Position numbers and translations under genes: made by a program
Notes under the pieces: model-generated
What the model was told of the DNA's origin: nothing
What the model saw: only the letters and a program-made list of their open reading frames with translations
Database searches by the model: none
In this document: one piece after another, positions 1 to 64,000 of the stretch
Position numbering within the stretch: position 1 is the first letter of the stretch
Layout of the letters: the number at the start of each line of letters is the position of its first letter
Source: Promethearchaeota archaeon
GTDB taxonomy: Archaea > Asgardarchaeota > Lokiarchaeia > Sigyniarchaeales > SOKP01
Direction: 5' to 3'
Length of the DNA: 64,000 bases
Assembly: GCA_019057795.1 (NCBI GenBank)
Contig: JAHLWS010000075.1
Span: 1-64,000, forward strand

Positions 1-1907
1 TGTCTTACGTTTTCGGGAAGCTCGTTGAAGTTTTCTGCTATAGCAAAAGCTACAGCCTCAGCGGCTTCTTCTTTTTCAGCAAGATATTTTAATAGTTCTA
101 TAAAAATTTCATCATAGAATTGCTCGTAATCATCAACTTCACTAATGAGATCTTTCATAGCTTTAAAGTATGATGGATGCGAAAATTTAATTCTATTATG
201 AGAGGTAATCTCTATTTTATCTTCTTTAAACCAATTAACAACATCGTTAAATTTCCTAGCATTTTCTAAATCTAAGCTCTCTATTAAGTTTTGGTAAGTT
301 TCTTTAACGAATTCCTCTCTCGCATATCCCAAAACATATAAAATTGTTAAAAATAACACCTTATCTTTGGTCATCTCCTTAATTTCTTTTAAAAATGCCC
401 ATGTGGTTCCCTCTGATTTATCTTTTATCATTGTTAGTAATTGCTCCTTTACATTAATATTGATACTTACTCCAACAAATTCTCTTATGTTTAAAAGCGT
501 AGGTAAATTATATTTGCTCTCTATCTGGTCTAGAACAAAATTCTTCAATTCTTCGTTATTTAACCATATACATTTTTTTAACATAGCCCAGTTTGTAAGA
601 ATTTCTTTTCTTTTTTCAGTAGTATAAGACGGCTTCCCAATGCTCAATCTCTTCTCAAACGCTTCAAGACGCGTTCCAGAGAAAGCTCCTTTTTTAAATT
701 CATTAAAAACTTCTTCCCTTGAGGTAATAATAATATATAAATCTTTAGCATTCTCGATCTCTTCTAAAATACTAGTTATTTTTCTTTCTAAATCGTATCT
801 TTTTTCATATTTAATTTTTCCAAAAGGATCTTCAAAATAAAGGATTTTCTTTGTTACTGGTTCCGATTCTAAATCTTTCATTTTTTGTAATCTGCTTCTG
901 ACATTTAATCTTTCTTCTCGATCTCCTCCTCGAATCCATTCTGGTTTGTATCCCGATTCATAATATTTCCACATAAGGTAAATTGCGGTGTATGTCTTTC
1001 CATATTCCGGCGTTCCTGTTATAAACACGATTTTCTTTTCTTTTAATGTTTTTGAAATTTCTTCAAATTCCAGAGGAGGAACATAAACCTTATCAATCCA
1101 CTTAAATTCATTAGGTAAATAACCCATGCTTGGAACAACGGGTTGACTTTGAAGAAAATGTTTCAAATATAAAGCAGCAGCATGGGCGGCAAATTTTTGC
1201 CATTTGTCTACTTTCAATTTATCCGCGTTATCAGAGATTCCTCTTACTGGAATAAATCCTGGCGGAGGTTTTGACATCCAAGTTGCTATAAGAACGCCCC
1301 AAGCTTCCATTTCAACTGCGAGCATTTTAGGAAGATATTTCAATAAATCATTTATAAACAGCTCACTGGCAACTACTTTCTCTCCAGAGGCTATAAGACC
1401 AAAATGTATATTAGGGTTATAAGGGTTTTCAGGGGGATTAACTGAAATTTCATCTATCCAATTGATATCCTTGAAATTTTTAAACCTATCAATTAATAAA
1501 GCATCGGTAAGCGCTCCCTCAGTTCTACGCTGGAGATTATCTGAAAAAGATTTACCCTTTTCGTAATATCCAATAGAGGTTCCAACGACGATATCACCAA
1601 TTTTAACTTCATTTTTTAATATTCCCCCGGCTATTCCAAGCATAATTACATGTTTAGGATGCAATTTTTCAATAACTTTTCCGCTTAAAACCCCTGCGTG
1701 AACATTACCCACATTTAATAATAAAACTAAGGTAACTTTATATGTTTCGATCTTATTAGGGAAGTGAATTTCTGTCTGATAATATGTCGGAATTTCGTCA
1801 TCTATTTGAATTGTTTCAAAGTTTCCTATTTGCTCAATAACTGCGTCTCGTTCAATTTCGAGGGCTGTAACAATCAAAAAATCAATATTGGTATTTAATC
1901 TACTCAT
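1..1907 (-). CDS. PNP/MTA-SAH nucleosidase + STAND (nSTAND3-like) NTPase + helical repeat protein (NLR/Avs-like), 3' end outside window
   Basis: Hand-translated from ATG 1907 (missing from the ORF track because there is no stop in the window): MSRLNTNIDFLIVTALEIERDAV...MLGIAGG...IGDIVV...IASGEKVVA...AVEMEA...VRGISD (PNP_UDP_1 motifs). Then IVFITGTPEYGKT (Walker A), ILYFEDPFG (Walker B), IIITSR, and at the edge AEAVAFAIAENFNELPENVR (repeat-like). Frame checked at 1907, 1310, 1001 and 59. Confidence 0.9.
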   Translation of the reverse strand, partial: MSRLNTNIDFLIVTALEIERDAVIEQIGNFETIQIDDEIPTYYQTEIHFPNKIETYKVTLVLLLNVGNVHAGVLSGKVIEKLHPKHVIMLGIAGGILKNEVKIGDIVVGTSIGYYEKGKSFSDNLQRRTEGALTDALLIDRFKNFKDINWIDEISVNPPENPYNPNIHFGLIASGEKVVASELFINDLLKYLPKMLAVEMEAWGVLIATWMSKPPPGFIPVRGISDNADKLKVDKWQKFAAHAAALYLKHFLQSQPVVPSMGYLPNEFKWIDKVYVPPLEFEEISKTLKEKKIVFITGTPEYGKTYTAIYLMWKYYESGYKPEWIRGGDREERLNVRSRLQKMKDLESEPVTKKILYFEDPFGKIKYEKRYDLERKITSILEEIENAKDLYIIITSREEVFNEFKKGAFSGTRLEAFEKRLSIGKPSYTTEKRKEILTNWAMLKKCIWLNNEELKNFVLDQIESKYNLPTLLNIREFVGVSININVKEQLLTMIKDKSEGTTWAFLKEIKEMTKDKVLFLTILYVLGYAREEFVKETYQNLIESLDLENARKFNDVVNWFKEDKIEITSHNRIKFSHPSYFKAMKDLISEVDDYEQFYDEIFIELLKYLAEKEEAAEAVAFAIAENFNELPENVR

Positions 1908-2469
1908 TATTACTTTCGGTTTTTTAAACCTTAATTAGATTTTCTGGAATTTTTAATCAATCGTTAAGTAAGATAAATTGTTAAGAATTTGGTATATCAT
2001 TTCGATTTATATTCTTAAAGAATTAAATCTTTTATTAAAACTCTCGCCATAACAAAATCTTGTGCCTAGCAAAAATCTCATTTCATCTGCACTTCATGTA
2101 ATTCGAATAGAATGCTTATTTTTATAAAGATTGGTGATTAAATAACATCGCTAAATTTGGGAGTGGTGGAGTTAAAGAATATTGGCAGGAATCGCCTTTT
2201 TTATAATCATCATTTTAAAGGTGTTAAAGACAATTAATCTGCTAATAAGGACACTTTATTAATCTTTAACAACAAAGTATATTTTATTAAGAAATATCTT
2301 CTAGGAAAATTTACAGAATTTTTAATAATTAAATATGACCAAGAAAAAGAAAAAGTATGAAGATTATTATTCATTAGACGTAAAAAGAAAAGGATACTTA
2401 ATTTTTCTGATTTATTGATGATGATATTAAAAAGATTTGATTATGATTTTATTAGTAAATTAATATTTA

Positions 2470-4065
2470 TTGGGGTGTATCAACATAGGACTAATTGATT
2501 TTATAATTACAAATGATAGAAATAATTTGGATCAATTTATCAAAGAAGTAAAAGAAATTTTAGTTTTCTTTGATCCGATTAGCAATCAAATTCAAAAACT
2601 CATTGTGGATTTTTATAAACGTAAACCAGGATGCTCTTGGAATGATGAAAAATTTAAATACGATATACACGTTCTTAGTTTTGGATATCAACTTAAATCA
2701 CTAGATGGAATCATTTTTCGTTTGTTAGAGGATTTCATTAAAGAAAATATTGATAAATGGATTCAAAAGTTTTCAAATAAAGATTGGTTTGAATATAACA
2801 AAGATTTTTATTATATTGCTAAAGAAATTTGTAATTTCTTAACGAGAATTTTTATTAATGCTTATTCTGGTGAAAATCTTCAGATTATAATAAGTAGAGA
2901 GCTCGACATTTTGTTTGAAATAAAATCTCCAATTACAAAAAGGATTAAACAAGTTATTATTCAAAATTTAGCATTGGAAAAAGATCAAGTTTTTGATTTT
3001 AAAGACCAAATTTTAACAATAAAAGGCCGAGAAGAGAGATGGCACGAAGGAAAGATTGCTAAATCATGTAAAATTAATGATTTTTCTTTAAAATTAAGCT
3101 TTCGTTTGCGTAGGATTTCGCCAGAAGAATTCGAATTGTTCTCTAATTCAAGAGGGTTGCTTACTGACCAGATGAACATATCTACTTGTTTAGAAATAAT
3201 ATATGAATTTCCTAATGACAGATTTGCATCAAGGCTTTCTGAATTAACATTCCAATCTCATTTAGCTACTTATGAAGTTGCAGATTTTATTGATAAAACC
3301 ATTAATAAATTAGTAATTGCAATTAAATTCTCTACAGGATCGTATGTATATCCTGTTGTTTTAAAGTCTATTCCTCAGAATTATTATCTGCAGAAGTTTT
3401 TTCCTGAAGGTTTTACTATTCGCCATAGAAATTGGATGTATTCATTCTTCACAGGAAAATGTATAATCGATTTAGAAAGGTTTAAAACAATCCAAGACAT
3501 TTTCGATCTCTTAATCGATTTTGAGAAATTCCAAATTGCTGAACAAGTCTTGACGATAATGGAGCGTGCTGATAGTGCTTTACAATATGAATTATTTTTA
3601 ACTTCAATTACGATGTATTGGATAATTACAGAATCAATTTTATCTGGAAGTAAAGTTACTATTGCAGAACAAATAAGTTGGTTATATGGTCCTTTACGAA
3701 GAAATGTTGAGAGAGAGTTTTGGAAATTAGTCTATAACCTCAGAAATGATTATATGCATGGTAAAATCTGGAATACTATAAAAGATAAAATAAAAATTAA
3801 ATATCAAAGCAAAAATATTAAATGGTTCGTCTTAGTGACTCGTGAAAAAATAATGCGTGTATTACTTTTTTTATTTTTTTTACATAAATCATCAGATCCA
3901 CTAGAGGAATTATTCAAAACTCGTAAAAATTTTAATTATCCTCCTTCACTCACTCATAGTGATTGGAATAAATTCAAAAAATGGATTCAACTAGGAAAAG
4001 AAAATGAATTAGGAAGTCCACAAAAATATAAAATTAGGATTGGATTAAAACTTATTTCAATTTAA
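2470..4065 (+). CDS. HEPN-domain (Apea-like) protein
   Basis: C-terminal helical region with YWIITESIL ... YNLRNDYMHG (R-x4-H HEPN motif). TTG start is uncertain; upstream short ORFs hint at a frameshifted N-terminus. Confidence 0.7.
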   Translation: MGCINIGLIDFIITNDRNNLDQFIKEVKEILVFFDPISNQIQKLIVDFYKRKPGCSWNDEKFKYDIHVLSFGYQLKSLDGIIFRLLEDFIKENIDKWIQKFSNKDWFEYNKDFYYIAKEICNFLTRIFINAYSGENLQIIISRELDILFEIKSPITKRIKQVIIQNLALEKDQVFDFKDQILTIKGREERWHEGKIAKSCKINDFSLKLSFRLRRISPEEFELFSNSRGLLTDQMNISTCLEIIYEFPNDRFASRLSELTFQSHLATYEVADFIDKTINKLVIAIKFSTGSYVYPVVLKSIPQNYYLQKFFPEGFTIRHRNWMYSFFTGKCIIDLERFKTIQDIFDLLIDFEKFQIAEQVLTIMERADSALQYELFLTSITMYWIITESILSGSKVTIAEQISWLYGPLRRNVEREFWKLVYNLRNDYMHGKIWNTIKDKIKIKYQSKNIKWFVLVTREKIMRVLLFLFFLHKSSDPLEELFKTRKNFNYPPSLTHSDWNKFKKWIQLGKENELGSPQKYKIRIGLKLISI

Positions 4066-4474
4066 ACAAACAAGTTCTTTTCTAATTTAAATGAGAAACG
4101 ATATCTGCGTTTAACTTTTTTGCGATTTTTTCTGCTTGGGTCAATTCTTTTTTTTCCTATTCTAACGGGAGTTAGTTATTTATAAGAGTATTTACATACC
4201 ATAATTGACAAAAAAATTTGTAGTTATCTATGGTTGGAAGTCTCTTTATGAATTTATGGCTGCTCAAAACCTGAACGCATATGGCTATTTGTAACTCTAG
4301 GTATAAACAAGTTTTTTTTTCTCTCAGGTTATCCAAGCCTGTGATTTCATATATTTTTTTGTACACTTATGTAAAGATTTAAATTTAATTACTACTTAAG
4401 TTTAATTTAAAAATTAATGATTTAGATTTGAAATCTTTTCAGGTAATTATTACAACTAAAAATTTTGATGTATC

Positions 4475-5827
4475 ATGGATATTAAGGATGAGAAAGAAGA
4501 ACCGTATAAAATTGATAAAAAGGCAATGGTTTTACTTGCTTCAGATATACACATGGGAGCATTAAGAACAAATATAAGCTTATTTAATGATTTTCTGACA
4601 AACATAATTAGTGGATTAAAAGTTGAATATCTTAAAAATTTAAAAGCCCTCATAATATTGGGTGATTGCTTCGATATAATTATGGATAACTACGAGGATT
4701 TTTATGAACACAAGTTATATAACGATATTTTAAACAAATTTAATATTTTACATGAAATGGACGATTTTAAGTTAATTTTTTCTCTTGGTAATCATGAAGT
4801 TTCCGTAAAGGATGACTATGATAAAAATTTCTTAATTGAGAAGTCAAGTTTTCTGGATGAATTTAATAAAGTTAATAATCAATTTGGAGACAAATATTCT
4901 TTCTTAACTAAGAATAATTTTTCTCAATATGTTATTTTAAAAAATAATATTTCATTAAAACCTGAACTCTTCTTATATGACACCAAACAACAAATAGCTG
5001 AGAATAAAGGAATTATAATTCAATTAAACATTAAAGCATCTGCAAAAAAGAATAATAATATCCTCCTAACCCATGGTTTTCAATTTGACCCTAATTTAGA
5101 CTTTTTTTCGAAAGTATGGGACTTCTCTTTGAAGGTAAAATCTAAAATCGTAAAAGAAATAGCAGATGGAATCTGGAATGGATTCTTTAAGGTAATTTAT
5201 AACAAAGGTAGAAGGTTAAGAGATTATTCTGAAAAACGCAAAGACAGACTTAATAAAAAAGGCAAAAGATTACTTGATAAAACGACTAAAAGTTATTTTG
5301 AGAAATATAAGTTAGAGATCAGTGAACTTGAAAAGACACGATTAGATGAGTTAATTGAGAAGAAGTATAGAGCAGACAAACATAGAGATGATATAAAGGA
5401 CAATTCATTCAATAAAAAAGTTGAAACTGAGTTTTTACCAAAATTGGAAGATTTAGGATATAAAGAACATTTTAATTATATTATATATGGTCATACTCAT
5501 CGCAGATGGCCCCGTACTTTTTTCAGGAGGATAAAGCCTATATATCAGCAACTTGAGCTTTTTAAAATAAAAGACACATTTCTTTTCAATACTGGCGCAT
5601 GGCAACATGTGGATTATCCAAGTTTTATCCAAATTGATAACGATTGGAATATTAGCTTGGTCGATATAAAAACAAAAATAAGCAAAGTTGAAGAAATTTT
5701 AGAAAAGCCACCCTCCCAGAGATTAAAACAAGAACTATTTAAACCACAGCAACAAATCCAACCCCAACAAGAAATTCAAAAAAAACAAGGTATAGAGCTT
5801 AAATTGAAAAAAGATTACGACTTCTGA
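4475..5827 (+). CDS. Calcineurin-like metallophosphoesterase
   Basis: Motifs SDIHMG, GDCFD, GNHE, THG, GHTH, NTGAW; Q-rich C-terminal tail. Confidence 0.85.
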   Translation: MDIKDEKEEPYKIDKKAMVLLASDIHMGALRTNISLFNDFLTNIISGLKVEYLKNLKALIILGDCFDIIMDNYEDFYEHKLYNDILNKFNILHEMDDFKLIFSLGNHEVSVKDDYDKNFLIEKSSFLDEFNKVNNQFGDKYSFLTKNNFSQYVILKNNISLKPELFLYDTKQQIAENKGIIIQLNIKASAKKNNNILLTHGFQFDPNLDFFSKVWDFSLKVKSKIVKEIADGIWNGFFKVIYNKGRRLRDYSEKRKDRLNKKGKRLLDKTTKSYFEKYKLEISELEKTRLDELIEKKYRADKHRDDIKDNSFNKKVETEFLPKLEDLGYKEHFNYIIYGHTHRRWPRTFFRRIKPIYQQLELFKIKDTFLFNTGAWQHVDYPSFIQIDNDWNISLVDIKTKISKVEEILEKPPSQRLKQELFKPQQQIQPQQEIQKKQGIELKLKKDYDF

Positions 5828-5882
5828 CTGATGCCGTATGACTGAAAAAGATTTCAGACTAATTTCTAAATTTTTAATTATA

Positions 5883-6518
5883 TCATAACCTATTTTTTTT
5901 TCTTTTTAATATAAGAATTACTTTTTCTAGCTCTTTATCTATATCATGAGGGAACATTTCACCCAATTCGAACTCATCAGCACAATAAACTAAAGAATAG
6001 GTTATATCATTCATGAATAATCCTTGAAATATAACAAACCAATCATTCAAATGATCACGTAATTTTTGAGTTAAGTCCAAGAATATTTCTATCTTAAGAT
6101 TAGCTATACTTCGTAATTTTATTAAATGTCCTTCATTTAACCAATCCATAATCCTCTGATTTTCTCGTCTCATATTCTCCTTTGTAAAAGTTCTTATTAA
6201 TTTGAACTTTTCAAGTTCTTTCTCACTATAAAGGTTATGTAACTTCCGAAATAAATCATTATATCCCTTATAATATCTCTCCTTTATAACTGGTTCATTA
6301 GCATAGGTCTCTTGTAAATATTCACTAAATTCGTTTCGCTTAAGACCTTGTTGTATATGAGCATTTTTAGATTGTAGTAGTATTGTTTGAAAGCGCTCTA
6401 AGTTATGGATTAATTCTTTTCTTTCCTTTTTCATAACAGTAAAAAAATCAGTAAAGATCTTAAGAAAATAACCTAAAAATAGCGTAATGATTGGAAATAA
6501 CAATTCAAATAAATCCAT
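5883..6518 (-). CDS. Hypothetical protein with N-terminal TM helix
   Basis: 211-aa ORF with hydrophobic N-terminus and helical body; upstream AGGGTAAG purine-rich tract. Confidence 0.6.
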   Translation of the reverse strand: MDLFELLFPIITLFLGYFLKIFTDFFTVMKKERKELIHNLERFQTILLQSKNAHIQQGLKRNEFSEYLQETYANEPVIKERYYKGYNDLFRKLHNLYSEKELEKFKLIRTFTKENMRRENQRIMDWLNEGHLIKLRSIANLKIEIFLDLTQKLRDHLNDWFVIFQGLFMNDITYSLVYCADEFELGEMFPHDIDKELEKVILILKRKKNRL

Positions 6519-6831
6519 TTGTGATCTTACCCTCTATTTAATATCAATTTTGCATGTGTAATAGAATGTTATTTTTGATTTAATTTCAATAGAAATTTAA
6601 GATACTTAAGAATTTAAAGTTCTTTACGAAAAAGAGAATTCTCTAATCACCGTTTAAAATCTAAAATATTTTTTTTTAAAGATGTAACAATCTAAAACTA
6701 ATATAAACGCTATAATAGAGTCTGTTCCTCCATAAAACACATTCTTTAAAGCTGCGTTTTAGGAATGGAATACTCTTTAAAGAGAGTAAATCATGAAAAA
6801 AAAAAGTGAGATTTGATTATGTCTAAAATTG

Positions 6832-7206
6832 CTAAACTACAGCGCTAACCAATGCAGCTTCTATAACGATTATTGCATTTGACAAAAATATCCCTACATT
6901 TGCCGAAGGAATAACGTATGCAGGAATTAGAAGAATAAAGCTGATTAATCCTATTATCCCTCTAACTAGCCATGGTTTGTTAATGAAGGGTCGTAATTCT
7001 TTCCTTTTCTCTGCATCAGGATCTTTTTCATTTACGGTTCTTTTACTAAAGTAAAAAATGAGTATACCGTTATATGCACCAGTTAGCACTGGAACACCCA
7101 CATCATCTGAAGGTATAAATAATAATAGAATTCCAAAAATTAATAACCCAACTACGATCACCAATGATATCATTTCATACTGCCCAAATTTCATTTTATT
7201 AACCAA
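6832..7206 (-). CDS. Small 4-TM membrane protein
   Basis: Four hydrophobic segments; two halves weakly similar (IPSDDVGV / IPSANVGI). Confidence 0.6.
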   Translation of the reverse strand: MVNKMKFGQYEMISLVIVVGLLIFGILLLFIPSDDVGVPVLTGAYNGILIFYFSKRTVNEKDPDAEKRKELRPFINKPWLVRGIIGLISFILLIPAYVIPSANVGIFLSNAIIVIEAALVSAVV

Positions 7207-7483
7207 CTCTTTTAATTTTTTTTCTAAAATTTTTACTTTTATGTAAACTTATTTTCATTTTAAATAAAAGTTTAGTAAATTCTTCAATAATAATTACGGA
7301 AATCTTCATATATAAAGTTTATATTTTTCTGGATTCCGAAATCCATATTTATATAAATCGCAAAATATCCGACAAAAAGAGATAATCTCTGTAATATATT
7401 ATTACTTCTCTGATAAGATTGACACAAAATTAATGATAGCTTTATTAATTTTTAACTTTATAAATTTCTGAATAAAACTGTAT

Positions 7484-7579
7484 TTTTTTAACGATATATC
7501 TCATCCTATACGAGATCATTATGAAATAACACCAACAGGGAGAGACCATTTTGAAAAAAAATTTAAAGAAATAGAATAG
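7484..7579 (+). pseudogene. Remnant of a winged-helix (PadR-like) C-terminus
   Basis: Start-less frame ...RDHYEITPTGRDHFEKKFKEIE* resembles the YEITxxGR wing of PadR/wHTH proteins. Confidence 0.35.
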
Positions 7580-7976
7580 AGAGTCTTAGCAAATTTATTC
7601 GCATTTTTTTAATCATATTACTTTTTCCAGAAATGTTTTATTTCTTCTAAGTACTCCGCTAGTTTTGATTTATCCAATCAATTACGGAACGCAAAAAACT
7701 TCTTTCCTACATTATTATAGAGCAATCCTAATCTCGTTAAGCCAATTTTCAAACATAATAAAGATCCTCATCCATCCTTAAATTACAGATTTTGGTAGTC
7801 ACATAAGCAAGGAAACATTCTCGGGCTTCTTTTAGGGCTTTATGTTTGTGTTTTTCCATAAGGAAGAGAAGCCCATAGAAAATAGATAAACATTTAGTAG
7901 ATATTTTTTTATTTTTAATTATAATAGCATACCAATCATGAATAAAATTGTACCTTATAATAATTCGTGTAAAAAA

Positions 7977-8447
7977 TTAAGAACCTATGAGCAGCTCAAC
8001 TAACAATGTCTTGGGATCGTATGCAATACCTTCAATTCTAAGATCGGTTATGTAATGACCCCAGATGCCATACCTTCCTTGAGATGGTTTCCTATTATAT
8101 AGATTTTCGTAAGTTCCAGGATCACCCGCATCTTTTTCTTCAGTTTCGTATATCTTTTTATACCCTTCATAAATACAGCGAAACAAATCCAATCTAGTAA
8201 ATCCGCCTTTATTAGTGTATTCAAAGCTCGCCTTATTTTTTAAAGGGTAGGTAAACACAATAGAAACAGTCTCTTCTCTTATCAAAAGCTTCTTAGGACC
8301 TATAATCGCATTTAACACATCTTGTTTTTCCCAATCGACTACGTAAGTACATAAAACTCCGTGATCACCCGATTTATAAAGAATTTCAAGAACCTCTTTG
8401 CCGGGGTAAAATTTTCGCATCCTTCTTGTAAAAGAATTATCTTCCAT
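7977..8447 (-). CDS. Conserved hypothetical protein
   Basis: 156 aa with motif-like YPL..GGFTR...YKKIY...NR..GRYGIWGH...DL.IEG. Confidence 0.7.
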   Translation of the reverse strand: MEDNSFTRRMRKFYPGKEVLEILYKSGDHGVLCTYVVDWEKQDVLNAIIGPKKLLIREETVSIVFTYPLKNKASFEYTNKGGFTRLDLFRCIYEGYKKIYETEEKDAGDPGTYENLYNRKPSQGRYGIWGHYITDLRIEGIAYDPKTLLVELLIGS

Positions 8448-8835
8448 ATACTTTCACTTGGTTTTGTAATTATTAAATACTTATTTTGATCATTAATTGT
8501 TATTCTTTTATTTAAAGGAAAATTTAATCTAGCACTTTGGAGAGAATTCTTAACGATTTTTACCTGAAAAGATCTATAAATATTTTTTAACTCAAATTGC
8601 TAATGGAATTACCCAAACTAATGTTAGGAGTAAAAAATCTTCACTCATCAAACAACCTTTTTATAAAAAATACATATTATCAATAATTCTACCAATGCCA
8701 TTTAGTAATTCTCTTCCTTTTTGGATTTATATTTTCATGATATCTGATTCTCTAATTTTATCAAACATTCTACTCATAATTCTACGATTAGCCTTTTCTG
8801 AAAGAGAATAGAATTTGATTATTAATAAATTCTAA

Positions 8836-9045
8836 TTATACAATATTAGGGGTATACCTAATCAGGAATTGATTTAAGTAATTTTCTGGATCTTTAAAAA
8901 TTGAGTTTAAGTAATTATGAAAATCGCTGCCTCCTCCAAATGACCAGCCCATGTAATTGAACCATGCTGATCCGCGTTTATAGAATTTAATCGACTGACT
9001 AGTAATTTTCACTTGATAGTTGTTATACTTGTAGGCGTTGTACAC
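8836..9045 (-). pseudogene. Short ORF / probable gene fragment
   Basis: 69-aa GTG ORF with protein-like composition in a decayed region. Confidence 0.3.
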
Positions 9046-9241
9046 TTTTCAAATATGATTAAACGTTTAGTTTAATTTATAAGGATAGACGGTATAATAT
9101 TTTACAATAGCAGTAATTAAACCTCGCGAGTTAAAAACACCTAAAAAGCCAGAGAAAAATAAAAGAAGATTATTACTATATGGGTTAACCTTGAAAAAAG
9201 TATCTGATAAAATACTTTTTATTGTTTAGAAGGGATATTAA

Positions 9242-11038
9242 TTGAAGAAGACAAAAAACCAAGAAATAAGAGACATTTCAGAAGCTCTACTAAAAAAGAA
9301 TTTCGCTAGTTGGCCTTTTAATCCTTTACCTGATGATTATGGTCTGGATTTTTTCATTAGTATTGCTCAAGATGAGGAAGTTTTAGAGTATAATTTTCTT
9401 GTTCAATTAAAAGGATCTGATTCCCTAGATTATAAAGACGGCTTTTTTAATTTTGTTATGAAAACAAAACATTTACAAAGTTATATTAAAAATCCAATTC
9501 CAATCTTATTAGTTATTTATGATGTTAATACAGAAAGTGGTTATTGGATTAATATTCAGAAATATTGTAGAAATATTTTAAATGTTCAAGATCCTGATTG
9601 GATTGCCCAAAAAACAAAGAGTATAAAAATTTCGATTAACAATCAGTTAAATGACCTAGGTCTCATAAGAAATGAAATAATTCAATCTACAAATGAAAAT
9701 ATGATAATTTATGTTGAAAATATGAAATGGCCAGAAGGGTTTGAAAATTTTATAGATAATCCGGATAGAATTGTAGATATAATAAATAAAACGGAAATTG
9801 AGAATATAAAAAGAAGAATTCATTCATCTTTATTATATTTCCGAAGAGATAATATTAGGGAAATGCAAAATCAATTTTTTGAAATTTATAAACTTAAAAA
9901 GAGAGATAGACATCATCTACAAGCAATTTTAGCAATTATGACAAGTAGTAATATCTTTACAGAAAAAATCGAAACATTTATAAAACTAACAGATGAAGGG
10001 ATTCAACTTTCTGAGGAATTAAAGGATCAACTTTATTGTAATATTTTTAAATTTTTTTTCCATTATTACTCTACATTTGAAATTTTAACGAAACAACAAA
10101 TACCAAATATCTTAAAAAGATTAGAGGCTTCAAAGAAATCTAATCAGATTGATGTTTTTATTAAACTCATTTGGGAGTCTGAAAATATCGATTTAAATAA
10201 TCTGTTGAAAGAACATAGTAGAAAAATATTGGAGATTTTAAACATATTGCTTGAATCAGGGGATTTATTTGAGTATCATACATTAAGTCTACATTTATTG
10301 CAAATAGAAGTATTTTTAAACTCTATTCTTAAAGATCATATAGAAATGTCTGTATTTTCAAAAGTCTTAGAAAAGAATGAACGATTCATCCAGCTCATGG
10401 TTGAATTATCAGAAAAATTTGAAATTATTGATAATCAACTCCATACATATTTATTAACTGGTGGATATTATGAGGCTTATAACCAAGATAAAGCAGAGGA
10501 ATTTTACCGAAAAGGCCTAAGATTGGCTAAAAATTCTAACCATCAGTATTACATAAAAAAATTTAATTATAATTTAGAAAATCTAGGACGCACATCAGAA
10601 TTATTCACTTTAAATGATATAGTTAAAATGCCCTTATCTAAAACTATAGAAACCCTAAAAATATTTAAATTCTCAAATTTAAACTCAATTGAAGATTCCC
10701 TTATTAGAGGTTCTTTGAAATTGGCATTAAATGACCTTAATCCAGTTAATATTTTAAAAAAATGTAAAAGTATTCTAGTTGGATATTATCCTTCAACTTT
10801 AGGGCAGGCAGAGGGTATATATTCTTTAGGTTTAAAAAGGATCACATGTGAAAGATATAAAATTATTTATGAATCTGGAAATCTTAGAAATATATTTGAT
10901 CTTTATGAAAAAAAATATTGTAGTCAATGTGATAAAATTAATCCAAGAGAACACGATTATAATCCTCCAACATCAATTATTAGTGAAATGACTGAAAGAA
11001 TCAATGAGATTGGTCAAAATTCAAGTAAAAATACTTAA
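9242..11038 (+). CDS. DUF4365 (PD-(D/E)XK-type nuclease) + helical/TPR-like region + Cys-rich C-terminus
   Basis: N-terminal DDYGLD...FLVQLKG...PILLVIYD..GYW typical of DUF4365; one TPR-like AEEFYRKGLRLA; C-terminal C..C..CSQC. Confidence 0.8.
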   Translation: MKKTKNQEIRDISEALLKKNFASWPFNPLPDDYGLDFFISIAQDEEVLEYNFLVQLKGSDSLDYKDGFFNFVMKTKHLQSYIKNPIPILLVIYDVNTESGYWINIQKYCRNILNVQDPDWIAQKTKSIKISINNQLNDLGLIRNEIIQSTNENMIIYVENMKWPEGFENFIDNPDRIVDIINKTEIENIKRRIHSSLLYFRRDNIREMQNQFFEIYKLKKRDRHHLQAILAIMTSSNIFTEKIETFIKLTDEGIQLSEELKDQLYCNIFKFFFHYYSTFEILTKQQIPNILKRLEASKKSNQIDVFIKLIWESENIDLNNLLKEHSRKILEILNILLESGDLFEYHTLSLHLLQIEVFLNSILKDHIEMSVFSKVLEKNERFIQLMVELSEKFEIIDNQLHTYLLTGGYYEAYNQDKAEEFYRKGLRLAKNSNHQYYIKKFNYNLENLGRTSELFTLNDIVKMPLSKTIETLKIFKFSNLNSIEDSLIRGSLKLALNDLNPVNILKKCKSILVGYYPSTLGQAEGIYSLGLKRITCERYKIIYESGNLRNIFDLYEKKYCSQCDKINPREHDYNPPTSIISEMTERINEIGQNSSKNT

Positions 11039-11402
11039 AAGGGGATTAATTATTTTAAAGATGTAAGTAAATATTCTTTGCTTTTCTTCATGTACTTTCT
11101 CAATAATATTTTCAATTTCAGCCACTAAAATATATCACCCATTCTTTTCCTCTATTTTATTTCAGTTCATTTTATTTTCAGAATTAAAATTTAGCTCCAC
11201 TTTATTTAAATAACAAATTATATTAACATCTCTCAATTTTTAAAATATCTATTACTTTGTGAACATTTTCGCAATCAAAGGTATGGAAACAACCTTTTAT
11301 TATCAAAATGGGATTATTAAAGCATTAATATGGAATTTTATTAGGAAAAAAATATACATTCTAGCTTGAAATAGGTTATAAAAAAAGGAGTGATAACATT
11401 AA

Positions 11403-12677
11403 ATGAGCTTGAGAAATCTAATTAATAAGGGTGAATCAAACATAATTGAATTTAAAGAGACCTTCAGATATAATGTAGAAACTCAAAGTAAGGATAAATC
11501 ATTAAAAAATGAAGTATCTAAAGCCGTCTGTGGGATGCTCAACTCGGAAGGGGGAAAAGTTTTAATAGGAGTCGCTGATAATAAAACTATTGAGGGCATA
11601 CAGAGAGATTTAAATCTTTATGGTAAAGGAGACGAATCAACTCAACTAGATAGGTTACTTATCGATTTATATAAGCATATTACGGATTCTATTGATATCA
11701 AATCTAAGAAGTTTCTTAAAATTAAAGTGGTTGAAATTGATGGGAAAAAAATAGTCAAGATCGAAATTAAACCCTCAAATGAGCCTTTTTTTCACTCTGG
11801 AGATTTTTTTTATGTTCGTGATGGTCCAAGGACTATTCATCTATTGGGTAAAAAAATGGTAGATTATATTTCCGATAGGGCAAAAACCTTAAATGCTAAA
11901 TCCCCCGAGAAAATCCTCCAAGAAAAACTTGGGGTTATAAATCTTGAGTTTCAAAAATGGGCTCAAGATAAACTAAAGCAAAATCTTTCCTTGGAAGTGA
12001 ATAAGAATAATCCAGATGGAAGAATATATGACTACATTCTTGGGTGTATAATGCCAACTACACTTTCTAAAGATTTAATAGATTTTAATTCGAATCTTAT
12101 CAAAGATTATATTGACAATTATTCTATCATCAAAAGATCTCAAACTTACAAAACCCCTGATTATGCAAGACAATATGAACAATTTTTTGGTGAAGAAATT
12201 TTAATATTTCCTAATGGAAAGGTATGCTTTTGCCAAATTTATAGTTCTTTTCATAAGGAACAACCTGATTTTTCTTTAGGCACTTTAGAGAGTGCTGGTT
12301 ATGAGCGTTTAGTTGTGAAGAAGTTTAAAGAGAAGTATTCTGCCCCATTTTCGTATATAAAGTGGGGAAGTTTAGACTCTCTTTTGGAAGTCATTTGTTT
12401 TCTTTTCCATCCAAAATGTAAAATTAATTTGGTAAATTCACCAACAGATTTATTTCATTTGGAAATAATAGTTCCTAACATGATATATGAGGGAAGAAGG
12501 AGAGTTCTCTCTTCATTTGGAGGATTTCCAAGTCATAAAAGGTATTTAGGAACAAAAAAAGATATTTTTTTCCGCAAATTATTTAGATTTAATGAAATAG
12601 GTAAGATTATAGAGGCTCTAAAAAGCCATATCATGGAATATTATAAAAATCCTGCTAATATGGGATATAGCAGATAA
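11403..12677 (+). CDS. Schlafen/AlbA_2-domain protein
   Basis: GESNIIEFKET...KAVCGMLNSEGGKVLIGVADN...FYVRDG; SD GGAGTGA upstream. Confidence 0.85.
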   Translation: MSLRNLINKGESNIIEFKETFRYNVETQSKDKSLKNEVSKAVCGMLNSEGGKVLIGVADNKTIEGIQRDLNLYGKGDESTQLDRLLIDLYKHITDSIDIKSKKFLKIKVVEIDGKKIVKIEIKPSNEPFFHSGDFFYVRDGPRTIHLLGKKMVDYISDRAKTLNAKSPEKILQEKLGVINLEFQKWAQDKLKQNLSLEVNKNNPDGRIYDYILGCIMPTTLSKDLIDFNSNLIKDYIDNYSIIKRSQTYKTPDYARQYEQFFGEEILIFPNGKVCFCQIYSSFHKEQPDFSLGTLESAGYERLVVKKFKEKYSAPFSYIKWGSLDSLLEVICFLFHPKCKINLVNSPTDLFHLEIIVPNMIYEGRRRVLSSFGGFPSHKRYLGTKKDIFFRKLFRFNEIGKIIEALKSHIMEYYKNPANMGYSR

Positions 12678-12712
12678 TTTTAATGATCATTTCAATCATA
12701 TGTTCCTTAAAT

Positions 12713-12756
12713 ATTATGACAGTAGCACTATTGTTTGGAATTTAAAAAGCCGTAAA
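12713..12756 (+). repeat. Orphan copy of the 3' end of the plsY-kinase genes (direct repeat)
   Basis: ATTATGACAGTAGCACTATTGTTTGG is identical at 12713, 19621 and 21021; 41/44 match to 19621-19664, followed by a T-tract. Confidence 0.9.
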
Positions 12757-12836
12757 GTCTTTTTTTTTTCTTTTTTATTAAATTTTTTACCTAATCGTTC
12801 CAAAAGATCAAATGCGATGAAGAGAGTACGAGTTGT

Positions 12837-15017
12837 TTATTTTATAAGTAGCTTTTGAATTTCCTCTGCCTTTTTGAAGCATTTTAAAGCATCTTCAAAT
12901 CTTCTAATTTCTCGATAAAGATTGCCCAAATTATAGTATCTCATAATTAAGAATTGAGGATCTTTGGTATTATGTGCTATTTCAATTGCTTTCTGGTAAC
13001 AAGTAATTGCATTGTTATATTTTCCTTTTTCTTTAAATATTAAGCCAATATTGTTCAGAGCTACTCCTCTTAGTCTTAAATACTCGTTCTCTTTTGCGAT
13101 TTTTAGGACTTTTTTAAATTTGGATAAAGCTTCATCAAAATCATTTTCTATACGAGCAATATCACCAAGGCTATTTAACCTAATACCAACAGACCGTAAA
13201 TTTCCTTCTTTTTGGGCAATATTCAATGCTTTAGAATAATAATCTTTTGCCTTATCATATTCTCTTGTGTCCAAATATACTTTTCCTAGATTGCTATATA
13301 TAAATCCTTTAAGACCGTTAAGTTCATATCTTTCAATAATGTTTAATGCTTCTTCTAGTTTTTCGATTGCTAAAGAGAATTTTTGGGCGTAAATATACAC
13401 TGCTCCCATATTTCCTAAAATTTCTACCTTGCTAGGTTCTAGTCTAAGCGAATCAAAAATATCACTTGCTTGAGCAAGACATGTGAGCGCTTCATCTAAT
13501 TTTAACTCTGATGTTAAAATTTTCCCCATAAGATTTAAGCTAGATGCTAATTGATGTAATACTCCAAGTTTTTTATTTAACTCAATTGCTTGAGAGAGAT
13601 ATTTTTTAGCTCTACCCGTATTCCCTTGTTCATGAAAAAGAGTCGCCATATTGAAATATATAGTAGAAATTCTATGTTTATTTCTATACTTTTTAGCAAT
13701 TTGAAGCGCTTTTTGATAACTTTTTAACGCTTCGTTATAACGAGCTAATGAACTTAAGATTGTTCCTTGATCGAGATAAAATAAGGAGATTTCTATTTCC
13801 TCCTTTGATTTTGAAACAATATCCAACCCTCTATTTAGGTATTCAAGTCCTTTTATTAATTCACCTTTTTCAGCGTAGGCATTTCCAGCATTAGCATAGG
13901 TTAATCCTAATAACCATTCTTCCCATTTATTTAATCTTCTTTTCTCACATATTTTGATTATTTTAAGGGCCAATCGTAATGAATCATTAAAGAATTCTAA
14001 TTCATGGTAAATTCTATGTGCGTTGTATAATTTTACCAAATGATTAGGATTAGGGAGATTTTGTTGTAAAAATTCATTAATCTGAAGATTGAACACCTCA
14101 TGTGTTAATTGATAATCAACCTTAACTAATTGAGACAAAATTTTATTGGTGTTTCCTCTTAAGACAAAAAAATTTTCTGCTATATTTTTCTCTAAAAAAG
14201 ATTTTAATATTTGTTTTAAAGCTTCCTTAATAGGTAATGTACTAAGAATTTCTACATTATCAATTAGATAACTATCAAACAGAGTTTTATTATCATCATG
14301 GTCAACCCAGATTATACTTTTGACTTTATTGAGTTTGTATAAAGCCGGTATGATATCAAAGTCATCACTACCAGAATAACCTATTACAACTATGTTATTA
14401 TCCTGTGAAAACTGTTCAAATAACTTCTTTTTATTTGGATCTAATTCAAATAAATCGAAACCACTTTTATTTTTACCAAATGCGCTTAGGGTTGACATTA
14501 TTGAATCTTTAGTGTCTTGTTTAGTTATTATATTCTTAAGAGAACCATGTAATTTATAGATAGGATATTTACCTTGGGAAAATAGCTTTTTAGGATTAAA
14601 ATATTGTTTGTAATCATTATTAGAAATTACAGGAATGATCTGATTCTTTGATATGTTAGAGTTTAAAAGGGCTAATTCTATCAAATGGTCGAAATTGGTT
14701 GTCATGACAATACTATGGTTTTTTAGTAATTCGACAAGAGTATAATGATAATGGTTAGGAGAATCGCATAAACCGTAATAGTCTAATATTTTAAGCTCAT
14801 GATCTAAAGTTCGACTTAGAGTTCCAACTAAACCCTCAAATCGTAATTCTTTAATATTTAAAATTTTCTCAATTTCAGGTTTAGGACATAGGAACTTTAT
14901 AATTTCCTCCATCATGACCTTTGCTGACGGTAAGTTAGAGGGGGTATCTATTGAGCATCCTGCTCCAACTAGAAAAATTAAATTGTCCTTAGTAAACAAT
15001 GAGTCGAAATCAAACAT
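12837..15017 (-). CDS. SIR2-like NADase domain + TPR repeats
   Basis: FLVGAGCS, TTNFD, KLHGS, VIGYSGSDDFDI, then about 9 TPR-like repeats. Confidence 0.9.
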   Translation of the reverse strand: MFDFDSLFTKDNLIFLVGAGCSIDTPSNLPSAKVMMEEIIKFLCPKPEIEKILNIKELRFEGLVGTLSRTLDHELKILDYYGLCDSPNHYHYTLVELLKNHSIVMTTNFDHLIELALLNSNISKNQIIPVISNNDYKQYFNPKKLFSQGKYPIYKLHGSLKNIITKQDTKDSIMSTLSAFGKNKSGFDLFELDPNKKKLFEQFSQDNNIVVIGYSGSDDFDIIPALYKLNKVKSIIWVDHDDNKTLFDSYLIDNVEILSTLPIKEALKQILKSFLEKNIAENFFVLRGNTNKILSQLVKVDYQLTHEVFNLQINEFLQQNLPNPNHLVKLYNAHRIYHELEFFNDSLRLALKIIKICEKRRLNKWEEWLLGLTYANAGNAYAEKGELIKGLEYLNRGLDIVSKSKEEIEISLFYLDQGTILSSLARYNEALKSYQKALQIAKKYRNKHRISTIYFNMATLFHEQGNTGRAKKYLSQAIELNKKLGVLHQLASSLNLMGKILTSELKLDEALTCLAQASDIFDSLRLEPSKVEILGNMGAVYIYAQKFSLAIEKLEEALNIIERYELNGLKGFIYSNLGKVYLDTREYDKAKDYYSKALNIAQKEGNLRSVGIRLNSLGDIARIENDFDEALSKFKKVLKIAKENEYLRLRGVALNNIGLIFKEKGKYNNAITCYQKAIEIAHNTKDPQFLIMRYYNLGNLYREIRRFEDALKCFKKAEEIQKLLIK

Positions 15018-15479
15018 TTATTAGTTTTTGTTGTATTCTAAATATACCATAAAAATTCATAAATAAAAAGATGTTAGTAAGAAACACTTGGAGAAGGATT
15101 AATTTTAATAATTAAATCTAATTAAAAATAATCTCATTAATAATATTATCTAAATAATGGACATTCTCTTCATTAAGATTTCGCAATCGCAATAGCCTCC
15201 CAGCTCTTTACATTTTTTCTTTTTCCATTAAATTTTTTACTTTATTAATCGTTTTGTTTTTTTTAATTTACGATATAGACCAATGACAGCCGAGCAGCTG
15301 TTAAACTAACTTCATTAGGACTCTAAGCATATTTTTTATTATCTCTCTTTTTTTTTTTTTCTACAAATTCTATTCACTAACATTTGTATCCAATCTGTAT
15401 TTTTTATTGAAATAAAACTGAAAAAAAAAATTTTGATCTTTAAAATTTTAAATGTAACCTTAAAGTGAATTCGTTAACT

Positions 15480-15563
15480 TTAACAACAACTTTCTTTTGA
15501 TTGGCATTCCTCATCATCATTTTTTGGTTTTTCAGAACAACATTCTTTATCTTTATCTCCCAT
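15480..15563 (-). CDS. 27-aa Cys-rich micropeptide (MGDKDKECCSEKPKNDDEECQSKESCC)
   Basis: ATG with strong SD AAGGAGGT ~10 nt upstream; own BRE/TATA; 5 Cys including two CC pairs. Below the ORF-track cutoff. Confidence 0.75.
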   Translation of the reverse strand: MGDKDKECCSEKPKNDDEECQSKESCC

Positions 15564-15605
15564 GCGTAATTAAGACCTCCTTTATAATTAATTGTTAATT
15601 GATTA

Positions 15606-15637
15606 ATAGTTAGGATCCTAACTATATAAATGTTTCG
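15606..15637 (-). promoter_or_regulatory. Perfect 20-bp palindromic operator (15606-15625) abutting TATA/BRE of the micropeptide gene
   Basis: ATAGTTAGGATCCTAACTAT; on the minus strand CGAAACA-TTTATATA directly upstream and overlapping it. Confidence 0.75.
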
Positions 15638-15705
15638 TTCCGTATAATTAAGAACTTAACAAAATGATCTATAATGTAATTATAAAGGAATAGCAAGTTA
15701 ACTCT

Positions 15706-16170
15706 TTAATATTTTAGTGAGTTTAATAATTTCTGAAGTAAATCTCCTAACTTTTTCATCTCTTCTTGATTAATTTCTGGGCAACAGCCATTAACGATCG
15801 ATTCTAAAGGAGGTGTTATATTTTTTAATTTTTTGCCTTTTTCTGTGAGTTTAACAAGAAGACTCCTTCTATCAGAGGGGTGTAATTCACGAATGACTAT
15901 CTTCTTTTTTTCCATTGTATCTACTACCCCTGTAATTGTAGATCTTGAACATCCACATTTTTCTGCTAATTCTTTAAATTGTTGGCCATCAGATTCCCAA
16001 AGTTGACTTAAAATAAAATGCTGAGTTGGTGTAAGTTCTAATTCTTGAATTTTATCTCGCTGTAATTTTTCATATTTCTTATTTAGTGTATTAATTAAAG
16101 TAAACACATCAACAATATTTTCGGGTTTACAAGAATTTTCACAACTTTCAGGGGTTTCTTCTTCACTCAT
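15706..16170 (-). CDS. MarR-family regulator, Cys-rich
   Basis: LTPTQ..IL..L...ELA....SRSTITGVVD.MEKK..V.R....DRRS..V.LTEKG; extra CENSC, CGC and GCCP. Confidence 0.92.
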   Translation of the reverse strand: MSEEETPESCENSCKPENIVDVFTLINTLNKKYEKLQRDKIQELELTPTQHFILSQLWESDGQQFKELAEKCGCSRSTITGVVDTMEKKKIVIRELHPSDRRSLLVKLTEKGKKLKNITPPLESIVNGCCPEINQEEMKKLGDLLQKLLNSLKY

Positions 16171-16181
16171 GCTCTCATCAA

Positions 16182-16201
16182 ATTATTAGGAACATAATAA
16201 T
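16182..16201. promoter_or_regulatory. Degenerate second operator upstream of marR
   Basis: ATTATTAGGAACATAATAAT, an imperfect palindrome with 14/20 identity to the 15606 operator. Confidence 0.5.
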
Positions 16202-16558
16202 TAATATCCTTATAATCTTAATAATTCTCGATCTTATTTAATTTATTATCTTTTTTTTATCCATAATATCATAAAGAGGTTTTGTAACCTTCAATCCATG
16301 ACTAAGAATTAATTTATAAATGTTTCTTTTTTTTTTAAGGATATGATAATAACACGAATTAAACTAATTCTATTTGTTCTTTTAAAGTAAAAATTTCTTT
16401 TATATCTTATATTTGACATTTTCGGATAATTATTAAGTACTTATTTTATTTAGGTGTTTTTGATTATTAGAGAATTGAAAATAAGTCAAATATTTTTTGT
16501 GGTTGAGGAAATTATTAAAAATTGAAATTTAAAACAATAAATTAGAGAAAATCATTAG

Positions 16559-18301
16559 TTGATAGATTTTAAAAACAGGTTATATAAAATTATTGAGATT
16601 TTTACTATCAAAAATGTTAGTTACTTATCAGTAGTCTTAAATTTAGCTAGTATTATTTTAGGAATAATTTACCTAGTAAAACCTTTATATTCTTTTTTAT
16701 GGGATGTTTTTGGGATTATTTTATTAATAAGTCTATTTGTCAATCTTTTACTTGTATATCTTAATTTGGATAAAATAAATAATGCGAATAGATTAGGAAA
16801 AAGAACGAGCTTACTTTGTTATTTTTATTTAGTTTTTGTGATTTTTGCTATGCTAAGTTTGATGTCAGGTAATTTATCCACTTCTATAACATATTCAAAT
16901 GAAATAATTGAAAACTTTGGAGCGTATTTAACAACCTATTTTTCTTATTTTGGGATTTTAATTTATGGCATTTTTATAGGATTAATTGATATTAAAAACA
17001 TCAAAAACAAAAATTTTTGGGAATTCAAAAAAAGGTTTGAAGGAAATAAATCTAAAGAAATTATTAGAGCTAAAGAAATATTGTATAAAATTTTTACGAT
17101 TCTTACGCGGGTGATTTTTATTATTGGTATTATTTTTGCGATTAATGTATTATTTGGTGTATTTGAAATAATAACAACTGGTATCGTTTTATTTACACCT
17201 CAATTTGGAACATTCTTTTCATTTATATTTTTGGCAAATACGATTATATATTTAAAATTAAAAAAGAAAAAATGGAATCCTAAAAAATATTATAGAACAG
17301 CAATTATTGGAATTCTAATTTCTGGGATTTCTATGACGCCTTTTTTTTTAAATCATTCCATAGTAATAAATGCTGAGAATAAGTTTTTAGATATGTTTGG
17401 TCAAGATTGGCGGGAACAAATCCCCGTTGAAGTAAATAGTTATTTTTTACAAACAACTTTTTCAATTCCAGGTTATTTTTTAGGAATTCCTCCTAAAAGC
17501 AGTATTATTGAAGAACAAACTTTATTCTATAAAGGCGAAGGAATAAACCTATACTTTGATGCTTACATGCCACTAAATCGAGGGAAAAACCTTCCTGGAG
17601 AAAATTCAACCATTATTAGGATCCATGGTGGTGGGTGGGTTTCGGGGGATAAAGGACATATGAACATGATGCAGATGAATAAATATTTTGCAGCTCAAGG
17701 ATACATAGTATTTGACATACAATACGGATTATTTGACGGAACGATGCCTTTTGTTGATCCTAATACACCCGATTATAATAAGGGAGATTTCAATATCGAT
17801 GATATGATGCGTCATCTCGGCATTTTCACTATTTTTCTCGCTGAACACGCAGATGAATACGGAGCTAAATTAGACTCTGTATTTATTAGTGGAGGATCTT
17901 CTGGAGGCCACCTTGCATCTGCTATGGCTTTAGCAATAGCAAGCAGAAAATATACGGATATTTTTAGTCAAAATTTAACAATAAAAGGTTTAATCCCATT
18001 CTATCCCGCAAATGGTCAAATGGTTTATTTTGGAATTGATGGAAAAGAAGAATTTAAAAACCCTGAAAAGCTTATTGAAGAAGATAGTCCACCGTGTTTA
18101 ATTTTCCAAGGTACCCATGATATTCTTAATTATTTTAGTATAACAAATAATTTTAGAAATACCTATTTATCTGAAGGAAATTATGAATGTGCTATATTAT
18201 GGATGTTATTAGGTGGACACGCAAGCGATTTTTATTTTTCAGGTTATTATAACCAGATTTTTTTGTATTATATGGAGCGATTTTTGTATTTTTATCATTA
18301 A
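16559..18301 (+). CDS. Multi-TM membrane-anchored alpha/beta hydrolase (esterase/lipase)
   Basis: About 7 N-terminal TMs; HGGGW oxyanion motif, GGSSGG nucleophile elbow, D (GTHD) and H (GGHA). Confidence 0.85.
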   Translation: MIDFKNRLYKIIEIFTIKNVSYLSVVLNLASIILGIIYLVKPLYSFLWDVFGIILLISLFVNLLLVYLNLDKINNANRLGKRTSLLCYFYLVFVIFAMLSLMSGNLSTSITYSNEIIENFGAYLTTYFSYFGILIYGIFIGLIDIKNIKNKNFWEFKKRFEGNKSKEIIRAKEILYKIFTILTRVIFIIGIIFAINVLFGVFEIITTGIVLFTPQFGTFFSFIFLANTIIYLKLKKKKWNPKKYYRTAIIGILISGISMTPFFLNHSIVINAENKFLDMFGQDWREQIPVEVNSYFLQTTFSIPGYFLGIPPKSSIIEEQTLFYKGEGINLYFDAYMPLNRGKNLPGENSTIIRIHGGGWVSGDKGHMNMMQMNKYFAAQGYIVFDIQYGLFDGTMPFVDPNTPDYNKGDFNIDDMMRHLGIFTIFLAEHADEYGAKLDSVFISGGSSGGHLASAMALAIASRKYTDIFSQNLTIKGLIPFYPANGQMVYFGIDGKEEFKNPEKLIEEDSPPCLIFQGTHDILNYFSITNNFRNTYLSEGNYECAILWMLLGGHASDFYFSGYYNQIFLYYMERFLYFYH

Positions 18302-18444
18302 TTCTTAGTTTTTGGTTTGGTTAAAATTTAAATAAAATTGAAAATAAGATCAATAGTCACAGAGACTGTGAATTATCAAACCAAAAATAATTTTTAATAT
18401 TATTTACATAGGAATAAGATTTTTATTAAAGAGAGGGAGATTTT

Positions 18445-19653
18445 ATGGAGATTTTTGCAATCACAATAAATATTTTAGTTATAGTTATAGGCTATTTTAT
18501 AGGTTCATTAAATCCGGCTTATTTTTTTGGTAGATTAAAAAAATTCGATATAAGAGATAAAGGCGATGGTATTGCTGGCACTGTAAGTGCTTATCGTCAT
18601 TTAGGACTTAAATTTGCAATACCAACAGCGCTATTTGATACTCTAAAAGGTGTTTTTGCTATTTTCATAGCACTGAGTATGGGAGCTGATTTTGTCTTCG
18701 CGCAATTAAGTGGTTTAGCTGCTATTGCGGGACATGTTTTTCCATTTTATATTAAATTTCGCGGTGGTCAAGGAATGGCTTGTACTTCAGGTATCGTACT
18801 TGCTTATTTATTAAATTATATTCTTGTTGGTCCCGAAATGCTTATTTTTCTTTTTTGCTATTTAATTTTTATAATTGTGATTTTTGTTTACATTACTAAA
18901 ACAGGAGTAATTATCGCGCTCATTGTACTTGCTTTAATCGGATATACTGCTCTTATTTATTATCCTGAAAGCCCTTATAATATCTTCTTTTGGATAGTAA
19001 TAACTTATGATATGTCTGTTACTTTTTATGATATGGTAAAAGGGAAGGTATTCAAGATTGAAGACGAAACTTTTAAAGCTCACTGGTGGCGGGTAGCCAT
19101 GAGACCGTTTGCGATTTTATTTATAATATTTTACGTATTTTACCCGCAAATAACTACATTGCAATTTATTGGTATCGTAGCGCTATTTTTTATAGTATTT
19201 GATATTTATAGGTTTATGAGTAAACAAGCAAATGAATTAATAACATCAAAAGTTAAAGCTCTATTAAGGAAAAGCGAATTTAAAAAATTTTCGTCGATGA
19301 CTATCTTCTTAGTTGCGATGTTTATAACTATATTGTTATTTCAGAAAGATATAGCGATTATAGCCTCAACGTTTCTGATATTCGGAGATTCGTTTGGTAA
19401 GCTTTTTGGGTTAGCTTTTGGAAGGCATAAAATATTGGACAAAACTTTAGAAGGTACGCTAGCATATGCGGGAAGTGTCCTTATTATGGGATACATACTC
19501 TATACTAACTTAGAGATTTCTTTGGTTGTTTTAATTCTAGGGTGTATCTCAGCACCTTTAGTTGAAATGTTTTCAATGAAAGTAAATGACAATTTTACAG
19601 TTCCTTTAATAACGGGATCAATTATGACAGTAGCACTATTGTTTGGCCTATAA
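18445..19653 (+). CDS. plsY: PlsY-like acyltransferase fused to CTP-dependent lipid kinase (dolichol/phytol/DGK1-type), copy 1
   Basis: GYFIGS.NP...DIR..G..AGT, D.LKG, GHVFP...FRGGQG; C-terminal GD..GKLFG..FGRHK...KTLEG...E.....DN..VP. Confidence 0.8.
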   Translation: MEIFAITINILVIVIGYFIGSLNPAYFFGRLKKFDIRDKGDGIAGTVSAYRHLGLKFAIPTALFDTLKGVFAIFIALSMGADFVFAQLSGLAAIAGHVFPFYIKFRGGQGMACTSGIVLAYLLNYILVGPEMLIFLFCYLIFIIVIFVYITKTGVIIALIVLALIGYTALIYYPESPYNIFFWIVITYDMSVTFYDMVKGKVFKIEDETFKAHWWRVAMRPFAILFIIFYVFYPQITTLQFIGIVALFFIVFDIYRFMSKQANELITSKVKALLRKSEFKKFSSMTIFLVAMFITILLFQKDIAIIASTFLIFGDSFGKLFGLAFGRHKILDKTLEGTLAYAGSVLIMGYILYTNLEISLVVLILGCISAPLVEMFSMKVNDNFTVPLITGSIMTVALLFGL

Positions 19654-19847
19654 AAAGCCGTAAAAATTCTATTCTTTTTTTTTTTTTCATTTTTTTTTAT
19701 CATACTTAACAACGTAATTTTTCTATGATTTTGATACAACTAAAGTTTAAATATCACTAAATACAAGATAAATATGGATTAAAATGTAAATATTCATGCG
19801 TTATAAAAAAGCCAACAGAAGAAAAGTATCAAACATGAGGATGAGAA

Positions 19848-21053
19848 ATGGAACCCTTAGAAATTATGATTAGCGTATTATGCTTATTTTTTGGCTATTT
19901 TTTTGGTAGTATTAATCCTGGCTATTTTTTTGGGAGACTGAAAAAAATCGATATAAGGGAAGTTGGTTCTAAAAACGCAGGAACAACAAATACATTTCAG
20001 ACGTTAGGGGTGAAATATGGGATCCCCACGGCCATATTTGATATTTTTAAAGGGTTGTTAGTTATTCTAATAGCGTTAAGCTTAGGAACTAACATTGTTG
20101 TGGCTCATTTAAGTGGATTGATGACAATCGTAGGTCACATATTTCCATTCTATTTAAAGTTTAGAGGCGGCCAGGGTGTTGCTGCTGCTACAGGAATACT
20201 TCTTTACTATTTAGTGAATTATTTAATAACCAACCTGGAATTTATCTTCTTTCTATTTTATTTAATTCTTCTTTCAGTAATATTTTATTATATTTCTAGA
20301 ATTGGTACGCTTTTAAGTATTGTAGTGCTTCCCCTTCTTGGCTATTCTATTTACATTTATTTCCCGGATTGTCAATATAACGTCTTTTTTTGGGTTGTAA
20401 TTACCCATATTACTACGATTGGTATTTATAATATCTTGAAAGAAGGTAAATTTAAGATAGAAGACACGGATTTTCAGACATATTGGTGGCGTGTTGCGAT
20501 AAGACCATTTGCGATTATTTTTTTAATATCTTATATTGTTTTCACTAAAGTTCCTTCTTTATTTATACTTGGTAGTGTGACTTTAGCTTTGGTAGTCTTT
20601 GATATCTTTAGATTGATGCATAAAAAAACAAACGAGGTATTGAAGACAAAAGTTAAGGCTTTACTTAGGAAAAATGAAATTAAAACATTTTCGTCATTCA
20701 CCATCTTTTTCGTTGCCTTGTTTCTTACGTTATTGATATTTCCGAAAGAAGTAGCATTCATTGCATCATCCTTTTTAATCTACGGTGATATATTTGGAAA
20801 GCTTTTCGGTTTAGCATTTGGGAGACATAAAATATTGAATAAGACATTAGAAGGAACATTAGCATATTTTGGGAGCGTTCTTATTATGGGATATGTACTC
20901 TATACTAGTTTAAGTATTCCATTGATTGTTTTAATTATAGGTGGCATCTCAGCACCTTTAGTTGAGATGTTTTCAATGAATCTAAATGATAATCTTACAG
21001 TTCCTTTAATAACGGGATCAATTATGACAGTAGCACTATTGTTTGGTTTATAA
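19848..21053 (+). CDS. plsY: PlsY-like acyltransferase fused to CTP-dependent lipid kinase, copy 2
   Basis: DIREVGSKNAGTTN, DIFKG, GHIFP...FRGGQGVA; same kinase C-terminus; tandem paralog of copy 1. Confidence 0.85.
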   Translation: MEPLEIMISVLCLFFGYFFGSINPGYFFGRLKKIDIREVGSKNAGTTNTFQTLGVKYGIPTAIFDIFKGLLVILIALSLGTNIVVAHLSGLMTIVGHIFPFYLKFRGGQGVAAATGILLYYLVNYLITNLEFIFFLFYLILLSVIFYYISRIGTLLSIVVLPLLGYSIYIYFPDCQYNVFFWVVITHITTIGIYNILKEGKFKIEDTDFQTYWWRVAIRPFAIIFLISYIVFTKVPSLFILGSVTLALVVFDIFRLMHKKTNEVLKTKVKALLRKNEIKTFSSFTIFFVALFLTLLIFPKEVAFIASSFLIYGDIFGKLFGLAFGRHKILNKTLEGTLAYFGSVLIMGYVLYTSLSIPLIVLIIGGISAPLVEMFSMNLNDNLTVPLITGSIMTVALLFGL

Positions 21054-21121
21054 AAATAATTTTCTTATCAAATTCTTCAAAAAATAATGTTATATTAGAT
21101 AAATCTATCATAATTATAGGA

Positions 21122-21907
21122 ATGTCTTATATTGAGAAAAAGTATAACAATCAGATCTCAGAAGTTTTTGACGACCTCACTAAATTGGAACAAGATATCC
21201 TAAATTTACTTAATTATAAATCCATTAAATATTCTGAAAAGGTCGCAAAATTATGCGCTCTTAGTAACAAAAACATTAATCTCATCCTAAAGAAATATTA
21301 CCCCGAAATTAAAAGAATTGACGATAAGTTAAAGATTAAGTCAAGATTGAAGTTTTATTACGACTTACTAGATAAATTGACCAACTTTATTAGGAGCGTT
21401 GAGGAATTTCAAAAAATTGACGATGAATATTACGATACTATTATTGACTTCATTAACGAGAAAGAAAATTTAATATCAGGTAAATATAAAGGAATTAGTT
21501 CTATCGAGTTAACGGTGTTTTACGACAAGAAAACTCGTGAAGATTTAGAGCGAGTTTTAGCGGAAAAAATCGAAATGGGGAGTAAACAATTCTTTACTTT
21601 CGGATCCTTAGAAACAGAAATTAAAAAAATAGCCAGAATTGCTGGAGCAGATGAGGTGGCGATCCTTAACAATGAAGAAATGCTAAAAAGGGCGGAGTTT
21701 ATTAGTAATCCAAGAGCTATTATTCATTACTCTGTTTATTCTACAGATGAGGAATTGTTGAAAGAAATCGGGAGAGAATTAAAAGAGTATCTTATTTCCA
21801 AGGGTTATGAAGCTGTGATCCTACTTCTAGAAATTACCGATCTTACACTGGAGCAAGAATTTTTAACTGGTTCGATCATTACTAACGCTAATTTAAATCC
21901 TGATTAA
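21122..21907 (+). CDS. Hypothetical protein
   Basis: 261-aa ORF, no recognised motif. Confidence 0.7.
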   Translation: MSYIEKKYNNQISEVFDDLTKLEQDILNLLNYKSIKYSEKVAKLCALSNKNINLILKKYYPEIKRIDDKLKIKSRLKFYYDLLDKLTNFIRSVEEFQKIDDEYYDTIIDFINEKENLISGKYKGISSIELTVFYDKKTREDLERVLAEKIEMGSKQFFTFGSLETEIKKIARIAGADEVAILNNEEMLKRAEFISNPRAIIHYSVYSTDEELLKEIGRELKEYLISKGYEAVILLLEITDLTLEQEFLTGSIITNANLNPD

Positions 21908-22045
21908 TGAAGGATAATTGATTAGCTAAATTTTAAAAGCCCATATTTGTATATGAAACTATTCATTTCGTCCATGTTTCTTTCTTAAATAGAGTTTTAC
22001 TAATAAAATATTTAACTTTAAAAGTATTTATTTTGATGAGATATT

Positions 22046-23521
22046 ATGGCTAAAAAGAAAAAGGAAGCTCCCTTAACCGGAATAACGGTATCGAAAGAAG
22101 AGGATTTTTCTGGTTGGTATACGGAGCTAATTAACAAAGCAGAGTTAGCGGATATTAGATACAACATTAAAGGTTTTGTTGTTTATCGAGAATGGGCAAC
22201 CATCTCTATAAAGAAGATGTATGCCATATATGAGAAATGCATGGAAGATCATGGACACATGCCCTTAATAATGCCTTCGTTAATTCCAGAATCTAATTTT
22301 TTATTGGAGGCTGATCATGTGAAAGGTTTTGCTCCTGAAGTATTTTGGGTGACCGAAGCAGGTAGTTCAGGAAAGTTATCAGAAAGATTAGCTTTACGCC
22401 CTACAAGCGAGACCGCTTTGTATAAAATGTACTCTTTATGGATTCGGAGTTACAAAGATCTACCTTACAAAAGATATCTTTCGTGCCAGATATGGCGATA
22501 CGAAGGAAAGATGACGAGACCCTTCTTCAGAGCGAGAGAATTTCATTGGATTGAGGGGCACGATGTATTCTCTACGATGGAAGGAGCTGAGAATCAGGTA
22601 TTAGAGGATATGGAAATGACATATCAAATGCTTCAAGATGAATTTGGAATTCCGATCATCTTCTTTGAACGCCCTCAATGGGATAAATTCAGCGGAGCAC
22701 AGAAAACTTTCGCTGCGGATGCTCTAATGGGGTCAGGAAAAGTTCTACAATTGCCTTCAACTCATCTCTTAGGACAAAATTTCGCAAAGCCATTTAATGT
22801 AAAATTTATTGATGCTAATGGAGAGGAAAAATATGGATATCAAACATGTTATGGTCCAGCGATAAGTAGAATATATGGAGCTATGATAGCTCACCTTGGA
22901 GACGACAAAGGATTGATCCTACCTTTCGATATAGCGCCTATCCAAATAGTAATTGTTCCAATTTTGTTCAAGGGTAAGGAACAGAAAGTATTGGAAAAAG
23001 TCAATGATATATATGAAATGCTCAAGGGTAAATATAGCTTAAAAGTTGATGAATCAGACAAATCAATGGGAAATAAATTCTATTACTGGGAATTAAAGGG
23101 AGTTCCTATTCGAATCGAAGTAGGTCCGAAAGACATCGAAAAAAACCAAGTTGTTATCGTTAAAAGACACGATGGTCAAAAATTCTTTGTTAAGGAAAAA
23201 GAATTAGAAAGCTTCATAGATGATATTGCTATCAATTACACGAAAGAAATAAAAGAGAAAAAGTTAGTTGATTTTGAATCGCAAATTGAAGTAGCTTACG
23301 AAAAAGACGCAGCAATTGAAGCGATCAATAACGGTAAAATAGTTTGTTGTGGATTTTGTTCAATAGATAAAGATGGTGAACACTGTGCAGAAGTAGTTGA
23401 AAAAGACATTGGAGGATTTGTTCGTGGTAAGCGAGTTGATGAGGAGAAACATGAGTTTGCGACTTGTTTAATTTGTGGCAAACCAGCAACTTGTACTGTT
23501 TACATTGCTAAAAGTTATTAA
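22046..23521 (+). CDS. proS: Proline--tRNA ligase (archaeal/eukaryotic type)
   Basis: FSGWY, LRPTSET, RPFFRAREF.W.EGH, HLLGQNFAK, WELKGVP.RIEVG, C-terminal KSY. Confidence 0.97.
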   Translation: MAKKKKEAPLTGITVSKEEDFSGWYTELINKAELADIRYNIKGFVVYREWATISIKKMYAIYEKCMEDHGHMPLIMPSLIPESNFLLEADHVKGFAPEVFWVTEAGSSGKLSERLALRPTSETALYKMYSLWIRSYKDLPYKRYLSCQIWRYEGKMTRPFFRAREFHWIEGHDVFSTMEGAENQVLEDMEMTYQMLQDEFGIPIIFFERPQWDKFSGAQKTFAADALMGSGKVLQLPSTHLLGQNFAKPFNVKFIDANGEEKYGYQTCYGPAISRIYGAMIAHLGDDKGLILPFDIAPIQIVIVPILFKGKEQKVLEKVNDIYEMLKGKYSLKVDESDKSMGNKFYYWELKGVPIRIEVGPKDIEKNQVVIVKRHDGQKFFVKEKELESFIDDIAINYTKEIKEKKLVDFESQIEVAYEKDAAIEAINNGKIVCCGFCSIDKDGEHCAEVVEKDIGGFVRGKRVDEEKHEFATCLICGKPATCTVYIAKSY

Positions 23522-23566
23522 TTATTAATAAAAAGAAAATTGATACCTTAAGCGATATTTATAATT

Positions 23567-23860
23567 TTATCTTTCTGTATATCCAATAAATCCAGCAACT
23601 AAGATTAATATTCCTCCAGCTAAGCTACTAAATATTATTATTACTATACCTAATCCTACAAATAATAGCCAATTCATAGGTACAGGATTACCAGGTCTGG
23701 TAACACTGAGTAAAATAATTACAGCTAGAATAATTGAAATTACTATTAAAATTACTTTAGAAGTATCAATGTTCCTTTCGTTAAAACCTAATATAGTTTC
23801 AATTAATGTAATTACTCCACCTATACCAGCTAACAATTTCATTAAATCTTCTTCTCTCAT
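23567..23860 (-). CDS. Small membrane protein
   Basis: 97 aa, 3-4 TM segments. Confidence 0.7.
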   Translation of the reverse strand: MREEDLMKLLAGIGGVITLIETILGFNERNIDTSKVILIVISIILAVIILLSVTRPGNPVPMNWLLFVGLGIVIIIFSSLAGGILILVAGFIGYTER

Positions 23861-24111
23861 TTCATCACTTTATATTTTATTGTTTATAGAAAATGTTTTA
23901 AGAGCTTTTCCTAGATTTGTGGTGTTCTTCTAGTTATTTAAAACCAATTGGAATAAAATTAAAATTTTTTAACTTATTTTCTATACATCGGTTATTAAAT
24001 TTTGTCATTTGTGTGTAAAAATCGACATTGTGTGTCAAAAGAACACACATTTTTCTTTTTGTTATCAATTTATATATACTACTTTTCTAATACAATTAAA
24101 CAAATAAATAG

Positions 24112-24704
24112 TTGAAATTTAAAAAAAAAATGAATACTGAACCAGCAATAGTAATAACTACTGAATTAACAGATTTTTTTAACGAGGATGCTAAATGGAT
24201 GGAATTAGCGTCAACTTCTATTAATTTTAGTGCTCCAACTTTTATTGGATGTATGATTTCTGATAAAGATGGTAAAACTATTGCCATTTTTGAAGCATTC
24301 AAAGGTGCTTTAGAATATTTTATAAAAAAGGATATAAAAGATATAGAAAAGAGAATGAATTTTGATATCGAGCTTATACCTATGTTTATTTGTGCGTTGG
24401 AACGTTTTTCTGACCAAATTTGTATTGAGAATTTAGCAGGAATTAAATTAAAAGGTACAAACATAAAAATGCATTCTATCTTTTGTTTTAGCCAATTCAC
24501 TATTACTTTCTTTTTGAATCCTTTTATCCGCATAAACCCTATGAAAATGTGATTTGTGATTATTTTTTTGATCTCTTTGAGAAATATAAAGAAGAATTTG
24601 AAAATATCTTAAAATTAAGCTCAAACGATTTTATCTCACAAATAGAATTAAAAGGTAGAGAATGGTTAAGAAAATTGAATGAATCATTTCTAAATTCCGC
24701 TTAA
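24112..24704 (+). pseudogene. Frameshifted hypothetical (possibly longin/roadblock-like) gene
   Basis: ORF 24112-24552 continues in the -1 frame from ~24533 (IKPYENVICDYFFDLFEKYKEEF...LNSA*, stop 24704). Real lesion or sequencing error. Confidence 0.6.
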
Positions 24705-24817
24705 AAATTATCTTCCTTTTTCGCAACCATATTTCCAAGCTTATACTTAGATGTAAAATCCAAAAATTTAAGAGATTTCTAACTTTAAATTGTTCATTAA
24801 TTAGGAAGCTTGATATT

Positions 24818-25723
24818 ATGAACGATTTCATCCAACCTCTATCAGACGAGTATAAAGACATTTACTTTATCCAAGGCGAACTGAATGCTCGGTATCCATA
24901 TTCCCATTCTCTTTTAGTTGGTGATTATCTTATAGATACAGGGATTTCGTCCAAGCGTTTAAAAAAACTGAAGAAATTATTTCCAATAAATCACGTAATT
25001 TTAAGCCATTGGCACGAAGATCACATCTCTGGTAATTATCTATTAAAAGATGCGAAGTTTTATTGTCATTTAAAGGATAAACCACCAATCGAAGATATCG
25101 AAAAGATGATTCCTTATTATAATGTTGCAGGTACACCCATTGAAGATGAAATGAGAAAGCTAATTGAAGTATTGCGGATGAAAAATGTTAAAATAGACGA
25201 TTTAATTGAAGAAAATCAGATTATCGACATTGGAAACGAGTTAAAATTACAAATTATTTATACTCCTGGACATACTGCGGGACATTGTTCATTCTATGAA
25301 CGGAGTACAAAAGTAGCTTTTTTAGGCGATATCGATCTTTCGAAATATCCATACTATGGTAATATTGATGCGAGTTTGATTGAATTTGAGAACTCAATTG
25401 CTAGAATCAAAGATTTAGATGTTAGTATTGTAGTTACGGGGCATAGAGGGGTTATTGAAGGAAGAAGTAAAATTAGAGAAGAAATTGAAAAATACGAATC
25501 GATCTTGCAGGATCGAGACGAGAGGATATTATCCTATTTTCCTGAAAGAAGCAAACCAATTAAACTAATTGATTTAAAATATAAAAATATTATCTACCGA
25601 AAATACACGGCTTTTAAAGATTTTGAAATTATTGCCGAACTTTTAATGATTGAAAAACATTTTGAGAAGTTCCTAAAATACGATATAATTTCGAAAAAGA
25701 AAGATGGCTATATTTTAAATTAA
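24818..25723 (+). CDS. MBL-fold metallo-hydrolase
   Basis: SHWHEDH, TPGHTAGH, GD, GH. Confidence 0.9.
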   Translation: MNDFIQPLSDEYKDIYFIQGELNARYPYSHSLLVGDYLIDTGISSKRLKKLKKLFPINHVILSHWHEDHISGNYLLKDAKFYCHLKDKPPIEDIEKMIPYYNVAGTPIEDEMRKLIEVLRMKNVKIDDLIEENQIIDIGNELKLQIIYTPGHTAGHCSFYERSTKVAFLGDIDLSKYPYYGNIDASLIEFENSIARIKDLDVSIVVTGHRGVIEGRSKIREEIEKYESILQDRDERILSYFPERSKPIKLIDLKYKNIIYRKYTAFKDFEIIAELLMIEKHFEKFLKYDIISKKKDGYILN

Positions 25724-25761
25724 ATTAAAAATAAAAAAAATAAATAATTATTGTATTATTA

Positions 25762-27222
25762 CTATTTTTCTTTCGCTAATCTTTCCACCTTGCCAGGTAC
25801 TCCATCTTCAACGGATACTGATTCTGGAAGCGTTTTCATCATTTCCTTAATATTGATTCCTCTCTTTGCGAGAGTTTTTCTTCTAAATAGATATACTATT
25901 GCTCCAACAGCAGCGAATGGAAAAACGATTATAGCAATTATTAACCCTGCATCAGGATCAGTGAACAATAGTAGAACAAATATGAGGGAAGTAACAGAAC
26001 CTAATATTCCCATAATCTTTAAAGTCCAAGATGCTGGTTTGAAGCCTGCTTTATCGTGCCACTCAGGAAACTTCTTTGGAAGGATGAATACTGCTAAAGA
26101 TATAGGGATTTGAAGCATGAGCACAACGGTAGCTGTAACGGCGCTCAATAGCACGCCTGCGGTTTCGATGCCATAAGATGGTGCGAGTAAGGGTATAACG
26201 GTTACAAGGAGGAATATTCCAACAACAAGCAAAAGTGTTAATGCTGGTCTTGGTGTTTTGTGTTTTTTATTTACCTTAGTAAAAACTTTAGGAAACAATT
26301 GGTCTCTTGCTGCTACAAGTATGTCTCGAGAATACGCCATGTAAGATGGATGGAGAGTAGAAGCGATAGCAATGGAAATGAGAATTATCATAAACAGAAT
26401 CATTTCGGGAGGTAAGATACCTCCAAGAATGAGAATTTCTGTTACGGTCCCAACTGGACTATCCCATGGTTGAATTCCAGCAACCATTAGCGCTTGTAAA
26501 ACGTATAAAATTGTGAGCACCACCATACTAATTAGTAGCGCACGAGGTATATTCTTTTTTGGATTCTTAATCTCTCCAGCAACATCTAAAATTAAAGTGA
26601 ACCCTGTATAAGAGAAAAAGAAAGTTAAACCCGCAAACAAAACAGGCCCAACACCTATTGGAAACAGGGGTTCAAAATTCGAAGGATTAAAATGTGGAAT
26701 CGCCGCTATTATAAATATCACCATAACAAAAATATCTCCGACAATTGTAAGGATTAATTCGATTAAACCTGAAATTTCTACTTTTATCCAATTTAGGAAG
26801 TAAAAAATGACTAAAGCAGAAATTCCAACTATTAATACAAATAATAATTCCGATTCAGGAGGAATCCCTAAAGCTTGTCCTATAAATACGCCTAATGTCG
26901 CAGCTAAGAAAGCTATAGCAGACCCGACTGCTAAAATCACCAGCCAAACAGTCATGAAACCTCCAAACCCGCCTAATAGTCTACTAGTAATTACATACGT
27001 TCCACCGGTTACGGGAAAAGCAGAACCAATGTAAGCTATGAGATAAGCTACAAAAATAGCGGGAATAACTGCAATTAAATATGAGATGAATATTGCTGGT
27101 CCAGTTCTTGATAGATAAGCTGCTGGCGAAACCCATATTCCCGCCCCGATAACCATTCCAATTATAATAAAGATCGCTATGGGTAAACTAATACCCCGTT
27201 TTAATTCTTTATCTTCAACCAT
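25762..27222 (-). CDS. APC-family amino acid permease
   Basis: IGAGIW, GGTY, FFSYTGF...GEIKNPKKNIPRA; 12 TMs. Confidence 0.92.
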   Translation of the reverse strand: MVEDKELKRGISLPIAIFIIIGMVIGAGIWVSPAAYLSRTGPAIFISYLIAVIPAIFVAYLIAYIGSAFPVTGGTYVITSRLLGGFGGFMTVWLVILAVGSAIAFLAATLGVFIGQALGIPPESELLFVLIVGISALVIFYFLNWIKVEISGLIELILTIVGDIFVMVIFIIAAIPHFNPSNFEPLFPIGVGPVLFAGLTFFFSYTGFTLILDVAGEIKNPKKNIPRALLISMVVLTILYVLQALMVAGIQPWDSPVGTVTEILILGGILPPEMILFMIILISIAIASTLHPSYMAYSRDILVAARDQLFPKVFTKVNKKHKTPRPALTLLLVVGIFLLVTVIPLLAPSYGIETAGVLLSAVTATVVLMLQIPISLAVFILPKKFPEWHDKAGFKPASWTLKIMGILGSVTSLIFVLLLFTDPDAGLIIAIIVFPFAAVGAIVYLFRRKTLAKRGINIKEMMKTLPESVSVEDGVPGKVERLAKEK

Positions 27223-27467
27223 AATTCTTTCACAAATTTGTCTAGTTTTCTAATTAAATATTACTTTTTTATTAAATTTTAAATTACTTTATTTTTTGGT
27301 AAGAAAATATATAAATGTTTAATTTATATTTGAAAATATTAAAATTTGAGGTTAATATTTTAAAATTTCCTTAGACAACTCAATTAGCAATAATTATTTC
27401 TAATAAAATAGGGAATGTAAAAAAAATAAGAAAAAAATTAATAATTTACAAAGCGGTTTTTTTCAAC

Positions 27468-28667
27468 TTAATACCGTTTGTTTAATTTTTCTAACAGATT
27501 TTTTTTCCGCCTAAGTTTCTTTTTAAGCTCATTAAGAGCGTCAGCGACCGCAAAATCGTAAGGAGAAACCTTTTTTTCAGCAGCTCCTTGAATTACTTCA
27601 AATGTTTTTTCTGTGATTTTTGATTTAATATATTCAAAAATTTCTTCTGCGTTTTTCGCAACTTTACTCACTAAAATTGCTAAAACCTCTCCAGCATTGG
27701 CTACAAAATCAGGGAATGGGATAATACCCTTCTCGTTTAATGCGTCTGTAATACCTTTCGCGTATGGAATATTTGCTGCAGGAACTAATGCAACTGCGTT
27801 GATTTTATCTATATTTTTTTGATTTATTACGTCTGGACGCGCTCCTGGAATTATGAAATCAGTGCGATACTCTGAAGATAATTCAAATAGGCGTTCTTTT
27901 GGAATTTTGATAAGGTTTTTGCTAATATAATGGTTAATTAAATCGTCTCCATACTCCAACTTTAACTTTAGTAATTCTTCAATATTTAGGCCGTCTTCGT
28001 CAAAGATAGCACCATTAATAGTTGAAACTCCCGTTAGAGTAAAACCCAATTCGTTCAAACTCATAGCTAAAGCAGTTCCTACTTTACCAAAACCCTCTAA
28101 TATTACTTTTGGCTTTTTAGAAGTATCAAGTTTTTTATTAGTTATTTTTTCTAAGTTATTATAGATTATTTCTAAACAATATATTACTCCATAACCCGTA
28201 AATAATTCTTCCACGGGAACCCCCAGTTTTACCATACCAATCTTTTTTGGCGCTAAGTTTGGCACGCCCATTACTTTAAACATTTTTAATAAATCATCGC
28301 CATTGGTTCCCATATCTGGACCAGGATAATAGATGTCGTTTTTAATAAAAGGTTCTATTGATTTTGCAAAGCTTGTAAGTAAAATTTCTTTTTTTTCCTT
28401 GTCAAGAGGATCGCCCCATATACCTGCTTTTGCCCCTCCAAGTTTCATCCTATAAGCGCAGAATTTAAGCGACATTGCCCGGGATAATCTAATCATCTCG
28501 TCAAGCGAAATATCGGGGGCAAGTCTTACTCCTCCGGCGGGGATTCCGTAAGCAGAATTGTCTATAACTAAAACTGCGTTTAAATCCGTTGAAGGGTTTT
28601 TTAGAATGATAATTTTTTCGGGTCCTATCTCATCTAACAACGAGTAATCGCTAATACTAAAATCCAT
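27468..28667 (-). CDS. Glu/Leu/Phe/Val dehydrogenase family
   Basis: GGVR, MSLK, GGAK, GPDMGT, TGYG, GFGKVG, PDFVANAG. Confidence 0.9.
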   Translation of the reverse strand: MDFSISDYSLLDEIGPEKIIILKNPSTDLNAVLVIDNSAYGIPAGGVRLAPDISLDEMIRLSRAMSLKFCAYRMKLGGAKAGIWGDPLDKEKKEILLTSFAKSIEPFIKNDIYYPGPDMGTNGDDLLKMFKVMGVPNLAPKKIGMVKLGVPVEELFTGYGVIYCLEIIYNNLEKITNKKLDTSKKPKVILEGFGKVGTALAMSLNELGFTLTGVSTINGAIFDEDGLNIEELLKLKLEYGDDLINHYISKNLIKIPKERLFELSSEYRTDFIIPGARPDVINQKNIDKINAVALVPAANIPYAKGITDALNEKGIIPFPDFVANAGEVLAILVSKVAKNAEEIFEYIKSKITEKTFEVIQGAAEKKVSPYDFAVADALNELKKKLRRKKNLLEKLNKRY

Positions 28668-28846
28668 CTTTAATTAATCCTCGAAAATTTTTTAAAATAA
28701 GAAATAATTGATTAATAATTTGATTGGCTTCCTTAAATACTTTTAAATTAGCGTTAAGTTAGTATACTTTCCTATTTTTTGAAAATTTTGTCAAATATTG
28801 AAGCTAAATTTGTAACCTTTTTTTATTATCACTAATTTTAGTCCTT

Positions 28847-30136
28847 ATGGAAAATAAAAAGCCAACTTTGTTCGATGTATATCCGAATTTAGAGGGAAAA
28901 GTTCCTTGGATCTCAATATTAACGGGAATACCTTCTAATGTTGATAGGTTAACAGAACTAGAAAGTTACTTGAAATTGAACGATGGCGAAATATATATTA
29001 AGCGTGACGACAAAGATCATAAAATATATGGTGGCAACAAACTCAGAAAGTTTGAATTTATTTTTGGAGAGGCTCTAAAGAAAAAAAAGAAAGGTATAAT
29101 AACTTTGGGAGGTATTGGTACAAATCACGGAACTGCTTGTGCAATTGTAGCGAAAGAACTGGATTTAAAGTGTGAATTATTTTTATCCCTTCAACCAATA
29201 TCTTGGCATGTTCAGCGTTCTCTCCTTTTATTCCATTATTTTGGGGCAAAATTACATTTTACTAAGATGTTTGAACTTGGTGTTCTCAAAAGCTTGTTGT
29301 TTAGAATGTTTCACCCGAAGTATTATTTAATGTCGATTGGTGGATCACCCATCTTTGGAATTGGAACGCCATTAGGAAGTATAGGCTTTATTAATGCGAT
29401 TTTTGAATTAAAAAATCAAATTGATGAAGGGATTCTACCTGAACCAGATATTATTTTTGTAGCAGCAGGATCAACCGGAACATCAGCAGGTCTCACTGCC
29501 GGTTGTAAGCTCTTAGGATTAAAAACTAAAGTATATCCTGTTAATGTTTCTAGGGATATTGTTGTTAACCCAAAAAACCTAATTAAAATCGCAAATAAAT
29601 CCATTAAATATTTAAGAAAACGAGATAAATCTATACCGGATGTCCAAGTTAATGAAGGTGATTTTGAAATGATTAAGGGATATTTGGGTTCTAATTACGG
29701 CGTGAAAACAGTTAAGGGGCAAAACGCGGTAGATTTAGTTTACGAACTGGAGGGGAAAAAGCTAGGCTTCAAATTAGAAACGACTTATACGGGAAAAGCG
29801 ATGGCAGCAATGTTTGATTTTTTTGAAAAAGAAGAAAATAAATCTAAGAAAGTTCTTTTCTGGAACACATATAATTCGAACGATTTGGATAAATATCTTA
29901 GAGAAATTGAATTTGATTACGAAAAGCTACCAAAAAAATTTCATAAGTATTACGAGCAACAAGCCTTCCAATGTTGGCGTCTTGCAAATTGTCCCGAAGA
30001 AGTGCGAATAGAATGTCCTGCGTATCTAAACCATGAATATAGGTTCTGGAAAGTTGCTGAGTGCAAGCTTCCCGAGGAAAAGAAAATAGAAGTTCAAGAA
30101 AAAGTGAGAAAGGTTATTGAGTTAGAAGATGCTTAA
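28847..30136 (+). CDS. PLP-dependent D-cysteine desulfhydrase/ACC deaminase family, with C-terminal Cys-Trp module
   Basis: IKRDD...GGNKLRKFEF, GSTGT, ETTYTGKA; tail CWRLANCP...CPAY...FWKVAEC. Confidence 0.85.
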   Translation: MENKKPTLFDVYPNLEGKVPWISILTGIPSNVDRLTELESYLKLNDGEIYIKRDDKDHKIYGGNKLRKFEFIFGEALKKKKKGIITLGGIGTNHGTACAIVAKELDLKCELFLSLQPISWHVQRSLLLFHYFGAKLHFTKMFELGVLKSLLFRMFHPKYYLMSIGGSPIFGIGTPLGSIGFINAIFELKNQIDEGILPEPDIIFVAAGSTGTSAGLTAGCKLLGLKTKVYPVNVSRDIVVNPKNLIKIANKSIKYLRKRDKSIPDVQVNEGDFEMIKGYLGSNYGVKTVKGQNAVDLVYELEGKKLGFKLETTYTGKAMAAMFDFFEKEENKSKKVLFWNTYNSNDLDKYLREIEFDYEKLPKKFHKYYEQQAFQCWRLANCPEEVRIECPAYLNHEYRFWKVAECKLPEEKKIEVQEKVRKVIELEDA

Positions 30137-30218
30137 TCAATTTTTTTTAACTAAAGATCAAATTCTTCTATAAGTTGTTTTGAAGGGTTGGCCGGTTTGA
30201 TATGTATTCGATTTATAT

Positions 30219-31718
30219 TTAATTAGACTTTAACTCTTTGATATTAGAAACAATTCTTTTGAGTAATTCATATATTTTTCCAACATCAGAAATCTTTAAT
30301 CTTTCGCTCGGAGAATGCAGCCCCTCCACTGTGGGACCAAGTGATACCATTTGAAGTCCTGAAATCTTAGTACTAATCATTCCAGTTTCTAATCCCCCAT
30401 GAATAATGTTAGTTTTTATGGGTTTTTCCATTAAGGTATCATATTGTTTTTTAACATATTCTAAAAACTTAGATTCAAGATCTGGTAACCATTCTGGTAA
30501 AACAGGTCTTAAAAAAACACTCCAACATCCAAGTTCTCCTAGTTGATTCATAGAAACACAAAATGAGTCCAATTCACTTCTTATTATACTACGAGGATAA
30601 AGCCAAATAATTTCTTTATCGTTTTCAGTGTTAACGATGGCAAGATTATTTGAACTTTCTACAAATCTCTCATAAATATGGGATTTTTTAAGCACACCAT
30701 GAGGGATTATATGAGTAGTCGATATCAATAATCTTGAATCCTCATTTGACAAATAATTATCGGGAGAAACTTTCTTATTTTCAATTTTAAGGTTAGGTTC
30801 AAATTTCTCATAATATTGATAAATTGAAGAGATTTCTTCATTTAACAATTCTTCAAATTTCTCGTGATCTTTTACATTTATCCCAAATTTTATTAAAGAT
30901 TTAGCCGGGATGACATTTGATTTAGTACCACCTTGCCATTTACAGACATAAATTTCCATTTCTTGATGGATTTTTGATAAAATTCTACTAACTAACTTAT
31001 TTGCATTAGCTCTAGGTAAGTGAATATCTCCTCCCGAATGGCCACTTAATAGTCCATGAACTAAAAGTTCATAGAATTCCAAATCATCGCTTTCTTTATA
31101 TTCTTTCCGGGTAAATTTTTTTGAAAACCTTACTCTTCTTCCACAAACAGAACCAATTACAATTTCTTCGAGAGGTCCACCATCTAAATTAACCATTAAT
31201 TTACTTTCTATACTAAGTTTTGAAGGATCTAATAAGGTTGCTCCATCAAAACCATCTTCTTCATTCACAGTTAATAAAACTTCAATGGGTCCGTGGGATT
31301 CAATTGAAGTATCAACTAAAATAGCTATCGCGAATGCAACTCCAATACCATCGTCAGCACCTAGTGTAGTTCCATCTGCATCAACCCATTCATTATTTTT
31401 TTGAATGCGTAGTGGTATCCCTTTATTAGTGAAATCAAAACCTTCGAGCTTATCAGTTTCACAAACCATATCAAGGTGAGCTTGAAGCAGTATTGGTGGA
31501 TTTGATTCTAATCCTGAAGTTGCAGGTTTCTTGATTAATATATTTCCAACATCATCTTGAAATAATTTGTAATCAATATTATTAGATTTGCCAGCCTCTA
31601 ATATAAAATCTTTTATCACTTCACGGATTCTTTCTTCATGTCTAGAAGGTCTTGGGGTATTTGCTATTATTTCAAAAATATCCCATACAATTTTAGGTTT
31701 TAAATTTTCTAATACCAT
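30219..31718 (-). CDS. pepD: Aminoacyl-His dipeptidase (M20C)
   Basis: PRPS..EE, QAHLDMVC, GTTLGADDGIG, EE, GHSG, HGGLE, HSPSE. Confidence 0.9.
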   Translation of the reverse strand: MVLENLKPKIVWDIFEIIANTPRPSRHEERIREVIKDFILEAGKSNNIDYKLFQDDVGNILIKKPATSGLESNPPILLQAHLDMVCETDKLEGFDFTNKGIPLRIQKNNEWVDADGTTLGADDGIGVAFAIAILVDTSIESHGPIEVLLTVNEEDGFDGATLLDPSKLSIESKLMVNLDGGPLEEIVIGSVCGRRVRFSKKFTRKEYKESDDLEFYELLVHGLLSGHSGGDIHLPRANANKLVSRILSKIHQEMEIYVCKWQGGTKSNVIPAKSLIKFGINVKDHEKFEELLNEEISSIYQYYEKFEPNLKIENKKVSPDNYLSNEDSRLLISTTHIIPHGVLKKSHIYERFVESSNNLAIVNTENDKEIIWLYPRSIIRSELDSFCVSMNQLGELGCWSVFLRPVLPEWLPDLESKFLEYVKKQYDTLMEKPIKTNIIHGGLETGMISTKISGLQMVSLGPTVEGLHSPSERLKISDVGKIYELLKRIVSNIKELKSN

Positions 31719-31839
31719 TATTATCCTTTAATTAGCTATTTATTATAGTTTTTTATGTTAATAGATTATATAACATAAGATATATTTTAATGCAAAATCT
31801 TTTAATTTTGAATAGTAAAAATGATTTTATTAGTTTAAT

Positions 31840-32790
31840 ATGTTGTTAACATATTTTTTATTGTTCCTTATGATTTTTTTATGGGGTTTCTCTTTTATAG
31901 TTGTTGATATCGCTATGGATTTTGTACCTCCGCTCTCAATTGCTTTATATAGACTAATAATTGCCGCAATTTCTATGATTATTGTTGATTGGTATTTAAT
32001 AAAAAAAAAAAATAAGCCCATGACTAATTCTTTAATAGAAAGAGAAGATGAGAGTTCTAATAAACAATATTGGTTGTTTATATTTTTAGCAAGTTTAGCA
32101 GGAGTGTCTTTATATCTTTTTATAATCTACTCGGCTATTGATTTGATAGGTCCGTCAATACCGGTATTTTCAGATTGTTTGATTAACCCTATCCTTATTA
32201 CAATTATTGCTCTTGTTGTTTTCAAAGAAAAGTTAAGCAAGAAAAAAATAATAGGTTTCGCTATAGCCTCTTTTGGAGCATTTTTATTAATAACGGGAGG
32301 TAATTTAGGAGTTCTTCAACCGGATTCACCCAATTTTTTAGGATATATCCTTTCTCTTTTAGCTCCTTTAAGCTGGACAAGTTATACGATCGTTATAAAA
32401 AAATTGAAAAAATACAATAGATTCAAGTCTGATTTTCAAAATCTTAAAAATATCTCAATATTTGGATGTTTAGAATTATTTCTCTTTGTTATTTTTAGTA
32501 ATCAATTTGATGTGTTTCTTAATAATATCTTAAATGTCGTTGTGTTTCTGTGCGCTTTATACCTCGCTTTAGGACCTTTCGTAATTGGTTATTACATTTG
32601 GAATTTTTCTCTCAAGAAGCTAAAATCTTCAAATGTTGCATCGTTTTTGTACTTGCAACCGTTTTTGACCTTAATTTTATCAATCATCTTTCAGCGCGAC
32701 GATGCTATCGGCTTATGGAATATAATGGGAGGGTTTGTTGTAATGATAGCAATAATGATAATTAACTATAAAAAAACAAATTCCTTCTAA
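31840..32790 (+). CDS. DMT/EamA transporter
   Basis: 10 TMs, WG.SF, two EamA repeats. Confidence 0.88.
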   Translation: MLLTYFLLFLMIFLWGFSFIVVDIAMDFVPPLSIALYRLIIAAISMIIVDWYLIKKKNKPMTNSLIEREDESSNKQYWLFIFLASLAGVSLYLFIIYSAIDLIGPSIPVFSDCLINPILITIIALVVFKEKLSKKKIIGFAIASFGAFLLITGGNLGVLQPDSPNFLGYILSLLAPLSWTSYTIVIKKLKKYNRFKSDFQNLKNISIFGCLELFLFVIFSNQFDVFLNNILNVVVFLCALYLALGPFVIGYYIWNFSLKKLKSSNVASFLYLQPFLTLILSIIFQRDDAIGLWNIMGGFVVMIAIMIINYKKTNSF

Positions 32791-32918
32791 TTGAACAAGT
32801 TTCGAAAGGTTTGAGTTCTTTTAAATTAATTTCCTTTACCAATTCTGATAAAAAACTTTTTATACCGAAATTAATTGAAGTACTTATAATATTTTGCTAA
32901 CTAAATGAAAGAAAAGAA

Positions 32919-33698
32919 GTGGAAAAGATTATGGAAGATATTGTCTTATATGAAAAACAAGGGAATATTGGAAAGATAACTCTAAATAAGCCAGAACAAA
33001 GGAATACAATAGATATACAGGTTCTCAAAAAGTTAATAGGTTTCTTTAAACAAAGCGCTGAAAATGGCGATGTATGCGTTATCTATGCTGCTAACGGGAA
33101 ACACTTTACTGTTGGTGCTGATTTGAAATATGGCTATGATTTACTTACTAATAAAGAAAAATTGGCTGAAGCCATTGAATTTCTTGAATCTTGGCAAATT
33201 CTTACTCGAGCTATGTTAGCACATCCAGGAATAATAATTGTTGGATATCACGGCTGGGTAATTGGGGGAGGTTTTGAGCATACACTTGTATGTGACTTGA
33301 AAATTGCCGCAACGGATACACGAATCATGTTGCCAGAAGTAGGAGTTGGACTTTTCTTTTCAAACGCGTCTACAAAGTTATTACCTAGAATTGTTGGGGA
33401 AACTCGAGCAAAACAGATTATGCTTCTTGGAAATGAGATCTCTGCTGAAGAGGCTTTAAATATAGGCCTAGTAAATCAAGTTTGTAAACCAGAAGGCCTA
33501 AATCGTATTTTAAAAAAAACTGCGAACATGATAGTTTCAAGAGGCCACCTTGCTCTTCAGTATACAAAGAAGTTTATAAATGAAAACCAAGATTTAAGTA
33601 TTGAATCCGTTTTAGCACGCGAATCAATAGCAATGATTACAACTGGGCAGTCTGAAGAACTTAAAAAAAGACTTGAAAAATTTGTTAAGAAAGAGTAA
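32919..33698 (+). CDS. Enoyl-CoA hydratase/isomerase
   Basis: FTVGADL, GGGFE, LPEVGVG (both catalytic Glu present). Confidence 0.9.
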   Translation: MEKIMEDIVLYEKQGNIGKITLNKPEQRNTIDIQVLKKLIGFFKQSAENGDVCVIYAANGKHFTVGADLKYGYDLLTNKEKLAEAIEFLESWQILTRAMLAHPGIIIVGYHGWVIGGGFEHTLVCDLKIAATDTRIMLPEVGVGLFFSNASTKLLPRIVGETRAKQIMLLGNEISAEEALNIGLVNQVCKPEGLNRILKKTANMIVSRGHLALQYTKKFINENQDLSIESVLARESIAMITTGQSEELKKRLEKFVKKE

Positions 33699-33708
33699 AG
33701 AATTGTAA

Positions 33709-34161
33709 TTATTGATTAAAATCTCTGAAAAAATCAGTTATTTTGATTAAATTTTTGTTATTCATATCCATAATTAATCTCACAATTATTCCTTTTACTA
33801 GGAGCGTATCTTTTGATTTATTGTTTTTATAACAATCCATCGCAAGAGTTATAGAAGTATTTCCTACTTTTATGACCCGAGTGTGAATAAGAATTTTATC
33901 ACCGAAAGTAGCCGATCTTAAATATTCAATTTCAACCTTTCTAACTGGAAAAACGATCCCTTCTTTATGTAGCGCACCACAATCTTTATTAAGCTTTTGT
34001 ACAAAACTTATGAAGCCATCATCAAAATAATTCAGATATTTGTTAGAATGAACAACCTGCATTAAATCAGTATCGTCGACTCTAACTTCAATTTCTTTAA
34101 AATCTTCAATTCCAAGCAGTTTGTCTATTATTATCTTATCTTTCTCATTAACTTCTTTCAT
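33709..34161 (-). CDS. Acyl-CoA thioesterase (4HBT/YbgC family)
   Basis: VRVDDTD...VVH..KYLNYFD hot-dog motif. Confidence 0.85.
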   Translation of the reverse strand: MKEVNEKDKIIIDKLLGIEDFKEIEVRVDDTDLMQVVHSNKYLNYFDDGFISFVQKLNKDCGALHKEGIVFPVRKVEIEYLRSATFGDKILIHTRVIKVGNTSITLAMDCYKNNKSKDTLLVKGIIVRLIMDMNNKNLIKITDFFRDFNQ

Positions 34162-34245
34162 AATATCTTCATAAACTCTTAACTTAATAACTTAATAATT
34201 TTTAAAAATAATTTAATTGAAAAAAAATAAACTAAAAGCAAGTAT

Positions 34246-35778
34246 TTATTTCTCTAATTTTTTTCCTTTCATAGCTTTTCGAAATTTCTCAAGTTGTTTT
34301 CTAGGAGTAACAGTTGGTCTTTCGTATCTTTTCAATTTTGACTTAATTCCAAAAAGGTACTTAGAAATATTTTTCAATTTCTCAAGATCGTAGCGCATCA
34401 TCATAGTTATAGTTTCCATTGACGGCGACCCTCCACCATGTAAGCCCGCTACCTGTAATAGACCTGCTATTTCTGAAACCGCGAAAGCTTCAATGCCTCT
34501 AAAACAGCGTAAAACATTTTCTGGTTTAACTCTAGGATTTCTTTTCATATATTTCATAGCAAGTTCGCCAACATCTTCAGAGAAGAACGAGCCTTCGTAG
34601 GGTAGTGTTGCAATAAGACCGCCAGAAAGGTCTGCTAGAACTTTATATTCCTCGTAAATCATTTCTCCTGCAAGTCTCCTTCCAGCATTGGTTAAAATCT
34701 CATCCGGAACTTGAGTTCCTGAAGGAGCTTTTTCAGAGTGTTTTGCACTAGATTCGCCAGCAGCAAAAACGAGTTCCGCAGTACCTATAAGGTGAGAAAG
34801 TTTGTCTTGAACATGAGATGATTTTTCAATGCCGTTATATTCTGCAACTAATGCTGCAGCACTCGCTATAACTTCCGTTATGGCAGGCTTACAGCCAGTA
34901 TAACTGTGGCGGTGAAAGTGAGCGAACATAAGTGCTAGAAAGCCAGCATATGCAGTTTGTCTAGGATCTCCATTACCATTTAAAAAAATCCTATCGTTGG
35001 GAACAAAAACATCGTCAAAGATAATAAAAGTCTCAGCATCTCCAAAATTCCCAGCAGGAAATTCCATGTGTTTACTTTTTCTAAAGCTAGCAGGTCTCGT
35101 TAATAGTTTAACTCCATCCCAATCTGTAGGTAATGCAAATGATACGGCGTAATCTTTATCTTCTGGGCCCATATACCTACAAGGGACTACAATCAGCTCA
35201 TCTGCGTATGGTGTGTTTGTAATGCTTTGTTTACACCCTCTAACAACGATTCCATCTTCTCTCGTTTCAATAACCCTTAAATATTGATCTGGGTCTTCTT
35301 GTTCGTGAGGTCTCTTCAAGCGATCTCCTTTAGCATCAGTTTGAGCCGCACTAGCGACCAAATCGTTCTCTTGAAAATATTCTAAATACTTCTTAAACCT
35401 TTCATAGTGATCGGTTCCAAGCGCTTGGTCTAACTCGTATGTAATTACAGAAAGTGCGTTTAAAGCGTCGCATCCCATACACCTTTGAATGCACCCCCCT
35501 ACTCGATGACACAATAATCGCGTCATTAACTGCTTTTTTAAAAGATCATCTTCGCTCTGATGGATGTGGCAAAACCGGTTAATCTTCTTTCCAGTTAAAT
35601 GAGAGGTAGTTACGCATAAATCTTCATATTCCTCGCTATGAGCGCAGTCATAGGTAACTTTTATGATATTTTGACCACCCTGTAATCGAGGGTCATCCCG
35701 ACCTACTAATTCGTCACCAATGTAAATATTTGGCTTCATTTTATATAATCGGGCTAAATAATCTTCAAATGTTTTCAA
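34246..35778 (-). CDS. abfD: 4-hydroxybutyryl-CoA dehydratase/vinylacetyl-CoA isomerase family
   Basis: CIQRC and HRHSYTGCK ([4Fe-4S] ligands), TDAKGDR, HGGGSP. Confidence 0.8.
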   Translation of the reverse strand: MKTFEDYLARLYKMKPNIYIGDELVGRDDPRLQGGQNIIKVTYDCAHSEEYEDLCVTTSHLTGKKINRFCHIHQSEDDLLKKQLMTRLLCHRVGGCIQRCMGCDALNALSVITYELDQALGTDHYERFKKYLEYFQENDLVASAAQTDAKGDRLKRPHEQEDPDQYLRVIETREDGIVVRGCKQSITNTPYADELIVVPCRYMGPEDKDYAVSFALPTDWDGVKLLTRPASFRKSKHMEFPAGNFGDAETFIIFDDVFVPNDRIFLNGNGDPRQTAYAGFLALMFAHFHRHSYTGCKPAITEVIASAAALVAEYNGIEKSSHVQDKLSHLIGTAELVFAAGESSAKHSEKAPSGTQVPDEILTNAGRRLAGEMIYEEYKVLADLSGGLIATLPYEGSFFSEDVGELAMKYMKRNPRVKPENVLRCFRGIEAFAVSEIAGLLQVAGLHGGGSPSMETITMMMRYDLEKLKNISKYLFGIKSKLKRYERPTVTPRKQLEKFRKAMKGKKLEK

Positions 35779-35976
35779 TTTTATTTCCTCTTCCTCTTTA
35801 TAAATTTTTAAATATGTAAATTGTGCTAATTAATAAATAGATTGCTCTTGTTTTTAAAAGGTTTCTCTATGGTTTCCTTGTTCTTTATTATTTAAAACCC
35901 CAAATAACTAATAAATATTTTATTCAGAATTTCTTTTACATAAATAATTTTAGATATAAAATTTGAAGAATTTATC

Positions 35977-37140
35977 ATGAATAGTAAACCAAAAGGTATT
36001 ACAACACCACCAAGTCAAGATGAGCTTTCCAGTCGATTAGAGAAAGTAAGAGCTATGATGATAGAAGAGAATTTGGATTATTACGTGTCATTTGATCCAA
36101 CTAACATATATTATTTAACTAACTTTGCAAACAATGTACACGAGCGTCCATTTATTCTAATTATTGAAAGAGAAGGGACCCCTAAAATGGTGGTTCCACT
36201 CTTAGAAAAGAGTCACATTGAGTCTAGATCTATTGGTGAACTTGAATTTCATAGTTATTTCGAATTTCCAGCTCCCGAAGGAGAAAATTGGTACGATTTA
36301 TATCAAACGCTTATTAAAAAGGATAAAAAAGTAGGAATTGAGGCTGCAATGCCATCTGGGATTGCTGAAAAAACTCCTGGAAAGAAGGTAATTACAGACA
36401 TTATCGATGAGGTGCGAATTGTAAAAACAGATTACGAAATCGGAAGGTCTGTCCATGCTTGTAAAATTATTAATAGAGGACATAAAGAATTACTTAAAAT
36501 TTGCCGTCCTGGAGTGCCAGAATTTGTTTTATATCAGAAAGTCACAGGATTCATGACTTCGAAGATTGTCACAGATATACCAGGTGCAAATTTCATCGTC
36601 TGTAGAACGGTTGGAGCAGTTTGGCCACCCTCATTTTCTCACGATCCGCATATAATTCCAAAACTTTTTGCTGAAATGGAAGAAGGAGGTCCACATGTTT
36701 CCATAGTATACGCTCAGGTAGATGGTTATGGAGTTGAAATAGAAAGAACTTTCTTTTTAGAACATATACCAGAGAAGGCTAAGAAACCTTTCGAAGTAAT
36801 GTTCCAGGCCAGAGAGCTCGCGTATAGCCTTTTAAAACCAGGAACAAATATGGGTGAAATAGATAGTAAAGTAAAAAAGTTTATAACTGAAAAAGGATAT
36901 GGCGACTACGTAATTCACCGCACTGGACATGGGCTTGGAATTACGGGTCATGAAGCACCTTATTTAGCTGAAGGGTACGACAGACCTCTCGAACCAAATA
37001 TGTTAATCAGCGTTGAGCCGGGTATTTACATTCCGGGACTTGGAGGTTTTCGTCATTCTGACTCTGTCTTAATAACCGATGATGGTTATGTTAAATTAAC
37101 GAAAGCTCCAGAAGAACTTGACGACCTAATAATTTCATAA
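35977..37140 (+). CDS. M24 (Xaa-Pro peptidase/creatinase-like) hydrolase
   Basis: ERT, HRTGHG.G..HE, EPGIY, GFRHSD; several metal ligands substituted. Confidence 0.85.
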   Translation: MNSKPKGITTPPSQDELSSRLEKVRAMMIEENLDYYVSFDPTNIYYLTNFANNVHERPFILIIEREGTPKMVVPLLEKSHIESRSIGELEFHSYFEFPAPEGENWYDLYQTLIKKDKKVGIEAAMPSGIAEKTPGKKVITDIIDEVRIVKTDYEIGRSVHACKIINRGHKELLKICRPGVPEFVLYQKVTGFMTSKIVTDIPGANFIVCRTVGAVWPPSFSHDPHIIPKLFAEMEEGGPHVSIVYAQVDGYGVEIERTFFLEHIPEKAKKPFEVMFQARELAYSLLKPGTNMGEIDSKVKKFITEKGYGDYVIHRTGHGLGITGHEAPYLAEGYDRPLEPNMLISVEPGIYIPGLGGFRHSDSVLITDDGYVKLTKAPEELDDLIIS

Positions 37141-37160
37141 TAAAAAAGATTTATGAAAAG

Positions 37161-37664
37161 TTAAATTTCTTTTTTTATTTGTTCTATAGGTTTTCTTAGA
37201 GTCGGTTTCGGAATGTTTCCTTTAATATATCCAAAAGGTAAAATTGTTAAAAGAAAATCGTCTTTCCCTAGACTAAGTAATTCTTTAGCTTTTTCCCTAT
37301 CCATTGAACCAATCCAACAAGTCCCTATTCCTAAAGACCAAGCCATCAACATCATATTCATTGAGACTAATGTTGTGTCTTGAATGTACCAATTTGGATT
37401 TTCTTTAATTTTTCCAACTATAGCTATAGCGACAGGAGCTCTTTTCATAAACTTACTATAAATAGCTGATTCTGAAATTTCCTTTAAAAATTCTTTATTT
37501 TTGATGATAATAAACTCCCAAGGTTGCTTATTAGACGCACTTGGAGTCCATCTTCCTGCCTCTAAAATCATTTCAAGATCCTTATCAGCAATCATTTTAT
37601 CGAGAAAGTTTCTGATGCTCCTTCTACTTTTTAAAAATTTTAAAAATTCTTCGGGATTAATCAT
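37161..37664 (-). CDS. Nitroreductase family
   Basis: RRSIR.F, PSASNKQPW, GIGTCWIG. Confidence 0.92.
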   Translation of the reverse strand: MINPEEFLKFLKSRRSIRNFLDKMIADKDLEMILEAGRWTPSASNKQPWEFIIIKNKEFLKEISESAIYSKFMKRAPVAIAIVGKIKENPNWYIQDTTLVSMNMMLMAWSLGIGTCWIGSMDREKAKELLSLGKDDFLLTILPFGYIKGNIPKPTLRKPIEQIKKEI

Positions 37665-37785
37665 TCAATATTTCAACATCTATTACTAGTTCTAATTAAA
37701 ACTACAAAATCTGAATATCATTTAAATATAATCTTAATGAAATATTAATTCTTTAAATGATTGCTTAAAGAGTTATTCGGAAGAA

Positions 37786-39036
37786 TCATTCTTTCTTGTT
37801 ATTGAAATAATCTGATTCAAGATTAGGAAATATCTTTTTTTTTCTTCCTTCGCTTTTAAAATGAACTAAATTAAGATCTGTTAGCTTTTTAACGTGATAT
37901 TGAATAGTTTTGTGGTCAACCTTAAAGCGTTTTGTTATAATGCTATTCCATAAACCCGGTTCTTTTTCGATCATTTGTAAAATTTTTAATGTTAATTTGC
38001 TCTTACTTAATTGAAGATCAAGGTTTGAGATGGGATTCTTCTGGTAATACGGAAAATACGCTATAAAATTCCCGAGACGCTTTTTCCCAATAACTTTGTA
38101 GGTTTCTAATATATCGAGGTGCCACACGAGATTGCCGGCAGCTATTTCGATTTTTCTTAATAACTCGTTGAAATGAATACCAGGTTCATTTAGAATTAAA
38201 TCTATTATTTTGTTCCTATTTTCGTTCTCTAATACATCTTCTAAGCTTAGTCGATGAGCGCCTTTCTCAATTGGAATTGTTCTAGTTTTTAAGTATTGGA
38301 AATAATCTTTTTTTGAAATTAAAATAGCAAGCGAGGCCAACCCAATAGCACCAACTATCAAAAAGATTACCCAAATCCAATTATCAAAAACCTCAACAAT
38401 CTCAAAAAATGTGATGTAATATTCTGTGTCTGCTTGCAAATTAATAAGAGACCCTTCTAAAGAATATTCAGAACTGGACTCATTTAATTGTTCAATTGTA
38501 CTGATAACTTCCCACGCTTCTTGTGAAGGTTCGTATAAAGCTAAAGAATAACTATTACTTGGATTAAAGCCGTATAGAGATCTTTTAAGACTTCTAATAG
38601 TCATATTTTCTATCGTTGTGTTTGTATTTATTTGAAAGATGCAATCATATCTATTTTGAAATTGAGCTTCTCCTTTTTGTGGTCCTTGAGGCGGCTCAAC
38701 CATCCCAAAACCTTGCATAGTTACTTTAGAGGTGATTTTTAATGAAATCGGATTACTGTTATTAATAAGAAAGAAAATTTGACGGTTTTCAATTTTATTT
38801 TCATATTGGATTTCTAAGTCAATAAAAGAATCTGTCGAGATTTCAAGAATTATATTGTTAGAAAAAATGTATTTCACAGATTCGTTTGGGTAGATTTGGT
38901 CTTGAGTAGAAAAACCGGGTATATTTTTAGATTTATGAGATAAAACATTCGATATTAAGAAACTAAAATTAATAAAGATTAAAAGTAATATAAGAACGCT
39001 GAAATTTGATTTGTTCCTTAATTTTAGTTTAAACAT
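37786..39036 (-). CDS. Membrane-tethered winged-helix transcription regulator with extracellular domain
   Basis: Signal/TM, ~185-aa beta-rich ectodomain, TM, then tandem wHTH (NENRNKII..I..EPGIHFNEL...L.WHL..LE). Confidence 0.8.
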   Translation of the reverse strand: MFKLKLRNKSNFSVLILLLIFINFSFLISNVLSHKSKNIPGFSTQDQIYPNESVKYIFSNNIILEISTDSFIDLEIQYENKIENRQIFFLINNSNPISLKITSKVTMQGFGMVEPPQGPQKGEAQFQNRYDCIFQINTNTTIENMTIRSLKRSLYGFNPSNSYSLALYEPSQEAWEVISTIEQLNESSSEYSLEGSLINLQADTEYYITFFEIVEVFDNWIWVIFLIVGAIGLASLAILISKKDYFQYLKTRTIPIEKGAHRLSLEDVLENENRNKIIDLILNEPGIHFNELLRKIEIAAGNLVWHLDILETYKVIGKKRLGNFIAYFPYYQKNPISNLDLQLSKSKLTLKILQMIEKEPGLWNSIITKRFKVDHKTIQYHVKKLTDLNLVHFKSEGRKKKIFPNLESDYFNNKKE

Positions 39037-39122
39037 ATATGCAATCCATTTATTGATCGTTATAAATTGTAATTCAAAAATTAAAAAAAAATATTGGTTT
39101 ATAGATATAATAATTTTATTGA

Positions 39123-39818
39123 TTATTTTCTCTTTTTCACATAGATTACTGATCCGATTATTATTAAAGCAATAACGCCACCAATGCTCAATCCAACGAT
39201 TAAAATTGTGTTGTCAGGTATAAGTATAGTCCATGTTGAAAAATGAGATACTTCAGCAGTTAGATAACCATTTTGTATGGTTGTTGGAACGCTAACCCAT
39301 TCTTCCGTTGCTTCGTCGTAATAAGCCCACTGACCTACGCTATTATCGTTAGTCGCTAATATACTTAATCTCGCTCGCGTGAAAGTACCGTTGCATTCTA
39401 ATTTAACAACAAATCCTTCTTGATATTGAACTCGATTGCGATTTCTAATTTGGTATGTATTACCCTTTAATAAACCTAATTCTTTTTGTTCCTCAGTACA
39501 AGTCATATTCATATAAAGATCGCCTTCACCTTCAATTTCAAGCGCAAAATCTTTAGCGCCGATTTTTAAAGCTTCACAATCAAAGTTTATCTCTAAATTA
39601 ACGTTAGCGTTAACTCTTAACTGAGTTCTTGCTCTAAATCGAAACATAGTCATAGTGTTAGCTTGTATATGTTTTTGATATGTATCACCAGGAACTTCAA
39701 AAGTATCATCTGGATTGCCAACGGCTACGACATTGAAAGATGTAATCGTCGAAAATAGAATCATTAGAAAAAATGTGCCTAAGAGAATTTTACTTAATTT
39801 TTTCATTTTTTTTTTCAC
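39123..39818 (-). CDS. Single-pass surface protein with juxtamembrane HFS motif
   Basis: Signal peptide, beta-rich domain, WAYYD...W...PT.....LTAEVSHFSTWTIL, C-terminal TM + KKRK. Confidence 0.8.
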   Translation of the reverse strand: MKKKMKKLSKILLGTFFLMILFSTITSFNVVAVGNPDDTFEVPGDTYQKHIQANTMTMFRFRARTQLRVNANVNLEINFDCEALKIGAKDFALEIEGEGDLYMNMTCTEEQKELGLLKGNTYQIRNRNRVQYQEGFVVKLECNGTFTRARLSILATNDNSVGQWAYYDEATEEWVSVPTTIQNGYLTAEVSHFSTWTILIPDNTILIVGLSIGGVIALIIIGSVIYVKKRK

Positions 39819-40240
39819 TATATTGTTTTAATTATAACAAAAAAAGGGCATATAAAAAGGATTGAGGAATAAAATTACCCGATTGAAAAGGATAAAAAGT
39901 ACTTTTAATCTAAAGCAAATTTTAAAGTTTAAGTATAGTTTCAATTACTAGGATCATCCCTTAATTTATTTTTAATTACCATAAAATTTTTTAAATCAAT
40001 TTGCGGAAAGCTTTCTAAAATTTTTTGTTTATCTTTTTGATTATCTTTAAACATATTATTAGATAGTGAATTAAAGTCTCAAAAAATGAGGCTTCTTAAT
40101 CCTTAAGTTTTAATATTATCGTTTTGAAAATATTATTATATATAAAATATTTTAAAAAATATTAAAAAGAAATTCAGATTAAATTTATTTTAATAATATG
40201 AATTTTATTAGATTTTAATTTTAGAAATGGAGAAAAGCTT

Positions 40241-42496
40241 ATGAGCTTAAAAGAATTTACGAAGGAAATTTTCACGAGATATGGTTTCTCTGAAGACCAA
40301 ATTAATGTATATATCGTTTACCTTAGAGTCCCAAGAGCAACTTCGTCGGAAGTCTATTTAACTTTAACGGAAAAACACCCTGAATTGACGTATGAAAGCG
40401 TTATTGAAATTACTAATTGGTTGGTTGAAAAGAGCTTTCTCAAAAAAGTAACTGGAATTGTTGACAGGTTTATTCCATTAGAACCATACTTCGAATTATA
40501 CATCGGAGAGTCTAAGATGTTTAGGGACGAAATTGCTAAAATTAAAGACGCAATTTTAGAGGATCAATCAGATCGATTTGAAAGATTGCAAGCCATCCAA
40601 GATAAAAGCATTAATGAAGTAGAAACTGCTGTTGACGACCAGATAAAAGCTTTTTTTGAAGATTCAGACACTAAAACCAACAATAAAAGAGACAGAATTA
40701 ATAGTTCAAGAAACCGGTTTACGGACACATCTAAAACTTTGGAAGAAAATCTTCATTCTATTATGAGTACACTAAATTCAGATATCAAAAACATCTCAGA
40801 TACTAGAGTAAGAGAAAACGAAGCTACGGTAAATAAAACAAAGGATAGTTTAACAGGATTAATTTCAGAGTTATTATCTGATTTTTCAAAAAGAGTAGAA
40901 GATTTAGAAAGAGAACTGAAAAGGGATTTAGATGATCATGTAGATCGCCATCAAACTATCGCAAACGATCTTAAACCTAGAATGGAACAAATTCTTGAAA
41001 AATATTTGGAAAGAATGGACAAGATAGTCGTAGACCTTAAAGGAAGGATTTCAAATCTATTAAAAGAACACTTAAACCACCTTAAGAACGCCACCGACAC
41101 CCTTCAAACTAATTTGAAAGCAACAGTCGACGAAAGACATAGAACATTAACTGACCAAACCAATGAATTTAAAAGTATGACATTAACCTTAATTGATAAT
41201 CTTTTAGAACACGCTAATAGGTTTACAGATTTTTCGGCTGAAATGGGTAAAAAGGGATTTTTTTGGATGGGTAAAAAGAAAAAATATAAAGCAAGACATG
41301 AAACTACGATTCAATCCATTCTCAAATATACTGAACCTATGAAAGAAGATTTTACAAACACAAGTGAGACATATATAAAAGATACACGAAGTACTTCGGA
41401 CAACATGAAAACTGGCATCACAGATGTTATCACTTTAGAAAACGATAATGTCGTTAGCGAAACCAACGATTTAGATCATAAAGCACAAGAGACCATAAAC
41501 GTACAATTAGAAACGCTTGCAAGTGATATGTCGGGAGAGATCGATAATACTTTACAAACTGCCGTAAAGGATTGCTCCGATACCACTGTTAAGCTTAAAG
41601 ATTCGTTAGAGAACTCGCTTAAAACTCACAATAGACAATACGACGAAGCAATTAATAGACATAAAGACGAATCATTAAGGCACTATACTGCATATGACGG
41701 AGATATTAAAAGAATCAAAGAGGATTGGATTAGAGACCTTGATGATAAATTCACTAGCGGAAAAAGAGACAGTTCTGATAAAATTACCGCTGAAATTAAC
41801 TTGTGGGGCGACGAATCAGCAGACTTAGATAGAAACTTAAGTGAAATGCTTATTGATCATAAGTCTAAATACGAAGAAAATGCGAAAACCTTACAAAATA
41901 GTTTATCGAATACTACTCGAGACACAACACAAAACATCAAAGATGCGATCGCCGATTTCACACTCCAATTTATGAACTCCATTGACGACGCCACAGAGTT
42001 AGCCGAAAAGAACGAAGGAAAGCTTAGTGATATACACATCACTTCAAGTTCAATTCCAGAAATAATGGACATTACGACATGGCAGGTGGTAGGACGAGAG
42101 GCTCTAGTTGCAGCTATGAAGGATGCTATTTATAGGGTAAAATCTTCAATTATTATCGTAATGCCATACGTGCTTCCAGAGATTTTACAAGTTATAAGTG
42201 AATACGCTTATCAGAAAAAAGCAGTAAGATTCATGCTAACCTCGAGATTTGATATGGCAACCTACGGCGATATCATAAAAAAGATGATTGCGCTAGGCAA
42301 TATCCAATTCCGACAATTAAGTGGAGCCGGCGAATTCTTTGCACTAACCAGAGACGCTGAAGAAGTCATCATTGGTCCTGCATCGGAAAAAGAAGGAGAA
42401 ATGATAAGCGTGGTTTCCAATCAAACAGCCTATAGTATTCTCTATAGCCAGTTTATAGGGCCTATATTCCAGGCTAATTCCCGCCCAATAAAATAG
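40241..42496 (+). CDS. TrmB-like HTH + long coiled coil + TrmB/PLD-like C-terminal domain
   Basis: GFSEDQINVY..L N-terminus; ~500 aa of helical heptads; C-terminal SSIIIVMP...RDAEEVIIGP. Confidence 0.7.
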   Translation: MSLKEFTKEIFTRYGFSEDQINVYIVYLRVPRATSSEVYLTLTEKHPELTYESVIEITNWLVEKSFLKKVTGIVDRFIPLEPYFELYIGESKMFRDEIAKIKDAILEDQSDRFERLQAIQDKSINEVETAVDDQIKAFFEDSDTKTNNKRDRINSSRNRFTDTSKTLEENLHSIMSTLNSDIKNISDTRVRENEATVNKTKDSLTGLISELLSDFSKRVEDLERELKRDLDDHVDRHQTIANDLKPRMEQILEKYLERMDKIVVDLKGRISNLLKEHLNHLKNATDTLQTNLKATVDERHRTLTDQTNEFKSMTLTLIDNLLEHANRFTDFSAEMGKKGFFWMGKKKKYKARHETTIQSILKYTEPMKEDFTNTSETYIKDTRSTSDNMKTGITDVITLENDNVVSETNDLDHKAQETINVQLETLASDMSGEIDNTLQTAVKDCSDTTVKLKDSLENSLKTHNRQYDEAINRHKDESLRHYTAYDGDIKRIKEDWIRDLDDKFTSGKRDSSDKITAEINLWGDESADLDRNLSEMLIDHKSKYEENAKTLQNSLSNTTRDTTQNIKDAIADFTLQFMNSIDDATELAEKNEGKLSDIHITSSSIPEIMDITTWQVVGREALVAAMKDAIYRVKSSIIIVMPYVLPEILQVISEYAYQKKAVRFMLTSRFDMATYGDIIKKMIALGNIQFRQLSGAGEFFALTRDAEEVIIGPASEKEGEMISVVSNQTAYSILYSQFIGPIFQANSRPIK

Positions 42497-42631
42497 GAGG
42501 AGATTAACCAGAATTCCAAACTGGATAATCTCATACAAGACTTTTTTTTATCTTTCTTTTTTAATTTAATGAGTTAATGGATGTTTAAATTTTATTATAG
42601 GAAATAAAAAGAGAAGGTAAAAAATTAAAGT

Positions 42632-43903
42632 TTATTTAGATTTTAGAGTGTTCATATCATCGTCGTCTACATGTATACGCTTTAGGTCTATATCAGAGTA
42701 TCCCGGCAAGATGTTGATGAATTGACGCATGGAGTTCTTAATATCCTTGCTGGAAGTAATATATCTACCAACTATTAAGATATCAGCTTTCATTTTTAAA
42801 GCATATTCAGCTGTAGCTGGTTCGATTCCTCCGGCAACTGCTACTAACACGCGATCTTTTCCAGATGCTAATTTTTTATCAGCATACAGTTCTTTTATTT
42901 TAGAAACGAATTGCCATTTTTGTTTTTGGGCGTCATCTGAACCTTCTATGGCGTTTTCTACATCTATCGCTCTATGAAGAATGACAACATCTGGTATTTG
43001 TTTCAATTGCTTTAATTTCTCGATGGGATCAACCACTTCCATTGTGTCAACGAACCCATAAATTCCAAGACGTCTTGCTTCTAATAGAAACTTATCAATT
43101 GATTTGGGAGAAGCCAAACCACTTGCTACTACGGCGTCGGCAGTAGCATCAAAAGCAAAATCCACCTCTAATTTGCCTACATCAAGCGTTTTTAAATCAG
43201 CGACAATGAATTTCTCCTGAGCTATCTCTCGTATCTTTATAATTGCCTCCATTCCATATTTCTTTAGAAACGGGGTTCCAATTTCTAAAATGATTCTATC
43301 GCTTTTTGGGAGTTGCTTAACAACTTTCAATTGATGTTCCATACTTGGCGCATCTAAAGCAACTTGTATATAGGGGGGTCTCCAAAGTCTTGGAACTTTT
43401 AATCCAGCAACAGGATGTTTCGCGCGATCCTTATCGTAGAAAATTTTCTCAATTGGAGGATAATTTTTTAAAGCCCTTTGAATAGCTAATTTTGTAGCAC
43501 CATAATTATACTGATATATTTTCCTATAATCTGTTGCTTCGGGATGAATAAAAACGCTCACAATTAAAAGCCATTCATCAAGTTTATTCATCGGAATGAG
43601 GTTTTCTTCGACAGCATCCGCTATTGCTTTAGCAACGGCGGCTTGAGCTGGCCCAAAAATTTTATTAGCATCTTCCATTTTTGAGATAGTTACTTTTGGA
43701 ATTACCAAACTAACAGGTTTAGTTATCAAATTCGGTCTAATACACGCTAGAAGCCCTCCATGACCTATTGAAGGGTTACTAAGGGCATTAGCAAAAGATA
43801 TTCCCACGGGTCCGTCTTTGGAGCCGATGATTAGATCGATATGAGCTAATGAGCTCCCAGAACCTAGAAGTGCCTCTCCTATAAAATAGTCAATTTTAGC
43901 CAT
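42632..43903 (-). CDS. fae-hps: Bifunctional formaldehyde-activating enzyme / 3-hexulose-6-phosphate synthase
   Basis: GEAL.G...AHIDL.IG, FGPAQAAVAKA, YNYGATKLA; LE.GTP, ADLKTLD.G, HRAIDVE, VAGG, VGR. Start set at ATG 43903. Confidence 0.93.
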   Translation of the reverse strand: MAKIDYFIGEALLGSGSSLAHIDLIIGSKDGPVGISFANALSNPSIGHGGLLACIRPNLITKPVSLVIPKVTISKMEDANKIFGPAQAAVAKAIADAVEENLIPMNKLDEWLLIVSVFIHPEATDYRKIYQYNYGATKLAIQRALKNYPPIEKIFYDKDRAKHPVAGLKVPRLWRPPYIQVALDAPSMEHQLKVVKQLPKSDRIILEIGTPFLKKYGMEAIIKIREIAQEKFIVADLKTLDVGKLEVDFAFDATADAVVASGLASPKSIDKFLLEARRLGIYGFVDTMEVVDPIEKLKQLKQIPDVVILHRAIDVENAIEGSDDAQKQKWQFVSKIKELYADKKLASGKDRVLVAVAGGIEPATAEYALKMKADILIVGRYITSSKDIKNSMRQFINILPGYSDIDLKRIHVDDDDMNTLKSK

Positions 43904-44148
43904 ATAAAACAACGCAATTATTATCTATTTAAAATTCTATATTTTTTAGATATTATAATTTATTTCTTTACTACATTAAATTAGAGTTAATTCTCCATTA
44001 TTAAAATTATCTTTAATGAAATTGAAAAAAGTGAGAGAGTAGATAATTATAAATATTAATATTGTTATGTATTTTAAAGAAATCGGTTTTGTATTCCAAA
44101 ATAGGTTTATTGGTTACAGGAGTTATTAAAAGAATCATTTTAGCTTTT

Positions 44149-44967
44149 TCAAGTATTTTGGTTTTCGCCTTCCGTAGCTTCAATATCTGGTAGCGAGTCA
44201 GGAATTTCAAAGGAATTAATCAATTTTTCCATATCTCCTTCTTCACTTATTTTATCTTCGTGAATTATAGGCAATTTAATGCGTAAAGAGGGCATTTCAT
44301 CGTTATTACGGATAAAGAGCTCGATTCCTTGAATTACTCTGTCTTTAACAATTATTCGTGTAGAATAGTTTCGATCGTCAAATAATGTGAATCCATTGTT
44401 CAGTTTTCCAAGTTTCACTAAATTAGTTGAATATCGCTCCTCAATGAGCATAGCTTCTGGAACCTCTTCTTCGGAATAAATAATACCGCCAATAATTATA
44501 AAGATTCTCTTAAGATCTTCGGGTTTAGAACAGAGATTTATATTTTCCATAGCTCTACTTAATCTGTAGCTGTGAATAATCATTTCTTTCTTTGTACTTT
44601 GCATTCCTGAATCAGAAAAATCCTTTTTATCGATAGATTTTGCTCTTCCAGCTCCAATGGGTTTATTCATTACTTCTTGAAACTCAGGACCATCTTTAGA
44701 ATAAAAATTTAACGAATATACTCTGTAGAACAATCTTAATTGTTTACGGAACATTCCCGCTAAAATTCCTCCGAAAATTTGAAGCTTTAAAGAGCTATTA
44801 GGGCCATTGTAAGTCCAAATCCTTTTAGTATCGTGATCTATAAGCAAATAAACTTTACGACTATTAAGATCGTCCATTATAACTTTTCCAACAATTTCTC
44901 CTTCATCAACATCAACAGTCAAGAAATAAGGAAATTCGCGTAACTCAAGCGCCTCAAAAATTTGCAA
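44149..44967 (-). CDS. Gelsolin-like domain protein (1DGelX-like)
   Basis: DLNSRKVYLLIDHDTKRIWTYNG.NSS resembles the gelsolin core; second beta domain follows. Confidence 0.6.
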   Translation of the reverse strand: MQIFEALELREFPYFLTVDVDEGEIVGKVIMDDLNSRKVYLLIDHDTKRIWTYNGPNSSLKLQIFGGILAGMFRKQLRLFYRVYSLNFYSKDGPEFQEVMNKPIGAGRAKSIDKKDFSDSGMQSTKKEMIIHSYRLSRAMENINLCSKPEDLKRIFIIIGGIIYSEEEVPEAMLIEERYSTNLVKLGKLNNGFTLFDDRNYSTRIIVKDRVIQGIELFIRNNDEMPSLRIKLPIIHEDKISEEGDMEKLINSFEIPDSLPDIEATEGENQNT

Positions 44968-45133
44968 ATTTTAAACCCAATTTTTTTCTATATTTTTAAT
45001 AGGTACTGATCTTTAAAATAAATTTTATTTTTAATAAATTATTCTGAAAAATTCTAAAACCTCAAAAATCAATAAAATATTTAAATTTTAGGACATTCTT
45101 TTTAATAATTTCCTTTTGGTTAGTCTGATAATT

Positions 45134-45538
45134 ATGAGTTCAGAGAAAAGAGTATACAAGCTTAACATTTCTGGGGGAAGCGAAGGCCCAGGAAAGGGAT
45201 TATCTAAATTGATTGAGATCGATGAGAAGAAATTCCGTTTTGAAGGTATGAAGATCGGAGAGATAATTAAAGGGGGTCTAATTGGTTTTCCAAACTACGA
45301 GTTTCAAATCATGGGTGGCTCGGACGAAAGTGGTTTTCCTATGAGAAAAGACGTTCATGGCCCCGTAAAAAAGAGAATTTTAGTTTCAAAAAGAGCAATT
45401 GGTTATAAACCAAAGAGAAAAGGAGAAAAGCGAAGGAAGATGATCAGGGGTAACGAAATAAGTTATGATATGACGCTCCTAAATTTAATGGTTGTAAAAT
45501 ATGGAGAAACTGAACTCTTTAAAGTGAAAGAAGAATAA
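45134..45538 (+). CDS. rps6e: 30S ribosomal protein eS6
   Basis: GGSD.SGFPMR.DVHG...KG..RRK.IRGN. Confidence 0.95.
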   Translation: MSSEKRVYKLNISGGSEGPGKGLSKLIEIDEKKFRFEGMKIGEIIKGGLIGFPNYEFQIMGGSDESGFPMRKDVHGPVKKRILVSKRAIGYKPKRKGEKRRKMIRGNEISYDMTLLNLMVVKYGETELFKVKEE

Positions 45539-45570
45539 TAATCTAATTAACAGAGCGAGATGAAAATTCG

Positions 45571-45753
45571 ATGGTTAAAGTAAAGAAATGCTCTTTTTGC
45601 CAGGGAGATGTCTTAATAGGAAGAGGACACATGTACATTAAGAAAGATGGAACTATTCTAAATTTCTGTACACATAAATGTAGAATCGCTATGTTAGTGC
45701 AAAAAAGAAACCCCCGTAAAGTAAGATGGACGAAAGTTTATGGGAAAGAGTAA
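45571..45753 (+). CDS. rpl24e: 50S ribosomal protein eL24
   Basis: CSFC...G.G.MY..KDG...FC..KC...RNPRKVRWT. Confidence 0.95.
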   Translation: MVKVKKCSFCQGDVLIGRGHMYIKKDGTILNFCTHKCRIAMLVQKRNPRKVRWTKVYGKE

Positions 45754-45817
45754 AATTAAAAATATTACTTTTTTAACTCTAATTCTGAATAACTATATTT
45801 AAGATAATATTTTTAGC

Positions 45818-46018
45818 TTATTGTAGCCTTGGGAACTTTAATAGCTCCTCTATCAAGTCTACATGCGAGACAATCATTCTTTTACAACAGAACCTCTCAA
45901 TACCCAACTCTTTAAAAGCGTCTTCAGCGGTTTCTCCTTTTTCTATAAGTTCCAAATAAGGTTTATAGATATGGGCTACAAGTCGTCCACATGAAAAGCA
46001 TCTGATCGGTATAATCAT
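45818..46018 (-). CDS. rpoN: RNA polymerase subunit Rpo10 (N)
   Basis: MIIPIRCFSCG...RFCCKRM. Confidence 0.96.
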   Translation of the reverse strand: MIIPIRCFSCGRLVAHIYKPYLELIEKGETAEDAFKELGIERFCCKRMIVSHVDLIEELLKFPRLQ

Positions 46019-46213
46019 AATAGATAATTAAAAGTAGTATTCTAAAAAAATTTTACCATTATTGCATTCATATTCTAAAAATAACGATCTTATCCATGAT
46101 ATCTTATTTTTAGCGTAAATCCAAAATTTTATTTTAAATCCTATATTTAATATTACATTAAAAATCGATGATTTATGATAATATATTAAAAATATATATT
46201 GGAAAGAGAAAAA

Positions 46214-46585
46214 ATGAGTTATATAAAATTTAAAGTTCCTGACGCTTTAAAAAACGATATCAAGGATGTTTTATCCACGATCTCCGCTACTAGAGATTCA
46301 AAAATAAGAAAGGGAATGAACGAGGTCACTAAATCAATTGAAAGAAGTTTAGCGAAGCTTGTTATTATGGCGGAAGATGTAAGTCCACCTGAAATTTTGT
46401 TTCATGTGCCATTGCTCTGCGAAGAAAAATCTATTCCCTATTGCTATGTTGCAACAAAAAAAGAATTGGGAAACGCCGCTCGAATTAACATCTCGTCATC
46501 TGCTGTAGCAATTGAAACTATTGGAACTGGAAATGATAAAGCTTTAGAAGATATAATAAAAAAGTTAGAAGCATTAAAAAAATAA
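46214..46585 (+). CDS. rpl7ae: 50S ribosomal protein L7Ae (eL8)
   Basis: IRKGMNEVTK..ER..AKLV..AEDV.PPEI..H.PLLCEEK.IPY. Confidence 0.96.
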   Translation: MSYIKFKVPDALKNDIKDVLSTISATRDSKIRKGMNEVTKSIERSLAKLVIMAEDVSPPEILFHVPLLCEEKSIPYCYVATKKELGNAARINISSSAVAIETIGTGNDKALEDIIKKLEALKK

Positions 46586-46599
46586 TTCGGTGAAAGTCC

Positions 46600-46845
46600 T
46601 TGGTAAAGATTGAGAAAAGAAAAGGAAAAACTGCGTATGATGCCTCTATTCCTGCCGAGGTTCTTCAAATTGTTGGTAGAACTGGTTTAACCGGCGAGAT
46701 CAATCAAATTAAAGTTAGAATTCTCGAAGGGCCCGATAAAAATCGAATTCTCACGAGAAATGTTAAGGGGCCTGTACAAGTTGCCGATATTGTTGTTTTA
46801 AGGGAAGTTGAAAGAGAAGCACGAAAAATTCGTAAGCGAAGATAA
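46600..46845 (+). CDS. rps28e: 30S ribosomal protein eS28
   Basis: GRTG..GE..Q.KVRIL.G....R...RNVKGPV; TTG start with SD GGTGA. Confidence 0.95.
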
Positions 46846-46865
46846 TAATATTTATTTTGATTCTA

Positions 46866-47069
46866 CTAGTCAAAATATTTAAATCCTAATAATTTCAGAT
46901 TATCGTATTCGGTGTGCAAAAATTCTCGTATTGCAGTTCTTATTGCTTCTGATCTACTAGCTGTAATTTTCATTTTTATTAATTTTTGAATATTTTCATC
47001 GTAAATCTCAGGTATGTTGATAGTTATGTTTTGCATTTTTGGTTTCTTTTCTTTTTTATTGTTTGGCAA
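46866..47069 (-). CDS. Ribbon-helix-helix (CopG) protein
   Basis: ITINIP......IQKL......SRSEAIR.AIREFL. Confidence 0.85.
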   Translation of the reverse strand: MPNNKKEKKPKMQNITINIPEIYDENIQKLIKMKITASRSEAIRTAIREFLHTEYDNLKLLGFKYFD

Positions 47070-47335
47070 TTTAACTTAACCCAATCTTATTAATTTTTAA
47101 ATTCAAGTTCAAAAGGAGGTATTATTTTGAATTACAAATGCTATAGTATTCTTAGCCCTTAATAAATTCCAACTTTTTAATAATAAATTATAAGTTAAAC
47201 TTGTATATAAAATTATCTCTCCGATTATGAAGGTATTTAAAGAACTCTATATCAGATGTAAATAATTTTGATGTGTTTATCTTTATACTGAACAATTAAT
47301 GTTAACAATTTAAGGTAGTGTGAAAAAATTTTATA

Positions 47336-48010
47336 TTATTTTCTATCTTCCTTTTTAATGTAGCGACCTCTTGTTTCTATTGTAGTCATGTTTCTTATGA
47401 TTTCTTTGCTTTCATTTACTTTTGCTTCTCCATATTCTGTGCGATAACCGTCTAAAAAGGCATCAAAACAAATTTTATAATCAATACCATGAGAAGAGAG
47501 TAAAACTCTTTTAAAAAGATGGAGATCAACGCTTTTATCTTCAATAGAATCGGAGTAATTGTGGAGTCCAAAATCTATAATGAAAATTTCTTGAATTGGA
47601 GTAATAATGATATTGCTTGTGGTAATATCACCATGAATATGGCCATTTTTGTGTAAAATAGCTATATATTTACCGATCTCATTAAAAATTTGCTGTTTTT
47701 TATCGTCTTCTATTGATTTCATAAAATCTTTTAATTTTTCTCCTTTAATATACTTCATTACGATTGTAGAGTTCTCAGTGTCAATTTCGTAAACTTGAGG
47801 AACATTTACACCATAGTTTTTAACTTTTATCAGGGCTCTAGCCTCGTTAAGGGTTCGACTAACGCGTATTTTTTTATCGAGCTGCTCTATACGATAACTT
47901 TTAGGGCTACGGAGTTTAAATATAACTTCTTTACCAAACCAATGACCGTAGAAAAGACTTGCTTCAGCACCCTTGTGACTAAGTTTTTCTATAACAATCT
48001 CATTAATCAA
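47336..48010 (-). CDS. bud32: KEOPS kinase Bud32
   Basis: KGAEA, K.YR...LD, HGDITTSN, IDFGL, VDLH, RGRY. Confidence 0.95.
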   Translation of the reverse strand: MINEIVIEKLSHKGAEASLFYGHWFGKEVIFKLRSPKSYRIEQLDKKIRVSRTLNEARALIKVKNYGVNVPQVYEIDTENSTIVMKYIKGEKLKDFMKSIEDDKKQQIFNEIGKYIAILHKNGHIHGDITTSNIIITPIQEIFIIDFGLHNYSDSIEDKSVDLHLFKRVLLSSHGIDYKICFDAFLDGYRTEYGEAKVNESKEIIRNMTTIETRGRYIKKEDRK

Positions 48011-48023
48011 TCTCTTAAACCAC

Positions 48024-49040
48024 CTAATCTCTCCAAGGAATTATGATTTGATCCATGCGCTCTTTAGGGTTTATTTGCGTTTCTAAAACTGTATGACCCC
48101 CTTCAGCTTCATACCTTAGAAGGCCAGTCCATCCAATCATTGCGCCATTATCTCCCGCGTATTTTAAAGGAACAACTTCAAACCTCGCGCCATGTTCTGC
48201 ACTTATATATTTAATCATTTCTTGCAACCTTTTATTAGCAGCAACACCACCAGTTAATAAAACTTCTTTTTTTTCCGTGTGAGCTAAAGCCCTTTCGGTA
48301 ACTTCAGTTAACATAGCAAAAGCAGTTTCTTGCAACGAATAAGCAACATCGTTTAAATTATATTTCTTATTATAATCTTTGGACTCTAATAACCTCTTAG
48401 CGGCTGTATAGAGTCCTGAAAAAGATAAATCCATACCTTTCACAACGTAAGGCAAAGACAAATATTTATTTGATTTTAACGCTAATTTTTCGATTTTTGG
48501 GCCTCCAGGATGGGGTAATCCAACATCTCGAGCAAATGAATCTATTAAATTACCAATAGGAATATCGAGAGTCTCTCCAAAAATTTGATAACTTCCAGAC
48601 TCATATGCACTAACAATCGTATTCCCACCTGATACATATAAAGTTAGAGGATCCTCAATTTTACACATTAGTCGTCCAATCTCTATGTGAGCAATGCAGT
48701 GATTAACCGCTACAATTGGAATATCTAACAGTTGAGTCAACATTCTAGCAGCTTGGGCACCAATTTTTAATATAGGTCCTAAACCAGGGCTCTTACTAAA
48801 TGCGATTAAATCAATATCATGTATTGAAATACTTGCCTCTAATAACGCCTGGTTTATAATATTCATAAAATTATTAAGATGTTGCTCTTTTACTAATGCT
48901 GGATGAAGACCACCTTTTTCAGGAATATACATATCATTAACAAGACTAAATACAGTTCCATCAAAACCTATGATACCCACGCTCCAAGTGTGAGCCGTAG
49001 ATTCAATACCTAAAATTTTTTTTAATTTCATCAAAATCAC
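48024..49040 (-). CDS. kae1: KEOPS t6A synthase Kae1
   Basis: GIESTAHT, VNHCIAHIE, VSGGNT, GETLD, GDNGAMI; start may be ATG 49031. Confidence 0.96.
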   Translation of the reverse strand: MILMKLKKILGIESTAHTWSVGIIGFDGTVFSLVNDMYIPEKGGLHPALVKEQHLNNFMNIINQALLEASISIHDIDLIAFSKSPGLGPILKIGAQAARMLTQLLDIPIVAVNHCIAHIEIGRLMCKIEDPLTLYVSGGNTIVSAYESGSYQIFGETLDIPIGNLIDSFARDVGLPHPGGPKIEKLALKSNKYLSLPYVVKGMDLSFSGLYTAAKRLLESKDYNKKYNLNDVAYSLQETAFAMLTEVTERALAHTEKKEVLLTGGVAANKRLQEMIKYISAEHGARFEVVPLKYAGDNGAMIGWTGLLRYEAEGGHTVLETQINPKERMDQIIIPWRD

Positions 49041-49123
49041 CTAATAATATAAATATAGCAATGTTAATATGGTGTATTAAAAGGAGGTACTGAATAAGAT
49101 AGTTTGGAGTTTATTATTAGAGT

Positions 49124-49351
49124 TTAAGTTGACTTAGTGCGTTTTCGAGGGGTTCGGGTTCTACTATGTCTTGCAACTGTAGCAGCTCCCTTCTTACCTT
49201 TTCTTTTGAATATAGTGTATCCACACTTTCCGCACGACCATCTATCGTAGTGGTTCGCGAGAAATACCGAGGGGGCACACTTAGGACAGACTCTATGTGT
49301 CCTAACTAATTTACCATCTTCAATTTTATAAAATTTGGATGCGTTTGACAT
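49124..49351 (-). CDS. rps27ae: 30S ribosomal protein eS31 (S27ae), no ubiquitin fusion
   Basis: CPKC...FLA.H.DR..CGKCGYT. Confidence 0.95.
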
Positions 49352-49388
49352 AAATTCTTCAATTTATTTTTTAATTAATTTAATAGTT

Positions 49389-49745
49389 TTATTCGTATTC
49401 AAATAAGTGTTTGTAAGGTTCTTTTCTTTTCTTTAATTTATAAATTTCTTCTCGCGTGTCTTTGGGCAAATTTCGCACTTGAATATGAAAAGGCTCATAG
49501 AATTGAAGTTCTTTAGAGTTCTTGTAAATATTTGCTACTCCTACATCGTATGAGCTACCGAAATGAGTTTTTATTTTACGAATTATTGTATATTTTTCGT
49601 TTGCGTTTTTCAACGCTGCAATTTTCTTCTTCACATCTAACCTATTAGGTGTACTGGCATTAAAATGATCGATTCTGAATTTTAATTCCGTTCGATCGAT
49701 TAACGGGTTTACTTTTTCTTCCAAAATTTCAATATTAAACGACAT
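49389..49745 (-). CDS. rps24e: 30S ribosomal protein eS24
   Basis: NPLIDR.E..F...H....TP.R..V...IA...T.FG.....G.A.IY. Confidence 0.93.
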   Translation of the reverse strand: MSFNIEILEEKVNPLIDRTELKFRIDHFNASTPNRLDVKKKIAALKNANEKYTIIRKIKTHFGSSYDVGVANIYKNSKELQFYEPFHIQVRNLPKDTREEIYKLKKRKEPYKHLFEYE

Positions 49746-49841
49746 TTTGAACCTTTTTAATACTTTTTTTCTCAGATAATCAGTTAATTTAAAGATAATT
49801 CTGAGTTATAAAAAATTAAAGAAACAATAAAAAATAAAATT

Positions 49842-50078
49842 TTGGTTTTTTGTAAGAAAAATATGATAAAATCTAAAAATTACTTGTTGAAAACAAGAAT
49901 TATGATAATCTTTGAAGTGGCATTATTTATCATTTTGATGGTATTGTATTTGCTTCTAAAAAATGTAGTCGCCGGAATATACGTTAGCATCTTTGTTGGT
50001 TGCCTATTTTTGTGGGTATTATTGTTTATTTTAACTTTTAATCTCTATAATAAAGTAAAAAATATAAAAATGGAGTGA
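49842..50078 (+). CDS. Small 2-TM protein
   Basis: Hydrophobic ORF ending just before the DUF359 gene. Confidence 0.45.
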   Translation: MVFCKKNMIKSKNYLLKTRIMIIFEVALFIILMVLYLLLKNVVAGIYVSIFVGCLFLWVLLFILTFNLYNKVKNIKME

Positions 50079-50084
50079 TTTAAG

Positions 50085-50666
50085 ATGGATAAAAATTTAA
50101 AAATCCCTCCAACCGAAAGGCATAAGTTTTCTCAGCCTTTAGGTAAATTAATTGCAGGAACGCGAAAAGAAACAATCTCTGAAGTAGAAGAACATATAAG
50201 AAATTATAAAAAAGCTAATTTTGAAGTAAAATTATATTTAGTTGGAGATATCGTAACAAAGGATTTTCTCGCGAATGAATTTCTAAAATCTTTTGTTAAA
50301 GTTTGCATCATTGACGAAAAAACTCAAAGAAATCAAATTAAAATAAAGATTGAGGATTTCTTTGAAGAAATCATTGAATTTGAAAACCCTGAAGGAGGTA
50401 TTAAAAAAGAAAGTTTTATTCTTTTAGATGAGATTATAACATCTAATAAAAGAACATTATTTAAAGTTATTAAAGGCGAAGAAGATTTATTAGTCTTGCC
50501 GTTGGTTCTGAGCATCCCTCTTAACGAAACGATTAAAAGTTTAGTGTTTTACGGCCAACCACCCATAACGGATTCAAAGCGCCAGATTCCCGAAGGTATC
50601 GTTATGGTAGATGTTAAAAAAAGGATAAAAAAAATTGTAAAGAAATTCGTATCGTTAATGAATTAA
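50085..50666 (+). CDS. GTP-dependent dephospho-CoA kinase (DUF359)
   Basis: P.G.L, VGDIVT, D.KT.R, NP.G.I, GEEDLL.LP, YGQP. Confidence 0.9.
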   Translation: MDKNLKIPPTERHKFSQPLGKLIAGTRKETISEVEEHIRNYKKANFEVKLYLVGDIVTKDFLANEFLKSFVKVCIIDEKTQRNQIKIKIEDFFEEIIEFENPEGGIKKESFILLDEIITSNKRTLFKVIKGEEDLLVLPLVLSIPLNETIKSLVFYGQPPITDSKRQIPEGIVMVDVKKRIKKIVKKFVSLMN

Positions 50667-50711
50667 TAAAAAAGATATAATACGACTTTATCATTGAGGA
50701 TAAGTACTTTA

Positions 50712-50900
50712 TTACCGTACTCTTAATGCATACTTCCCAGGAAAATGGATCTTTAAATATTCTGCGAATCTAGATCCCGAAGGATTAATAATTATGACTT
50801 CCCCGGTATAATCTTCGCTGAGACTATGGGTTTTGCATTTAGGGCAAATTTGCTCTTTTTTAGTAATTAAGTGGCAATTCTTACAAGCTTTTTCTTTCAA
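50712..50900 (-). CDS. spt4: Transcription elongation factor Spt4 (RpoE'')
   Basis: ACKNC...CPKC...LS..Y.G.VIII.P..S..A......PGKYALRV. Confidence 0.95.
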   Translation of the reverse strand: MKEKACKNCHLITKKEQICPKCKTHSLSEDYTGEVIIINPSGSRFAEYLKIHFPGKYALRVR

Positions 50901-50931
50901 ATATATTTTCGCCTACTTTTTAATAATGAAA

Positions 50932-51534
50932 TTATTCTTCGCTGACTTCCTCTTCCAGTTGTTTCTTATTCTTTGCTTCTTTTTCAGCGTACTCTTCCGC
51001 GATATCCGCTTCAATCCATTCTTGTTTCCCTAAAAACTTTTGGCGCATCGTCAAACCTAGTTTGCCGCTCCGCCCAGTACCTAAAGAGACGGCAATTATT
51101 TTTGCCCTCACATCGTTGTTAACTTCAAGAATTTTTCCCGTTTCTTTACCAATAAATCGATTACCGACCTGTTCAAATGAGATATAATCATCGCATATCT
51201 GGGAGACGTGAACTAAGCCATCTAACGGTCCTAAACGTATGAATGAGCCAAAATCTACTAACTCAACAACCTCTCCCTCAACAACCTCTCCGAGTTTAGG
51301 TTTAAAAGTTAAAATGGAGAATTCTACTTTATGAAAGGTGCTAGCGTTTCCAGGAATAATGATACCAAGTCCTACATCAAGTACATCAACAATAGCAATA
51401 ATAAAACCGTAATCTCTCGTGATAATTCCTTCATATTCGTCACTAAGGATAATTCTTGCGCTTTCTTCTTTTTTTTTGCCAAAGAGAAAAGGAGGTATCT
51501 CAACTTTAGTAGCTAGTTGCACCAATTTAAAGAT
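50932..51534 (-). CDS. rpoE: RNA polymerase subunit Rpo7 (E')
   Basis: IPP..F, P.LGEVVEG.V....FG.F...GP.DGLVH.SQI, LTMRQ..LG..EW. Track start is TTG 51525; an ATC start at 51534 is possible. Confidence 0.95.
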   Translation of the reverse strand: MFKLVQLATKVEIPPFLFGKKKEESARIILSDEYEGIITRDYGFIIAIVDVLDVGLGIIIPGNASTFHKVEFSILTFKPKLGEVVEGEVVELVDFGSFIRLGPLDGLVHVSQICDDYISFEQVGNRFIGKETGKILEVNNDVRAKIIAVSLGTGRSGKLGLTMRQKFLGKQEWIEADIAEEYAEKEAKNKKQLEEEVSEE

Positions 51535-51699
51535 TTCAGTACACCAGTTATTTTTGTTAATATTATTGTTAATAATAGTTAATATTGTTAAGACAAATTA
51601 AGCATAAAATTAATAATTTGTGATTTTTTCGTAATAACATATTAAGCTTAGGTGATTTTATATTTTGAAAAACTGTAAAATTAAGAAAATATCCTAATT

Positions 51700-52092
51700 T
51701 TATATTAATTGCGCTATTTTTTCGCAAGTTCTTCTACAATCTAATAAAATTAACCCGAGCCGAACCTCTTTAGTTGTAGAAACTGTTAATACCGCATTGG
51801 GACCAGCTTGCATTACTAAAAGATACCCGTTGGAACCTTTTATATACAACTGGTCGAAATCACCCTTTCCCATTTCGATAATCGCTCTTTCGGATAATGA
51901 TAGAAGGGCGGCTGTCATTGCGGCAATTCTCGTCTCGTCTATGCCTTGTGGAAGTGCAGAAGCGATCGGAAGGCCTTCAGCTGAGACTATGGCAGCAGAT
52001 TTTACTTCTGGAATTGCTCCAAGAAGTCTTTTGAGTATATCATCAAGACTATCGGGGGTATTGGGGTCCATTACTGACACTTTCTCCTTCAC
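51700..52092 (-). CDS. Roadblock/LC7 (MglB-like) protein
   Basis: AAIVSAEGLPIAS.L...DETRIAAM.AALLSL.ER.....G....LGLI. Confidence 0.92.
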   Translation of the reverse strand: MKEKVSVMDPNTPDSLDDILKRLLGAIPEVKSAAIVSAEGLPIASALPQGIDETRIAAMTAALLSLSERAIIEMGKGDFDQLYIKGSNGYLLVMQAGPNAVLTVSTTKEVRLGLILLDCRRTCEKIAQLI

Positions 52093-52349
52093 TAAATTTT
52101 TATTAGATAAATGTTATTTATTAGAATATTTATTTTAAATAGTCTATTTATTTTAAATAGATTGGTACTTTTTATTTTTATTTTTTATTCTGTTATATAA
52201 AAATCTACTCTATTATAGGTTTATTAAAGTTTATAATATGTAGATAAAGATATGTGCCTTGCTATAACTATTATCCAAAATTACCCTTATAATTTTATCG
52301 TTTCTAAAAAACAATTCTTATTTAGTGTTTTTTTATAAGCTTTATATGT

Positions 52350-52598
52350 TACATCGTTGGACGAGAAAGAGGTTAAAGGTTGTACTTTTGATAAAACCTC
52401 TAAGAAAGTATTCATGTTGATTTAGGTCATCAATAAGTTATTTGTTTTCTTCCTTCATAATATAGCGAAACACGCAACGATTAGCTCCAGTATCGTGTCG
52501 AGATTCGAGATCCAGGAGTGAGGTATTTTTTACCAAGTTCCTTTTTTTGGTGAGGACATCACCCAAGTATTGAAAATCTAAGCCTTGGGTTTTTTTTT
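52350..52598 (+). ncRNA. Candidate structured non-coding RNA
   Basis: Several nested helices found by eye, no credible ORF, upstream TTTATA boxes, 3' hairpin + T9. Confidence 0.5.
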
Positions 52599-52727
52599 CT
52601 TTAAATCATCCAATTTCATCAAAAAATACAATTAATTTTTGTTAATAATTTAATAGAAGAAACAAAAGAATAATTATTTAATAGTTAATTATAAAAATAA
52701 TTAACTTTACTGATTAAATTGCTGATT

Positions 52728-53882
52728 ATGGAATATTGGGTTTTAGTGGAGGGTCTTTATAATACAACATTATCGGTGTTTTTTTTCGTTCTTATGAGTT
52801 TGATGTATTATATTGGGATTAAGGGATATAGGGCAAAAAACAAGTATGGGGGCACCTCGTCGATTCTTTGCGGAGTTTGTTTTTTAATTTTTGGATATTA
52901 TAACTCTGTTGTCGGATTTTTAGCATTCCCTTACAACGGGTTTATGGTGTGGTGGATTGGTATGACACTACTTTTTAATCTCTTATTTACAAGAATCATC
53001 AGAACGATTATAAATAAAATGAAGAGAGAGGAGAAAAACGAATTTAATAATAAGGAAGGTATAAATAAAGAAAAAACGATTTTAAGGAGATACATTAGAA
53101 GAATGACGAAAGAAGACCCTTATAGAGAAGAGATCCCGTTTAGGATGGAGTTATTCAGAAAAAGTTTTCATTTATCGGGATTCTTAATATTTTTAGCTTT
53201 TTTTGGTTTTATGGCAATCCCTCCAATAACTCTGCTGGTAAATGATAGCGTTATAACATTTATTAACCAAATTGGACCATCTTATGATTTATTATGGGGG
53301 GATATAGCCGATTTTCCGTATGGTTTTGGAGATTTTCGAGCTGTTGTGGAGATTACTATGTTCGCTTTAATTGCTGCTTTAGCCTTTACTATTGTATCTG
53401 ATATAATTCGAATCGTCTGGGGTCCAGAATACTCCTTCTTTAACTTCCTATCAAAGTCCTTATTGAGAAATAAAGAAAAAAATGCTGTCGGACCGCAAAT
53501 TTACATAATAACGGGATTTATTTTTGCTTATATGCTTTACATGGCGGGGCTAATTCATATTTTTGTGTTTTTTGCGGGAATATTTATAGCGTGCCTTTCA
53601 GATGCATCTGCTGCTTTAATTGGAAGGAGATTTGGAAAGCATAAGATTACGCTTAGAAATAAAGACGTTAAATCTGTTGAAGGTTTTATTGCTGGCGTAG
53701 CCGTCGCATATATTATTGGTTTTATATTTGTAGGACCAATTTATGCAATAATGGGAGCTCTCGTTTTCTTTCTAATTGATTATTTACCGTCAGTTACCGC
53801 GGATAATATATTAAATCCCATTTTTATTCCAATTGGGCTTCAACTTATGATATTCTTATTTGGATTACCTGTTGGTTGGTAA
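52728..53882 (+). CDS. CTP-dependent lipid kinase family (dolichol/phytol kinase, DGK1-like) membrane protein
   Basis: ELFRKSFH, R.KE, SDA.AALIGRRFG, KSVEG, DN..NP. Confidence 0.85.
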   Translation: MEYWVLVEGLYNTTLSVFFFVLMSLMYYIGIKGYRAKNKYGGTSSILCGVCFLIFGYYNSVVGFLAFPYNGFMVWWIGMTLLFNLLFTRIIRTIINKMKREEKNEFNNKEGINKEKTILRRYIRRMTKEDPYREEIPFRMELFRKSFHLSGFLIFLAFFGFMAIPPITLLVNDSVITFINQIGPSYDLLWGDIADFPYGFGDFRAVVEITMFALIAALAFTIVSDIIRIVWGPEYSFFNFLSKSLLRNKEKNAVGPQIYIITGFIFAYMLYMAGLIHIFVFFAGIFIACLSDASAALIGRRFGKHKITLRNKDVKSVEGFIAGVAVAYIIGFIFVGPIYAIMGALVFFLIDYLPSVTADNILNPIFIPIGLQLMIFLFGLPVGW

Positions 53883-53928
53883 TAGAAAGGTAAAGCATAT
53901 AAAAAAAATAATCTTATTAAATTTATCC

Positions 53929-54774
53929 ATGCGAGAATTAGTTGACGAATTAAAAGATATCGAACTAGCGATTTTTGACTTAGACGGAGTCATTTACCGA
54001 GGAGATCTATTAATTTCTAATAGCGACAAAGTGATACAAGAATTAAAAGACATTTCAATTAAAGTTGTATATAATTCCAATAATTCTACTGTTACAAGAC
54101 AGATGTATGTCGGGCGTTTAAAGGGTTTAAATATTATAAGTAAAGCGTCTGATTTTTATACTAGCGCTTCGATTACATCGGAAGAAATTACAAATCTAAA
54201 GCAAAATGCAACTATTTTTGTCATCGGTGAAATTGGTTTAAAGGAAGAATTAACAGCAAAAGGTCATAACATTGTCAACCCTTCTTCAAACTATGAAAAG
54301 GTTGATTTTGTCATCGTGGGTTTAGATAGAGAATTCAACTACAAAAAGCTAGTGTTCGCTCAGGATTGTATTTTACAAGGTAAGGCTCAATTCTACGCTA
54401 CAAATTCCGATTCAACATTACCTGCTGCGAGTGGATTACTTCCTGGAGCAGGAGTGATGGTGAACGCAGTAGAAACATGTACTAACAAAAAACCTCTAAA
54501 AATTTTTGGTAAACCCAATCCTTACGGGATTCAAATGATATTAAACCATACGAAGGTATCACCGGATAAATCAGTGATATTCGGGGACCGTTTAAATACA
54601 GACATTTTAGCGGGAAATCGAGCCAGAATTAATACTGTACTCGTATTAACAGGGGTCACGACTGAACTTGAGGTTAAAAAAATTCAAGAAAAAGCTATTC
54701 GCTCTCAAGTTATTGATAAGAATTTAATTCCTAATTTAGTTATAAAATCCCTTTTAGGAATTTTTAAAAAATGA
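53929..54774 (+). CDS. HAD-IIA (NagD-like) phosphatase
   Basis: FDLDGV, SNNS, GKP, GDRLNTDI, VLTGVT; ATG 53929 preferred. Confidence 0.92.
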   Translation: MRELVDELKDIELAIFDLDGVIYRGDLLISNSDKVIQELKDISIKVVYNSNNSTVTRQMYVGRLKGLNIISKASDFYTSASITSEEITNLKQNATIFVIGEIGLKEELTAKGHNIVNPSSNYEKVDFVIVGLDREFNYKKLVFAQDCILQGKAQFYATNSDSTLPAASGLLPGAGVMVNAVETCTNKKPLKIFGKPNPYGIQMILNHTKVSPDKSVIFGDRLNTDILAGNRARINTVLVLTGVTTELEVKKIQEKAIRSQVIDKNLIPNLVIKSLLGIFKK

Positions 54775-54779
54775 GTAGA

Positions 54780-55322
54780 CTAAATTATACCCGCTCTGTG
54801 CATCATTAATTTAGTAATTTCATAAAAAATATCTTCCACATTTCTTCCGTCCTTAGCAGAACATTCAATGTATCCGAAAAGGTTATTCATTTTAGCCATA
54901 TCAAAAGCTTCTTTGCTAGAAACGGCTCGCTTATAGTTTAAGTCTAATTTACTCCCCACCATAATTATAGGTAACTGTTTATCTTGAGCTCCAATGAATC
55001 CTTTTTTAAAAATTTCCATCCAATCGGGAAAATTTTTCAAACTGCTAAATCTTGTGATATCATACAGAAATATTCCACCAGAAGCTCCAATTACATAACT
55101 TGGTAAAAGAAATCTGAAGCGAGTCTTGCCAGCAAAATCCCATATCTGAAGAGATATCTTCTTGCCGTCTACTTCTAACTTTTTGACATGAAAATCAACT
55201 CCAATTGTGATCGTCTGAGCGGATTTAAACACTCCGGTAAGATATCTACCTATTAAAGTAGTTTTTCCAACTCCACCATCTCCAAAAAGACAAATTTTAA
55301 ACATTAAATCGCTTTCAACCAT
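54780..55322 (-). CDS. Rab-like small GTPase
   Basis: GDGGVGKT, TIGVDF, IWDFAG, SKLD, ECSAK; no C-terminal Cys. Confidence 0.93.
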   Translation of the reverse strand: MVESDLMFKICLFGDGGVGKTTLIGRYLTGVFKSAQTITIGVDFHVKKLEVDGKKISLQIWDFAGKTRFRFLLPSYVIGASGGIFLYDITRFSSLKNFPDWMEIFKKGFIGAQDKQLPIIMVGSKLDLNYKRAVSSKEAFDMAKMNNLFGYIECSAKDGRNVEDIFYEITKLMMHRAGII

Positions 55323-55611
55323 TCTTCCCCGCACACTCGCCTGATTTTGGTCGTTTTAATACATGCTTATGGTAAAAATAAACAAAATTTACCATCTATT
55401 TTATTTTTACCGTTTTTTAAAAGTTAAAAGTTTAAATTATTATAATAATAAAAGTTTCTTTTTAAAAATTATTTGTTTCCGATACATATTTTACTATAAT
55501 AAAAAGATTTATTGCTTTTTGATTTTTGTTTTCTGTTTCTGTAATGACAGCTTTTTTCAATTAAAAGTTATATTTTAATTTTATAGTTAATTTTTAAATA
55601 TAGGGGATATA

Positions 55612-56775
55612 ATGTCAACGAAAATAAGCATTGTAAACATAAACGATTACGAAAGCATCCCAGATGCTATAGTAGCAGCTATAAGGATGATTGAAGAAGA
55701 TTTTCATTTCGACATTCTTAATTGTAAGAACATTCTATTAAAACCCAACCTATTGAGAGCGACTAAAGATGCTTGTACTCAGCCTATTTTCGTAGAAGGC
55801 GTGATAAAATATCTAAAAGAAATTGGAGTGGCAATGGAGAATGTTAGTATAGGAGATTCTCCCGGACAAATAAAAATTTCTGCCGAACAAATTGCTAAAA
55901 AAATAAGTTTACTTGAGGTTTGTGAAAAAGCAAGCATAAAATTCATTAACTTTGAGCGTGATACCCCCGTTCATCATGTTATCGAAGGAGCATTAAGATT
56001 AAAAGATTATTACGTATCTAATCCTGTAAATGAATGTGACCTATTAATAAATTTACCTAAGTTAAAAACTCACGGAGAAGCCACCATAACTGGAGCTATA
56101 AAAAATTATTGGGGGATAATTCCAGGAGGGTTAAAAGCAAAATATCATCTATTAGGTAGAAATCCAGAGCAATTTGGGGAAGCTTTAGCAGACAATTTTT
56201 CTTGGGTTGTCAAAAACAAACCGAATCGTTTGATTGTATACGATTTAATTCGCGTTATGCAAGGAACAATGGGTCCTGTGTCAGGAACTATGAAGAAATG
56301 GGATTTAATTTTAGTTGGGACAGATGAGTTAGCGTTAGATGTTATAGCACTAGAAATAGGAAAATTCAAAGGGCTTAAACACGTTCCTCATCTGAAAAAT
56401 ACATTTGAACGGAGGTTAGGTGAAGGAGATCTTGATAAAATTGAAATTGTAGGATTATCATTAGAAGAGGCTAGAATTTTAGCTCTAAAATTTAAAGTCC
56501 CTGGAAGAACTATGACGCGATTCGCAAGTTTTATCACTAGGAGCATAGTTTACAAGGTAACTAAAAAAATTCCTATTTTAAAGAAAGAAATATGCGTAAA
56601 ATGTGGTCAATGTTTCGAAGTGTGCCCCATAAACGCTATAGATTTTAAAATTGGAGAGTATCCCAAGTATTTAAGAAAAGTATGTATCTCATGTCTTTGT
56701 TGTATGGAAATGTGTCCTCAACAAGCAATTGAAATTAAACTTCGAGGATTTGGTGGACTATTTCATTCGTATTAA
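55612..56775 (+). CDS. DUF362 + 2x[4Fe-4S] ferredoxin protein
   Basis: LLKPNL, PKLKTH, TGAIKN; two CxxCxxCxxxCP. Confidence 0.9.
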   Translation: MSTKISIVNINDYESIPDAIVAAIRMIEEDFHFDILNCKNILLKPNLLRATKDACTQPIFVEGVIKYLKEIGVAMENVSIGDSPGQIKISAEQIAKKISLLEVCEKASIKFINFERDTPVHHVIEGALRLKDYYVSNPVNECDLLINLPKLKTHGEATITGAIKNYWGIIPGGLKAKYHLLGRNPEQFGEALADNFSWVVKNKPNRLIVYDLIRVMQGTMGPVSGTMKKWDLILVGTDELALDVIALEIGKFKGLKHVPHLKNTFERRLGEGDLDKIEIVGLSLEEARILALKFKVPGRTMTRFASFITRSIVYKVTKKIPILKKEICVKCGQCFEVCPINAIDFKIGEYPKYLRKVCISCLCCMEMCPQQAIEIKLRGFGGLFHSY

Positions 56776-58178
56776 TTGTTTTCTTTATTATAAAGATCAG
56801 CGTAATTTTTTAGAAATAAATAATTTGAAAGTCTCGTATTTTTTATCGACTTTACTTGAACGAATTCGTTTGGGGCGTGAGCAAAACCTCCAATGCCTAA
56901 ACCACCAACGACAAAATCTATCGCTAATTCCTTCTGTATCTTGCTTAATGGAGCAGCAGCAGCACTAATTGGCCAAATATGGGTTGATATGCCTAACATA
57001 TCAAAGCTTTTTATAAGGCTCTTTACTAAAATTGAATCGAGTTTAACTTTAGAGCGCTCGTAACCAATATTTTTAATTAATTCAATTTTAGATTTTGAAT
57101 ATCTTGCTAAATCAGTTACCTTTTTTCTAATTTCTTTATATATATCGTTAGTAGAGATGTTGTGGGCAAATCTTATATCGATGTTACATTTAGCGTTGTT
57201 TGCAACCATGTTTTTTACCCCATTTTCTAAGTAACCCGATTTTAGGGTGGAAATATTAAAAGTTGGATTGAATAAGTAGTTAACAAAAGATTTTTTTGTA
57301 TCATCTTCTAATGTTTGCGTAATTCCGGCTTTATTTTTAATATTCTCAAGATCAATTTTTTTCATTAAATCTTTAATCATGGATTGCTCGTCAGAGGTCA
57401 TATTGTAGGGATTACGTAAAGAATTAATTTGAAATTTGTCTTTTGAATAAATAGTACTAAGTAAAGAAATCAAATCAAGCGCAGGATTAGGTACCATCGA
57501 ACTAAAAGCAGAATGTGTTTCCTCATTTGTAGATGTGATTTTTACGGTTAGCGACAAAATACCTTTGTAACCAAGCTTTAGAACAGAATTGCCGTTTAAA
57601 TCTTGCTTCATTGAAGGATAATACGCACCTAAACAAGAGTTAAACAAACTTTTTCTGTTTTCAAGTAATTTTAACAAAGTAGGTGAGCCTAATTCTTCCT
57701 CCCCATCGAATAGTAATAGTAGAGAAATTGGAAGCTTTTTCTCTTCTTTCAATATTTTTACTACATTTAGGAAGCATAACAAAGGAGTCTTTGAATTATA
57801 AGCACCTCTTGCAATTACGCAATTACCTAATCTATCCAAGGGTTTGGGTAATTGCGTTACTTCAGCACCAAAAGGATTGCTAATCCATTTATTTTCTTTG
57901 TTAACTGGTTGCGTATCGTACATCATGTAAATTAATAAAGAATCCTTGATCTTTCCTTTGACCTTAGCTAACAATAAAGGATTTATTTCCCCTTCGATCT
58001 CTTTAATATCTTCGCAATAATCAGAAATATATGAAATAATAAAATCTTTTGCTTCTATTGTTGCTTCTTTATTTAAAGTAAAACTCGAAATTTTTAGAAA
58101 TTTCTTTAAATCTTCTTCAATAAACTTTTTGTTAGTATTACGGATTATTTCCTCGATTTTAGAGCTTTGATTATTCAT
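56772..58178 (-). CDS. M20 family peptidase/amidohydrolase (atypical metal ligands)
   Basis: YMMYDTQP, RGAYNSK, GEEELGSP, HAPNE. Confidence 0.85.
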   Translation of the reverse strand: MNNQSSKIEEIIRNTNKKFIEEDLKKFLKISSFTLNKEATIEAKDFIISYISDYCEDIKEIEGEINPLLLAKVKGKIKDSLLIYMMYDTQPVNKENKWISNPFGAEVTQLPKPLDRLGNCVIARGAYNSKTPLLCFLNVVKILKEEKKLPISLLLLFDGEEELGSPTLLKLLENRKSLFNSCLGAYYPSMKQDLNGNSVLKLGYKGILSLTVKITSTNEETHSAFSSMVPNPALDLISLLSTIYSKDKFQINSLRNPYNMTSDEQSMIKDLMKKIDLENIKNKAGITQTLEDDTKKSFVNYLFNPTFNISTLKSGYLENGVKNMVANNAKCNIDIRFAHNISTNDIYKEIRKKVTDLARYSKSKIELIKNIGYERSKVKLDSILVKSLIKSFDMLGISTHIWPISAAAAPLSKIQKELAIDFVVGGLGIGGFAHAPNEFVQVKSIKNTRLSNYLFLKNYADLYNKENN

Positions 58179-58243
58179 ATATATTAAAATTTTAAGTCTC
58201 ATTAATATAAATTATTTATTGAAAATTGAGTATTATTATAACG

Positions 58244-58630
58244 ATGAATGAGATAGAACTTCCAAAACCTCAAAGAATTGAAAAATTAAACCAGATCTTG
58301 CATGATTTAAAGAATAAAGGCAAGTTACTAGGTGTTTTATTCGCACATCGCAACGGTGGACTTATCGCTAAAGATTTTAAAGAAGACATAGATTTTAATA
58401 ACTTCACATCGATGTGTGCTTCGGTCTTAGAAAGTGCTACAGGTCTTGGTCGTACAATGGGAGATAGAAAAGTAAATAAAATTATTGCGGAGTTAGAAGG
58501 ACAGACAATTGTTATTATTGAATGCGACGAGAAAACATTTTTAGTCTTTGATATTAATCACGAATCCAATTTTAACATAATATTAGAAAAAATAGAATTG
58601 TATATTCGGAAAATAATTTTTCTCTATTAA
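58244..58630 (+). CDS. Roadblock/LC7-domain protein
   Basis: L.GVLFA.RNGGLI.......F.SMCASV..SA..LG. Confidence 0.75.
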   Translation: MNEIELPKPQRIEKLNQILHDLKNKGKLLGVLFAHRNGGLIAKDFKEDIDFNNFTSMCASVLESATGLGRTMGDRKVNKIIAELEGQTIVIIECDEKTFLVFDINHESNFNIILEKIELYIRKIIFLY

Positions 58631-58667
58631 AAATGGAAATTTGAAAATAACTAATAGAGATTAACGT

Positions 58668-59930
58668 TTATCTTCGATTATCTATTAGTTTTAAGTAATC
58701 AAGGCAGATTTGTACAATTTGTCCTAAAGCTTCTTTTTCTATTACTGCTGGCGTATCCTTTCTTGTATGATAGTAGGGCACTAATTCTTCTTTTAAATTT
58801 AAACCCCCAATGGTAGTAGCGGGAATATTTTTCTTACTAAAGGCTGCTGCGTCAGTTGCACCAAAAGGTAATGGCATTAATTTTACTTTTAAATTCACTT
58901 TTTTGGCTATTTCTAAAAGAGGTTTAAATACATCGGAATTGTGTTTAGCGCCTATTCCCGGTTCTCTATCATGTATTACGATGATATTTTTTTTAGCAAT
59001 GCTATCCATGTTCACAACAGTCGTTCCACTTGATAGTAATTCGTTATAATGCTTTTTTACACATCGTTTTGCGCCTCTTAAGCCTGATTCTTCACCAGCA
59101 AACGAGATTAATCGAATCCTTGTGTGTTTTGGGAATATCTCGCTGTTATCCTTGTTTTCAGATAAATATTTTCCAATCCCTAACACTATAGCAACTCCGG
59201 ATAAATTATCGAACGCACCGAGGACAGGCTTTGAGCTGTGGAAAAAAACATAAACTAGTATAATTGGAACGAAAAATATAAAGATAATGCCAAAAACTAA
59301 AAAGAGAATTGGTAGATCAATTGATAAAAGGAAAAATACTAATTTTAAAATTATCGCAATGAACACTATTCCAACAGCTAAATATCCAATATTTATTATA
59401 ATTTGGCCAAACCGCTTCAAATAGTAGAAAGTGTTAAATTCAAAGGCAGAATCGTGATGTGCAGAAAAGATTATTGTATTTTTCACTTCGTTTTTTGGAT
59501 TGATTGTCCCTATAACATTTTGTGATTCCCGTTTAGGAAAGAGAAAATCAAAGATTTCGTGGTATTTCATCACTTCTAAAATGAAATAACTAATCGTTAC
59601 CACGATAAGAATTATTGCAATTAATAAGAAGATCATATTTATGGATGCATTTAACGAAATTACATTAATATCTATTAACAACGTTAACCAATAAAAAACT
59701 CCAGCAATAAAAACCATTATTGCACCGTATTTAATGCCTCCAAGAAAGGCGTGAGGGCTACTAATATATGATTCTTGATGTGTTTCGTCGCAAAAGTTTT
59801 TCAATTCAGATTCTACTCTATTACCTGCTAAGATTTCTTGTTCTGTCCCTGATTCTCGGGGTCCTACCTCGTTACAAATATCTTCTATAAATTTATACAT
59901 GTAATTATTATCAATCATTTTTATCAACAA
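58668..59930 (-). CDS. Membrane M28 family peptidase
   Basis: SAHHDS, GAFDNLSG, GEESGL.GA, NMD, TDA, YHT..D; 4 TMs. Confidence 0.9.
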   Translation of the reverse strand: MLIKMIDNNYMYKFIEDICNEVGPRESGTEQEILAGNRVESELKNFCDETHQESYISSPHAFLGGIKYGAIMVFIAGVFYWLTLLIDINVISLNASINMIFLLIAIILIVVTISYFILEVMKYHEIFDFLFPKRESQNVIGTINPKNEVKNTIIFSAHHDSAFEFNTFYYLKRFGQIIINIGYLAVGIVFIAIILKLVFFLLSIDLPILFLVFGIIFIFFVPIILVYVFFHSSKPVLGAFDNLSGVAIVLGIGKYLSENKDNSEIFPKHTRIRLISFAGEESGLRGAKRCVKKHYNELLSSGTTVVNMDSIAKKNIIVIHDREPGIGAKHNSDVFKPLLEIAKKVNLKVKLMPLPFGATDAAAFSKKNIPATTIGGLNLKEELVPYYHTRKDTPAVIEKEALGQIVQICLDYLKLIDNRR

Positions 59931-60064
59931 ATTATTTTTAAAACATCCGTATTAAGTTAAAAATCAAAATATTAAATAAAAATTCGTTATGTTAAGTAAT
60001 AAATCTTTAATTATTAGAAATTTTGATTAATAAAATTAAAAATTAATTGTGAAAGTTGCTATAG

Positions 60065-62107
60065 ATGATGGATAAATTAAACATTAGAAAGGGTATGACA
60101 GACGATGAGATTGATATTTTGGCCAATAAAGCATTAGAAATGATGACCTTAAAAGAAAAGGTTGATATAATGTCGGGGAAACATTTTTTTATGATGTTGC
60201 TAAAAGATCGAAAATTCGGTGTGCGTTCTTATCCAGGTGGGGGCGTTAAACGATTAGGTATACCTCCATTCTTATTTACGGATGGTCCGCGGGGAGTAAT
60301 TATGCCTGGCTCTACTTGTTTCCCTGTATCCATGGCTCGAGGGGGCTCGTGGGACGTTAAACTCGAAGAAGAGGTGGGTGAAGTTATCGGTAAAGAAGTA
60401 CGTGCTCACGGAGGAAATCTTTTTGGAGGTGTATGTGTAAACCTTTTGCGACATCCAGCGTGGGGTCGAGCTCAAGAAACTTACGGCGAAGATCCCTTTC
60501 ATGTTGGTGAATTTGGGGCTGCTTTATTACGAGGAGTGCAAAAACATAATGTTATGGCCACAGTTAAACATTATGTTGCTAATAGCATAGAACATTCGCG
60601 ATTTAAAGTTGATGTACAATTAGACGAGCGAACATTGCGAGAAGTCTATCTCCCTCATTTTAAGCGTTGTATCGAGGAAAATTGTGCTACAGTTATGACA
60701 GCGTATAACAAAGTTCTCGGCGAGTACTGTGGTCATAATGCTCCCTTATTAAGAGATATACTAAAAGGTGAATGGGGGTTTGAAGGTTTTGTGCATTCTG
60801 ATTGGATGAATGGGGTTCACGATACCATTGGTGGGGTCATGGGAGGCTTAGATGTTGAAATGCCCCGTGCAAAATATTACGGAAGAAAACTAGAAAAAGC
60901 AGTGAAACAAGGAAAAGTTCCTTTAAAGTTAATAGAAGATTCCGCAAAGCGAATAATCCGCACAGTGTTAAGATTTACTACTAAAGAAGACTCTCAGAAT
61001 TACGATCCTACTTTAATCGGTTGTGATGAACATGTTCATTTAGCTCGCAAAGTTGCCGAGAAGAGCATGGTCTTGCTTAAAAATCAAGGTAAAATTTTAC
61101 CTTTTACTTCTAAAGAAGTTGAAACTTTAGCAGTAATTGGTCAATTAGCCGATTTAAAAAATACGGGTGATCATGGAAGCAGTCACGTGCGCCAAAATAA
61201 TATTGTTACGCCTTTACACGGTTTAGAAAATAAATTCGGTGATAAAGTAAAAATAATACATAACGATGGTAGCGATCTTGAAGTTGCTCAACAGATTGCT
61301 CAAAGCGTAGATGCGGTAGTTTTAATGGTTGGTTACACATATAAGGATGAGGGAGAATATATTCCACATATTTCAAAGGGATTAGGAGATCGCATTAACC
61401 TTGGTTTGAGAGAGAATGAAATTAAATTAATTAATGCCGTATCAAAAGTAAATCAAAAATGTGTAGTTGTCCTTATTGGAGGAAGCGCTATTCTCATGGA
61501 AGAATGGAGAACAAGAGTCCCCGCTATTTTAATGGCTTGGTATTCAGGTATGGAAGGAGGTAACGCTTTAGCTGACATTCTTTTTGGAGTAATTAACCCA
61601 AGCGGAAAATTACCCCTTACAATCCCTACAGATCCCACACATTTACCATTCTTTGACATATATGTTGATGAGATTGAATACGGTTACTATCACGGATATA
61701 CTTTGATGGAAAAGGAAAGTATTGAACCCACATTCCCTTTTGGATTTGGGTTGAGTTATACTGAATATAGATATAAAAACATCCGAGTAGAATCAACCGA
61801 AGAGAAAATTATTGTTAGTGTGGAAATTTCGAATATTGGAGTTATTGCCGGTGAAGAGATTGTACAGTTATATGTAGGTTTTGAGAATTCTAGCGTTGAT
61901 CGTCCCTTAAAACTGTTACGTGGATTTAAGAGAGTCGCTTTAAAACCTAAAGAAACAAAGACTGTATCCATTGATGTGAGGAAAAAAGATTTTGCATGGT
62001 ATAATCCTGATAATAGAGTATGGGAGGTCGAGAGTATCGAATATACTATTTACATTGGAGCTTCATCAAAAAATGAAGATTTACTCACTATACAGATTTC
62101 TTTATAA
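60065..62107 (+). CDS. GH3 beta-glucosidase
   Basis: DGPRG, GRAQETYGEDP, KHY, SDW nucleophile, FGFGLSYT, Fn3-like tail. Confidence 0.95.
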   Translation: MMDKLNIRKGMTDDEIDILANKALEMMTLKEKVDIMSGKHFFMMLLKDRKFGVRSYPGGGVKRLGIPPFLFTDGPRGVIMPGSTCFPVSMARGGSWDVKLEEEVGEVIGKEVRAHGGNLFGGVCVNLLRHPAWGRAQETYGEDPFHVGEFGAALLRGVQKHNVMATVKHYVANSIEHSRFKVDVQLDERTLREVYLPHFKRCIEENCATVMTAYNKVLGEYCGHNAPLLRDILKGEWGFEGFVHSDWMNGVHDTIGGVMGGLDVEMPRAKYYGRKLEKAVKQGKVPLKLIEDSAKRIIRTVLRFTTKEDSQNYDPTLIGCDEHVHLARKVAEKSMVLLKNQGKILPFTSKEVETLAVIGQLADLKNTGDHGSSHVRQNNIVTPLHGLENKFGDKVKIIHNDGSDLEVAQQIAQSVDAVVLMVGYTYKDEGEYIPHISKGLGDRINLGLRENEIKLINAVSKVNQKCVVVLIGGSAILMEEWRTRVPAILMAWYSGMEGGNALADILFGVINPSGKLPLTIPTDPTHLPFFDIYVDEIEYGYYHGYTLMEKESIEPTFPFGFGLSYTEYRYKNIRVESTEEKIIVSVEISNIGVIAGEEIVQLYVGFENSSVDRPLKLLRGFKRVALKPKETKTVSIDVRKKDFAWYNPDNRVWEVESIEYTIYIGASSKNEDLLTIQISL

Positions 62108-62127
62108 AATACTCAATTAATTTTAAA

Positions 62128-63948
62128 TCATTCAATTTTAAGAGACCCATGATTTGGCTCCCAGTCTAGACTTTGATGCTCAAAAAATTGTTTATACAGC
62201 TTAGCATATTTTCCTCCTTGTGTGAGTAAAGAATTATGAGTACCCTCTTCAACGATTTGCCCGTTATCCATCACAATTATTCGATCAGCACTCACGATAG
62301 TTGAGAGCCTATGAGCAATTATTATAGAGGTTCGATTAGATAAAAGCACCTCTAGAGCCTCTTGAATAATTGCTTCAGTATACGCATCAACGCTCGATGT
62401 GGCTTCATCAAGAATAAGAATCCGCGGGTCAGTCAATATTGCTCGAGCAAAACTAACTAGTTGCTGTTGACCTGCCGATAGTCCTTTTCCCCTTTCACCG
62501 ATCTGTGTTTGCAACCCTTCCGGTAGGTATTCGATTAGTTCTTCGAGGTGCACAGTATTAATTGCGTTCCAGAGATCTTCTTCTGACGCTTCTTGTCTGC
62601 CATATCGAATATTTTCTTCTATAGTACCAGAAAACAAAAAAACTTCTTGCTGTACATTGCCTAGAACACTTCTATAAGAGTTTAAAGACATGTCCCTAAT
62701 GTCAATTCCATCAATTTCAATTGATCCCCCTTGAAACTCATAATATCGAGCTAAAAGTGATACCAATGAAGTTTTCCCAGCCCCTGTGTGGCCCACAATA
62801 GCGATTTTTTCTCCTTTTTTTATGTGCAAATTTAAACCTTTGAATACCCATTCACCTTCTCTATAACAGAAGTCGATATCTTTGAAAATAATTTCTCCTT
62901 CTAAAGTATCGATATCAATTGCGTTTGGATTTTGTCTTATTTTTGGCTCAGAATCAAGGATGTCTAGTATTCGCTCATATGCAGCCATTCCTGAGCTAAG
63001 TTGAGGGAAAAATACGGAGAGGACCATTATGGGGCGGAAAAATTTCTGAAGATAAAGAATAAACATAAAAATTGTTCCGGGTTTAGTTATTCCTTGAAAG
63101 ACAAATTGACCTCCAAAAAAAATGATGACAATGAGCGAAATAGAAGCAATTGTTTCCAGCAGAGGCCTCCACATATGAGTTACGGATGTTATTCTAAACC
63201 CTGCTTTAAAATATTTCTTGTTAGTTTCTTGAAATTGCCTCGAAACCGTAGATTCCTGTCCATAGCTTTTACATACATGTATACCCTCTATTGATTCAAC
63301 CATAGCAGCATTTACATTGCCTATTGCTTTTCTGTAAGCTCTACTAACAATTTTAACTAACCGCCTAAGCGACAGAACGAATAAAAAGATGAAAGGAATG
63401 GCTATCAATGTTATGAGAGCTAATGTCAGATTTAGCCATAGAAGCATTCCAAAGGTCAATACACTTATAAGAAAGTTACCGAAAGTATCCGCTAATAGGA
63501 GCGTAGTATTCCCAAAATCTAAAGCATCGTTAGAAACTCTGGTATTTAGTTTACCGCTCAGATGCTTATCGAAAAAGCTCATATCTTGCTCTTGTAATTT
63601 ATCAAAAATATCCATTCGGAGCTTTTCCAAAAAAAAAGGAACAAACTTTCCTATTTCTTTTCGCCGTAAGAAAAACATTATCCAAATTAGAATAGAAAGA
63701 ATAAAGTATAACCCCCCTACTCCCAATACAATCAGAGGATTACTGTTAATACTAGAAAGTTCGTCAATTGCAATTCCAATTAAAAGAGGATTTATAGTTT
63801 CAGCTATCGTAGTAATAAAGATAAACAATGAGATTAGAACTAGACTTTTCCTAAACGGTGCAACTCTCCTAATATACCTGACCAGCAGTTCACGATCGGA
63901 ATATTCTCGTTTCTGTTCCTCGTTCATCATTCCTGTATAGAGCCCCAT
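62128..63948 (-). CDS. ABC exporter, fused permease/ATPase
   Basis: 6 TMs; GHTGAGKT, LSAGQQQ, LILDEATS, IAHRLST. Confidence 0.95.
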   Translation of the reverse strand: MGLYTGMMNEEQKREYSDRELLVRYIRRVAPFRKSLVLISLFIFITTIAETINPLLIGIAIDELSSINSNPLIVLGVGGLYFILSILIWIMFFLRRKEIGKFVPFFLEKLRMDIFDKLQEQDMSFFDKHLSGKLNTRVSNDALDFGNTTLLLADTFGNFLISVLTFGMLLWLNLTLALITLIAIPFIFLFVLSLRRLVKIVSRAYRKAIGNVNAAMVESIEGIHVCKSYGQESTVSRQFQETNKKYFKAGFRITSVTHMWRPLLETIASISLIVIIFFGGQFVFQGITKPGTIFMFILYLQKFFRPIMVLSVFFPQLSSGMAAYERILDILDSEPKIRQNPNAIDIDTLEGEIIFKDIDFCYREGEWVFKGLNLHIKKGEKIAIVGHTGAGKTSLVSLLARYYEFQGGSIEIDGIDIRDMSLNSYRSVLGNVQQEVFLFSGTIEENIRYGRQEASEEDLWNAINTVHLEELIEYLPEGLQTQIGERGKGLSAGQQQLVSFARAILTDPRILILDEATSSVDAYTEAIIQEALEVLLSNRTSIIIAHRLSTIVSADRIIVMDNGQIVEEGTHNSLLTQGGKYAKLYKQFFEHQSLDWEPNHGSLKIE

Positions 63949-64000
63949 AATGATACCTCATTAAAAGTTATTTGTTTTAAAATCTGATAAAGATACTCGT

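Follow-up and report, generated by a model that had tools for sequence, protein, structure and literature searches.

The first bases of the window analysed here, a stretch of 64,000 nucleotides that opens contig C75 in a genome of 4.95 Mb and 87 contigs, raise the question of whether an archaeal gene that runs off its contig encodes sensor, switch and executioner of an immune response in one protein. The initial annotation had proposed such a gene in an Asgard-type genome and had suggested that it bears on the origin of eukaryotic NLR/PNP immunity. The frame of more than 635 codons said to be missing from the ORF list is real; from an ATG at 1907 it extends for 635 stop-free codons on the minus strand and leaves the contig at window base 1, and it is absent from that list because the contig border leaves its 3' end open. 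The assignment to an Asgard genome also stood, as several housekeeping proteins of the window share 90% clusters with Ca. Lokiarchaeota archaeon Loki_b31, and by protein similarity the host is a Lokiarchaeon near that organism.

The integrity of the gene was evident from data of a probable source sample, in which one Logan contig covered positions 9-2400 with zero differences and zero gaps. Read depth over bases 1-80 was about 4x that of the remainder in runs X1, X3 and X4 and only 1.3x in run X2, and joints of 96-bp period in source-sample contigs translated to more, partly different, repeat units. The elevated depth at the end and the repeat joints therefore place the break in the assembly inside the repeat array, and the gap-free contig together with the array joints indicates that there is neither an in-frame stop nor a frameshift between the domains. 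Thus, the gene is intact between its domains and truncated at the point where assembly of the tandem repeats broke down. Extension to the left, as had been advised, succeeded to the extent that the array continued in source-sample contigs, but neither a tblastn search that used the tails of homologs nor a check of the ends of contigs located a continuation in the assembly, and the 87 contigs contained no second copy of the gene. Judged from homologs, the complete protein is probably about 820-1080 aa long. Downstream neighbours at three homologous loci mapped to C74:1410-3200 of the same genome; the join between C75 and C74 is unproven because C74:1-1400 contains no gene tail and is a partial duplicate of C55. 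A 107-aa gene and an RNase III-like gene, which form the downstream flank of the receptor gene in related loci, were noted at G000:C74:1470-2650, preceded by a stretch that occurs a second time at the end of C55. Coordinates of the features are listed in Table 1.

Table 1. Positions of the receptor gene, its parts and its surroundings in the window.
Feature	Position	Strand	Remarks
PNP-nSTAND3-repeat gene	3..1907	minus	635 codons, 3'-open at contig C75 start
PNP/nucleosidase effector domain, assigned to immune clade	1140..1889	minus	aa ~7-256
RGISD motif	1230..1244	minus	aa 222-226; D226 is the counterpart of essential Cap17 D472
nSTAND3 NTPase core	591..1085	minus	aa 275-439
Walker A GTPEYGKT	993..1016	minus	aa 298-305
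Walker B-like YFEDPFG	819..839	minus	aa 357-363
STAND-module helical and winged-helix-like domains	138..590	minus	LPTxL and FSHPSY motifs
First unit of near-identical 32-33-aa HEAT-like repeats	3..83	minus	array extends past contig end
Upstream non-coding stretch	1908..2340		350-430 bp at 94-96% in three related loci
Low-GC island (27-29%) around receptor gene	2470..15017		context, outside the gene

The predicted order of PNP domain, STAND NTPase and helical repeats was confirmed by agreement between Pfam hits, motifs and full-length relatives. PNP_UDP_1 (aa 11-245, E=1.5e-13, 51 bits, cut-off 25) and nSTAND3 (aa 275-439, E=3.8e-22, 79 bits, cut-off 27) both scored above the Pfam cut-off in the HMM check. 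Intact EMEA, RGISD, GTPEYGKT and FEDPFG motifs and the start of an NFxxLPENVR-type repeat were all located where they had been reported, the single repeat in the window frame ending NFNELPENVR, and ALEIE (E19), VEMEA (198-202) and ITSREE (394-399) motifs were noted as well. The G, E, Y, G, K and T of Walker A were invariant across 82 homologs. An AlphaFold model of the homolog P0002 (aa 258-970, pLDDT 90.9) comprised P-loop, helical and winged-helix-like domains followed by a two-helix solenoid, and matched NOD2, SAMD9, Avs5, an archaeal STAND protein and PP2A-type HEAT proteins, with plant NLRs, CED-4 and alphaRep proteins among VIA fold matches; at 8-16% identity, all of these are likenesses of fold only. 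A sequence search of the PDB returned nothing for the NTPase or for a cyclase-like domain of relatives described below, both of which were matched by fold searches. Pfam matches of the repeats to UBM, MgtE_N, TRCF and DUF7070 were taken as spurious helical matches. The protein thus combines the N-terminal effector, Walker A/B NTPase, helical and winged-helix domains and C-terminal repeats of STAND/NLR architecture.

The proposed identity of the PNP domain as an immune effector was supported by the domain tree, by the mapping of catalytic residues and by matches to defence models. Scores were best on the latter (PADLOC CBASS PN-superfamily effector, E=5e-22; PDC-M60C, E=5e-35) and were under every NCBIfam equivalog cut-off for housekeeping MtnN (79.7 vs 169 and 43.4 vs 73.8 bits), and the domain is fused rather than a stand-alone enzyme of about 230 aa. 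The nearest 150 PNP domains occur in proteins of 257-2107 aa, mostly fusions, with SAVED, EAD7, TIR, NACHT, TPR, REC and WD40 as partner domains among the 79 that were scanned; the best plasmid match (42%) came from Nostoc, a PNP-SAVED gene with a CBASS cyclase as its neighbour. In a tree that contained a Cap17-like homolog (505 aa, Pfam Cap17-like_N), DtcC-like proteins and five MtnN enzymes, MtnN was split from a Cap17/DtcC/PNP-SAVED immune clade, with the query inside the latter, at 100/100, and placement of the query with MtnN was rejected at a borderline level (p-AU 0.043). Residues E19, E201, R222 and D226 aligned to E12, E174, R193 and D197 of MtnN and to E253, E449, R468 and D472 of the Cap17-like protein, and mutation of D472 abolishes defence by Cap17 (10.1101/2023.01.24.525353). 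By sequence, then, the domain belongs to the Cap17/DtcC clade of immune ATP nucleosidases.

Differences from MtnN were also noted within the active site. The domain shares with Cap17 and DtcC the substitutions S76→I and F151→V, and the 5'-alkylthio pocket residues V102, F105 and Y107 of MtnN found no aligned counterpart, their position being taken by a conserved Y115-K119-R128 loop that may bind phosphates. A homodimer of the domain was predicted with a score of 0.54 compared with 0.00 for the best control (contact agreement >=98%, pLDDT 90), a mark attained by 20 of 30 solved pairs and 1 of 23 single chains, and the loop was set at the active-site region of the partner. The prediction may owe its score to a resemblance to MtnN dimers of solved structure; the best solved-structure matches of the domain are MtnN enzymes. 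Rousset et al. reported that Cap17, DtcC, a fungal domain and a sponge domain are ATP nucleosidases (10.1101/2023.01.24.525353), and ATP specificity of the present domain is extrapolated from membership of their clade. The closest PNP relative and tree sister, P0125, is a stand-alone protein of 317 aa whose gene precedes that of a NACHT-HEAT protein by 44 bp (L091:659-4209), so that effector and NLR form a split pair.

Five homologs contained the same fusion: P0002 (87% identical, 970 aa), P0003 (82%, 969 aa), P0122 (1081 aa) and P0004 and P0005 (67-68% identical, 819 aa). The catalytic residues were retained in six homologs down to 67% identity, and the six PNP fusions formed one clade (100/99), with deeper branching unresolved. 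Flanks of P0002, P0003 and P0122 showed 85-93% DNA identity to the genome under study, and these three genes therefore come from close relatives. Homology stopped beyond the conserved upstream stretch of 350-430 bp, where the neighbours were unlike in every homologous locus, one of them being an integrase in the adjoining gene of L036; downstream, the 107-aa gene was common to the three close loci and the RNase III-like gene was present in two. In comparisons with L001 and L002, dN/dS was 0.8-0.9 for the PNP domain (window 1140-1907), with few changes, and 0.4-0.5 for the NTPase. A search with two peptide patterns detected no relatives in viral contigs.

The array of the receptor itself is seen in part; repeat statistics were obtained from full-length close homologs, which carry 10, 10 and 13 near-identical HEAT-like repeats, each of 32-33 aa. 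Mean DNA identity between repeats was 81-87% (maximum 97%), and Psim-like values on a 26-aa block were 0.75-0.81, so that Psim>=0.7, variation in copy number and few hypervariable sites, the marks of high internal conservation, were all found in these proteins. Six variable columns (6, 9, 10, 13, 14 and 17) were chosen on a separate training set of 20 cyclase-family proteins. In the PNP lineage, pN was 0.29-0.41 and pS 0.02-0.10 at these columns, compared with pN 0.09-0.12 and pS 0.14-0.22 at the remaining ones; the non-synonymous excess is suggestive, the repeats being related and non-independent, so that a Fisher p=1e-4 overstates it. On these sequence comparisons, the array has undergone concerted evolution plus site-specific diversification. 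Columns 9, 10, 13, 14 and 17 share the spacing of the alphaRep binding positions 18/19/22/23/26 (PMC3754942), and alphaRep structures were among the fold matches (4XL5, Z=12.6). The alphaRep repeat is, however, an engineered one of 31 aa, whereas the present repeat is natural, has 32-33 aa and has a presumed binding role.

A search with the receptor matched 465 relatives, and in 98 of the closest 121 (the query and the top 120 of the 465) the PNP domain was replaced by another N-terminal domain, marked by the motif DILG[FY]. A model of this domain (pLDDT 93.9; example P0029:1-215; loci L012-L035) matched class III adenylyl/guanylyl cyclases at E of about 1e-5, and the domain contained two invariant aspartates, D11 and D63 in P0029. 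Groups with the cyclase-fold version were ANME-1, Bathyarchaeia, Atabeyarchaeia and Chloroflexi, and named hosts included Methanophagales, Argoarchaeum, Hydrothermarchaeota, Bathyarchaeota, Atabeyarchaeia, Dehalococcoidia, Zixibacteria and Firestonebacteria; the best NTPase matches (about 50-54%) were to ANME-1 and other sediment prokaryotes. Cyclase-version relatives were frequently located among housekeeping genes, outside defence islands, and four such loci with annotated neighbours contained no obvious cNMP-binding effector. No paper was found that describes a family with cyclase fold, nSTAND3 and near-identical HEAT repeats. The sensor-switch module probably belongs to a horizontally spread family of sediment prokaryotes, the usual N-terminal domain of which has a class III cyclase fold.

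Within Lokiarchaeia, the module was detected in 7 of 161 genomes and in none of 41 congeners, in variants with a caspase, nuclease-like, cyclase or membrane N-terminus or with a C-terminal Roc GTPase. Among these, a Lokiarchaeon of the same family carried a caspase (Peptidase_C14)-nSTAND3-repeat fusion (L052:3-2423, G074:C379), which by its domains would be an apoptosome-like single gene, and another Lokiarchaeon carried nSTAND3 with a C-terminal Ras/Roc GTPase in place of the repeats (L006:994-3435, G041:C186). A membrane-anchored nSTAND3-repeat homolog in two overlapping frames (L007/L010, G055:C1:5748234-5749297) was noted in a closed 6.0-Mb genome. One further Lokiarchaeia genome encoded both a distant LRR-PNP-nSTAND3 protein in a 1188-aa frame (L008/L073, G060:C9) and a PNP-NACHT-like protein in a 1481-aa frame (L011, G060:C11), which are built independently of the present receptor. 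On domain content, the family swaps its effectors; exchange is evident, and the STAND tree, star-like with long branches and unsettled bootstrap values, fixed neither the direction of the swap between cyclase and PNP nor its donor. The PNP domain in the effector slot looks drawn from the prokaryotic defence pool.

The receptor gene heads an island of 15 kb that encodes a putative HEPN protein, a metallophosphoesterase, a DUF4365-REase, a Schlafen AlbA_2 protein and a SIR2-TPR protein. The first of these, a 531-aa ORF at window 2470-4065 (+), had no Pfam or PADLOC match and appeared ApeA/HEPN-like by inspection of its C-terminal RNDYMH. The DUF4365 nuclease (9242-11038, +) carries a helical tail, the AlbA_2 domain is part of a fusion (11403-12677, +), and the SIR2-like domain (12837-15017, -) is joined directly to a long TPR array with no NTPase match.

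Comparison with known systems placed the receptor near several of them. Avs-family proteins with an N-terminal ATP nucleosidase were already reported by Rousset et al. (10.1101/2023.01.24.525353) and likewise join a Cap17-clade PNP domain to a STAND core and C-terminal sensor, and many bacterial PNP-STAND-repeat proteins were among our search matches; the present gene differs in its Asgard host and in its sensor of near-identical HEAT-like repeats. Avs5 (PMC12931631; PDB 9JAP, 9NC9) has the same nSTAND3 core and tripartite layout (Foldseek E=1.3e-4; VIA Z=11.1) but SIR2 and TPR/Sel1/PPR repeats in place of PNP and HEAT-like ones, at 9-14% identity. The PNP domains of CBASS Cap17 and Detocs DtcC share clade and catalytic Asp with the one described here but are activated by a cyclic oligonucleotide or a phosphorelay rather than by a fused STAND module. 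PADLOC Avs models gave no match at E<=0.01, and neither PF05729 (NACHT) nor PF00931 (NB-ARC) matched the receptor at E<=1; by these models it is neither one of Avs1-5 nor a NACHT/NB-ARC NLR, though it would work like an Avs or NLR. Fungal PNP_UDP-NACHT/NB-ARC NLRs (PMC13449251) also combine a PNP effector with a switch and with repeats that are nearly identical, vary in copy number and have a few hypervariable sites. They differ in NTPase family and repeat type, and because no close sequence link was found the likeness probably arose by convergent assembly. The bacterial NACHT proteins of Kibby et al. (10.1101/2022.07.19.500537) have similarly swappable PNPase, cNMP cyclase, caspase and REase effectors and HEAT sensors, around a NACHT rather than an nSTAND3 core. 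NLR-like systems are known in Asgard archaea (PMC11291487), and NLRs with high internal conservation have been reported beyond fungi, the archaeal ones mostly with WD40 repeats (PMC13449251). In the literature searched, nSTAND3 paired with these effectors was not found; what is new here is an archaeal nSTAND3 module that exchanges its effectors and carries diversifying repeats of an alphaRep-like kind.

The domain tree, catalytic mapping, fold search and defence-island setting favour the Avs/NLR-like function first proposed, and it is likely that the gene encodes a single-gene STAND receptor against invaders; the missing PADLOC Avs matches and the housekeeping surroundings of many cyclase-version relatives speak against it. 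The repeat solenoid would use the variable face of its second helix to bind a foreign protein, probably one of a virus, and free the nSTAND3 switch, upon which the protein would oligomerise and allow its PNP domains to form, or release, MtnN-like dimers. These would cut adenine from ATP and dATP, and the loss of ATP would starve the infected cell, with abortive infection or dormancy as the outcome. The three-part architecture, catalytic and P-loop motifs, immune-clade PNP domain and concerted, diversifying HEAT-like array come from the present data, while ligand, oligomer, substrate and phenotype are drawn by analogy from Avs5, Cap17 and DtcC. A protein of the same architecture might instead act on another nucleotide (AMP, NAD-derived or signalling), or have signalling rather than lethal ATP depletion as its output; the cyclase-fold domain in the same slot of the sister family suggests nucleotide signalling, PNPase effectors have been listed among NAD+-targeting domains (Kibby et al., 10.1101/2022.07.19.500537), and sequence cannot reveal substrate. 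We regard this as unlikely, given that the four assayed members of the clade were reported to be ATP nucleosidases (Rousset et al.) and that their changes relative to MtnN occur in the present domain. Still more improbable is a receptor for non-viral self/non-self or partner recognition, comparable to fungal allorecognition NLRs, or a regulatory STAND protein that senses a cellular protein. Repeats of high internal conservation in which a few sites are hypervariable characterise fungal het genes (PMC13449251) and some relatives lie among housekeeping genes, whereas the patchy distribution, the island with five other effector-type genes, the integrase of L036 and an effector from an anti-phage clade argue against such a role.

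The suggested bearing on eukaryotic NLR/PNP immunity was not sustained. The gene is rare in Asgard archaea and its NTPase is nSTAND3, not NACHT or NB-ARC; the best PNP matches were fusion proteins (40-47% identity), the named ones bacterial, and other Asgard PNPs were at most 34% identical to the query. No eukaryotic names were present among the search matches, and the PNP and STAND trees were built without eukaryotic sequences. On these grounds the claim lacks support. Vertical inheritance of an Asgard NLR lineage akin to the ancestor of eukaryotic PNP-NLRs would fit the presence of the module in several Lokiarchaeia and Atabeyarchaeia, the weak grouping of Loki rows (83/91), which takes in one Bacteroidota row and has long branches, and a test in which Asgard monophyly was neither recovered nor rejected (p-AU 0.17). 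Such descent is nonetheless very improbable given the few class genomes and absent congeners noted above, immune-type PNP in 6 of 400 Asgard genomes and at most 38% identical over any match, Asgard PNPs ungrouped in the free tree (p-AU 0.051) and the NTPase family and lack of eukaryotic names just mentioned. Chance fusion of a housekeeping MTA/SAH nucleosidase to a STAND module, or decay of the gene, is hardly credible; the solved MtnN structures, the lack of a stand-alone MtnN among the four PNP hits of the genome and the dN/dS of the PNP domain would agree with it, but the clade placement, failed MtnN cut-offs, unaligned alkylthio pocket and catalytic residues kept in six homologs do not. 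The question of eukaryotic NLR origin is left unmoved, and the parts of the anti-invader receptor look borrowed from a mobile prokaryotic pool.

For the family as a whole, we offer as a tentative and somewhat doubtful proposal that this apparently undescribed, mainly archaeal nSTAND3 family uses its HEAT-like arrays as a natural combinatorial library of alphaRep-type binders, in which unequal exchange reshuffles the repeats and about six residues of each repeat diversify, with output swapped among cyclase, ATP nucleosidase, caspase and nuclease; Asgard archaea and ANME might then possess a fast-evolving recognition system like that of fungal het genes with a readable repeat code. The search brought to light several hundred archaeal and sediment-bacterial STAND proteins, and the receptor is a candidate for ATP-depleting, NLR-like immunity in Asgard archaea, a group in which hardly any defence system has been put to the test. 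Repeat evolution as in fungal allorecognition NLRs would make repeat-swap experiments on specificity possible.

Follow-up and report, generated by a model that had tools for sequence, protein, structure and literature searches.

A species-specific accessory region in a Lokiarchaeial genome as a probable defence island of one-gene systems

RESULTS AND DISCUSSION

The accessory region and its borders

Positions 1–16,299 of the window (the 64,000-nt stretch of a Lokiarchaeial (Promethearchaeia) genome analysed here) are best read as the right half of a species-specific accessory region of ~31 kb that works as a defence island of one-gene systems, a reading to which we assign a probability of roughly 0.7. 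The region is set between a conserved TFB-paralogue block on one side and an esterase/PlsY-fusion module on the other. In a search of 40 relatives, the island DNA (query 1–15,000) gives only short matches of at most 489 bp at 64–93% identity, whereas the right flank (query 16,300–20,000) is matched at 94% in the closest relative, G020, and at 77% in G005; across 12 loci, syntenic or related, no ORF matches any island protein. G020 carries the empty site, in which the flanks meet directly at window position 16,300. Its spacer aligns first to contig C55 (L025:1877–2067, 82%) and then to window positions 16300–16700 (94.5%) with an overlap of 9 bp, and connects C55:27,966 with C75:16,300 (C75 being the contig of the window), i.e. 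the insertion is cleanly excised there. As first proposed, the block is thus not conserved core but belongs to the accessory genome, and among the species sampled the region is specific to a single one. The right junction (16300..16308) reads GACTAAGAA, the left insertion end on C55 reads GATTAAAAA, and the empty site of G020 holds a single GATTAAGAA. The resulting 9-bp direct repeat is imperfect and may be due to chance, since its sequence is AT-rich and no more than 7 of the 9 positions agree.

The left flank is located on the separate contig C55, with conserved genes 89–96% identical to those of the relative, after which C55 continues for 14.7 kb with genes for a caspase (PADLOC 1.6e-16), an MBL-fold LmuA/Avs1a-like protein (PADLOC 6.3e-78) and LRR proteins. 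The total insertion therefore comes to at least 31 kb by synteny, which also suggests that C55 and C75 are adjacent. The last ORF of C55 runs off the contig end on the opposite strand, and for the STAND gene that opens the window the missing end was not found on any contig of the genome. The first-pass annotation had drawn the block as 1..15017; its ORFs lie where they were placed, but the true right end is 16,299, and the left end lies beyond the contig start, at which the window begins. Its view of the site as a hotspot with gene turnover is weakened, as an insertion of any kind is present in 3 of 8 syntenic genomes, and the cargo of the other two is not defence genes.

The layout of the block agrees with the earlier description of mixed orientation and long AT-rich spacers. 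The genes run -++---++--, the median spacer is 409 bp (140.5 bp elsewhere in the window) with a GC content of 0.19–0.26 (0.314 genome-wide), and the coding density is lower than that of the flank. The GC/GC3 of island genes (0.292/0.227 versus 0.301/0.234 for flank genes) is indicative of a native composition. The decayed remnants described earlier reduce to one, with no other recovered when the spacers were compared with the genome by tblastx. This is the 3′-end stump of a PlsY-fusion gene (12713..12788, + strand; the last ~10 codons, the stop and downstream sequence) between two island genes, with 83% identity to 19621–19696 and 92% to 21021–21056. Its frame ends in IMTVALLFGI before the stop, versus IMTVALLFGL in the PlsY-fusion gene, and it resembles gene ends of relatives at 82–87%.

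Enzymatic domains and their partner modules

The six effector domains claimed from the first inspection are all present with intact catalytic motifs. The gene at 3..1907 (− strand) encodes a fusion of a PNP-type nucleosidase and an nSTAND3 NTPase (Pfam PNP_UDP_1 1.5e-13, nSTAND3 3.8e-22), in which GISD at residue 223, the Walker A motif GTPEYGKT at 298 and ILYFED at 355 are intact. PADLOC matches it to PDC-M60C (4.6e-35) and to the PN-superfamily effector model (5.1e-22). An N-terminal effector followed by an nSTAND3 (PF20720) NTPase with a Walker A motif is the arrangement of Avs (AVAST) proteins, and the effector shares with PNP-bearing Avs the MTA/SAH-nucleosidase fold as well as the PN-superfamily match. 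These features point to an Avs-like single-gene sensor, a likeness drawn from domains and the PADLOC match. The N-terminal PNP of Avs proteins is described as an ATP nucleosidase (Rousset et al., 10.1101/2023.01.24.525353), and the PNP-type nucleosidase here is probably one too. Unlike in Avs, the C-terminal sensor is absent from the assembly (the end of the protein is lost at the contig start, with ~100–300 aa missing as judged from relatives) and the host is archaeal; unlike Avs5, for which a Sir2-nSTAND3-TPR architecture is given (10.1101/2025.07.08.663546), the effector is PNP and not Sir2. The fusion occurs in 9 of 150 genomes of the order and in 0 of 41 of the genus, and homologues of the nSTAND3 half bear caspase, Ras/Roc or unrecognised domains in place of PNP.

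The 531-aa product of 2470..4065 (+ strand) has no Pfam match of its own, including to HEPN_Apea and ApeA_NTD1, yet motif, model, family and Atlas data agree on a C-terminal HEPN domain (residues ~350–480), and the original HEPN assignment is upheld. The motif R425-N-x-Y-x-H430 is invariant in 13/13 aligned relatives. For residues 350–479 of the predicted model (pLDDT 72.8), HEPN domains fill 14 of the top 16 VIA-align rows, at Z scores of 8.6–7.0 with the best (8.6) at the top. Three of the 13 family members match HEPN_Apea (E 0.0027 at best), and the nearest Atlas cluster is ‘Apea-like HEPN’ (0.95). The product is thus a putative ApeA-like RNase, which shares a C-terminal four-helix HEPN domain and an invariant Rx4H with ApeA and other HEPN abortive-infection RNases (AbiV, AbiA, HEPN toxins). 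It differs from ApeA in lacking the two Pfam matches, and from such RNases in general in its N-terminal ~350 aa, a helix/beta region without a recognised fold, and in the tiny size of its family (20 homologues). Within the order, one of the 150 genomes carries the protein, and G099 has a 92% homologue.

The gene at 9242..11038 (+ strand) joins a DUF4365 domain, i.e. a DREN-type PD-(D/E)xK-like nuclease (Pfam 8.6e-18, residues 12–139; motifs DYGLD and QLK), to a ~450-aa helical C-terminal domain, a fusion carried by two of the order's 150 genomes. The DREN/DUF4365 nuclease is described as functioning in SPARDA. Like SPARDA DREN (DUF4365-APAZ with a short Argonaute), the window protein holds a DUF4365 nuclease that matches PADLOC Aga_REase (7.4e-10), over residues 3–107 only. 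Unlike in SPARDA, the APAZ region is unmatched, the window half of the region has no Argonaute gene, and the nuclease is fused to the helical domain, of which a standalone paralogue (69–71%) resides on contig C77.

A prokaryotic Schlafen nuclease (Pfam SLFN_AlbA_2 4.8e-19, residues 11–146) is encoded at 11403..12677 (+ strand), with the Ex4ExK motif as ESNIIEFK (residues 11–18). It is joined to a rare 260-aa C-terminal domain that is likely the sensor. Among 1.84 billion proteins, 32 representatives carry this domain, C-terminal every time; of the 27 scanned, two have AlbA_2 as the partner and three a protein kinase, and in the other 22 the partner region matches no Pfam family. An N-terminal Schlafen/AlbA_2 domain with Ex4(E/D)xK and a C-terminal accessory domain is shared with the single-gene prokaryotic Schlafen (pSlfn) defence proteins, described as nucleases with that motif fused to varied sensors (Nat Microbiol 2026, PMC13056530). 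In contrast to these, the accessory domain here matches neither a Pfam family nor a PDB structure, is distinct from the immunoglobulin-like sensor of RorSlfn5, and also follows protein kinases and unrecognised N-termini. Twelve of the order's 150 genomes encode the Schlafen protein.

The last of these genes, at 12837..15017 (− strand), combines a SIR2_2 domain (Pfam 2e-10), a putative NADase with intact GAGCS (18), TTNFD (106) and HGS (157) motifs, with ~400 aa of TPR repeats (TPR_12 3e-51 and many other TPR families). PADLOC gives a weak match to Aga_SIR2 (6.7e-9) and none to a ThsA or DSR model at E ≤ 0.01. The motifs GAGxS, TTNxD and HG are those of SIR2 NADase defence proteins (ThsA of Thoeris, DSR1/DSR2, Avs5, SIR2-APAZ), which differ in that the partner here is a plain TPR array, without SLOG, a STAND NTPase, APAZ or a DSR-type C-terminal domain, and in that the family is carried almost universally, and in multiple copies, across the order. 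It is present in 128 of 150 genomes with up to 14 copies, and in 41/41 of the genus, most members of which have a long form of ~1,355–1,370 aa. Given this distribution, SIR2_2 proteins are not diagnostic of defence, and the family may serve a purpose other than immunity. This genome holds four SIR2_2 genes, and the best match to the window copy among the 150 genomes is 48%.

Passenger genes

The remaining genes of the block are passengers and not demonstrated defence genes. The 450-aa calcineurin-like metallophosphoesterase (4475..5827, + strand; Pfam Metallophos 5.4e-5, 24.1 bits at a cut-off of 21.5) was proposed as an effector. Its domain and motif set (DIH, GDCFD, GNHE, GHTH) are intact, followed by a charged C-terminal tail, but a defence role is doubtful: it has no PADLOC match, and its relatives, in 59 of 150 genomes, are near-universal in the sister genus g12 (48 of 53 at ~33% identity). 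The MarR-family regulator (15706..16170, − strand; Pfam MarR 1e-16) sits within the insertion, left of the 16,300 junction; where relatives match its DNA (~70%), they do so at other genomic locations.

Two of the three unannotated ORFs are near-orphans without a match in Pfam, PADLOC, NCBIfam or PHROGs. The 211-aa ORF at 5883..6518 (− strand) has one N-terminal hydrophobic segment (window residues 1–28), no match in the 150 genomes of the order and six close homologues (78–96% identity) among 5.8 billion proteins, with one at 83% in a Promethearchaeota record. The 124-aa small membrane protein at 6832..7206 (− strand) has 3–4 hydrophobic segments (windows 6–41, 77–109, 101–124) and two weak matches across the 150 genomes. 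The 156-aa ORF at 7977..8447 (− strand) is a member of an undescribed, widespread family with a beta-grasp-like core (model pLDDT 95.5; best VIA Z 4.3; no PDB match by Foldseek), in which YPL, E103, NR and YGIWGH are invariant across 57 sequences. It has 81 homologues; relatives number 119 in genomes of Asgard archaea and Bacteroidota and 30 on viral contigs, a 71% paralogue lies on contig C69, and in some Asgard proteins the domain is fused behind LRR, WD40 or TPR repeats. Its proposed status as a defence gene by association is not borne out, since no partner is conserved among the 119 relatives, and most of the 83 neighbours scanned are housekeeping genes, with repeat proteins also among them.

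Clustering, modularity and alternative readings

The 4.95-Mb genome holds at most five nSTAND3, four SIR2_2, two DUF4365 and two AlbA_2 copies, and all four families fell inside 15,017 bp in 16 of 2,000,000 random placements, i.e. conflict-type domains are enriched in the block far beyond chance. In relatives, the same nSTAND3 and Schlafen-C-terminal backbones carry exchanged N-terminal domains. Homologues are also placed near further conflict genes: one contig (G088:C72) unites a homologue of the DUF4365 fusion with two proteins bearing the Schlafen C-terminal domain, and on another (G125:C12) a type I restriction system is 6 kb away from the homologue. PADLOC identifies no complete validated system among the island proteins, with matches only to candidate (‘PDC’) or partial models. 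As a defence island the region is fairly ordinary, and a few of its protein architectures are new.

We propose that the island would comprise independent one-gene systems, each protein holding a toxic enzyme (PNP-type nucleosidase, SIR2 NADase, DUF4365/DREN-type nuclease, Schlafen tRNase or HEPN RNase) and a recognition module (respectively the nSTAND3 NTPase, the TPR repeats, the helical C-terminal domain, the rare 260-aa C-terminal domain and the N-terminal region of the HEPN protein). A viral protein or nucleic acid would bind the recognition module and release the enzyme, which may then deplete ATP or NAD, or cut DNA or RNA, and thereby abort the infection.

The same genes could instead be lineage-specific signalling or housekeeping paralogues that sit in a variable region by chance, without a role in virus defence. 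STAND, TPR, LRR and small-GTPase proteins abound in Asgard archaea, and such a background would also fit the copy number and near-universal long form of SIR2_2, the phosphoesterase of g12, the one nSTAND3 homologue fused to Ras/Roc, the housekeeping and repeat-protein neighbours of the 7977–8447 family and the want of a complete PADLOC system. We nevertheless hold it to be unlikely, as the four rare families are clustered far beyond chance, the distribution is extremely patchy (1–12 of 150 genomes), the effector kinds are those described in experiments as killing or arresting infected cells, and effector exchange on a shared backbone is a signature of immune sensors.

An insertion that is clean when compared with G020 and spans at least 31 kb, the imperfect 9-bp repeat at its ends, the restriction of the island to one sampled species and its lower coding density and longer spacers are also what might be seen if the block had arrived as the cargo of a single mobile element that integrated here, or of a provirus since degraded, its defence-like genes serving the element (e.g. 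in competitor exclusion) and not the host. This is quite improbable: the window half holds no integrase, transposase or viral hallmark by Pfam, PHROG or PADLOC (the C55 half was scanned for such genes with Pfam and PADLOC only), no tRNA gene or long terminal repeats were found, the repeat is AT-rich and partial, gene composition equals that of the flank, and the internal PlsY stump implies piecemeal assembly. A chimeric contig end or a contaminating organism is very improbable, even with the island at the ends of two contigs in a genome of 87 contigs with an estimated contamination of 7.54%. Both contigs run unbroken from the island into flanks 82–96% identical to G020, composition is native, and close homologues of the HEPN protein and of ORF 5883–6518 occur in the same genus or phylum.

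An insertion between the TFB and esterase genes

The first 16.3 kb of the window form the right-hand part of a real, cleanly bounded and species-specific defence island of known kind in a Lokiarchaeial genome (G000), with a predicted antiviral role. In a DNA search of window positions 1–20,000 against 40 relatives (24 of them congeneric), positions 16,300–20,000 aligned at 94% identity to the closest relative (G020) and at 77% to G005. Left of 15 kb, the 40 relatives returned short matches only (≤489 bp at 64–93%), the longest of which lie in the SIR2 coding region, and the island proteins had no match among the ORFs of 12 loci beside the relatives' esterase gene. Upstream of the esterase in seven relatives (G020, G005, G002, G008, G012, G015 and G014) lies a conserved block that ends in a 307-aa TFB paralogue. 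In G000, this block sits on another contig, C55, at 89–96% protein identity to G020, and its TFIIB repeats were confirmed. The G020 spacer aligns to C55 up to 27,966 (82%) and then to the window from 16,300 (94.5%), with a 9-bp overlap; therefore, everything between C55:27,966 and position 16,300 of the window contig, C75, was gained in G000 relative to G020. This gain comprises the terminal 14.66 kb of C55, a gap in the assembly and the first 16.3 kb of C75, and from synteny we infer that the two halves are adjacent. The possibility that the block is syntenic core genome is countered by the absence of its DNA in the 40 relatives and by the exact empty site in G020, which shows what G000 gained.

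The ends of the insertion carry GATTAAAAA and GACTAAGAA, and G020 has a single GATTAAGAA; this end repeat could be a target-site duplication or a chance repeat in AT-rich DNA. No tRNA genes were found, and no long direct or inverted repeats bound the block. The right flank (window 16559–21053) comprises the esterase and two PlsY-like fusion genes (G3P_acyltransf 6e-30 and 2e-35) and is conserved, with 86–92% protein identity to G020. Adjoining the left junction is a 272-aa gene (C55:27082–27900; 1183–2001 of L025, the locus taken from C55) with no Pfam or PADLOC match. It has four paralogues of 41–55% identity on contigs C54, C76, C43 and C74, and is present at the TFB–esterase site in G000 and G020 only.

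The C55 half encodes a caspase (PADLOC 1.6e-16) and its 441-aa partner, an LmuA- and Avs1a-like protein of MBL fold (6.3e-78), a pair of adjoining LRR ORFs and several unknown ORFs. The LRR ORFs (L025:9041–11080; 195 and 469 aa) lie 42 bp apart on the same strand, and a frameshift may have divided a single gene into the two.

Effector domains of the island

The window begins at the first base of its contig, and positions 1–16.3 kb hold ten ORFs of 124–726 aa, the mixed orientation of which is as first described. Of the six effector types claimed in the first-pass annotation, five (PNP, phosphoesterase, DUF4365, Schlafen and SIR2) matched in Pfam and the HEPN type was recovered through motif and structure. 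PADLOC returned candidate or partial models only for the island ORFs, with no match for the 2470–4065 protein, the phosphoesterase or the three small ORFs. With phmmer, neither the DUF4365 and Schlafen fusions nor the phosphoesterase, the SIR2 domain or the first island gene of C55 had a match among PDB sequences, and an Rfam scan found no family.

The gene at 3–1907 (minus strand) combines a PNP domain (PNP_UDP_1 1.5e-13, residues 11–245) with nSTAND3 (3.8e-22). Like the Avs/STAND antiviral NTPases, its product has a STAND NTPase core, with Walker A (GTPEYGKT, residue 298) and an acidic Walker-B-like stretch (ILYFED, residue 355), and like Avs it has an N-terminal effector domain, here PNP. 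This domain matches the PADLOC candidate model PDC-M60C (4.6e-35) and a PN-superfamily effector (5.1e-22), and scores 79.7 bits, under the cut-off of 169, against the NCBIfam MTA/SAH nucleosidase, all of these being profile matches. It carries a GISD motif, within which the catalytic Asp known from MTA/SAH nucleosidases would lie. The contig begins inside the gene, such that the C-terminal end is cut, and the missing STAND C-terminus was not found on other contigs of the assembly with the C-termini of three homologues as queries.

The 531-aa protein encoded at 2470–4065 has only 20 homologues, most at >60% identity. It bears an Rx4-6H motif (R425-N-D-Y-M-H430), and the R, N, Y and H of this motif do not vary among the 13 sequences aligned. 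When its model (pLDDT 72.8) was compared exhaustively with known structures by VIA-align, 14 of the first 16 matches were HEPN domains aligned over residues 350–479, including 2hsb (Z 8.6), 8xdj (8.5), 4nqf (8.4), 7ae2 (8.2), Csm6, AbiA and AbiV, values of Z that are moderate for a helical domain. Foldseek of the model against PDB gave no match at E ≤ 0.001, and the family profile gave chance-level matches only against PDB sequences. We accept the protein as a predicted HEPN protein of putative activity because this structural list is consistent and the motif invariant. Its nearest Atlas cluster is ‘Apea-like HEPN’, and Pfam HEPN_Apea gave a weak match to three of the 13 family members (best E 0.0027). 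None of the 13 matched ApeA_NTD1, and the window protein had no family at E ≤ 10; it may be an ApeA relative. Upstream of this gene (5′), window 2243–2389 recurs at 74–90% over 57–132 bp in G008 (four places), G002 and G004, and window 2200–2400 has no real copy in the rest of the G000 genome. A conserved promoter, a leader or a small mobile element could account for this stretch.

The phosphoesterase gene (4475–5827, plus strand) is barely over the Pfam cut-off (Metallophos 5.4e-5), with all five motifs intact. The DUF4365 gene (9242–11038, plus strand; Pfam 8.6e-18) matches PADLOC Aga_REase (Aga_REase-PNTD model, 7.4e-10) over residues 3–107 only. Unlike SPARDA, which pairs a short pAgo with DREN-APAZ, its product has neither an APAZ match nor an adjacent short Argonaute, and no Argonaute family was found among 14 ORFs scanned. 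The helical C-terminal domain also occurs without the nuclease on contig C77, as a 447-aa paralogue with stop-filled DNA upstream. C77:8000–17000 is a second conflict-type cluster of G000, outside the window, in which a 1027-aa DUF4365 protein (Pfam 1.8e-14) is encoded from 15176 onward.

In the Schlafen gene (11403–12677, plus strand; SLFN_AlbA_2 4.8e-19), residues E11-SNII-E16-F-K18 (ESNIIEFK) fit Ex4(E/D)xK, the motif that the source on prokaryotic Schlafens (pSlfn) defines for them (PMC13056530). As in pSlfn, the AlbA_2 nuclease domain is fused to an accessory, candidate sensor domain. Residues 165–424 are a separable module, also found behind other N-termini; always C-terminal in position, it has only 32 representatives in 1.84 billion proteins. 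Among the 27 scanned (five fragments of ≤143 aa were left out), 2 start with AlbA_2, 3 bear a protein kinase and 22 lack any Pfam family.

The SIR2-TPR gene (12837–15017, minus strand) encodes SIR2_2 (2e-10) followed by a long TPR array. Its intact motifs (GAGCS at 18, TTNFD at 106 and HGS at 157) correspond to GAGxS, TTNxD and HG, the set named in the Avs5 preprint (10.1101/2025.07.08.663546), and are shared with the SIR2 defence NADases ThsA, DSR1/2 and Avs5. Unlike these, the protein has TPR families alone after the SIR2 domain, without SLOG, a DSR C-terminal domain or a STAND NTPase, and its PADLOC matches are weak (Aga_SIR2 6.7e-9, PDC-S65 and a generic SIR2 model). A MarR regulator (15706–16170, minus strand) was identified with Pfam.

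Clustering, composition and turnover

Family copies were counted in the 4.95-Mb genome with six-frame searches. No more than 5 nSTAND3 matches exceed the cut-off, the window copy being the sole strong one (81.6 bits), and SIR2_2, DUF4365 and AlbA_2 have 4, 2 and 2 copies, respectively. In 2,000,000 random placements, an interval of 15,017 bp contained all four families 16 times; this test is post hoc. The defence-type genes are thus clustered beyond chance, the mark of a defence island. In the comparison of the island with the rest, which consisted of coding density and the whole-genome family counts, the density of the block is 0.74 versus 0.84. The long AT-rich spacers first described were borne out (median 409 versus 140.5 bp; spacer GC 0.19–0.26), and the GC and GC3 of island genes equal those of flank genes.

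The reported decayed remnants come down to one, a stump at 12713–12788 made up of the ∼10 final codons of a PlsY-fusion gene like those at 18.4–21 kb, together with its stop and 3′ sequence. The stump suggests piecemeal assembly of the island; tblastx of ten spacers against the whole genome gave no pseudogene fragments, only three short DNA repeats. The reading of the site as a hotspot with gene turnover holds in so far as its content varies, but no other defence cargo was found among the 8 syntenic genomes. Five have no gene between TFB and esterase, G020 has one 283-aa gene, which G000 also has; G012 has two metabolic-looking genes, and G000 alone has an island.

Distribution and relation to published systems

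Distribution was counted in 150 other genomes of the order. The HEPN protein occurs in 1 of them, another species of the genus, at 92% identity, and the DUF4365 fusion in 2. The Schlafen protein is found in 12, its N- and C-terminal halves matching separately. PNP-nSTAND3 has matches in 9 (0 of 41 in the genus), mostly to the nSTAND3 half alone (6 of 11 matched places), and nSTAND3 homologues bear a caspase, a C-terminal Ras/Roc domain or unknown N-termini. One 32-kb contig of G088, a relative, encodes a DUF4365-fusion homologue, two proteins with the Schlafen C-terminal domain, an SMC-like ATPase and a TPR protein, and in G125 a type I restriction system is encoded 6 kb away from the homologue. 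Together, this distribution and modularity is what one would expect if the proteins were single-gene immune sensors whose effector domains can be exchanged.

The phosphoesterase is present in 59 of the 150 genomes (48 of 53 in a sister genus, at ∼33% identity) and the SIR2 domain in 128 (41 of 41 in the genus, with up to 14 copies; best match to the window copy 48%). Across the order (G097, G037, G029 and others), proteins with N-terminal SIR2_2 and TPR arrays reach 14 copies per genome in ORFs of ∼390–1414 aa, with a ∼1,355–1,370-aa form in most genomes of the genus; the set is a large lineage-specific expansion.

Published precedents for this pattern are PNP-Avs (10.1101/2023.01.24.525353), Avs5 (10.1101/2025.07.08.663546) and pSlfn (PMC13056530), and the single-gene architectures of the island are variants or new members of families already described. 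To date, Asgard-archaeal immunity has been surveyed with DefenseFinder or PADLOC calls (PMC11291487, PMC13700489, PMC12988326); such surveys mostly miss proteins of the type seen in this island, which match candidate or partial models only. Homologues are labelled Promethearchaeota. The island adds concrete, putative architectures, namely a Schlafen nuclease with a new C-terminal module, a DREN-type nuclease with a helical domain and without Argonaute, an NTPase-less SIR2-TPR protein and PNP-nSTAND3. Asgard archaea are the closest prokaryotic relatives of eukaryotes, and eukaryotic immune counterparts exist for Schlafen, SIR2, PNP and STAND/NLR modules.

Small ORFs and annotation by association

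Three small ORFs had been put forward as candidate defence genes by association. The ORF at 5883–6518 matched in 0 of 150 genomes and has six close homologues overall, that at 6832–7206, which encodes a small membrane protein, matched weakly twice in the 150 genomes, and NCBIfam and PHROGs added nothing for the unknown ORFs. The ORF at 7977–8447 is a real gene with 81 homologues and a 71% paralogue on contig C69, and its large, undescribed family is the most interesting by-product of the island analysis. Of its 119 genomic relatives, 80 were kept, 12 archaeal (Promethearchaeota or uncultured archaeon) and 68 bacterial, mostly Bacteroidota. A further 30 relatives lie on IMG/VR contigs, many of 100–330 kb, with no match in INPHARED phage records.

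No family neighbours these relatives in more than 5 of 78 loci. In a scan of 83 of the 121 listed neighbours (24 loci; eight later loci, one short-ORF locus and three short ORFs were dropped), most were housekeeping genes (thermosome, FtsZ/FtsA, PurT, alanine racemase, transaldolase) or repeat proteins, and ∼4–6 were of conflict type (SUKH and DUF4304 at one locus, WYL, patatin, possibly ERCC4 and UvrD). As the neighbours are mainly of the former kinds and no partner is conserved, a defence role by association is not supported for 7977–8447. This family without a defence link, together with SIR2-TPR proteins nearly universal in the order, cautions against guilt-by-association annotation, and the phosphoesterase and three small ORFs should not be named defence genes on present evidence.

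The model of the 7977–8447 protein is of very high confidence (pLDDT 95.5). Foldseek against PDB gave nothing at E ≤ 0.001, and the best VIA-align matches (Z 4.3) are beta-grasp domains over residues 57–156. At least 51 of 57 sequences, drawn from all three sources, retain Y67-P-L, Y96, Y100, E103, N118-R, Y126-G-I-W-G-H131 and D135. Standalone forms of the domain occur in Asgard archaea, Bacteroidota and large uncultivated viral genomes, and in Asgard archaea it is also C-terminal in proteins of 1787 aa (WD40 and LRR), 1322 aa (LRR and TPR) and 325 aa (LRR). We consider it improbable that this is a deeply conserved small domain of a new kind, enzymatic or ligand-binding, with a beta-grasp-like core, that acts in virus–host conflict. 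If so, it would serve giant LRR, WD40 and TPR proteins of Asgard archaea as their C-terminal output, and would be an undescribed effector, or virus-borne counter-effector, of repeat-based innate immune receptors.

A conserved pair of 7977–8447 with a downstream membrane ORF was rejected: an unrelated ORF follows the C69 paralogue, and each neighbour family occurs at 5 or fewer of the 78 loci. An 87-bp stretch 3′ of the small membrane ORF (window 6635–6721) is 84% identical to C69:103082–103168, 3′ of the paralogue, and the genes between these repeats and the 7977–8447-type ORFs are unrelated in the window and C69. In a Lacibacter MAG (locus L075:6533–7417), a relative of 7977–8447 shares one frame with an N-terminal ParE-toxin domain (4.5e-7), either as a true fusion or as an upstream gene read through by ORF calling.

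Follow-up and report, generated by a model that had tools for sequence, protein, structure and literature searches.

A conserved predicted sensor-effector module of a Cys-rich MarR regulator and a 27-residue Cys-pair peptide in Asgard archaea, with probable descent of the peptide from ArsM

Organization of the marR-peptide module

The locus comprises two genes, one for a predicted Cys-rich MarR repressor and one for a peptide of 27 residues in which two Cys pairs occur, that appear to constitute a self-contained 0.9-kb sensor-effector unit in one family of Asgard (Promethearchaeia/Lokiarchaeia) archaea. The following features were assigned in the window, i.e., the whole 64,000-nt stretch of DNA analyzed:

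15355..16246, minus strand: conserved module, from the marR promoter to approximately 125 nt past the peptide stop codon (blastn block limits)
16186..16213, minus strand: marR promoter block, half-sites ATAAGGATA and TTCCTAA around a TATA-like TTAATTATTA (21/21 upstream regions)
15706..16170, minus strand: marR, predicted 154-aa Cys-rich MarR-family winged-helix repressor (Pfam PF01047)
15647..15660, unstranded: putative operator site 1, degenerate here GTTAAGTTCTTAAT and GTTAGGATCTTAAT in relatives (conserved block in alignment)
15623..15641, minus strand: promoter core of the peptide gene, TTTATATA (15623-15630) after an invariant BRE-like AACGAAAC (22-row intergenic alignment)
15606..15625, unstranded: putative operator site 2, perfect 20-bp palindrome ATAGTTAGGATCCTAACTAT with core GTTAGGATCCTAAC at 15609-15622 (conserved half-sites)
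15575..15582, minus strand: Shine-Dalgarno-like AAGGAGGT, 11 nt 5' of the ATG (read from the sequence and relatives)
15480..15563, minus strand: gene for the 27-aa acidic peptide, C8C9 ... C26C27 with an extra C20 in the window copy (22/22 related loci)
15421..15430, minus strand: T10 run 50-59 nt past the peptide stop, predicted to be an archaeal oligo-T terminator (sequence)
15315..15326, unstranded: candidate third operator-like 12-mer TTAGGACTCTAA with one mismatch, just outside the conserved block (pattern scan)

A blastn comparison with the closest relatives (L045-L049) displayed a single block of 836-922 nt with 84-95% identity that ended at 15355 and 16246, and the module flanks in the window were unrelated to those of the same relatives. 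The neighboring genes in the window encode an esterase-like protein, a SIR2-TPR protein, and a PlsY-like protein. No metal-related neighbor of the module was found within the window and no arsenic resistance locus was found around its marR, such a location occurring only in the sister clade described below. A search of 15000-16600 for known RNA families at E<=1 gave nothing relevant. Sequencing runs listed as containing 15380-16260 were DNA or unlabelled and came from sediment, cold-seep, and subsurface metagenomes, with no RNA run among those listed.

The micropeptide gene

The ORF at 15480-15563 is 84 nt long including the stop codon and translates as MGDKDKECCSEKPKNDDEECQSKESCC. Both this ORF and its Shine-Dalgarno-like motif, as proposed in the first-pass annotation, were confirmed in the sequence, and the accompanying proposal that this short ORF constitutes a gene driven by a promoter of its own was borne out by comparison with 22 related Asgard loci from genome contigs, the MarR proteins of which are 68-94% identical to that of the window. 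An orthologous marR followed by the peptide ORF was kept in all 22 loci, with the peptide gene starting 117-158 nt after marR in 21 of them; in the exception (L054), a gene is inserted between the two and the whole peptide promoter is retained. GAGG, GGAG, or AGGT was present 10-17 nt ahead of the peptide ATG in 20/22 loci and most relatives had T-rich runs at the corresponding place 3' of the gene in the 22-row alignment.

Coding constraint on the ORF was indicated by codon periodicity, with third positions varying most (position entropies of 0.59/0.42/0.93), by indels that were each a multiple of three, and by a mean pN/pS of 0.45 (105 pairs among 15 colinear sequences), the latter value suggesting that strong constraint is confined to the cysteines. 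M1, C8, C9, C26, and C27 were invariant in the 22 aligned rows, while the Cys codons alternate between TGT and TGC from locus to locus. The gene is single copy in its own genome; in G049 an in-frame 9-codon duplication creates a third Cys pair, and L049 carries a second, decayed copy without the last pair. From these comparisons, the ORF is very probably a real, regulated gene.

A remnant of a lost arsM with no function of its own, or a translated leader in which the promoter or transcript matters rather than the peptide, would be consistent with the decayed L049 copy, with the fairly free evolution of the linker residues implied by the pN/pS value, and with the truncation of arsM to a 45-aa stub, colinear with the ArsM N-terminus, in L071 (G017). 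This explanation is nevertheless highly unlikely given an ORF that stays open in every locus despite MarR identities down to 68%, four invariant paired cysteines, exclusively in-frame indels, a conserved start codon and Shine-Dalgarno-like motif, and the G049 duplication that yields a further Cys pair. The T-run after the ORF and the variable downstream genes also argue against the ORF being the leader of any single downstream gene.

Searched with a peptide profile, a set of 1.84 billion proteins yielded 11 representatives at E<=0.001, each 25-48 aa in length. The peptide had been described as unannotated, which holds in that it has no name, although the exact 27-aa sequence exists in a public protein collection where longer relatives are labelled 'hypothetical protein'. 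Pfam gave no match at E<=10 for any of the 22 peptides tested and NCBIfam gave none for the window's peptide. Common gene callers skip ORFs below about 90 nt, so that a family with an 84-nt gene may be under-called in annotations. The peptide is predicted to be disordered. Its earlier description as metallothionein-like stands as an analogy of logic (a repressor and a Cys peptide) but not as family membership, which was rejected based on the lack of a metallothionein family match and on four conserved cysteines (4-5 in total) in 27 residues. Two further candidates were discarded: a RiPP precursor, because no maturation enzyme recurs beside the peptide gene, and a rubredoxin- or zinc-finger-like peptide, because the family has CC pairs only and no conserved CxxC knuckle.

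The MarR regulator and its predicted operators

The product of marR matched Pfam PF01047 with 61 bits (cut-off 24.6), and its AlphaFold model (mean pLDDT 79) displayed the canonical α1-α6 arrangement plus a two-strand wing. The previously noted CENSC (C10/C14), CGC (C72/C74), and CC (C129/C130) motifs are all present; among 31 MarR homologues C129/C130 were invariant and C72/C74 were at least 90% conserved. In the model, C10/C14 lie within a disordered N-terminal tail and the predicted recognition helix begins at R76. A homologue search at E<=1e-10 gave 123 matches, and every source name among the best 120 was an Asgard MAG.

Across the 22 aligned intergenic regions, the promoter core columns of the peptide gene showed little or no variation. 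A BRE/TATA element overlapping the perfect palindrome at 15606-15625 had been reported and is present in the sequence, with 3 nt shared between the palindrome and TTTATATA. It was the only palindrome in the window with arms of at least 10; first-order Markov simulations gave 0.31 such palindromes per 64 kb and at least one in 30% of 200 simulations, and the palindrome alone is within chance expectation for an AT-rich window. The case for an operator rests on conservation in the relatives: the predicted site follows the TATA box, precedes the peptide gene, and has the form GTTAGG-N2-CCTAAC, with the half-sites AGTTAGG / CCTAACT kept and the central 2-4 nt variable, in agreement with its first designation as an operator. 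Site 1 starts 38 bp before site 2 in the window, as it does wherever it was detected in the relatives. On this comparative evidence the window MarR likely binds the palindromic operator.

In the promoter of marR, the TATA-like TTAATTATTA ends 24 nt before the ATG in a leaderless layout, and the block was conserved in 21/21 aligned marR upstream regions, while L050 carries a full peptide-type operator in its place. A degenerate copy of the palindrome had been proposed at 16182-16201; 14 of the 20 positions do match, but only the half-site TTAGGAAC (16186-16193), which pairs with ATAAGGATA across the TATA-like element, is conserved.

Three matches to TTAGGNNCCTAA at up to one mismatch occurred in the window against a chance mean of 2.77, and each of the three lies inside 15315-16197. 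The scan of the genome for the operator, which had been suggested with the first description, revealed no excess of sites over controls beyond the module: the 14-mer at up to one mismatch had two other sites in the genome, which was not above the control pattern, and the 18-mer at up to three mismatches likewise gave no wider regulon above the control patterns. The operator is thus essentially unique in the genome, leaving the peptide gene as the sole evident target of MarR besides marR.

This exclusivity would fit a peptide acting as a partner of its regulator, held to MarR by a mixed disulfide or by a metal(loid) bound in common, and thereby tuning or resetting repression in a feedback loop. 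The two genes also travel as a 0.9-kb unit with changing flanks, and the MarR N-terminal tail and the peptide are alike in their acidic, Cys-bearing composition, a resemblance already pointed out in the first-pass annotation. Such a partnership is quite unlikely, however, since marR in G053 (L040) has three stop codons beside an intact peptide gene, suggesting that the peptide is kept without a working partner unless this is an assembly error, and since the inserted gene of L054 splits the pair.

A sister clade with arsM and the origin of the peptide

Phylogenetic analysis of MarR placed the peptide-associated clade as sister to, and not nested within, a clade of 14 rows of which 11 are followed by a full-length arsM. 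One ArsM from this sister clade was checked against NCBIfam NF008823 and scored 334.9 bits (cut-off 263), and the N-termini of these ArsM proteins carry CC...CC. The ACGGAAC-TTTATATA arrangement is also found ahead of arsM in the sister clade, and the peptide-gene and arsM promoters are homologous. In addition, MarRs with C-x-C-(S/T)-R-ST pair with TTAGG..CCTAA operators and those with CCC-S-(Q/P/S)-ST with TTCGG..CCGAA operators, so that the operator half-site and the predicted MarR recognition helix co-vary between the clades; L009 has R in the recognition helix together with TTAGG ahead of an arsM.

The peptide gene thereby occupies the genomic position of arsM, 3' of a homologous MarR and a homologous promoter. 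The 45-aa stub of L071 mentioned above is an independent case of a truncated arsM. Profile-profile alignment with hhalign set the peptide CC..CC on the ArsM CC..CC over 34 columns with an E-value of 1e-4 and a weak probability of 57%. The peptide, which is short and low in complexity, has neither the EIKKIVRxxYG helix of the ArsM N-terminus nor the methyltransferase domain. None of the 11 peptide-profile matches (E<=0.001) among the 1.84 billion proteins was an ArsM, and arsM was not found in the peptide's own genome. Based on the sister-clade arsM, the homologous promoters, and the operator-helix co-variation, the balance is modestly in favor of the peptide being a stand-alone descendant of the CC...CC segment at the ArsM N-terminus. 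As the clades are sisters in a tree with a midpoint root only, the direction from arsM to peptide relies on arsM being the widespread form.

Gene neighborhoods and the nature of the signal

A gene for a CpaM::HgcA-like corrinoid methyltransferase lies 3' of the peptide gene in 13/22 loci, although the module is detached from it in the window, and the CpaM::HgcA-like fusion falls below the NCBIfam HgcA cut-offs. A predicted complex between the CpaM::HgcA-like protein and the 37-aa peptide of L056 had a score of 0.00, which is uninformative either way. The arsM position and the HgcA-like neighbors, neither of which figured in the first-pass annotation, point to soft metal(loid)s of the arsenic and mercury type rather than to general Cu/Zn homeostasis. 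Whether the module's ligand is a soft metal(loid) is rated as evenly poised.

The same neighborhoods bear on a thiol-redox module, in which MarR would be an OhrR-like sensor of oxidants or disulfide stress that releases DNA when C129/C130 and the N-terminal or C72/C74 thiols are oxidized, and the peptide would be a redox buffer or an electron relay for a partner such as the Isf-like flavoprotein that adjoins it in many genomes. An Isf-like FMN reductase is encoded 3' of the peptide gene in 11/22 loci, starting just 22 nt past the peptide stop in L060. OhrR was the best named NCBIfam family for MarR and among the best solved-structure matches, and C129 aligned with the resolving Cys127 of Xanthomonas OhrR (PDB 2pex). 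The OhrR family match and the Isf-like neighbor fit a redox signal equally well. Nevertheless, the OhrR match (NF052638) scored 52.3 bits against a cut-off of 200; the alignment begins at MarR residue 28 and the aligned α1 region lacks a Cys at the OhrR sensing position, C10/C14 being in the disordered tail; no ohr or peroxiredoxin gene occurred among the neighbors scanned; and the nearest relatives of this MarR appear to control arsM. A redox role is therefore considered a fairly unlikely alternative to metal(loid) sensing.

Proposed function and comparison with known systems

Taken as a whole, the best explanation combines a MarR switch, a thiophilic signal, a peptide that binds the same type of ligand, and arsM ancestry, and is held with about equal belief and doubt. 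We infer repression, inducer, and ligand binding by the module from sequence comparisons. In the peptide promoter, a MarR dimer would occupy GTTAGG-N2-CCTAAC directly 3' of the TATA box and the auxiliary site 38 bp upstream; in the leaderless marR promoter, it would occupy the half-sites that flank the TATA-like element. This binding would block transcription. The signal would be thiophilic, with a trivalent metalloid or a soft metal such as As(III), Sb(III), or Hg(II) as the likeliest choice, and would engage MarR thiols, with C129/C130 in the flexible α5-α6 loop, C72/C74 before the recognition helix, and the cysteines of the disordered N-terminal tail as candidates, causing MarR to leave the DNA. 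The 27-aa acidic peptide would then be produced from its own short transcript and take up the same type of ligand via its two terminal Cys pairs, serving as a buffer or carrier.

The regulatory half of this model resembles bacterial MarR_ars, a repressor released by As(III)/Sb(III) that has a vicinal Cys pair and a third Cys, the triad being Cys36, Cys37, and Cys157 in AdMarR_ars of Achromobacter sp. As-55 (Yu et al., 2021, bioRxiv 10.1101/2021.08.12.456183). Both are MarR-family repressors (here by prediction) with a vicinal Cys pair and further cysteines. MarR_ars occupies its own and its target promoters until As(III)/Sb(III) frees it, behavior for which the counterpart here is predicted. 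MarR_ars adjoins arsenic genes, whereas here the sister clade adjoins arsM and the window copy lies outside an ars locus. The Cys placement also differs, with C36/C37 near the N-terminus plus C157 compared to C72/C74 and C129/C130 in the window MarR, as does the target, an arsV monooxygenase for MarR_ars and, by prediction, a micropeptide gene here. MarR_ars is bacterial and no close sequence relation to it is evident, every source name among the best 120 of the 123 MarR matches being an Asgard MAG.

The overall logic recalls cyanobacterial SmtB-SmtA, in which a repressor that metals release governs a small metal-binding protein rich in Cys. The repressor, SmtB, is a member of the ArsR/SmtB family, whereas SmtA, a metallothionein of 56 aa, is folded and holds a Zn4 cluster. 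In both systems a dedicated thiol- or metal-sensing repressor (predicted here) stands beside one small Cys-bearing binding protein (likewise predicted), but the window regulator is a MarR rather than an ArsR/SmtB protein, and the peptide has 27 residues with four paired cysteines, is predicted to be disordered, and has no metallothionein match. The 2-Cys OhrR of Xanthomonas campestris (PDB 2pex/2pfb) is one of the best solved-structure matches, with Cys127 aligned to C129 in the α5-α6 region, but differs in that the window MarR has no Cys at the sensing position, scores far below the OhrR cut-off, and has no ohr nearby.

The peptide resembles the ArsM N-terminal region (NF008823), where a short polar stretch likewise lies between two Cys pairs. 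The N-terminal cysteines of ArsM have a role in As(III) binding. Cys pairs in the disordered C-terminal tail of HgcB have been proposed to acquire Hg(II) and pass it on, with MerA cited likewise (Cook et al., 2020, PMC7305189). These tails, like the peptide, are flexible and disordered and finish in a Cys pair; they are parts of larger proteins whereas the window peptide is free-standing, and the HgcA-like neighbor occurs in 13/22 relatives but is absent from the window. An extension of the model would make the peptide a new protein family born by arsM truncation and acting as a free-standing arm that captures As(III), Hg(II), or a related soft metal(loid) and passes it to the CpaM::HgcA-like corrinoid methyltransferase encoded 3' of it in most relatives. 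The peptide would then take over from the Cys-pair tails that ArsM and HgcB carry within the protein itself, and the Cys-rich MarR would serve as an arsenic-type switch for metal(loid) methylation in Asgard archaea; this extension is regarded as rather improbable.

Novelty and significance

No paper on the peptide or on an Asgard MarR-arsM pair was found in the literature searched, which covered few subscription journals. New here are the link between sister-clade MarR and arsM, the homologous promoters, the helix-operator co-variation, the probable arsM descent of the peptide, and the HgcA-like neighbors. If correct, the module would be a clean, datable case in which the 5' part of an enzyme gene gave rise to a functional micropeptide gene that retains the promoter and regulator of the ancestral gene. 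It would also extend thiol-based metalloid sensing by MarR, so far described for bacteria in one preprint, to Asgard archaea, in a case that already has a predicted operator and a readable helix-operator co-variation. A small Cys-pair carrier tied to the HgcA-like genes of Asgard archaea would further bear on what HgcA-type enzymes evolved for and on their repeatedly noted arsenic link. The parts of the module are small, consisting of a 154-aa regulator, a 27-aa peptide, and a 60-bp promoter, which makes in vitro work easy.

Organization and conservation of the peptide gene

The marR and cysteine-pair peptide genes form a 0.9-kb island (15355-16246) with flanks unlike even those of 93-94% identical relatives. 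The 27-aa ORF, its SD sequence, the palindrome, and the Cys-rich MarR described in the first-pass annotation were all present in the window sequence.

Features of the module in the window
15706-16170, minus strand: MarR gene, 154 aa, read from the sequence
Between MarR gene and peptide ORF, minus strand: spacer of 142 nt, read from the sequence
15647-15660, gene sense, in the spacer: site 1 (first proposed operator site), GTTAAGTTCTTAAT
Between site 1 and TTTATATA, gene sense, in the spacer: ACGGAACGAAAC, one A before the latter
15623-15630, gene sense, in the spacer: TTTATATA, preceded by A
15606-15625, in the spacer after TTTATATA: perfect 20-bp palindrome with core GTTAGGATCCTAAC
15575-15582, gene sense: AAGGAGGT, ~25 nt past the palindrome core and 11 nt ahead of the ATG
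15480-15563, minus strand: peptide ORF, 27 codons, reading MGDKDKECCSEKPKNDDEECQSKESCC, read from the sequence
50-59 nt 3' of the peptide stop codon, gene sense: T10 run, read from the sequence

The comparison set comprised 22 loci from Asgard metagenome-assembled genomes (L045-L066) with MarRs 68-94% identical to that of the window. The proposed conservation of the peptide beside marR held in 22/22 loci, with a 27-40-aa ORF beginning 117-158 nt past marR in 21 and, in L054, an inserted gene separating marR from the ORF and its complete promoter, which lie 1177 nt downstream. The alignment of 22 peptides (the window plus 21 loci) gave the consensus MxDKDxxCCxExxKxDKEESQSKEGCC, with M1, C8, C9, C26, and C27 invariant in all rows. 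In the alignment of relatives, length changes in the gene were whole codons throughout, including an in-frame 27-nt (9-codon) tandem duplication in G049 (L046/L039; CCSEEPKND-CCSKAPKND) that extended the peptide to 36 aa and its Cys pairs to three, and Cys codons interchanged between TGT and TGC. After removal of seven indel-bearing rows, the 15 colinear sequences had entropies of 0.59, 0.42, and 0.93 at codon positions 1, 2, and 3 and a mean pN/pS of 0.45 (105 pairs), and an SD-like GAGG, GGAG, or AGGT preceded the ATG in 20/22 loci. Because of these length changes, codon alternation, entropy, pN/pS, and SD-like motifs, the ORF is, at the level of sequence, a conserved gene under coding constraint.

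Two loci departed from this pattern. In L049, a second, promoterless peptide-gene copy about 989-1188 nt past the marR stop directly followed an Isf-like gene and read MGDKDKGCCDEEPKNNDKESQSNEYCR, without the last Cys pair; this copy has the look of a duplicate in decay that was left when the Isf-like gene inserted. In G053 (L040/L065), the marR orthologue (69% identical) touched a contig end and was interrupted close to its 3' terminus by three stop codons, while both the operator and the peptide gene were intact, and a 4Fe-4S ferredoxin-like ORF began 26 nt past the peptide stop.

Promoter and operator

The window had no second palindrome with arms of at least 10 besides that at 15606-15625, which by itself proves nothing about an operator, since simulated AT-rich sequence yields 0.31 such palindromes per window. 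In the 22-row intergenic alignment, site 1 (GTTAGGATCTTAAT) was near-invariant, as was AACGAAAC immediately 5' of TTTAWATA, and the second proposed site (site 2, AGTTAGG-NN-CCTAACT) had conserved half-sites and a variable center. Site 1 started 38 bp ahead of site 2 in every locus where it was detected.

Upstream of marR, ATAAGGATAT-WAAYTATTA-TGNWCCTAAY was kept in 21/21 aligned regions and ended ~24 nt ahead of the ATG, the arrangement seen in leaderless genes of archaea, here with operator half-sites flanking a TATA-like element. The "degenerate copy" of the palindrome claimed before marR corresponds to the downstream half of this conserved promoter block. In L050, a full operator of the peptide type was present ahead of marR. 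The suggested operator scan, run by pattern over the window's own genome (G000), found no further convincing copy. Within the window, TTAGGNNCCTAA at up to one mismatch gave three matches, all inside 15315-16197, compared to 2.77 expected anywhere in 64 kb. The third match (15315-15326) was an operator-like TTAGGACTCTAA with one mismatch, preceded by an A/T-rich stretch and situated 30-40 nt outside the block common to relatives; it could be left over from a second copy of the promoter or be due to chance.

The MarR regulator

The regulator matched Pfam MarR at 61 bits (cut-off 24.6), and its best NCBIfam match was OhrR, far under the cut-off (52 vs. 200 bits). C129/C130 never varied among 31 homologues from both MarR clades, and conservation of C72/C74 was at least 90%. 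The AlphaFold model (mean pLDDT 79) placed C72/C74 at the end of a3 and the turn ahead of the recognition helix (76-88, starting at R76), C129/C130 in a low-confidence loop joining a5 and a6, and C10/C14 in a disordered tail. The resolving Cys127 of Xanthomonas OhrR aligns with C129, and a thiol-redox reading of the module is the main rival to metal(loid) sensing. Among bacteria, arsenic sensing by a MarR has a precedent in AdMarR_ars, reported in a preprint to bind the marR and arsV promoters and to be released by As(III)/Sb(III) via C36, C37, and C157 (Yu et al., 2021, bioRxiv). Most likely, a soft metal(loid) would derepress the gene for a Cys-pair binding peptide. The regulated Cys micropeptide of the first-pass annotation was right in outline, its function being putative, and "metallothionein-like" stands by analogy only; the peptide matched no Pfam or NCBIfam family.

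Relationship to arsM

A midpoint-rooted tree of 41 MarRs (fragments under 90 aa dropped) grouped the peptide-linked MarRs in one clade (22 rows, support 92/89) and placed MarRs 44-59% identical to that of the window in a second (14 rows, 84/75). A full arsenite methyltransferase gene (arsM) lay 120-330 nt downstream in 11/14 rows of the latter, and the one arsM scored against NCBIfam NF008823 reached 334.9 bits (cut-off 263). Of the other three rows, L067 was left unassigned, L073 has what resembles the beginning of an arsM, at a TTG codon, and L071 carries a stub. In L071/L004 (G017), a 45-aa ORF 159 nt after marR was colinear with the ArsM N-terminus and ended right past the second Cys pair (…KSCCG), the rest of arsM being absent behind it; this stub is an independent arsM truncation, and the exact protein occurs on 6 contigs under 3 NCBI accessions labelled "hypothetical protein".

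Second-clade ArsM N-termini read ...SSCC-x(5-40)-SCCG. Their promoters consisted of TTCGG-NN-CCGAA, then TTCGGAACC abutting TTTATATA, then ..AACTAT, and the peptide promoter (ACGGAAC-GAAAC-A-TTTATATA-...AACTAT) was colinear with them. Operator and regulator co-varied, C-x-C-(S/T)-R-ST pairing with TTAGG and CCC-S-(Q/P/S)-ST with TTCGG; in L009 (G026), from another family, an arsM-linked MarR had the R and the peptide-type operator GGTTAGGAGCCTAAC ahead of an arsM whose beginning falls in a run of N. Profile-profile comparison placed the peptide's two Cys pairs on those of ArsM (E 1e-4, probability 57%, a weak similarity), and no arsM was found in G000. The peptide gene is fairly probably a remnant of arsM that retained the promoter and regulator and later came under conservation of its own, although it resembles ArsM only weakly, the peptide lacks the ArsM N-terminal helix, and the MarR tree nests neither clade inside the other.

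Distribution and genomic neighbors

The peptide profile matched 32/400 sampled genomes of the phylum, all within one family: 29/54 of genus g22, 3/42 of the window's genus including G000, and 0/265 of other families. The gene is single-copy in G000; in G241, two profile matches lay about 860 nt apart. Against 1.84 billion proteins, the profile retrieved 11 representatives at E<=0.001, all of 25-48 aa and the same type. "Unannotated" was accurate in that the peptide is nameless and no description was found in the literature searched, but its exact sequence is in a public collection and longer relatives are recorded as "hypothetical protein".

In 13/22 relatives (L045:3349-5025; also L047, L048, L052, L053, L055, L056, L059, and others), the module was followed on the same strand by a gene for a 553-562-aa protein that fuses a CpaM-like SAM methyltransferase domain, an HgcA-like corrinoid domain (NVWCAARG), and a membrane domain, with all NCBIfam scores under cut-off (HgcAB_like 169 vs. 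285, HgcA 165 vs. 275, CpaM 129 vs. 180). The G000 copy (L084:1465-3165; G000:C78), with which the size range becomes 553-567 aa, is on another contig, unlinked to the module, and no MarR, peptide, or operator was found ahead of it. An Isf-like FMN reductase lay between or after the peptide and fusion genes in 11/22 loci, and a third subclade had aldehyde:ferredoxin oxidoreductase and TIM-barrel genes in place of these neighbors. Fused hgcAB genes are on record in Asgard (Lin et al., 2023, PMC10083202), an ArsR-like regulator connecting hgcAB with arsenic is described in a bacterium (PMC10349881), and acquisition of Hg(II) has been proposed for the Cys pair that HgcB carries on its disordered C-terminal tail, with the C-terminal Cys of MerA cited likewise (Cook et al., 2020, PMC7305189). 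The HgcA-like neighbors and these reports, as context only, make a carrier role for the peptide attractive.

Directly downstream of the module, the window encodes a 726-aa protein (12837-15017, minus strand) whose N-terminal domain is SIR2-like and which also has long arrays of TPRs, and the upstream neighbor in L055 is a TIR-TPR protein; both architectures are reminiscent of defense or signaling NTPase-less STAND-like proteins. The closest relative (L045, MarR 94% identical) encodes a heliorhodopsin (L045:1284-2105; Pfam PF18761, E 2e-95) on the upstream side of the module.

Follow-up and report, generated by a model that had tools for sequence, protein, structure and literature searches.

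The tandem of PlsY-like/lipid-kinase fusions found in a member of the Lokiarchaeia raises the question of whether this archaeon carries a module for bacterial-type ester or hybrid lipids, as an earlier note on the locus had proposed, or whether these proteins serve another purpose. In the window analyzed (i.e., the whole stretch of 64,000 nucleotides), the open reading frames bear out the arrangement described there, with two fusions of about 400 amino acids co-oriented with a multi-TM lipase, all on the + strand:

12713-12788, + strand: 76-bp remnant matching the 3' end of copy 1 and its T-tract at 83% identity
16559-18301, + strand: membrane-anchored HSL-type esterase, 580 aa (open reading frame with profile and motif evidence)
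18445-19653, + strand: copy 1, PlsY-like + SEC59/DGK1/VTE5-type fusion, 402 aa, PlsY-like part about aa 1-203
19654-19700, + strand: T-rich tract 3' of copy 1, likely an archaeal terminator
19848-21053, + strand: copy 2, PlsY-like + SEC59/DGK1/VTE5-type fusion, 401 aa, same architecture as copy 1
21122-21907, + strand: 261-aa protein of no known family, neighbor of the fusion

The T-rich tract and the 194-bp spacer between the two copies suggest that these need not share one transcript. A sigma-70 promoter scan of the locus, based on a bacterial consensus unsuited to an archaeal host, stayed at chance level. Judging by its similarity to copy 1, the 76-bp remnant was left behind either by a copy that has been lost or by a rearrangement. 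The upstream esterase has about five membrane helices at its N-terminus and an intact triad, with HGGG at 356, GxSxG at 445-449, Asp521 and His554, as expected for the HSL type. The proposed three-gene lipid module gained no support: the esterase is absent from all non-Loki fusion loci and adjoins the fusion in only four Loki loci. Its link to the fusions is local synteny in part of the Loki family, and it is not a required partner. In Lokis, the fusion is accompanied most constantly by proS and the 261-aa gene (29 loci). For the latter no Pfam or Atlas match was found, and this neighborhood was not seen in the bacterial fusion loci.

Residues kept and lost in the two halves of the fusion

The N-terminal halves of copies 1 and 2 match PF02660 (E 6e-30 and 2e-35, respectively) and also the PlsY of A. 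aeolicus by sequence, and the structural comparison suggested by the earlier note recovered the seven-helix PlsY fold (model against 5xj7: Z 13.5, rmsd 3.4 over 176 residues). With canonical PlsY (A. aeolicus, PDB 5XJ5-5XJ9; PMC5700162), the family shares this fold, His92, the GGxG phosphate hole and usually Asn37 and Asn42 (PlsY positions are used here for the sites S35, N37, T41, N42, R45, H92, K104, S142, H177 and N180). It differs by an eroded glycerol-3-phosphate (G3P) clamp, eroded 2-OH residues and the attached kinase, and the two copies fall below the TIGR00023 equivalog cut-off (87.1 and 110.1 against 137.2 bits). The PlsY halves of the fusions form a clade of their own on a long branch, which occurs alongside canonical PlsY.

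The acyl-phosphate hole (His92, G102-G103-x-G105) is present in both copies, with copy 1 keeping His97 and GGxG. Across the family alignment, His92 is found in 91/91 rows, Gly102 and Gly105 are invariant, and Asn37 is present in 79/91; in PlsY, these residues have been assigned to acyl-phosphate binding and the oxyanion (PMC5700162). On the acceptor side, K104 is replaced by Gln in 66 of the 91 rows, R45 is variable, S142 is mostly Gly, Pro or Ala, and the common residues at the H177 position do not include His. Thr41, on the donor side, is poorly conserved. Based on this residue pattern, the family as a whole has kept the acyl-phosphate site of PlsY and eroded the G3P pocket. The GGQG that both copies show in place of GGKG, as the earlier note had seen, is thus a trait of the whole family, and the change of specificity considered there is supported. 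In PlsY, single changes at R45, K104, H177 or N180 leave 0.03-25% of the activity, and T41A leaves 5%, the Thr41 hydroxyl being important for donor binding (PMC5700162).

The two copies differ in what they have retained. Copy 1 carries S35->D, N37->I, T41->V, N42->S, K104->Q and S142->A, so that its motif 1 reads GDGIAGTVS, without the N-x-G-x-T-N motif, as previously reported for it; among 129 rows it is the only one lacking Asn42, and it lacks Asn37 as well. Copy 2 keeps S35, N37, T41, N42, H92, S142 and probably N180 (Asn195); the two cationic residues of the clamp are gone (R45->Q, K104->Q), as is probably H177 (Gly192). The S35/R45/K104/N180 clamp for the G3P phosphate therefore reads D/R/Q/D in copy 1 and S/Q/Q/N in copy 2, with a predicted register for N180, and the oxyanion and carbonyl residues Asn37 and Thr41 are both present in copy 2 and are Ile and Val in copy 1. 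The loss of the motif-3 His had been noted for copy 1 only. Hydropathy, together with the NxxNI pattern seen in sister proteins, places motif 3 of copy 2 at 192-195, so that neither copy would have this His, and His187 of copy 2, which sits halfway down the last PlsY helix, probably in the middle of the membrane, is probably not its equivalent. In the best-supported register, where hhalign confidence is low, the position is Thr in copy 1 (H177->T, with N180->D) and Gly in copy 2.

Searched alone against Pfam, the C-terminal halves of the copies gave no match, but family-wide PF01148 was matched by 19/42 C-halves (best E 1.7e-7), and stand-alone SEC59/DGK1/VTE5, dolichol kinase and diacylglycerol/polyprenol kinase proteins were matched at E 1e-13 to 1e-10. 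The top solved folds for the model were the cytidylyltransferases CdsA (Z 10.5, rmsd 7.5 over 176) and CarS (Z 7.6, rmsd 3.1 over 99), which share the fold at 15-17% identity, whereas the named matches and the DN ending are of the kinase type. The fusion shares with the CTP-dependent lipid kinases of COG0170 the sequence family, the CdsA/CarS-type fold and the conserved R, DxxR, E, GD, KTxEG and DN; the kinase half of copy 2 has R215, R219 (where stand-alone kinases have His), D314, K318, KTLEG 332-336 and DN 381-382, with the Arg, Asp and KTxEG CTP motif at R215, D314 and K332-G336. We take R215 and D314, by motif, to be equal to R76 and D177 of Dgk1. Both Dgk1 residues are needed for activity (PMC3486869).

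Unlike the COG0170 kinases, the fusion has RxxxR (RVAxR) instead of RKxxH, besides its attached PlsY-like domain. Arg or Lys occupies this position in 42/42 fused rows, where 99% of 100 stand-alone relatives, a taxonomically narrow set, have His, and, four residues past the catalytic Asp, their Ala is mostly replaced by Lys or Glu in the fused kinases. These family-wide changes would fit an anionic substrate. Since no solved SEC59/DGK1 kinase structure was among the fold matches, the place of Arg219 in the active site is a predicted one.

Distribution and origin of the fusion

The survey of domains and distribution proposed by the earlier note, which had held that a widespread bacterial family with a known unrelated role would speak against its reading, found the fusion in Aminicenantes, WOR-3, KSB1, Spirochaetes and CPR bacteria; a known unrelated role did not emerge. 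Among the Asgards searched, it is patchy, confined to one Lokiarchaeia family and nested among bacterial sequences in a quick tree of 120 rows, with careful trees built from smaller row sets. A genome-taxonomy search likewise recovered full-length fusions in one Asgard family only. On this phylogenetic evidence, the family is widespread in bacteria and was acquired from them by one Loki family. In that family it is dispensable, being absent from many genomes of 98-100% completeness. All complete PlsY-like open reading frames found in this family are of fusion length, while some other Asgard families have a stand-alone PlsY with intact motifs. A wider Asgard range had been suggested by records labelled Hod-, Odin-, Thor- and Hermodarchaeota, but most of these have the Loki gene order and nest among Lokis. 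No relative of the fusion was found in the viral contigs searched. In a literature search that covered mainly papers outside subscription journals, we found no publication on a PlsY-dolichol kinase fusion, on PlsY3, or on PlsY together with Patescibacteria/DPANN lipids; within this scope, the PlsY-kinase fusion is an apparently undescribed family.

Proposed function and its alternatives

We propose, at a probability of roughly 45%, that each fusion is a self-contained enzyme for fatty-acid salvage or lipid remodeling. The C-terminal CTP-type kinase domain would convert free fatty acid and CTP into acyl-phosphate, this labile intermediate would be handed over within the membrane to the PlsY-like domain, and the latter would transfer the acyl chain not to G3P but to an acceptor without a phosphate near the attacking group, such as a lipid or polyol hydroxyl, a sugar or possibly an amine. 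The more specific reading, in which a SEC59/DGK1/VTE5 domain was re-tuned into an intramembrane CTP-dependent fatty-acid kinase, giving a third acyl-phosphate route besides PlsX and FakAB that is channeled into a PlsY-derived domain acting on a new acceptor, is more tentative. To our knowledge, no SEC59/DGK1/VTE5 enzyme phosphorylates a carboxylate, all characterized members acting on lipid alcohols. These known substrates, the poor conservation of Thr41 in the family, and the presence of Fak domains in 12-14 of the 36 non-Loki fusion hosts stand against the proposed salvage enzyme. As a functional analogy only, E. coli Aas, an acyl-ACP synthetase/2-acyl-GPE acyltransferase, combines fatty-acid activation and lipid re-acylation in one membrane protein, without homology and with a different activated intermediate.

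The supply of acyl-phosphate bears on this proposal. No PlsX, Dak2 or DegV was found in this Loki genome, and two CPR hosts (G181, G183) showed none of these, nor PlsC, GpsA, GlpK or CdsA. Nested within the fusion family (support 100/99) is a clade that has lost the kinase, in which fakA/fakB lie directly upstream in 5/10 informative loci, on both branches and in two gene architectures, compared with 0/80 fusion loci. The 38 kinase-less proteins have invariant Asn37, Asn42, His92 and Asn180. Three loci of stand-alone PlsY in Patescibacteria lie behind fak genes, two fusion carriers there are without Fak, and a third kinase type (PPDK_N + PEP-utiliser) is fused elsewhere to divergent PlsY domains. 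Because the fak link goes back to a single evolutionary event, and canonical plsY can likewise have fak genes beside it (G186), the use of acyl-phosphate is better shown than the substrate of the kinase. The FakA/FakB system that feeds PlsY in Firmicutes (PMC10848957) resembles the proposed role in turning free fatty acid into acyl-phosphate without PlsX, and differs from the fused kinase in being of unrelated fold, soluble, ATP-dependent and of two components. The earlier suggestion that the kinase supplies a phosphorylated donor, bypassing PlsX/Fak, is thus plausible, whereas a kinase-made glycerol-phosphate acceptor is unsupported, since it is the clamp for the acceptor phosphate that was lost.

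This lost clamp would also suit a neutral acceptor in an ordinary lipid-alcohol kinase working in series, where the PlsY half would attach an acyl chain to a neutral glycerol lipid, and the kinase would phosphorylate the result, or else a prenol or a mono/diacyl- or alkyl-glycerol obtained by salvage. Such a kinase would keep the chemistry of Dgk1, Sec59 and VTE5 and the presumed R76 and D177 equivalents, and PlsX could provide the donor in most bacterial hosts (26/36); we regard it as possible but rather improbable, as it leaves unexplained the acyl-phosphate source in Loki and CPR hosts and the family-wide His->Arg change, the CPR hosts show no enzyme to use a phosphatidate product, and this genome already has several stand-alone kinases of the family. 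It is less probable still that the PlsY half is a non-catalytic binder of lipid or lipid-phosphate that presents substrate to the kinase or regulates it. Most G3P residues and often Thr41 are gone, and the phosphate hole, largely built from backbone, could persist as a binding site, but the same domain lives on without a kinase in the 38 proteins with these invariant Asn and His residues, often behind a fatty-acid kinase, and dN/dS between species is 0.07-0.14. A functional G3P or G1P acyltransferase for de novo bacterial-type or hybrid phospholipids is very unlikely in this archaeon. The fold, the PlsC-like genes in the genome, S35, S142 and probably N180 in copy 2, and the acceptance of G1P by bacterial PlsY (PMC13400652) agree with it; against it are the missing R45, K104 and probably H177 of copy 2, Asp at two clamp positions of copy 1 (N180D leaves PlsY 3% activity; PMC5700162), a separate canonical PlsY in 27/36 non-Loki hosts, the many near-complete Loki-family genomes without the fusion, no match of GpsA strength and a best GlpK-like match below cut-off.

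The earlier note had also considered the tandem as an active/pseudo-enzyme heteromer. That copy 1 is a pseudo-enzyme paired with copy 2, or decaying beside it, has similarly slight odds. Its missing Asn37 and Asn42, a dN/dS of 0.71 for its N-half against the closest orthologue (just 6 synonymous changes) and a longer branch are in favor, and copy 1 may have been recently relaxed in this strain alone. However, a copy-1-type gene is the sole match in three genomes (G113, G190, G191), orthologous N-halves show purifying selection between species over longer distances (dN/dS 0.07-0.09), relatives have tandems of 2-4 copies that belong to other types, and PlsY is a monomer (PMC5700162). Copy 1 is chimeric, its N-half grouping with single-copy genes of other Lokis and its C-half with copy 2; a different PlsY half on a copy-2-type kinase, in a type that stands alone elsewhere, makes an obligate pseudo-enzyme heteromer unlikely. 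A complex prediction for both copies, run without alignments, scored 0.00 and gives no verdict. With the same kinase type and different acceptor pockets, the two copies are predicted to probably acylate different acceptors.

Consequences for the lipid divide

The lokiarchaeal PlsY has been taken to hint at bacterial-type lipids in Asgards (PMC13400652), and a review states that its function is unresolved (PMC9385802). The available text of three lipid-divide papers (PMC6431249, PMC6737245, PMC9385802) treats the protein as PlsY, mentioning neither a fused kinase nor a lost G3P pocket; their lokiarchaeal PlsY probably includes the fusion protein, given the fusion length of all complete PlsY-like open reading frames found in this Loki family, and the bacterial origin given there agrees with our analysis. 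The hint is weakened by what the gene of this Loki family turns out to be: a dispensable acquisition from bacteria that differs from an ordinary PlsY. The relevance to the lipid divide in eukaryogenesis claimed by the earlier note is not supported for a widespread bacterial family that was acquired by one Loki family and is missing from many near-complete genomes there. The fusion probably serves to salvage fatty acids and is probably no indication that the ancestors of eukaryotes made membranes of the bacterial type; attention shifts to those other Asgard families whose stand-alone PlsY is intact.

The fusion offers a one-protein test of new enzymology, with a possible CTP-dependent fatty-acid kinase, and it bears on fatty-acid handling by lipid-auxotrophic CPR bacteria. 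If the reading as a re-tuned fatty-acid kinase channeled to a PlsY derivative is true, Lokiarchaeia could attach fatty-acyl chains to their own lipids or surface molecules, and minimal CPR bacteria could remodel scavenged lipids with one protein.

Conserved residues in the two halves of the fusion

The esterase and the two fusion genes of the earlier note were found at the positions it had claimed:

16559-18301 (+): membrane esterase of the HSL type
18445-19653 (+): copy 1, PlsY-like domain fused to a SEC59/DGK1/VTE5-type kinase
19848-21053 (+): copy 2, the same fusion in tandem

By sequence, the host is a Lokiarchaeote, with close homologues carrying Promethearchaeota labels. The copies share 60% identity overall, the N-halves being less alike (52%) than the C-halves (69%). 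Both N-halves are PlsY-like by three routes (Pfam, sequence and fold) and score under the PlsY equivalog cut-off, while the C-half is assigned to the SEC59/DGK1/VTE5 family from its named relatives, weak family-wide PF01148 matches and the CdsA/CarS-type fold of a predicted model (pLDDT 94.8). A literature search found no paper on a PlsY-kinase fusion, and the sequences indicate a real, undescribed two-domain family, with both halves of known kinds and altered in chemistry.

In Aquifex PlsY, the donor site (His92, backbone 104-107, Thr41 and Asn37) lies apart from the G3P site (Ser35, Arg45, Lys104, Asn180, Ser142 and His177) (PMC5700162). In an alignment of 91 fusion rows, none departs from His92, Gly102 or Gly105, 79 have Asn37 and 90 have Asn42, and acyl-phosphate binding by this half is plausible. 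The Arg45 position varies among Lys, Arg and His, Ser142 has mostly given way to Gly, Pro or Ala, and Lys104 is replaced by Gln in 66/91. More distant members again have Lys or Arg at 104, so GGQG characterises this section of the family, its bacterial members among them. The last PlsY helix of copy 2 is hydrophobic over residues 179-197 (copy 2 numbering), with His187 mid-helix at a position that is Tyr in most bacterial members. Asn195-Ile196 corresponds to the Asn-Ile of HxxNI (motif 3), and all 38 proteins of a kinase-less sister clade carry Asn at position 192 as well as at 195. Together, these three observations suggest that His177 is probably absent from both copies, with Asn180 kept in copy 2 and Asp in copy 1. 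Considering published mutant data on the lost residues, efficient G3P acylation by the fusion is unlikely. Some other Asgard families have an unrelated stand-alone PlsY with every motif intact, and those at loci L020-L023, L029 and L030, with all G3P residues, appear better candidates for true G3P acylation in Asgards.

The C-half keeps the conserved Arg, DxxR, Glu, GD, KTxEG and DN. Of 100 stand-alone relatives, 99% have the His of RKxxH, against Arg or Lys in 42/42 fusion rows, and an Ala invariant in those relatives is mostly Lys or Glu in the fusions. Since the swap to Arg is itself conserved, it suggests that the kinase site is live and takes another substrate, probably an anionic one. 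The host also encodes a stand-alone RKxxH-type kinase of this family, likely a prenol or archaeol salvage kinase, with geranylgeranyl-reductase-like and GGGP-synthase-like genes (by inspection) directly downstream, the locus lying on contig C73 at 148378-151435.

Divergence of the copies and their gene neighbourhood

Domain trees place the two halves of copy 1 differently: the N-half clusters with genes that other Lokis carry in single copy (100/99), the C-half with copy 2 (100/98). When the copies are compared, only the C-half has an unsaturated synonymous distance, and a 92% identical stretch lies near the end. This pattern indicates that the kinase half has been exchanged or homogenised between copies and the PlsY halves have remained distinct, which fits two acceptors alongside one domain that makes the donor. 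Copy-1-type genes have a dN/dS of 0.07-0.09 and are the sole match in three genomes (G113, G190 and G191). Selection on the host's own copy 1 may have relaxed recently, given its unique Asn42 to Ser change and a high short-range dN/dS of 0.71, resting on 6 synonymous changes.

Two further pieces of fusion genes lie among defence-like sequences. A 76-bp repeat of the copy 1 3' end plus T-tract (window 12713-12788, 83% identical), within the upstream defence-like island, may be a scar left when a copy was lost or by an integration event. A 295-bp internal piece (host contig C9, 11291-11583), 93% identical to copy 2 and among TIR-like and other defence-like ORFs, may be a remnant or the sequence of a related strain.

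The gene order TFB, fusion, 261-aa ORF, proS is constant in Lokis. The 261-aa protein (window 21122-21907) has no family match; 29 Loki loci keep it in the place between fusion and proS. The earlier note had placed the esterase in a possible lipid module with the fusion. Its catalytic triad is intact, it lies within 6 kb of the fusion in 13 Loki loci (4 adjacent, 9 with the TFB gene between), and 11/12 genomes with a close orthologue also have the fusion, the two genes being on different contigs in 7 of the 11. Yet 13/24 fusion genomes are without a close orthologue and no bacterial locus has it near the fusion. The esterase is not a required part, although it could serve as a fatty-acid source.

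Distribution and origin of the family

One search returned 411 proteins (E <= 0.001), and at 50% identity the family spans many separate clusters, with lengths of about 330-430 aa. Hosts with a named genome include Aminicenantes, WOR-3, Latescibacterota, KSB1, Thermotogae, Spirochaetes, Actinomycetota, CPR groups and one Thermoplasmatota. One cluster (with P0228) has the reversed order, kinase first, and P0184, P0199, P0203 (locus L145) and P0193 represent a shorter form of 330-350 aa without about two PlsY helices; the L145 host looks archaeal, DPANN-like, from its tRNA synthetases. The fusion is directly upstream of gap-pgk-tpi-secG (genes named by inspection) in Aminicenantes-like hosts and among glycolytic genes in Nealsonbacteria (L071-L081, L089, several at L105, L106). 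Since 27/36 non-Loki hosts keep a separate canonical PlsY and 26/36 PlsX, the fusion is an accessory enzyme there.

Among 151 Asgard genomes, full-length matches are confined to the host's own family. That family showed the fusion in 24/61 genomes, with arrays of 2-4 tandem copies frequent, and several of its 98-100% complete genomes showed none. In the tree, Loki fusions form one group (SH-aLRT 98) inside bacterial sequences, beside Latescibacterota- and WOR-3-labelled proteins, for which a single transfer from bacteria to Lokis is the simplest reading. Asgard PlsY homologues are described as bacterial transfers whose function is not known (PMC6431249, PMC6737245 and PMC9385802). The bearing of the family on eukaryogenesis appears weak.

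Supply of the acyl donor

PlsX, Dak2 and DegV were not found in the host genome (100% complete, 7.5% contaminated), nor Dak2 and DegV in eight other Loki genomes, three of which also showed no PlsX. The host has PlsC-like genes, CarS, a G1PDH-like candidate, six CDP-alcohol transferases and 16 AMP-binding ligases. Two CPR carriers of the fusion, a complete 0.64-Mb Nealsonbacteria and a Berkelbacteria, showed no PlsX, Fak, PlsC, GpsA, GlpK, CdsA or CDP-alcohol transferase, gene contents that argue for a self-contained fusion reaction.

The most useful clue to the donor source is the kinase-less clade, 38 proteins of ~200 aa nested in the fusion family (Aminicenantes where named), with Asp35, Asn177 and Asn180 invariant. 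Fatty-acid kinase genes are directly upstream and co-oriented at 5/10 informative kinase-less loci, absent there from the other 5, and found at 0/80 fusion loci.

Kinase-less PlsY-like genes behind fatty-acid kinase genes
L131 (2222-5237) and L135: behind a DegV-Dak2 fusion
L138 and L144: behind fakA plus fakB
L143: behind a DegV remnant

This link is a lead rather than proof, because it represents one evolutionary event, fak genes also adjoin ordinary plsY, and Fak domains are encoded elsewhere in the genomes of 12-14 fusion hosts. PlsY-like genes are scarce in Patescibacteria (12/301); three come after fak genes, and two are the fusion in hosts without Fak. Divergent PlsY domains are also joined to a dikinase-type module, both in the sister Loki family and in one genome of the CPR. 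These proteins of ~1000 aa, in two sister-family genomes and the CPR genome, combine a divergent PlsY-like domain with PPDK_N and a PEP-utiliser mobile domain (L160:3260-6334 (-), L161:3890-6946 (+) and L162:3680-6616 (+)), and that of L160 is without His92. With the fusion kinase, Fak and the dikinase-type module each seen, three unrelated phosphotransferases go with PlsY-like domains. Overall, the role of the fusion is probably fatty-acid salvage.
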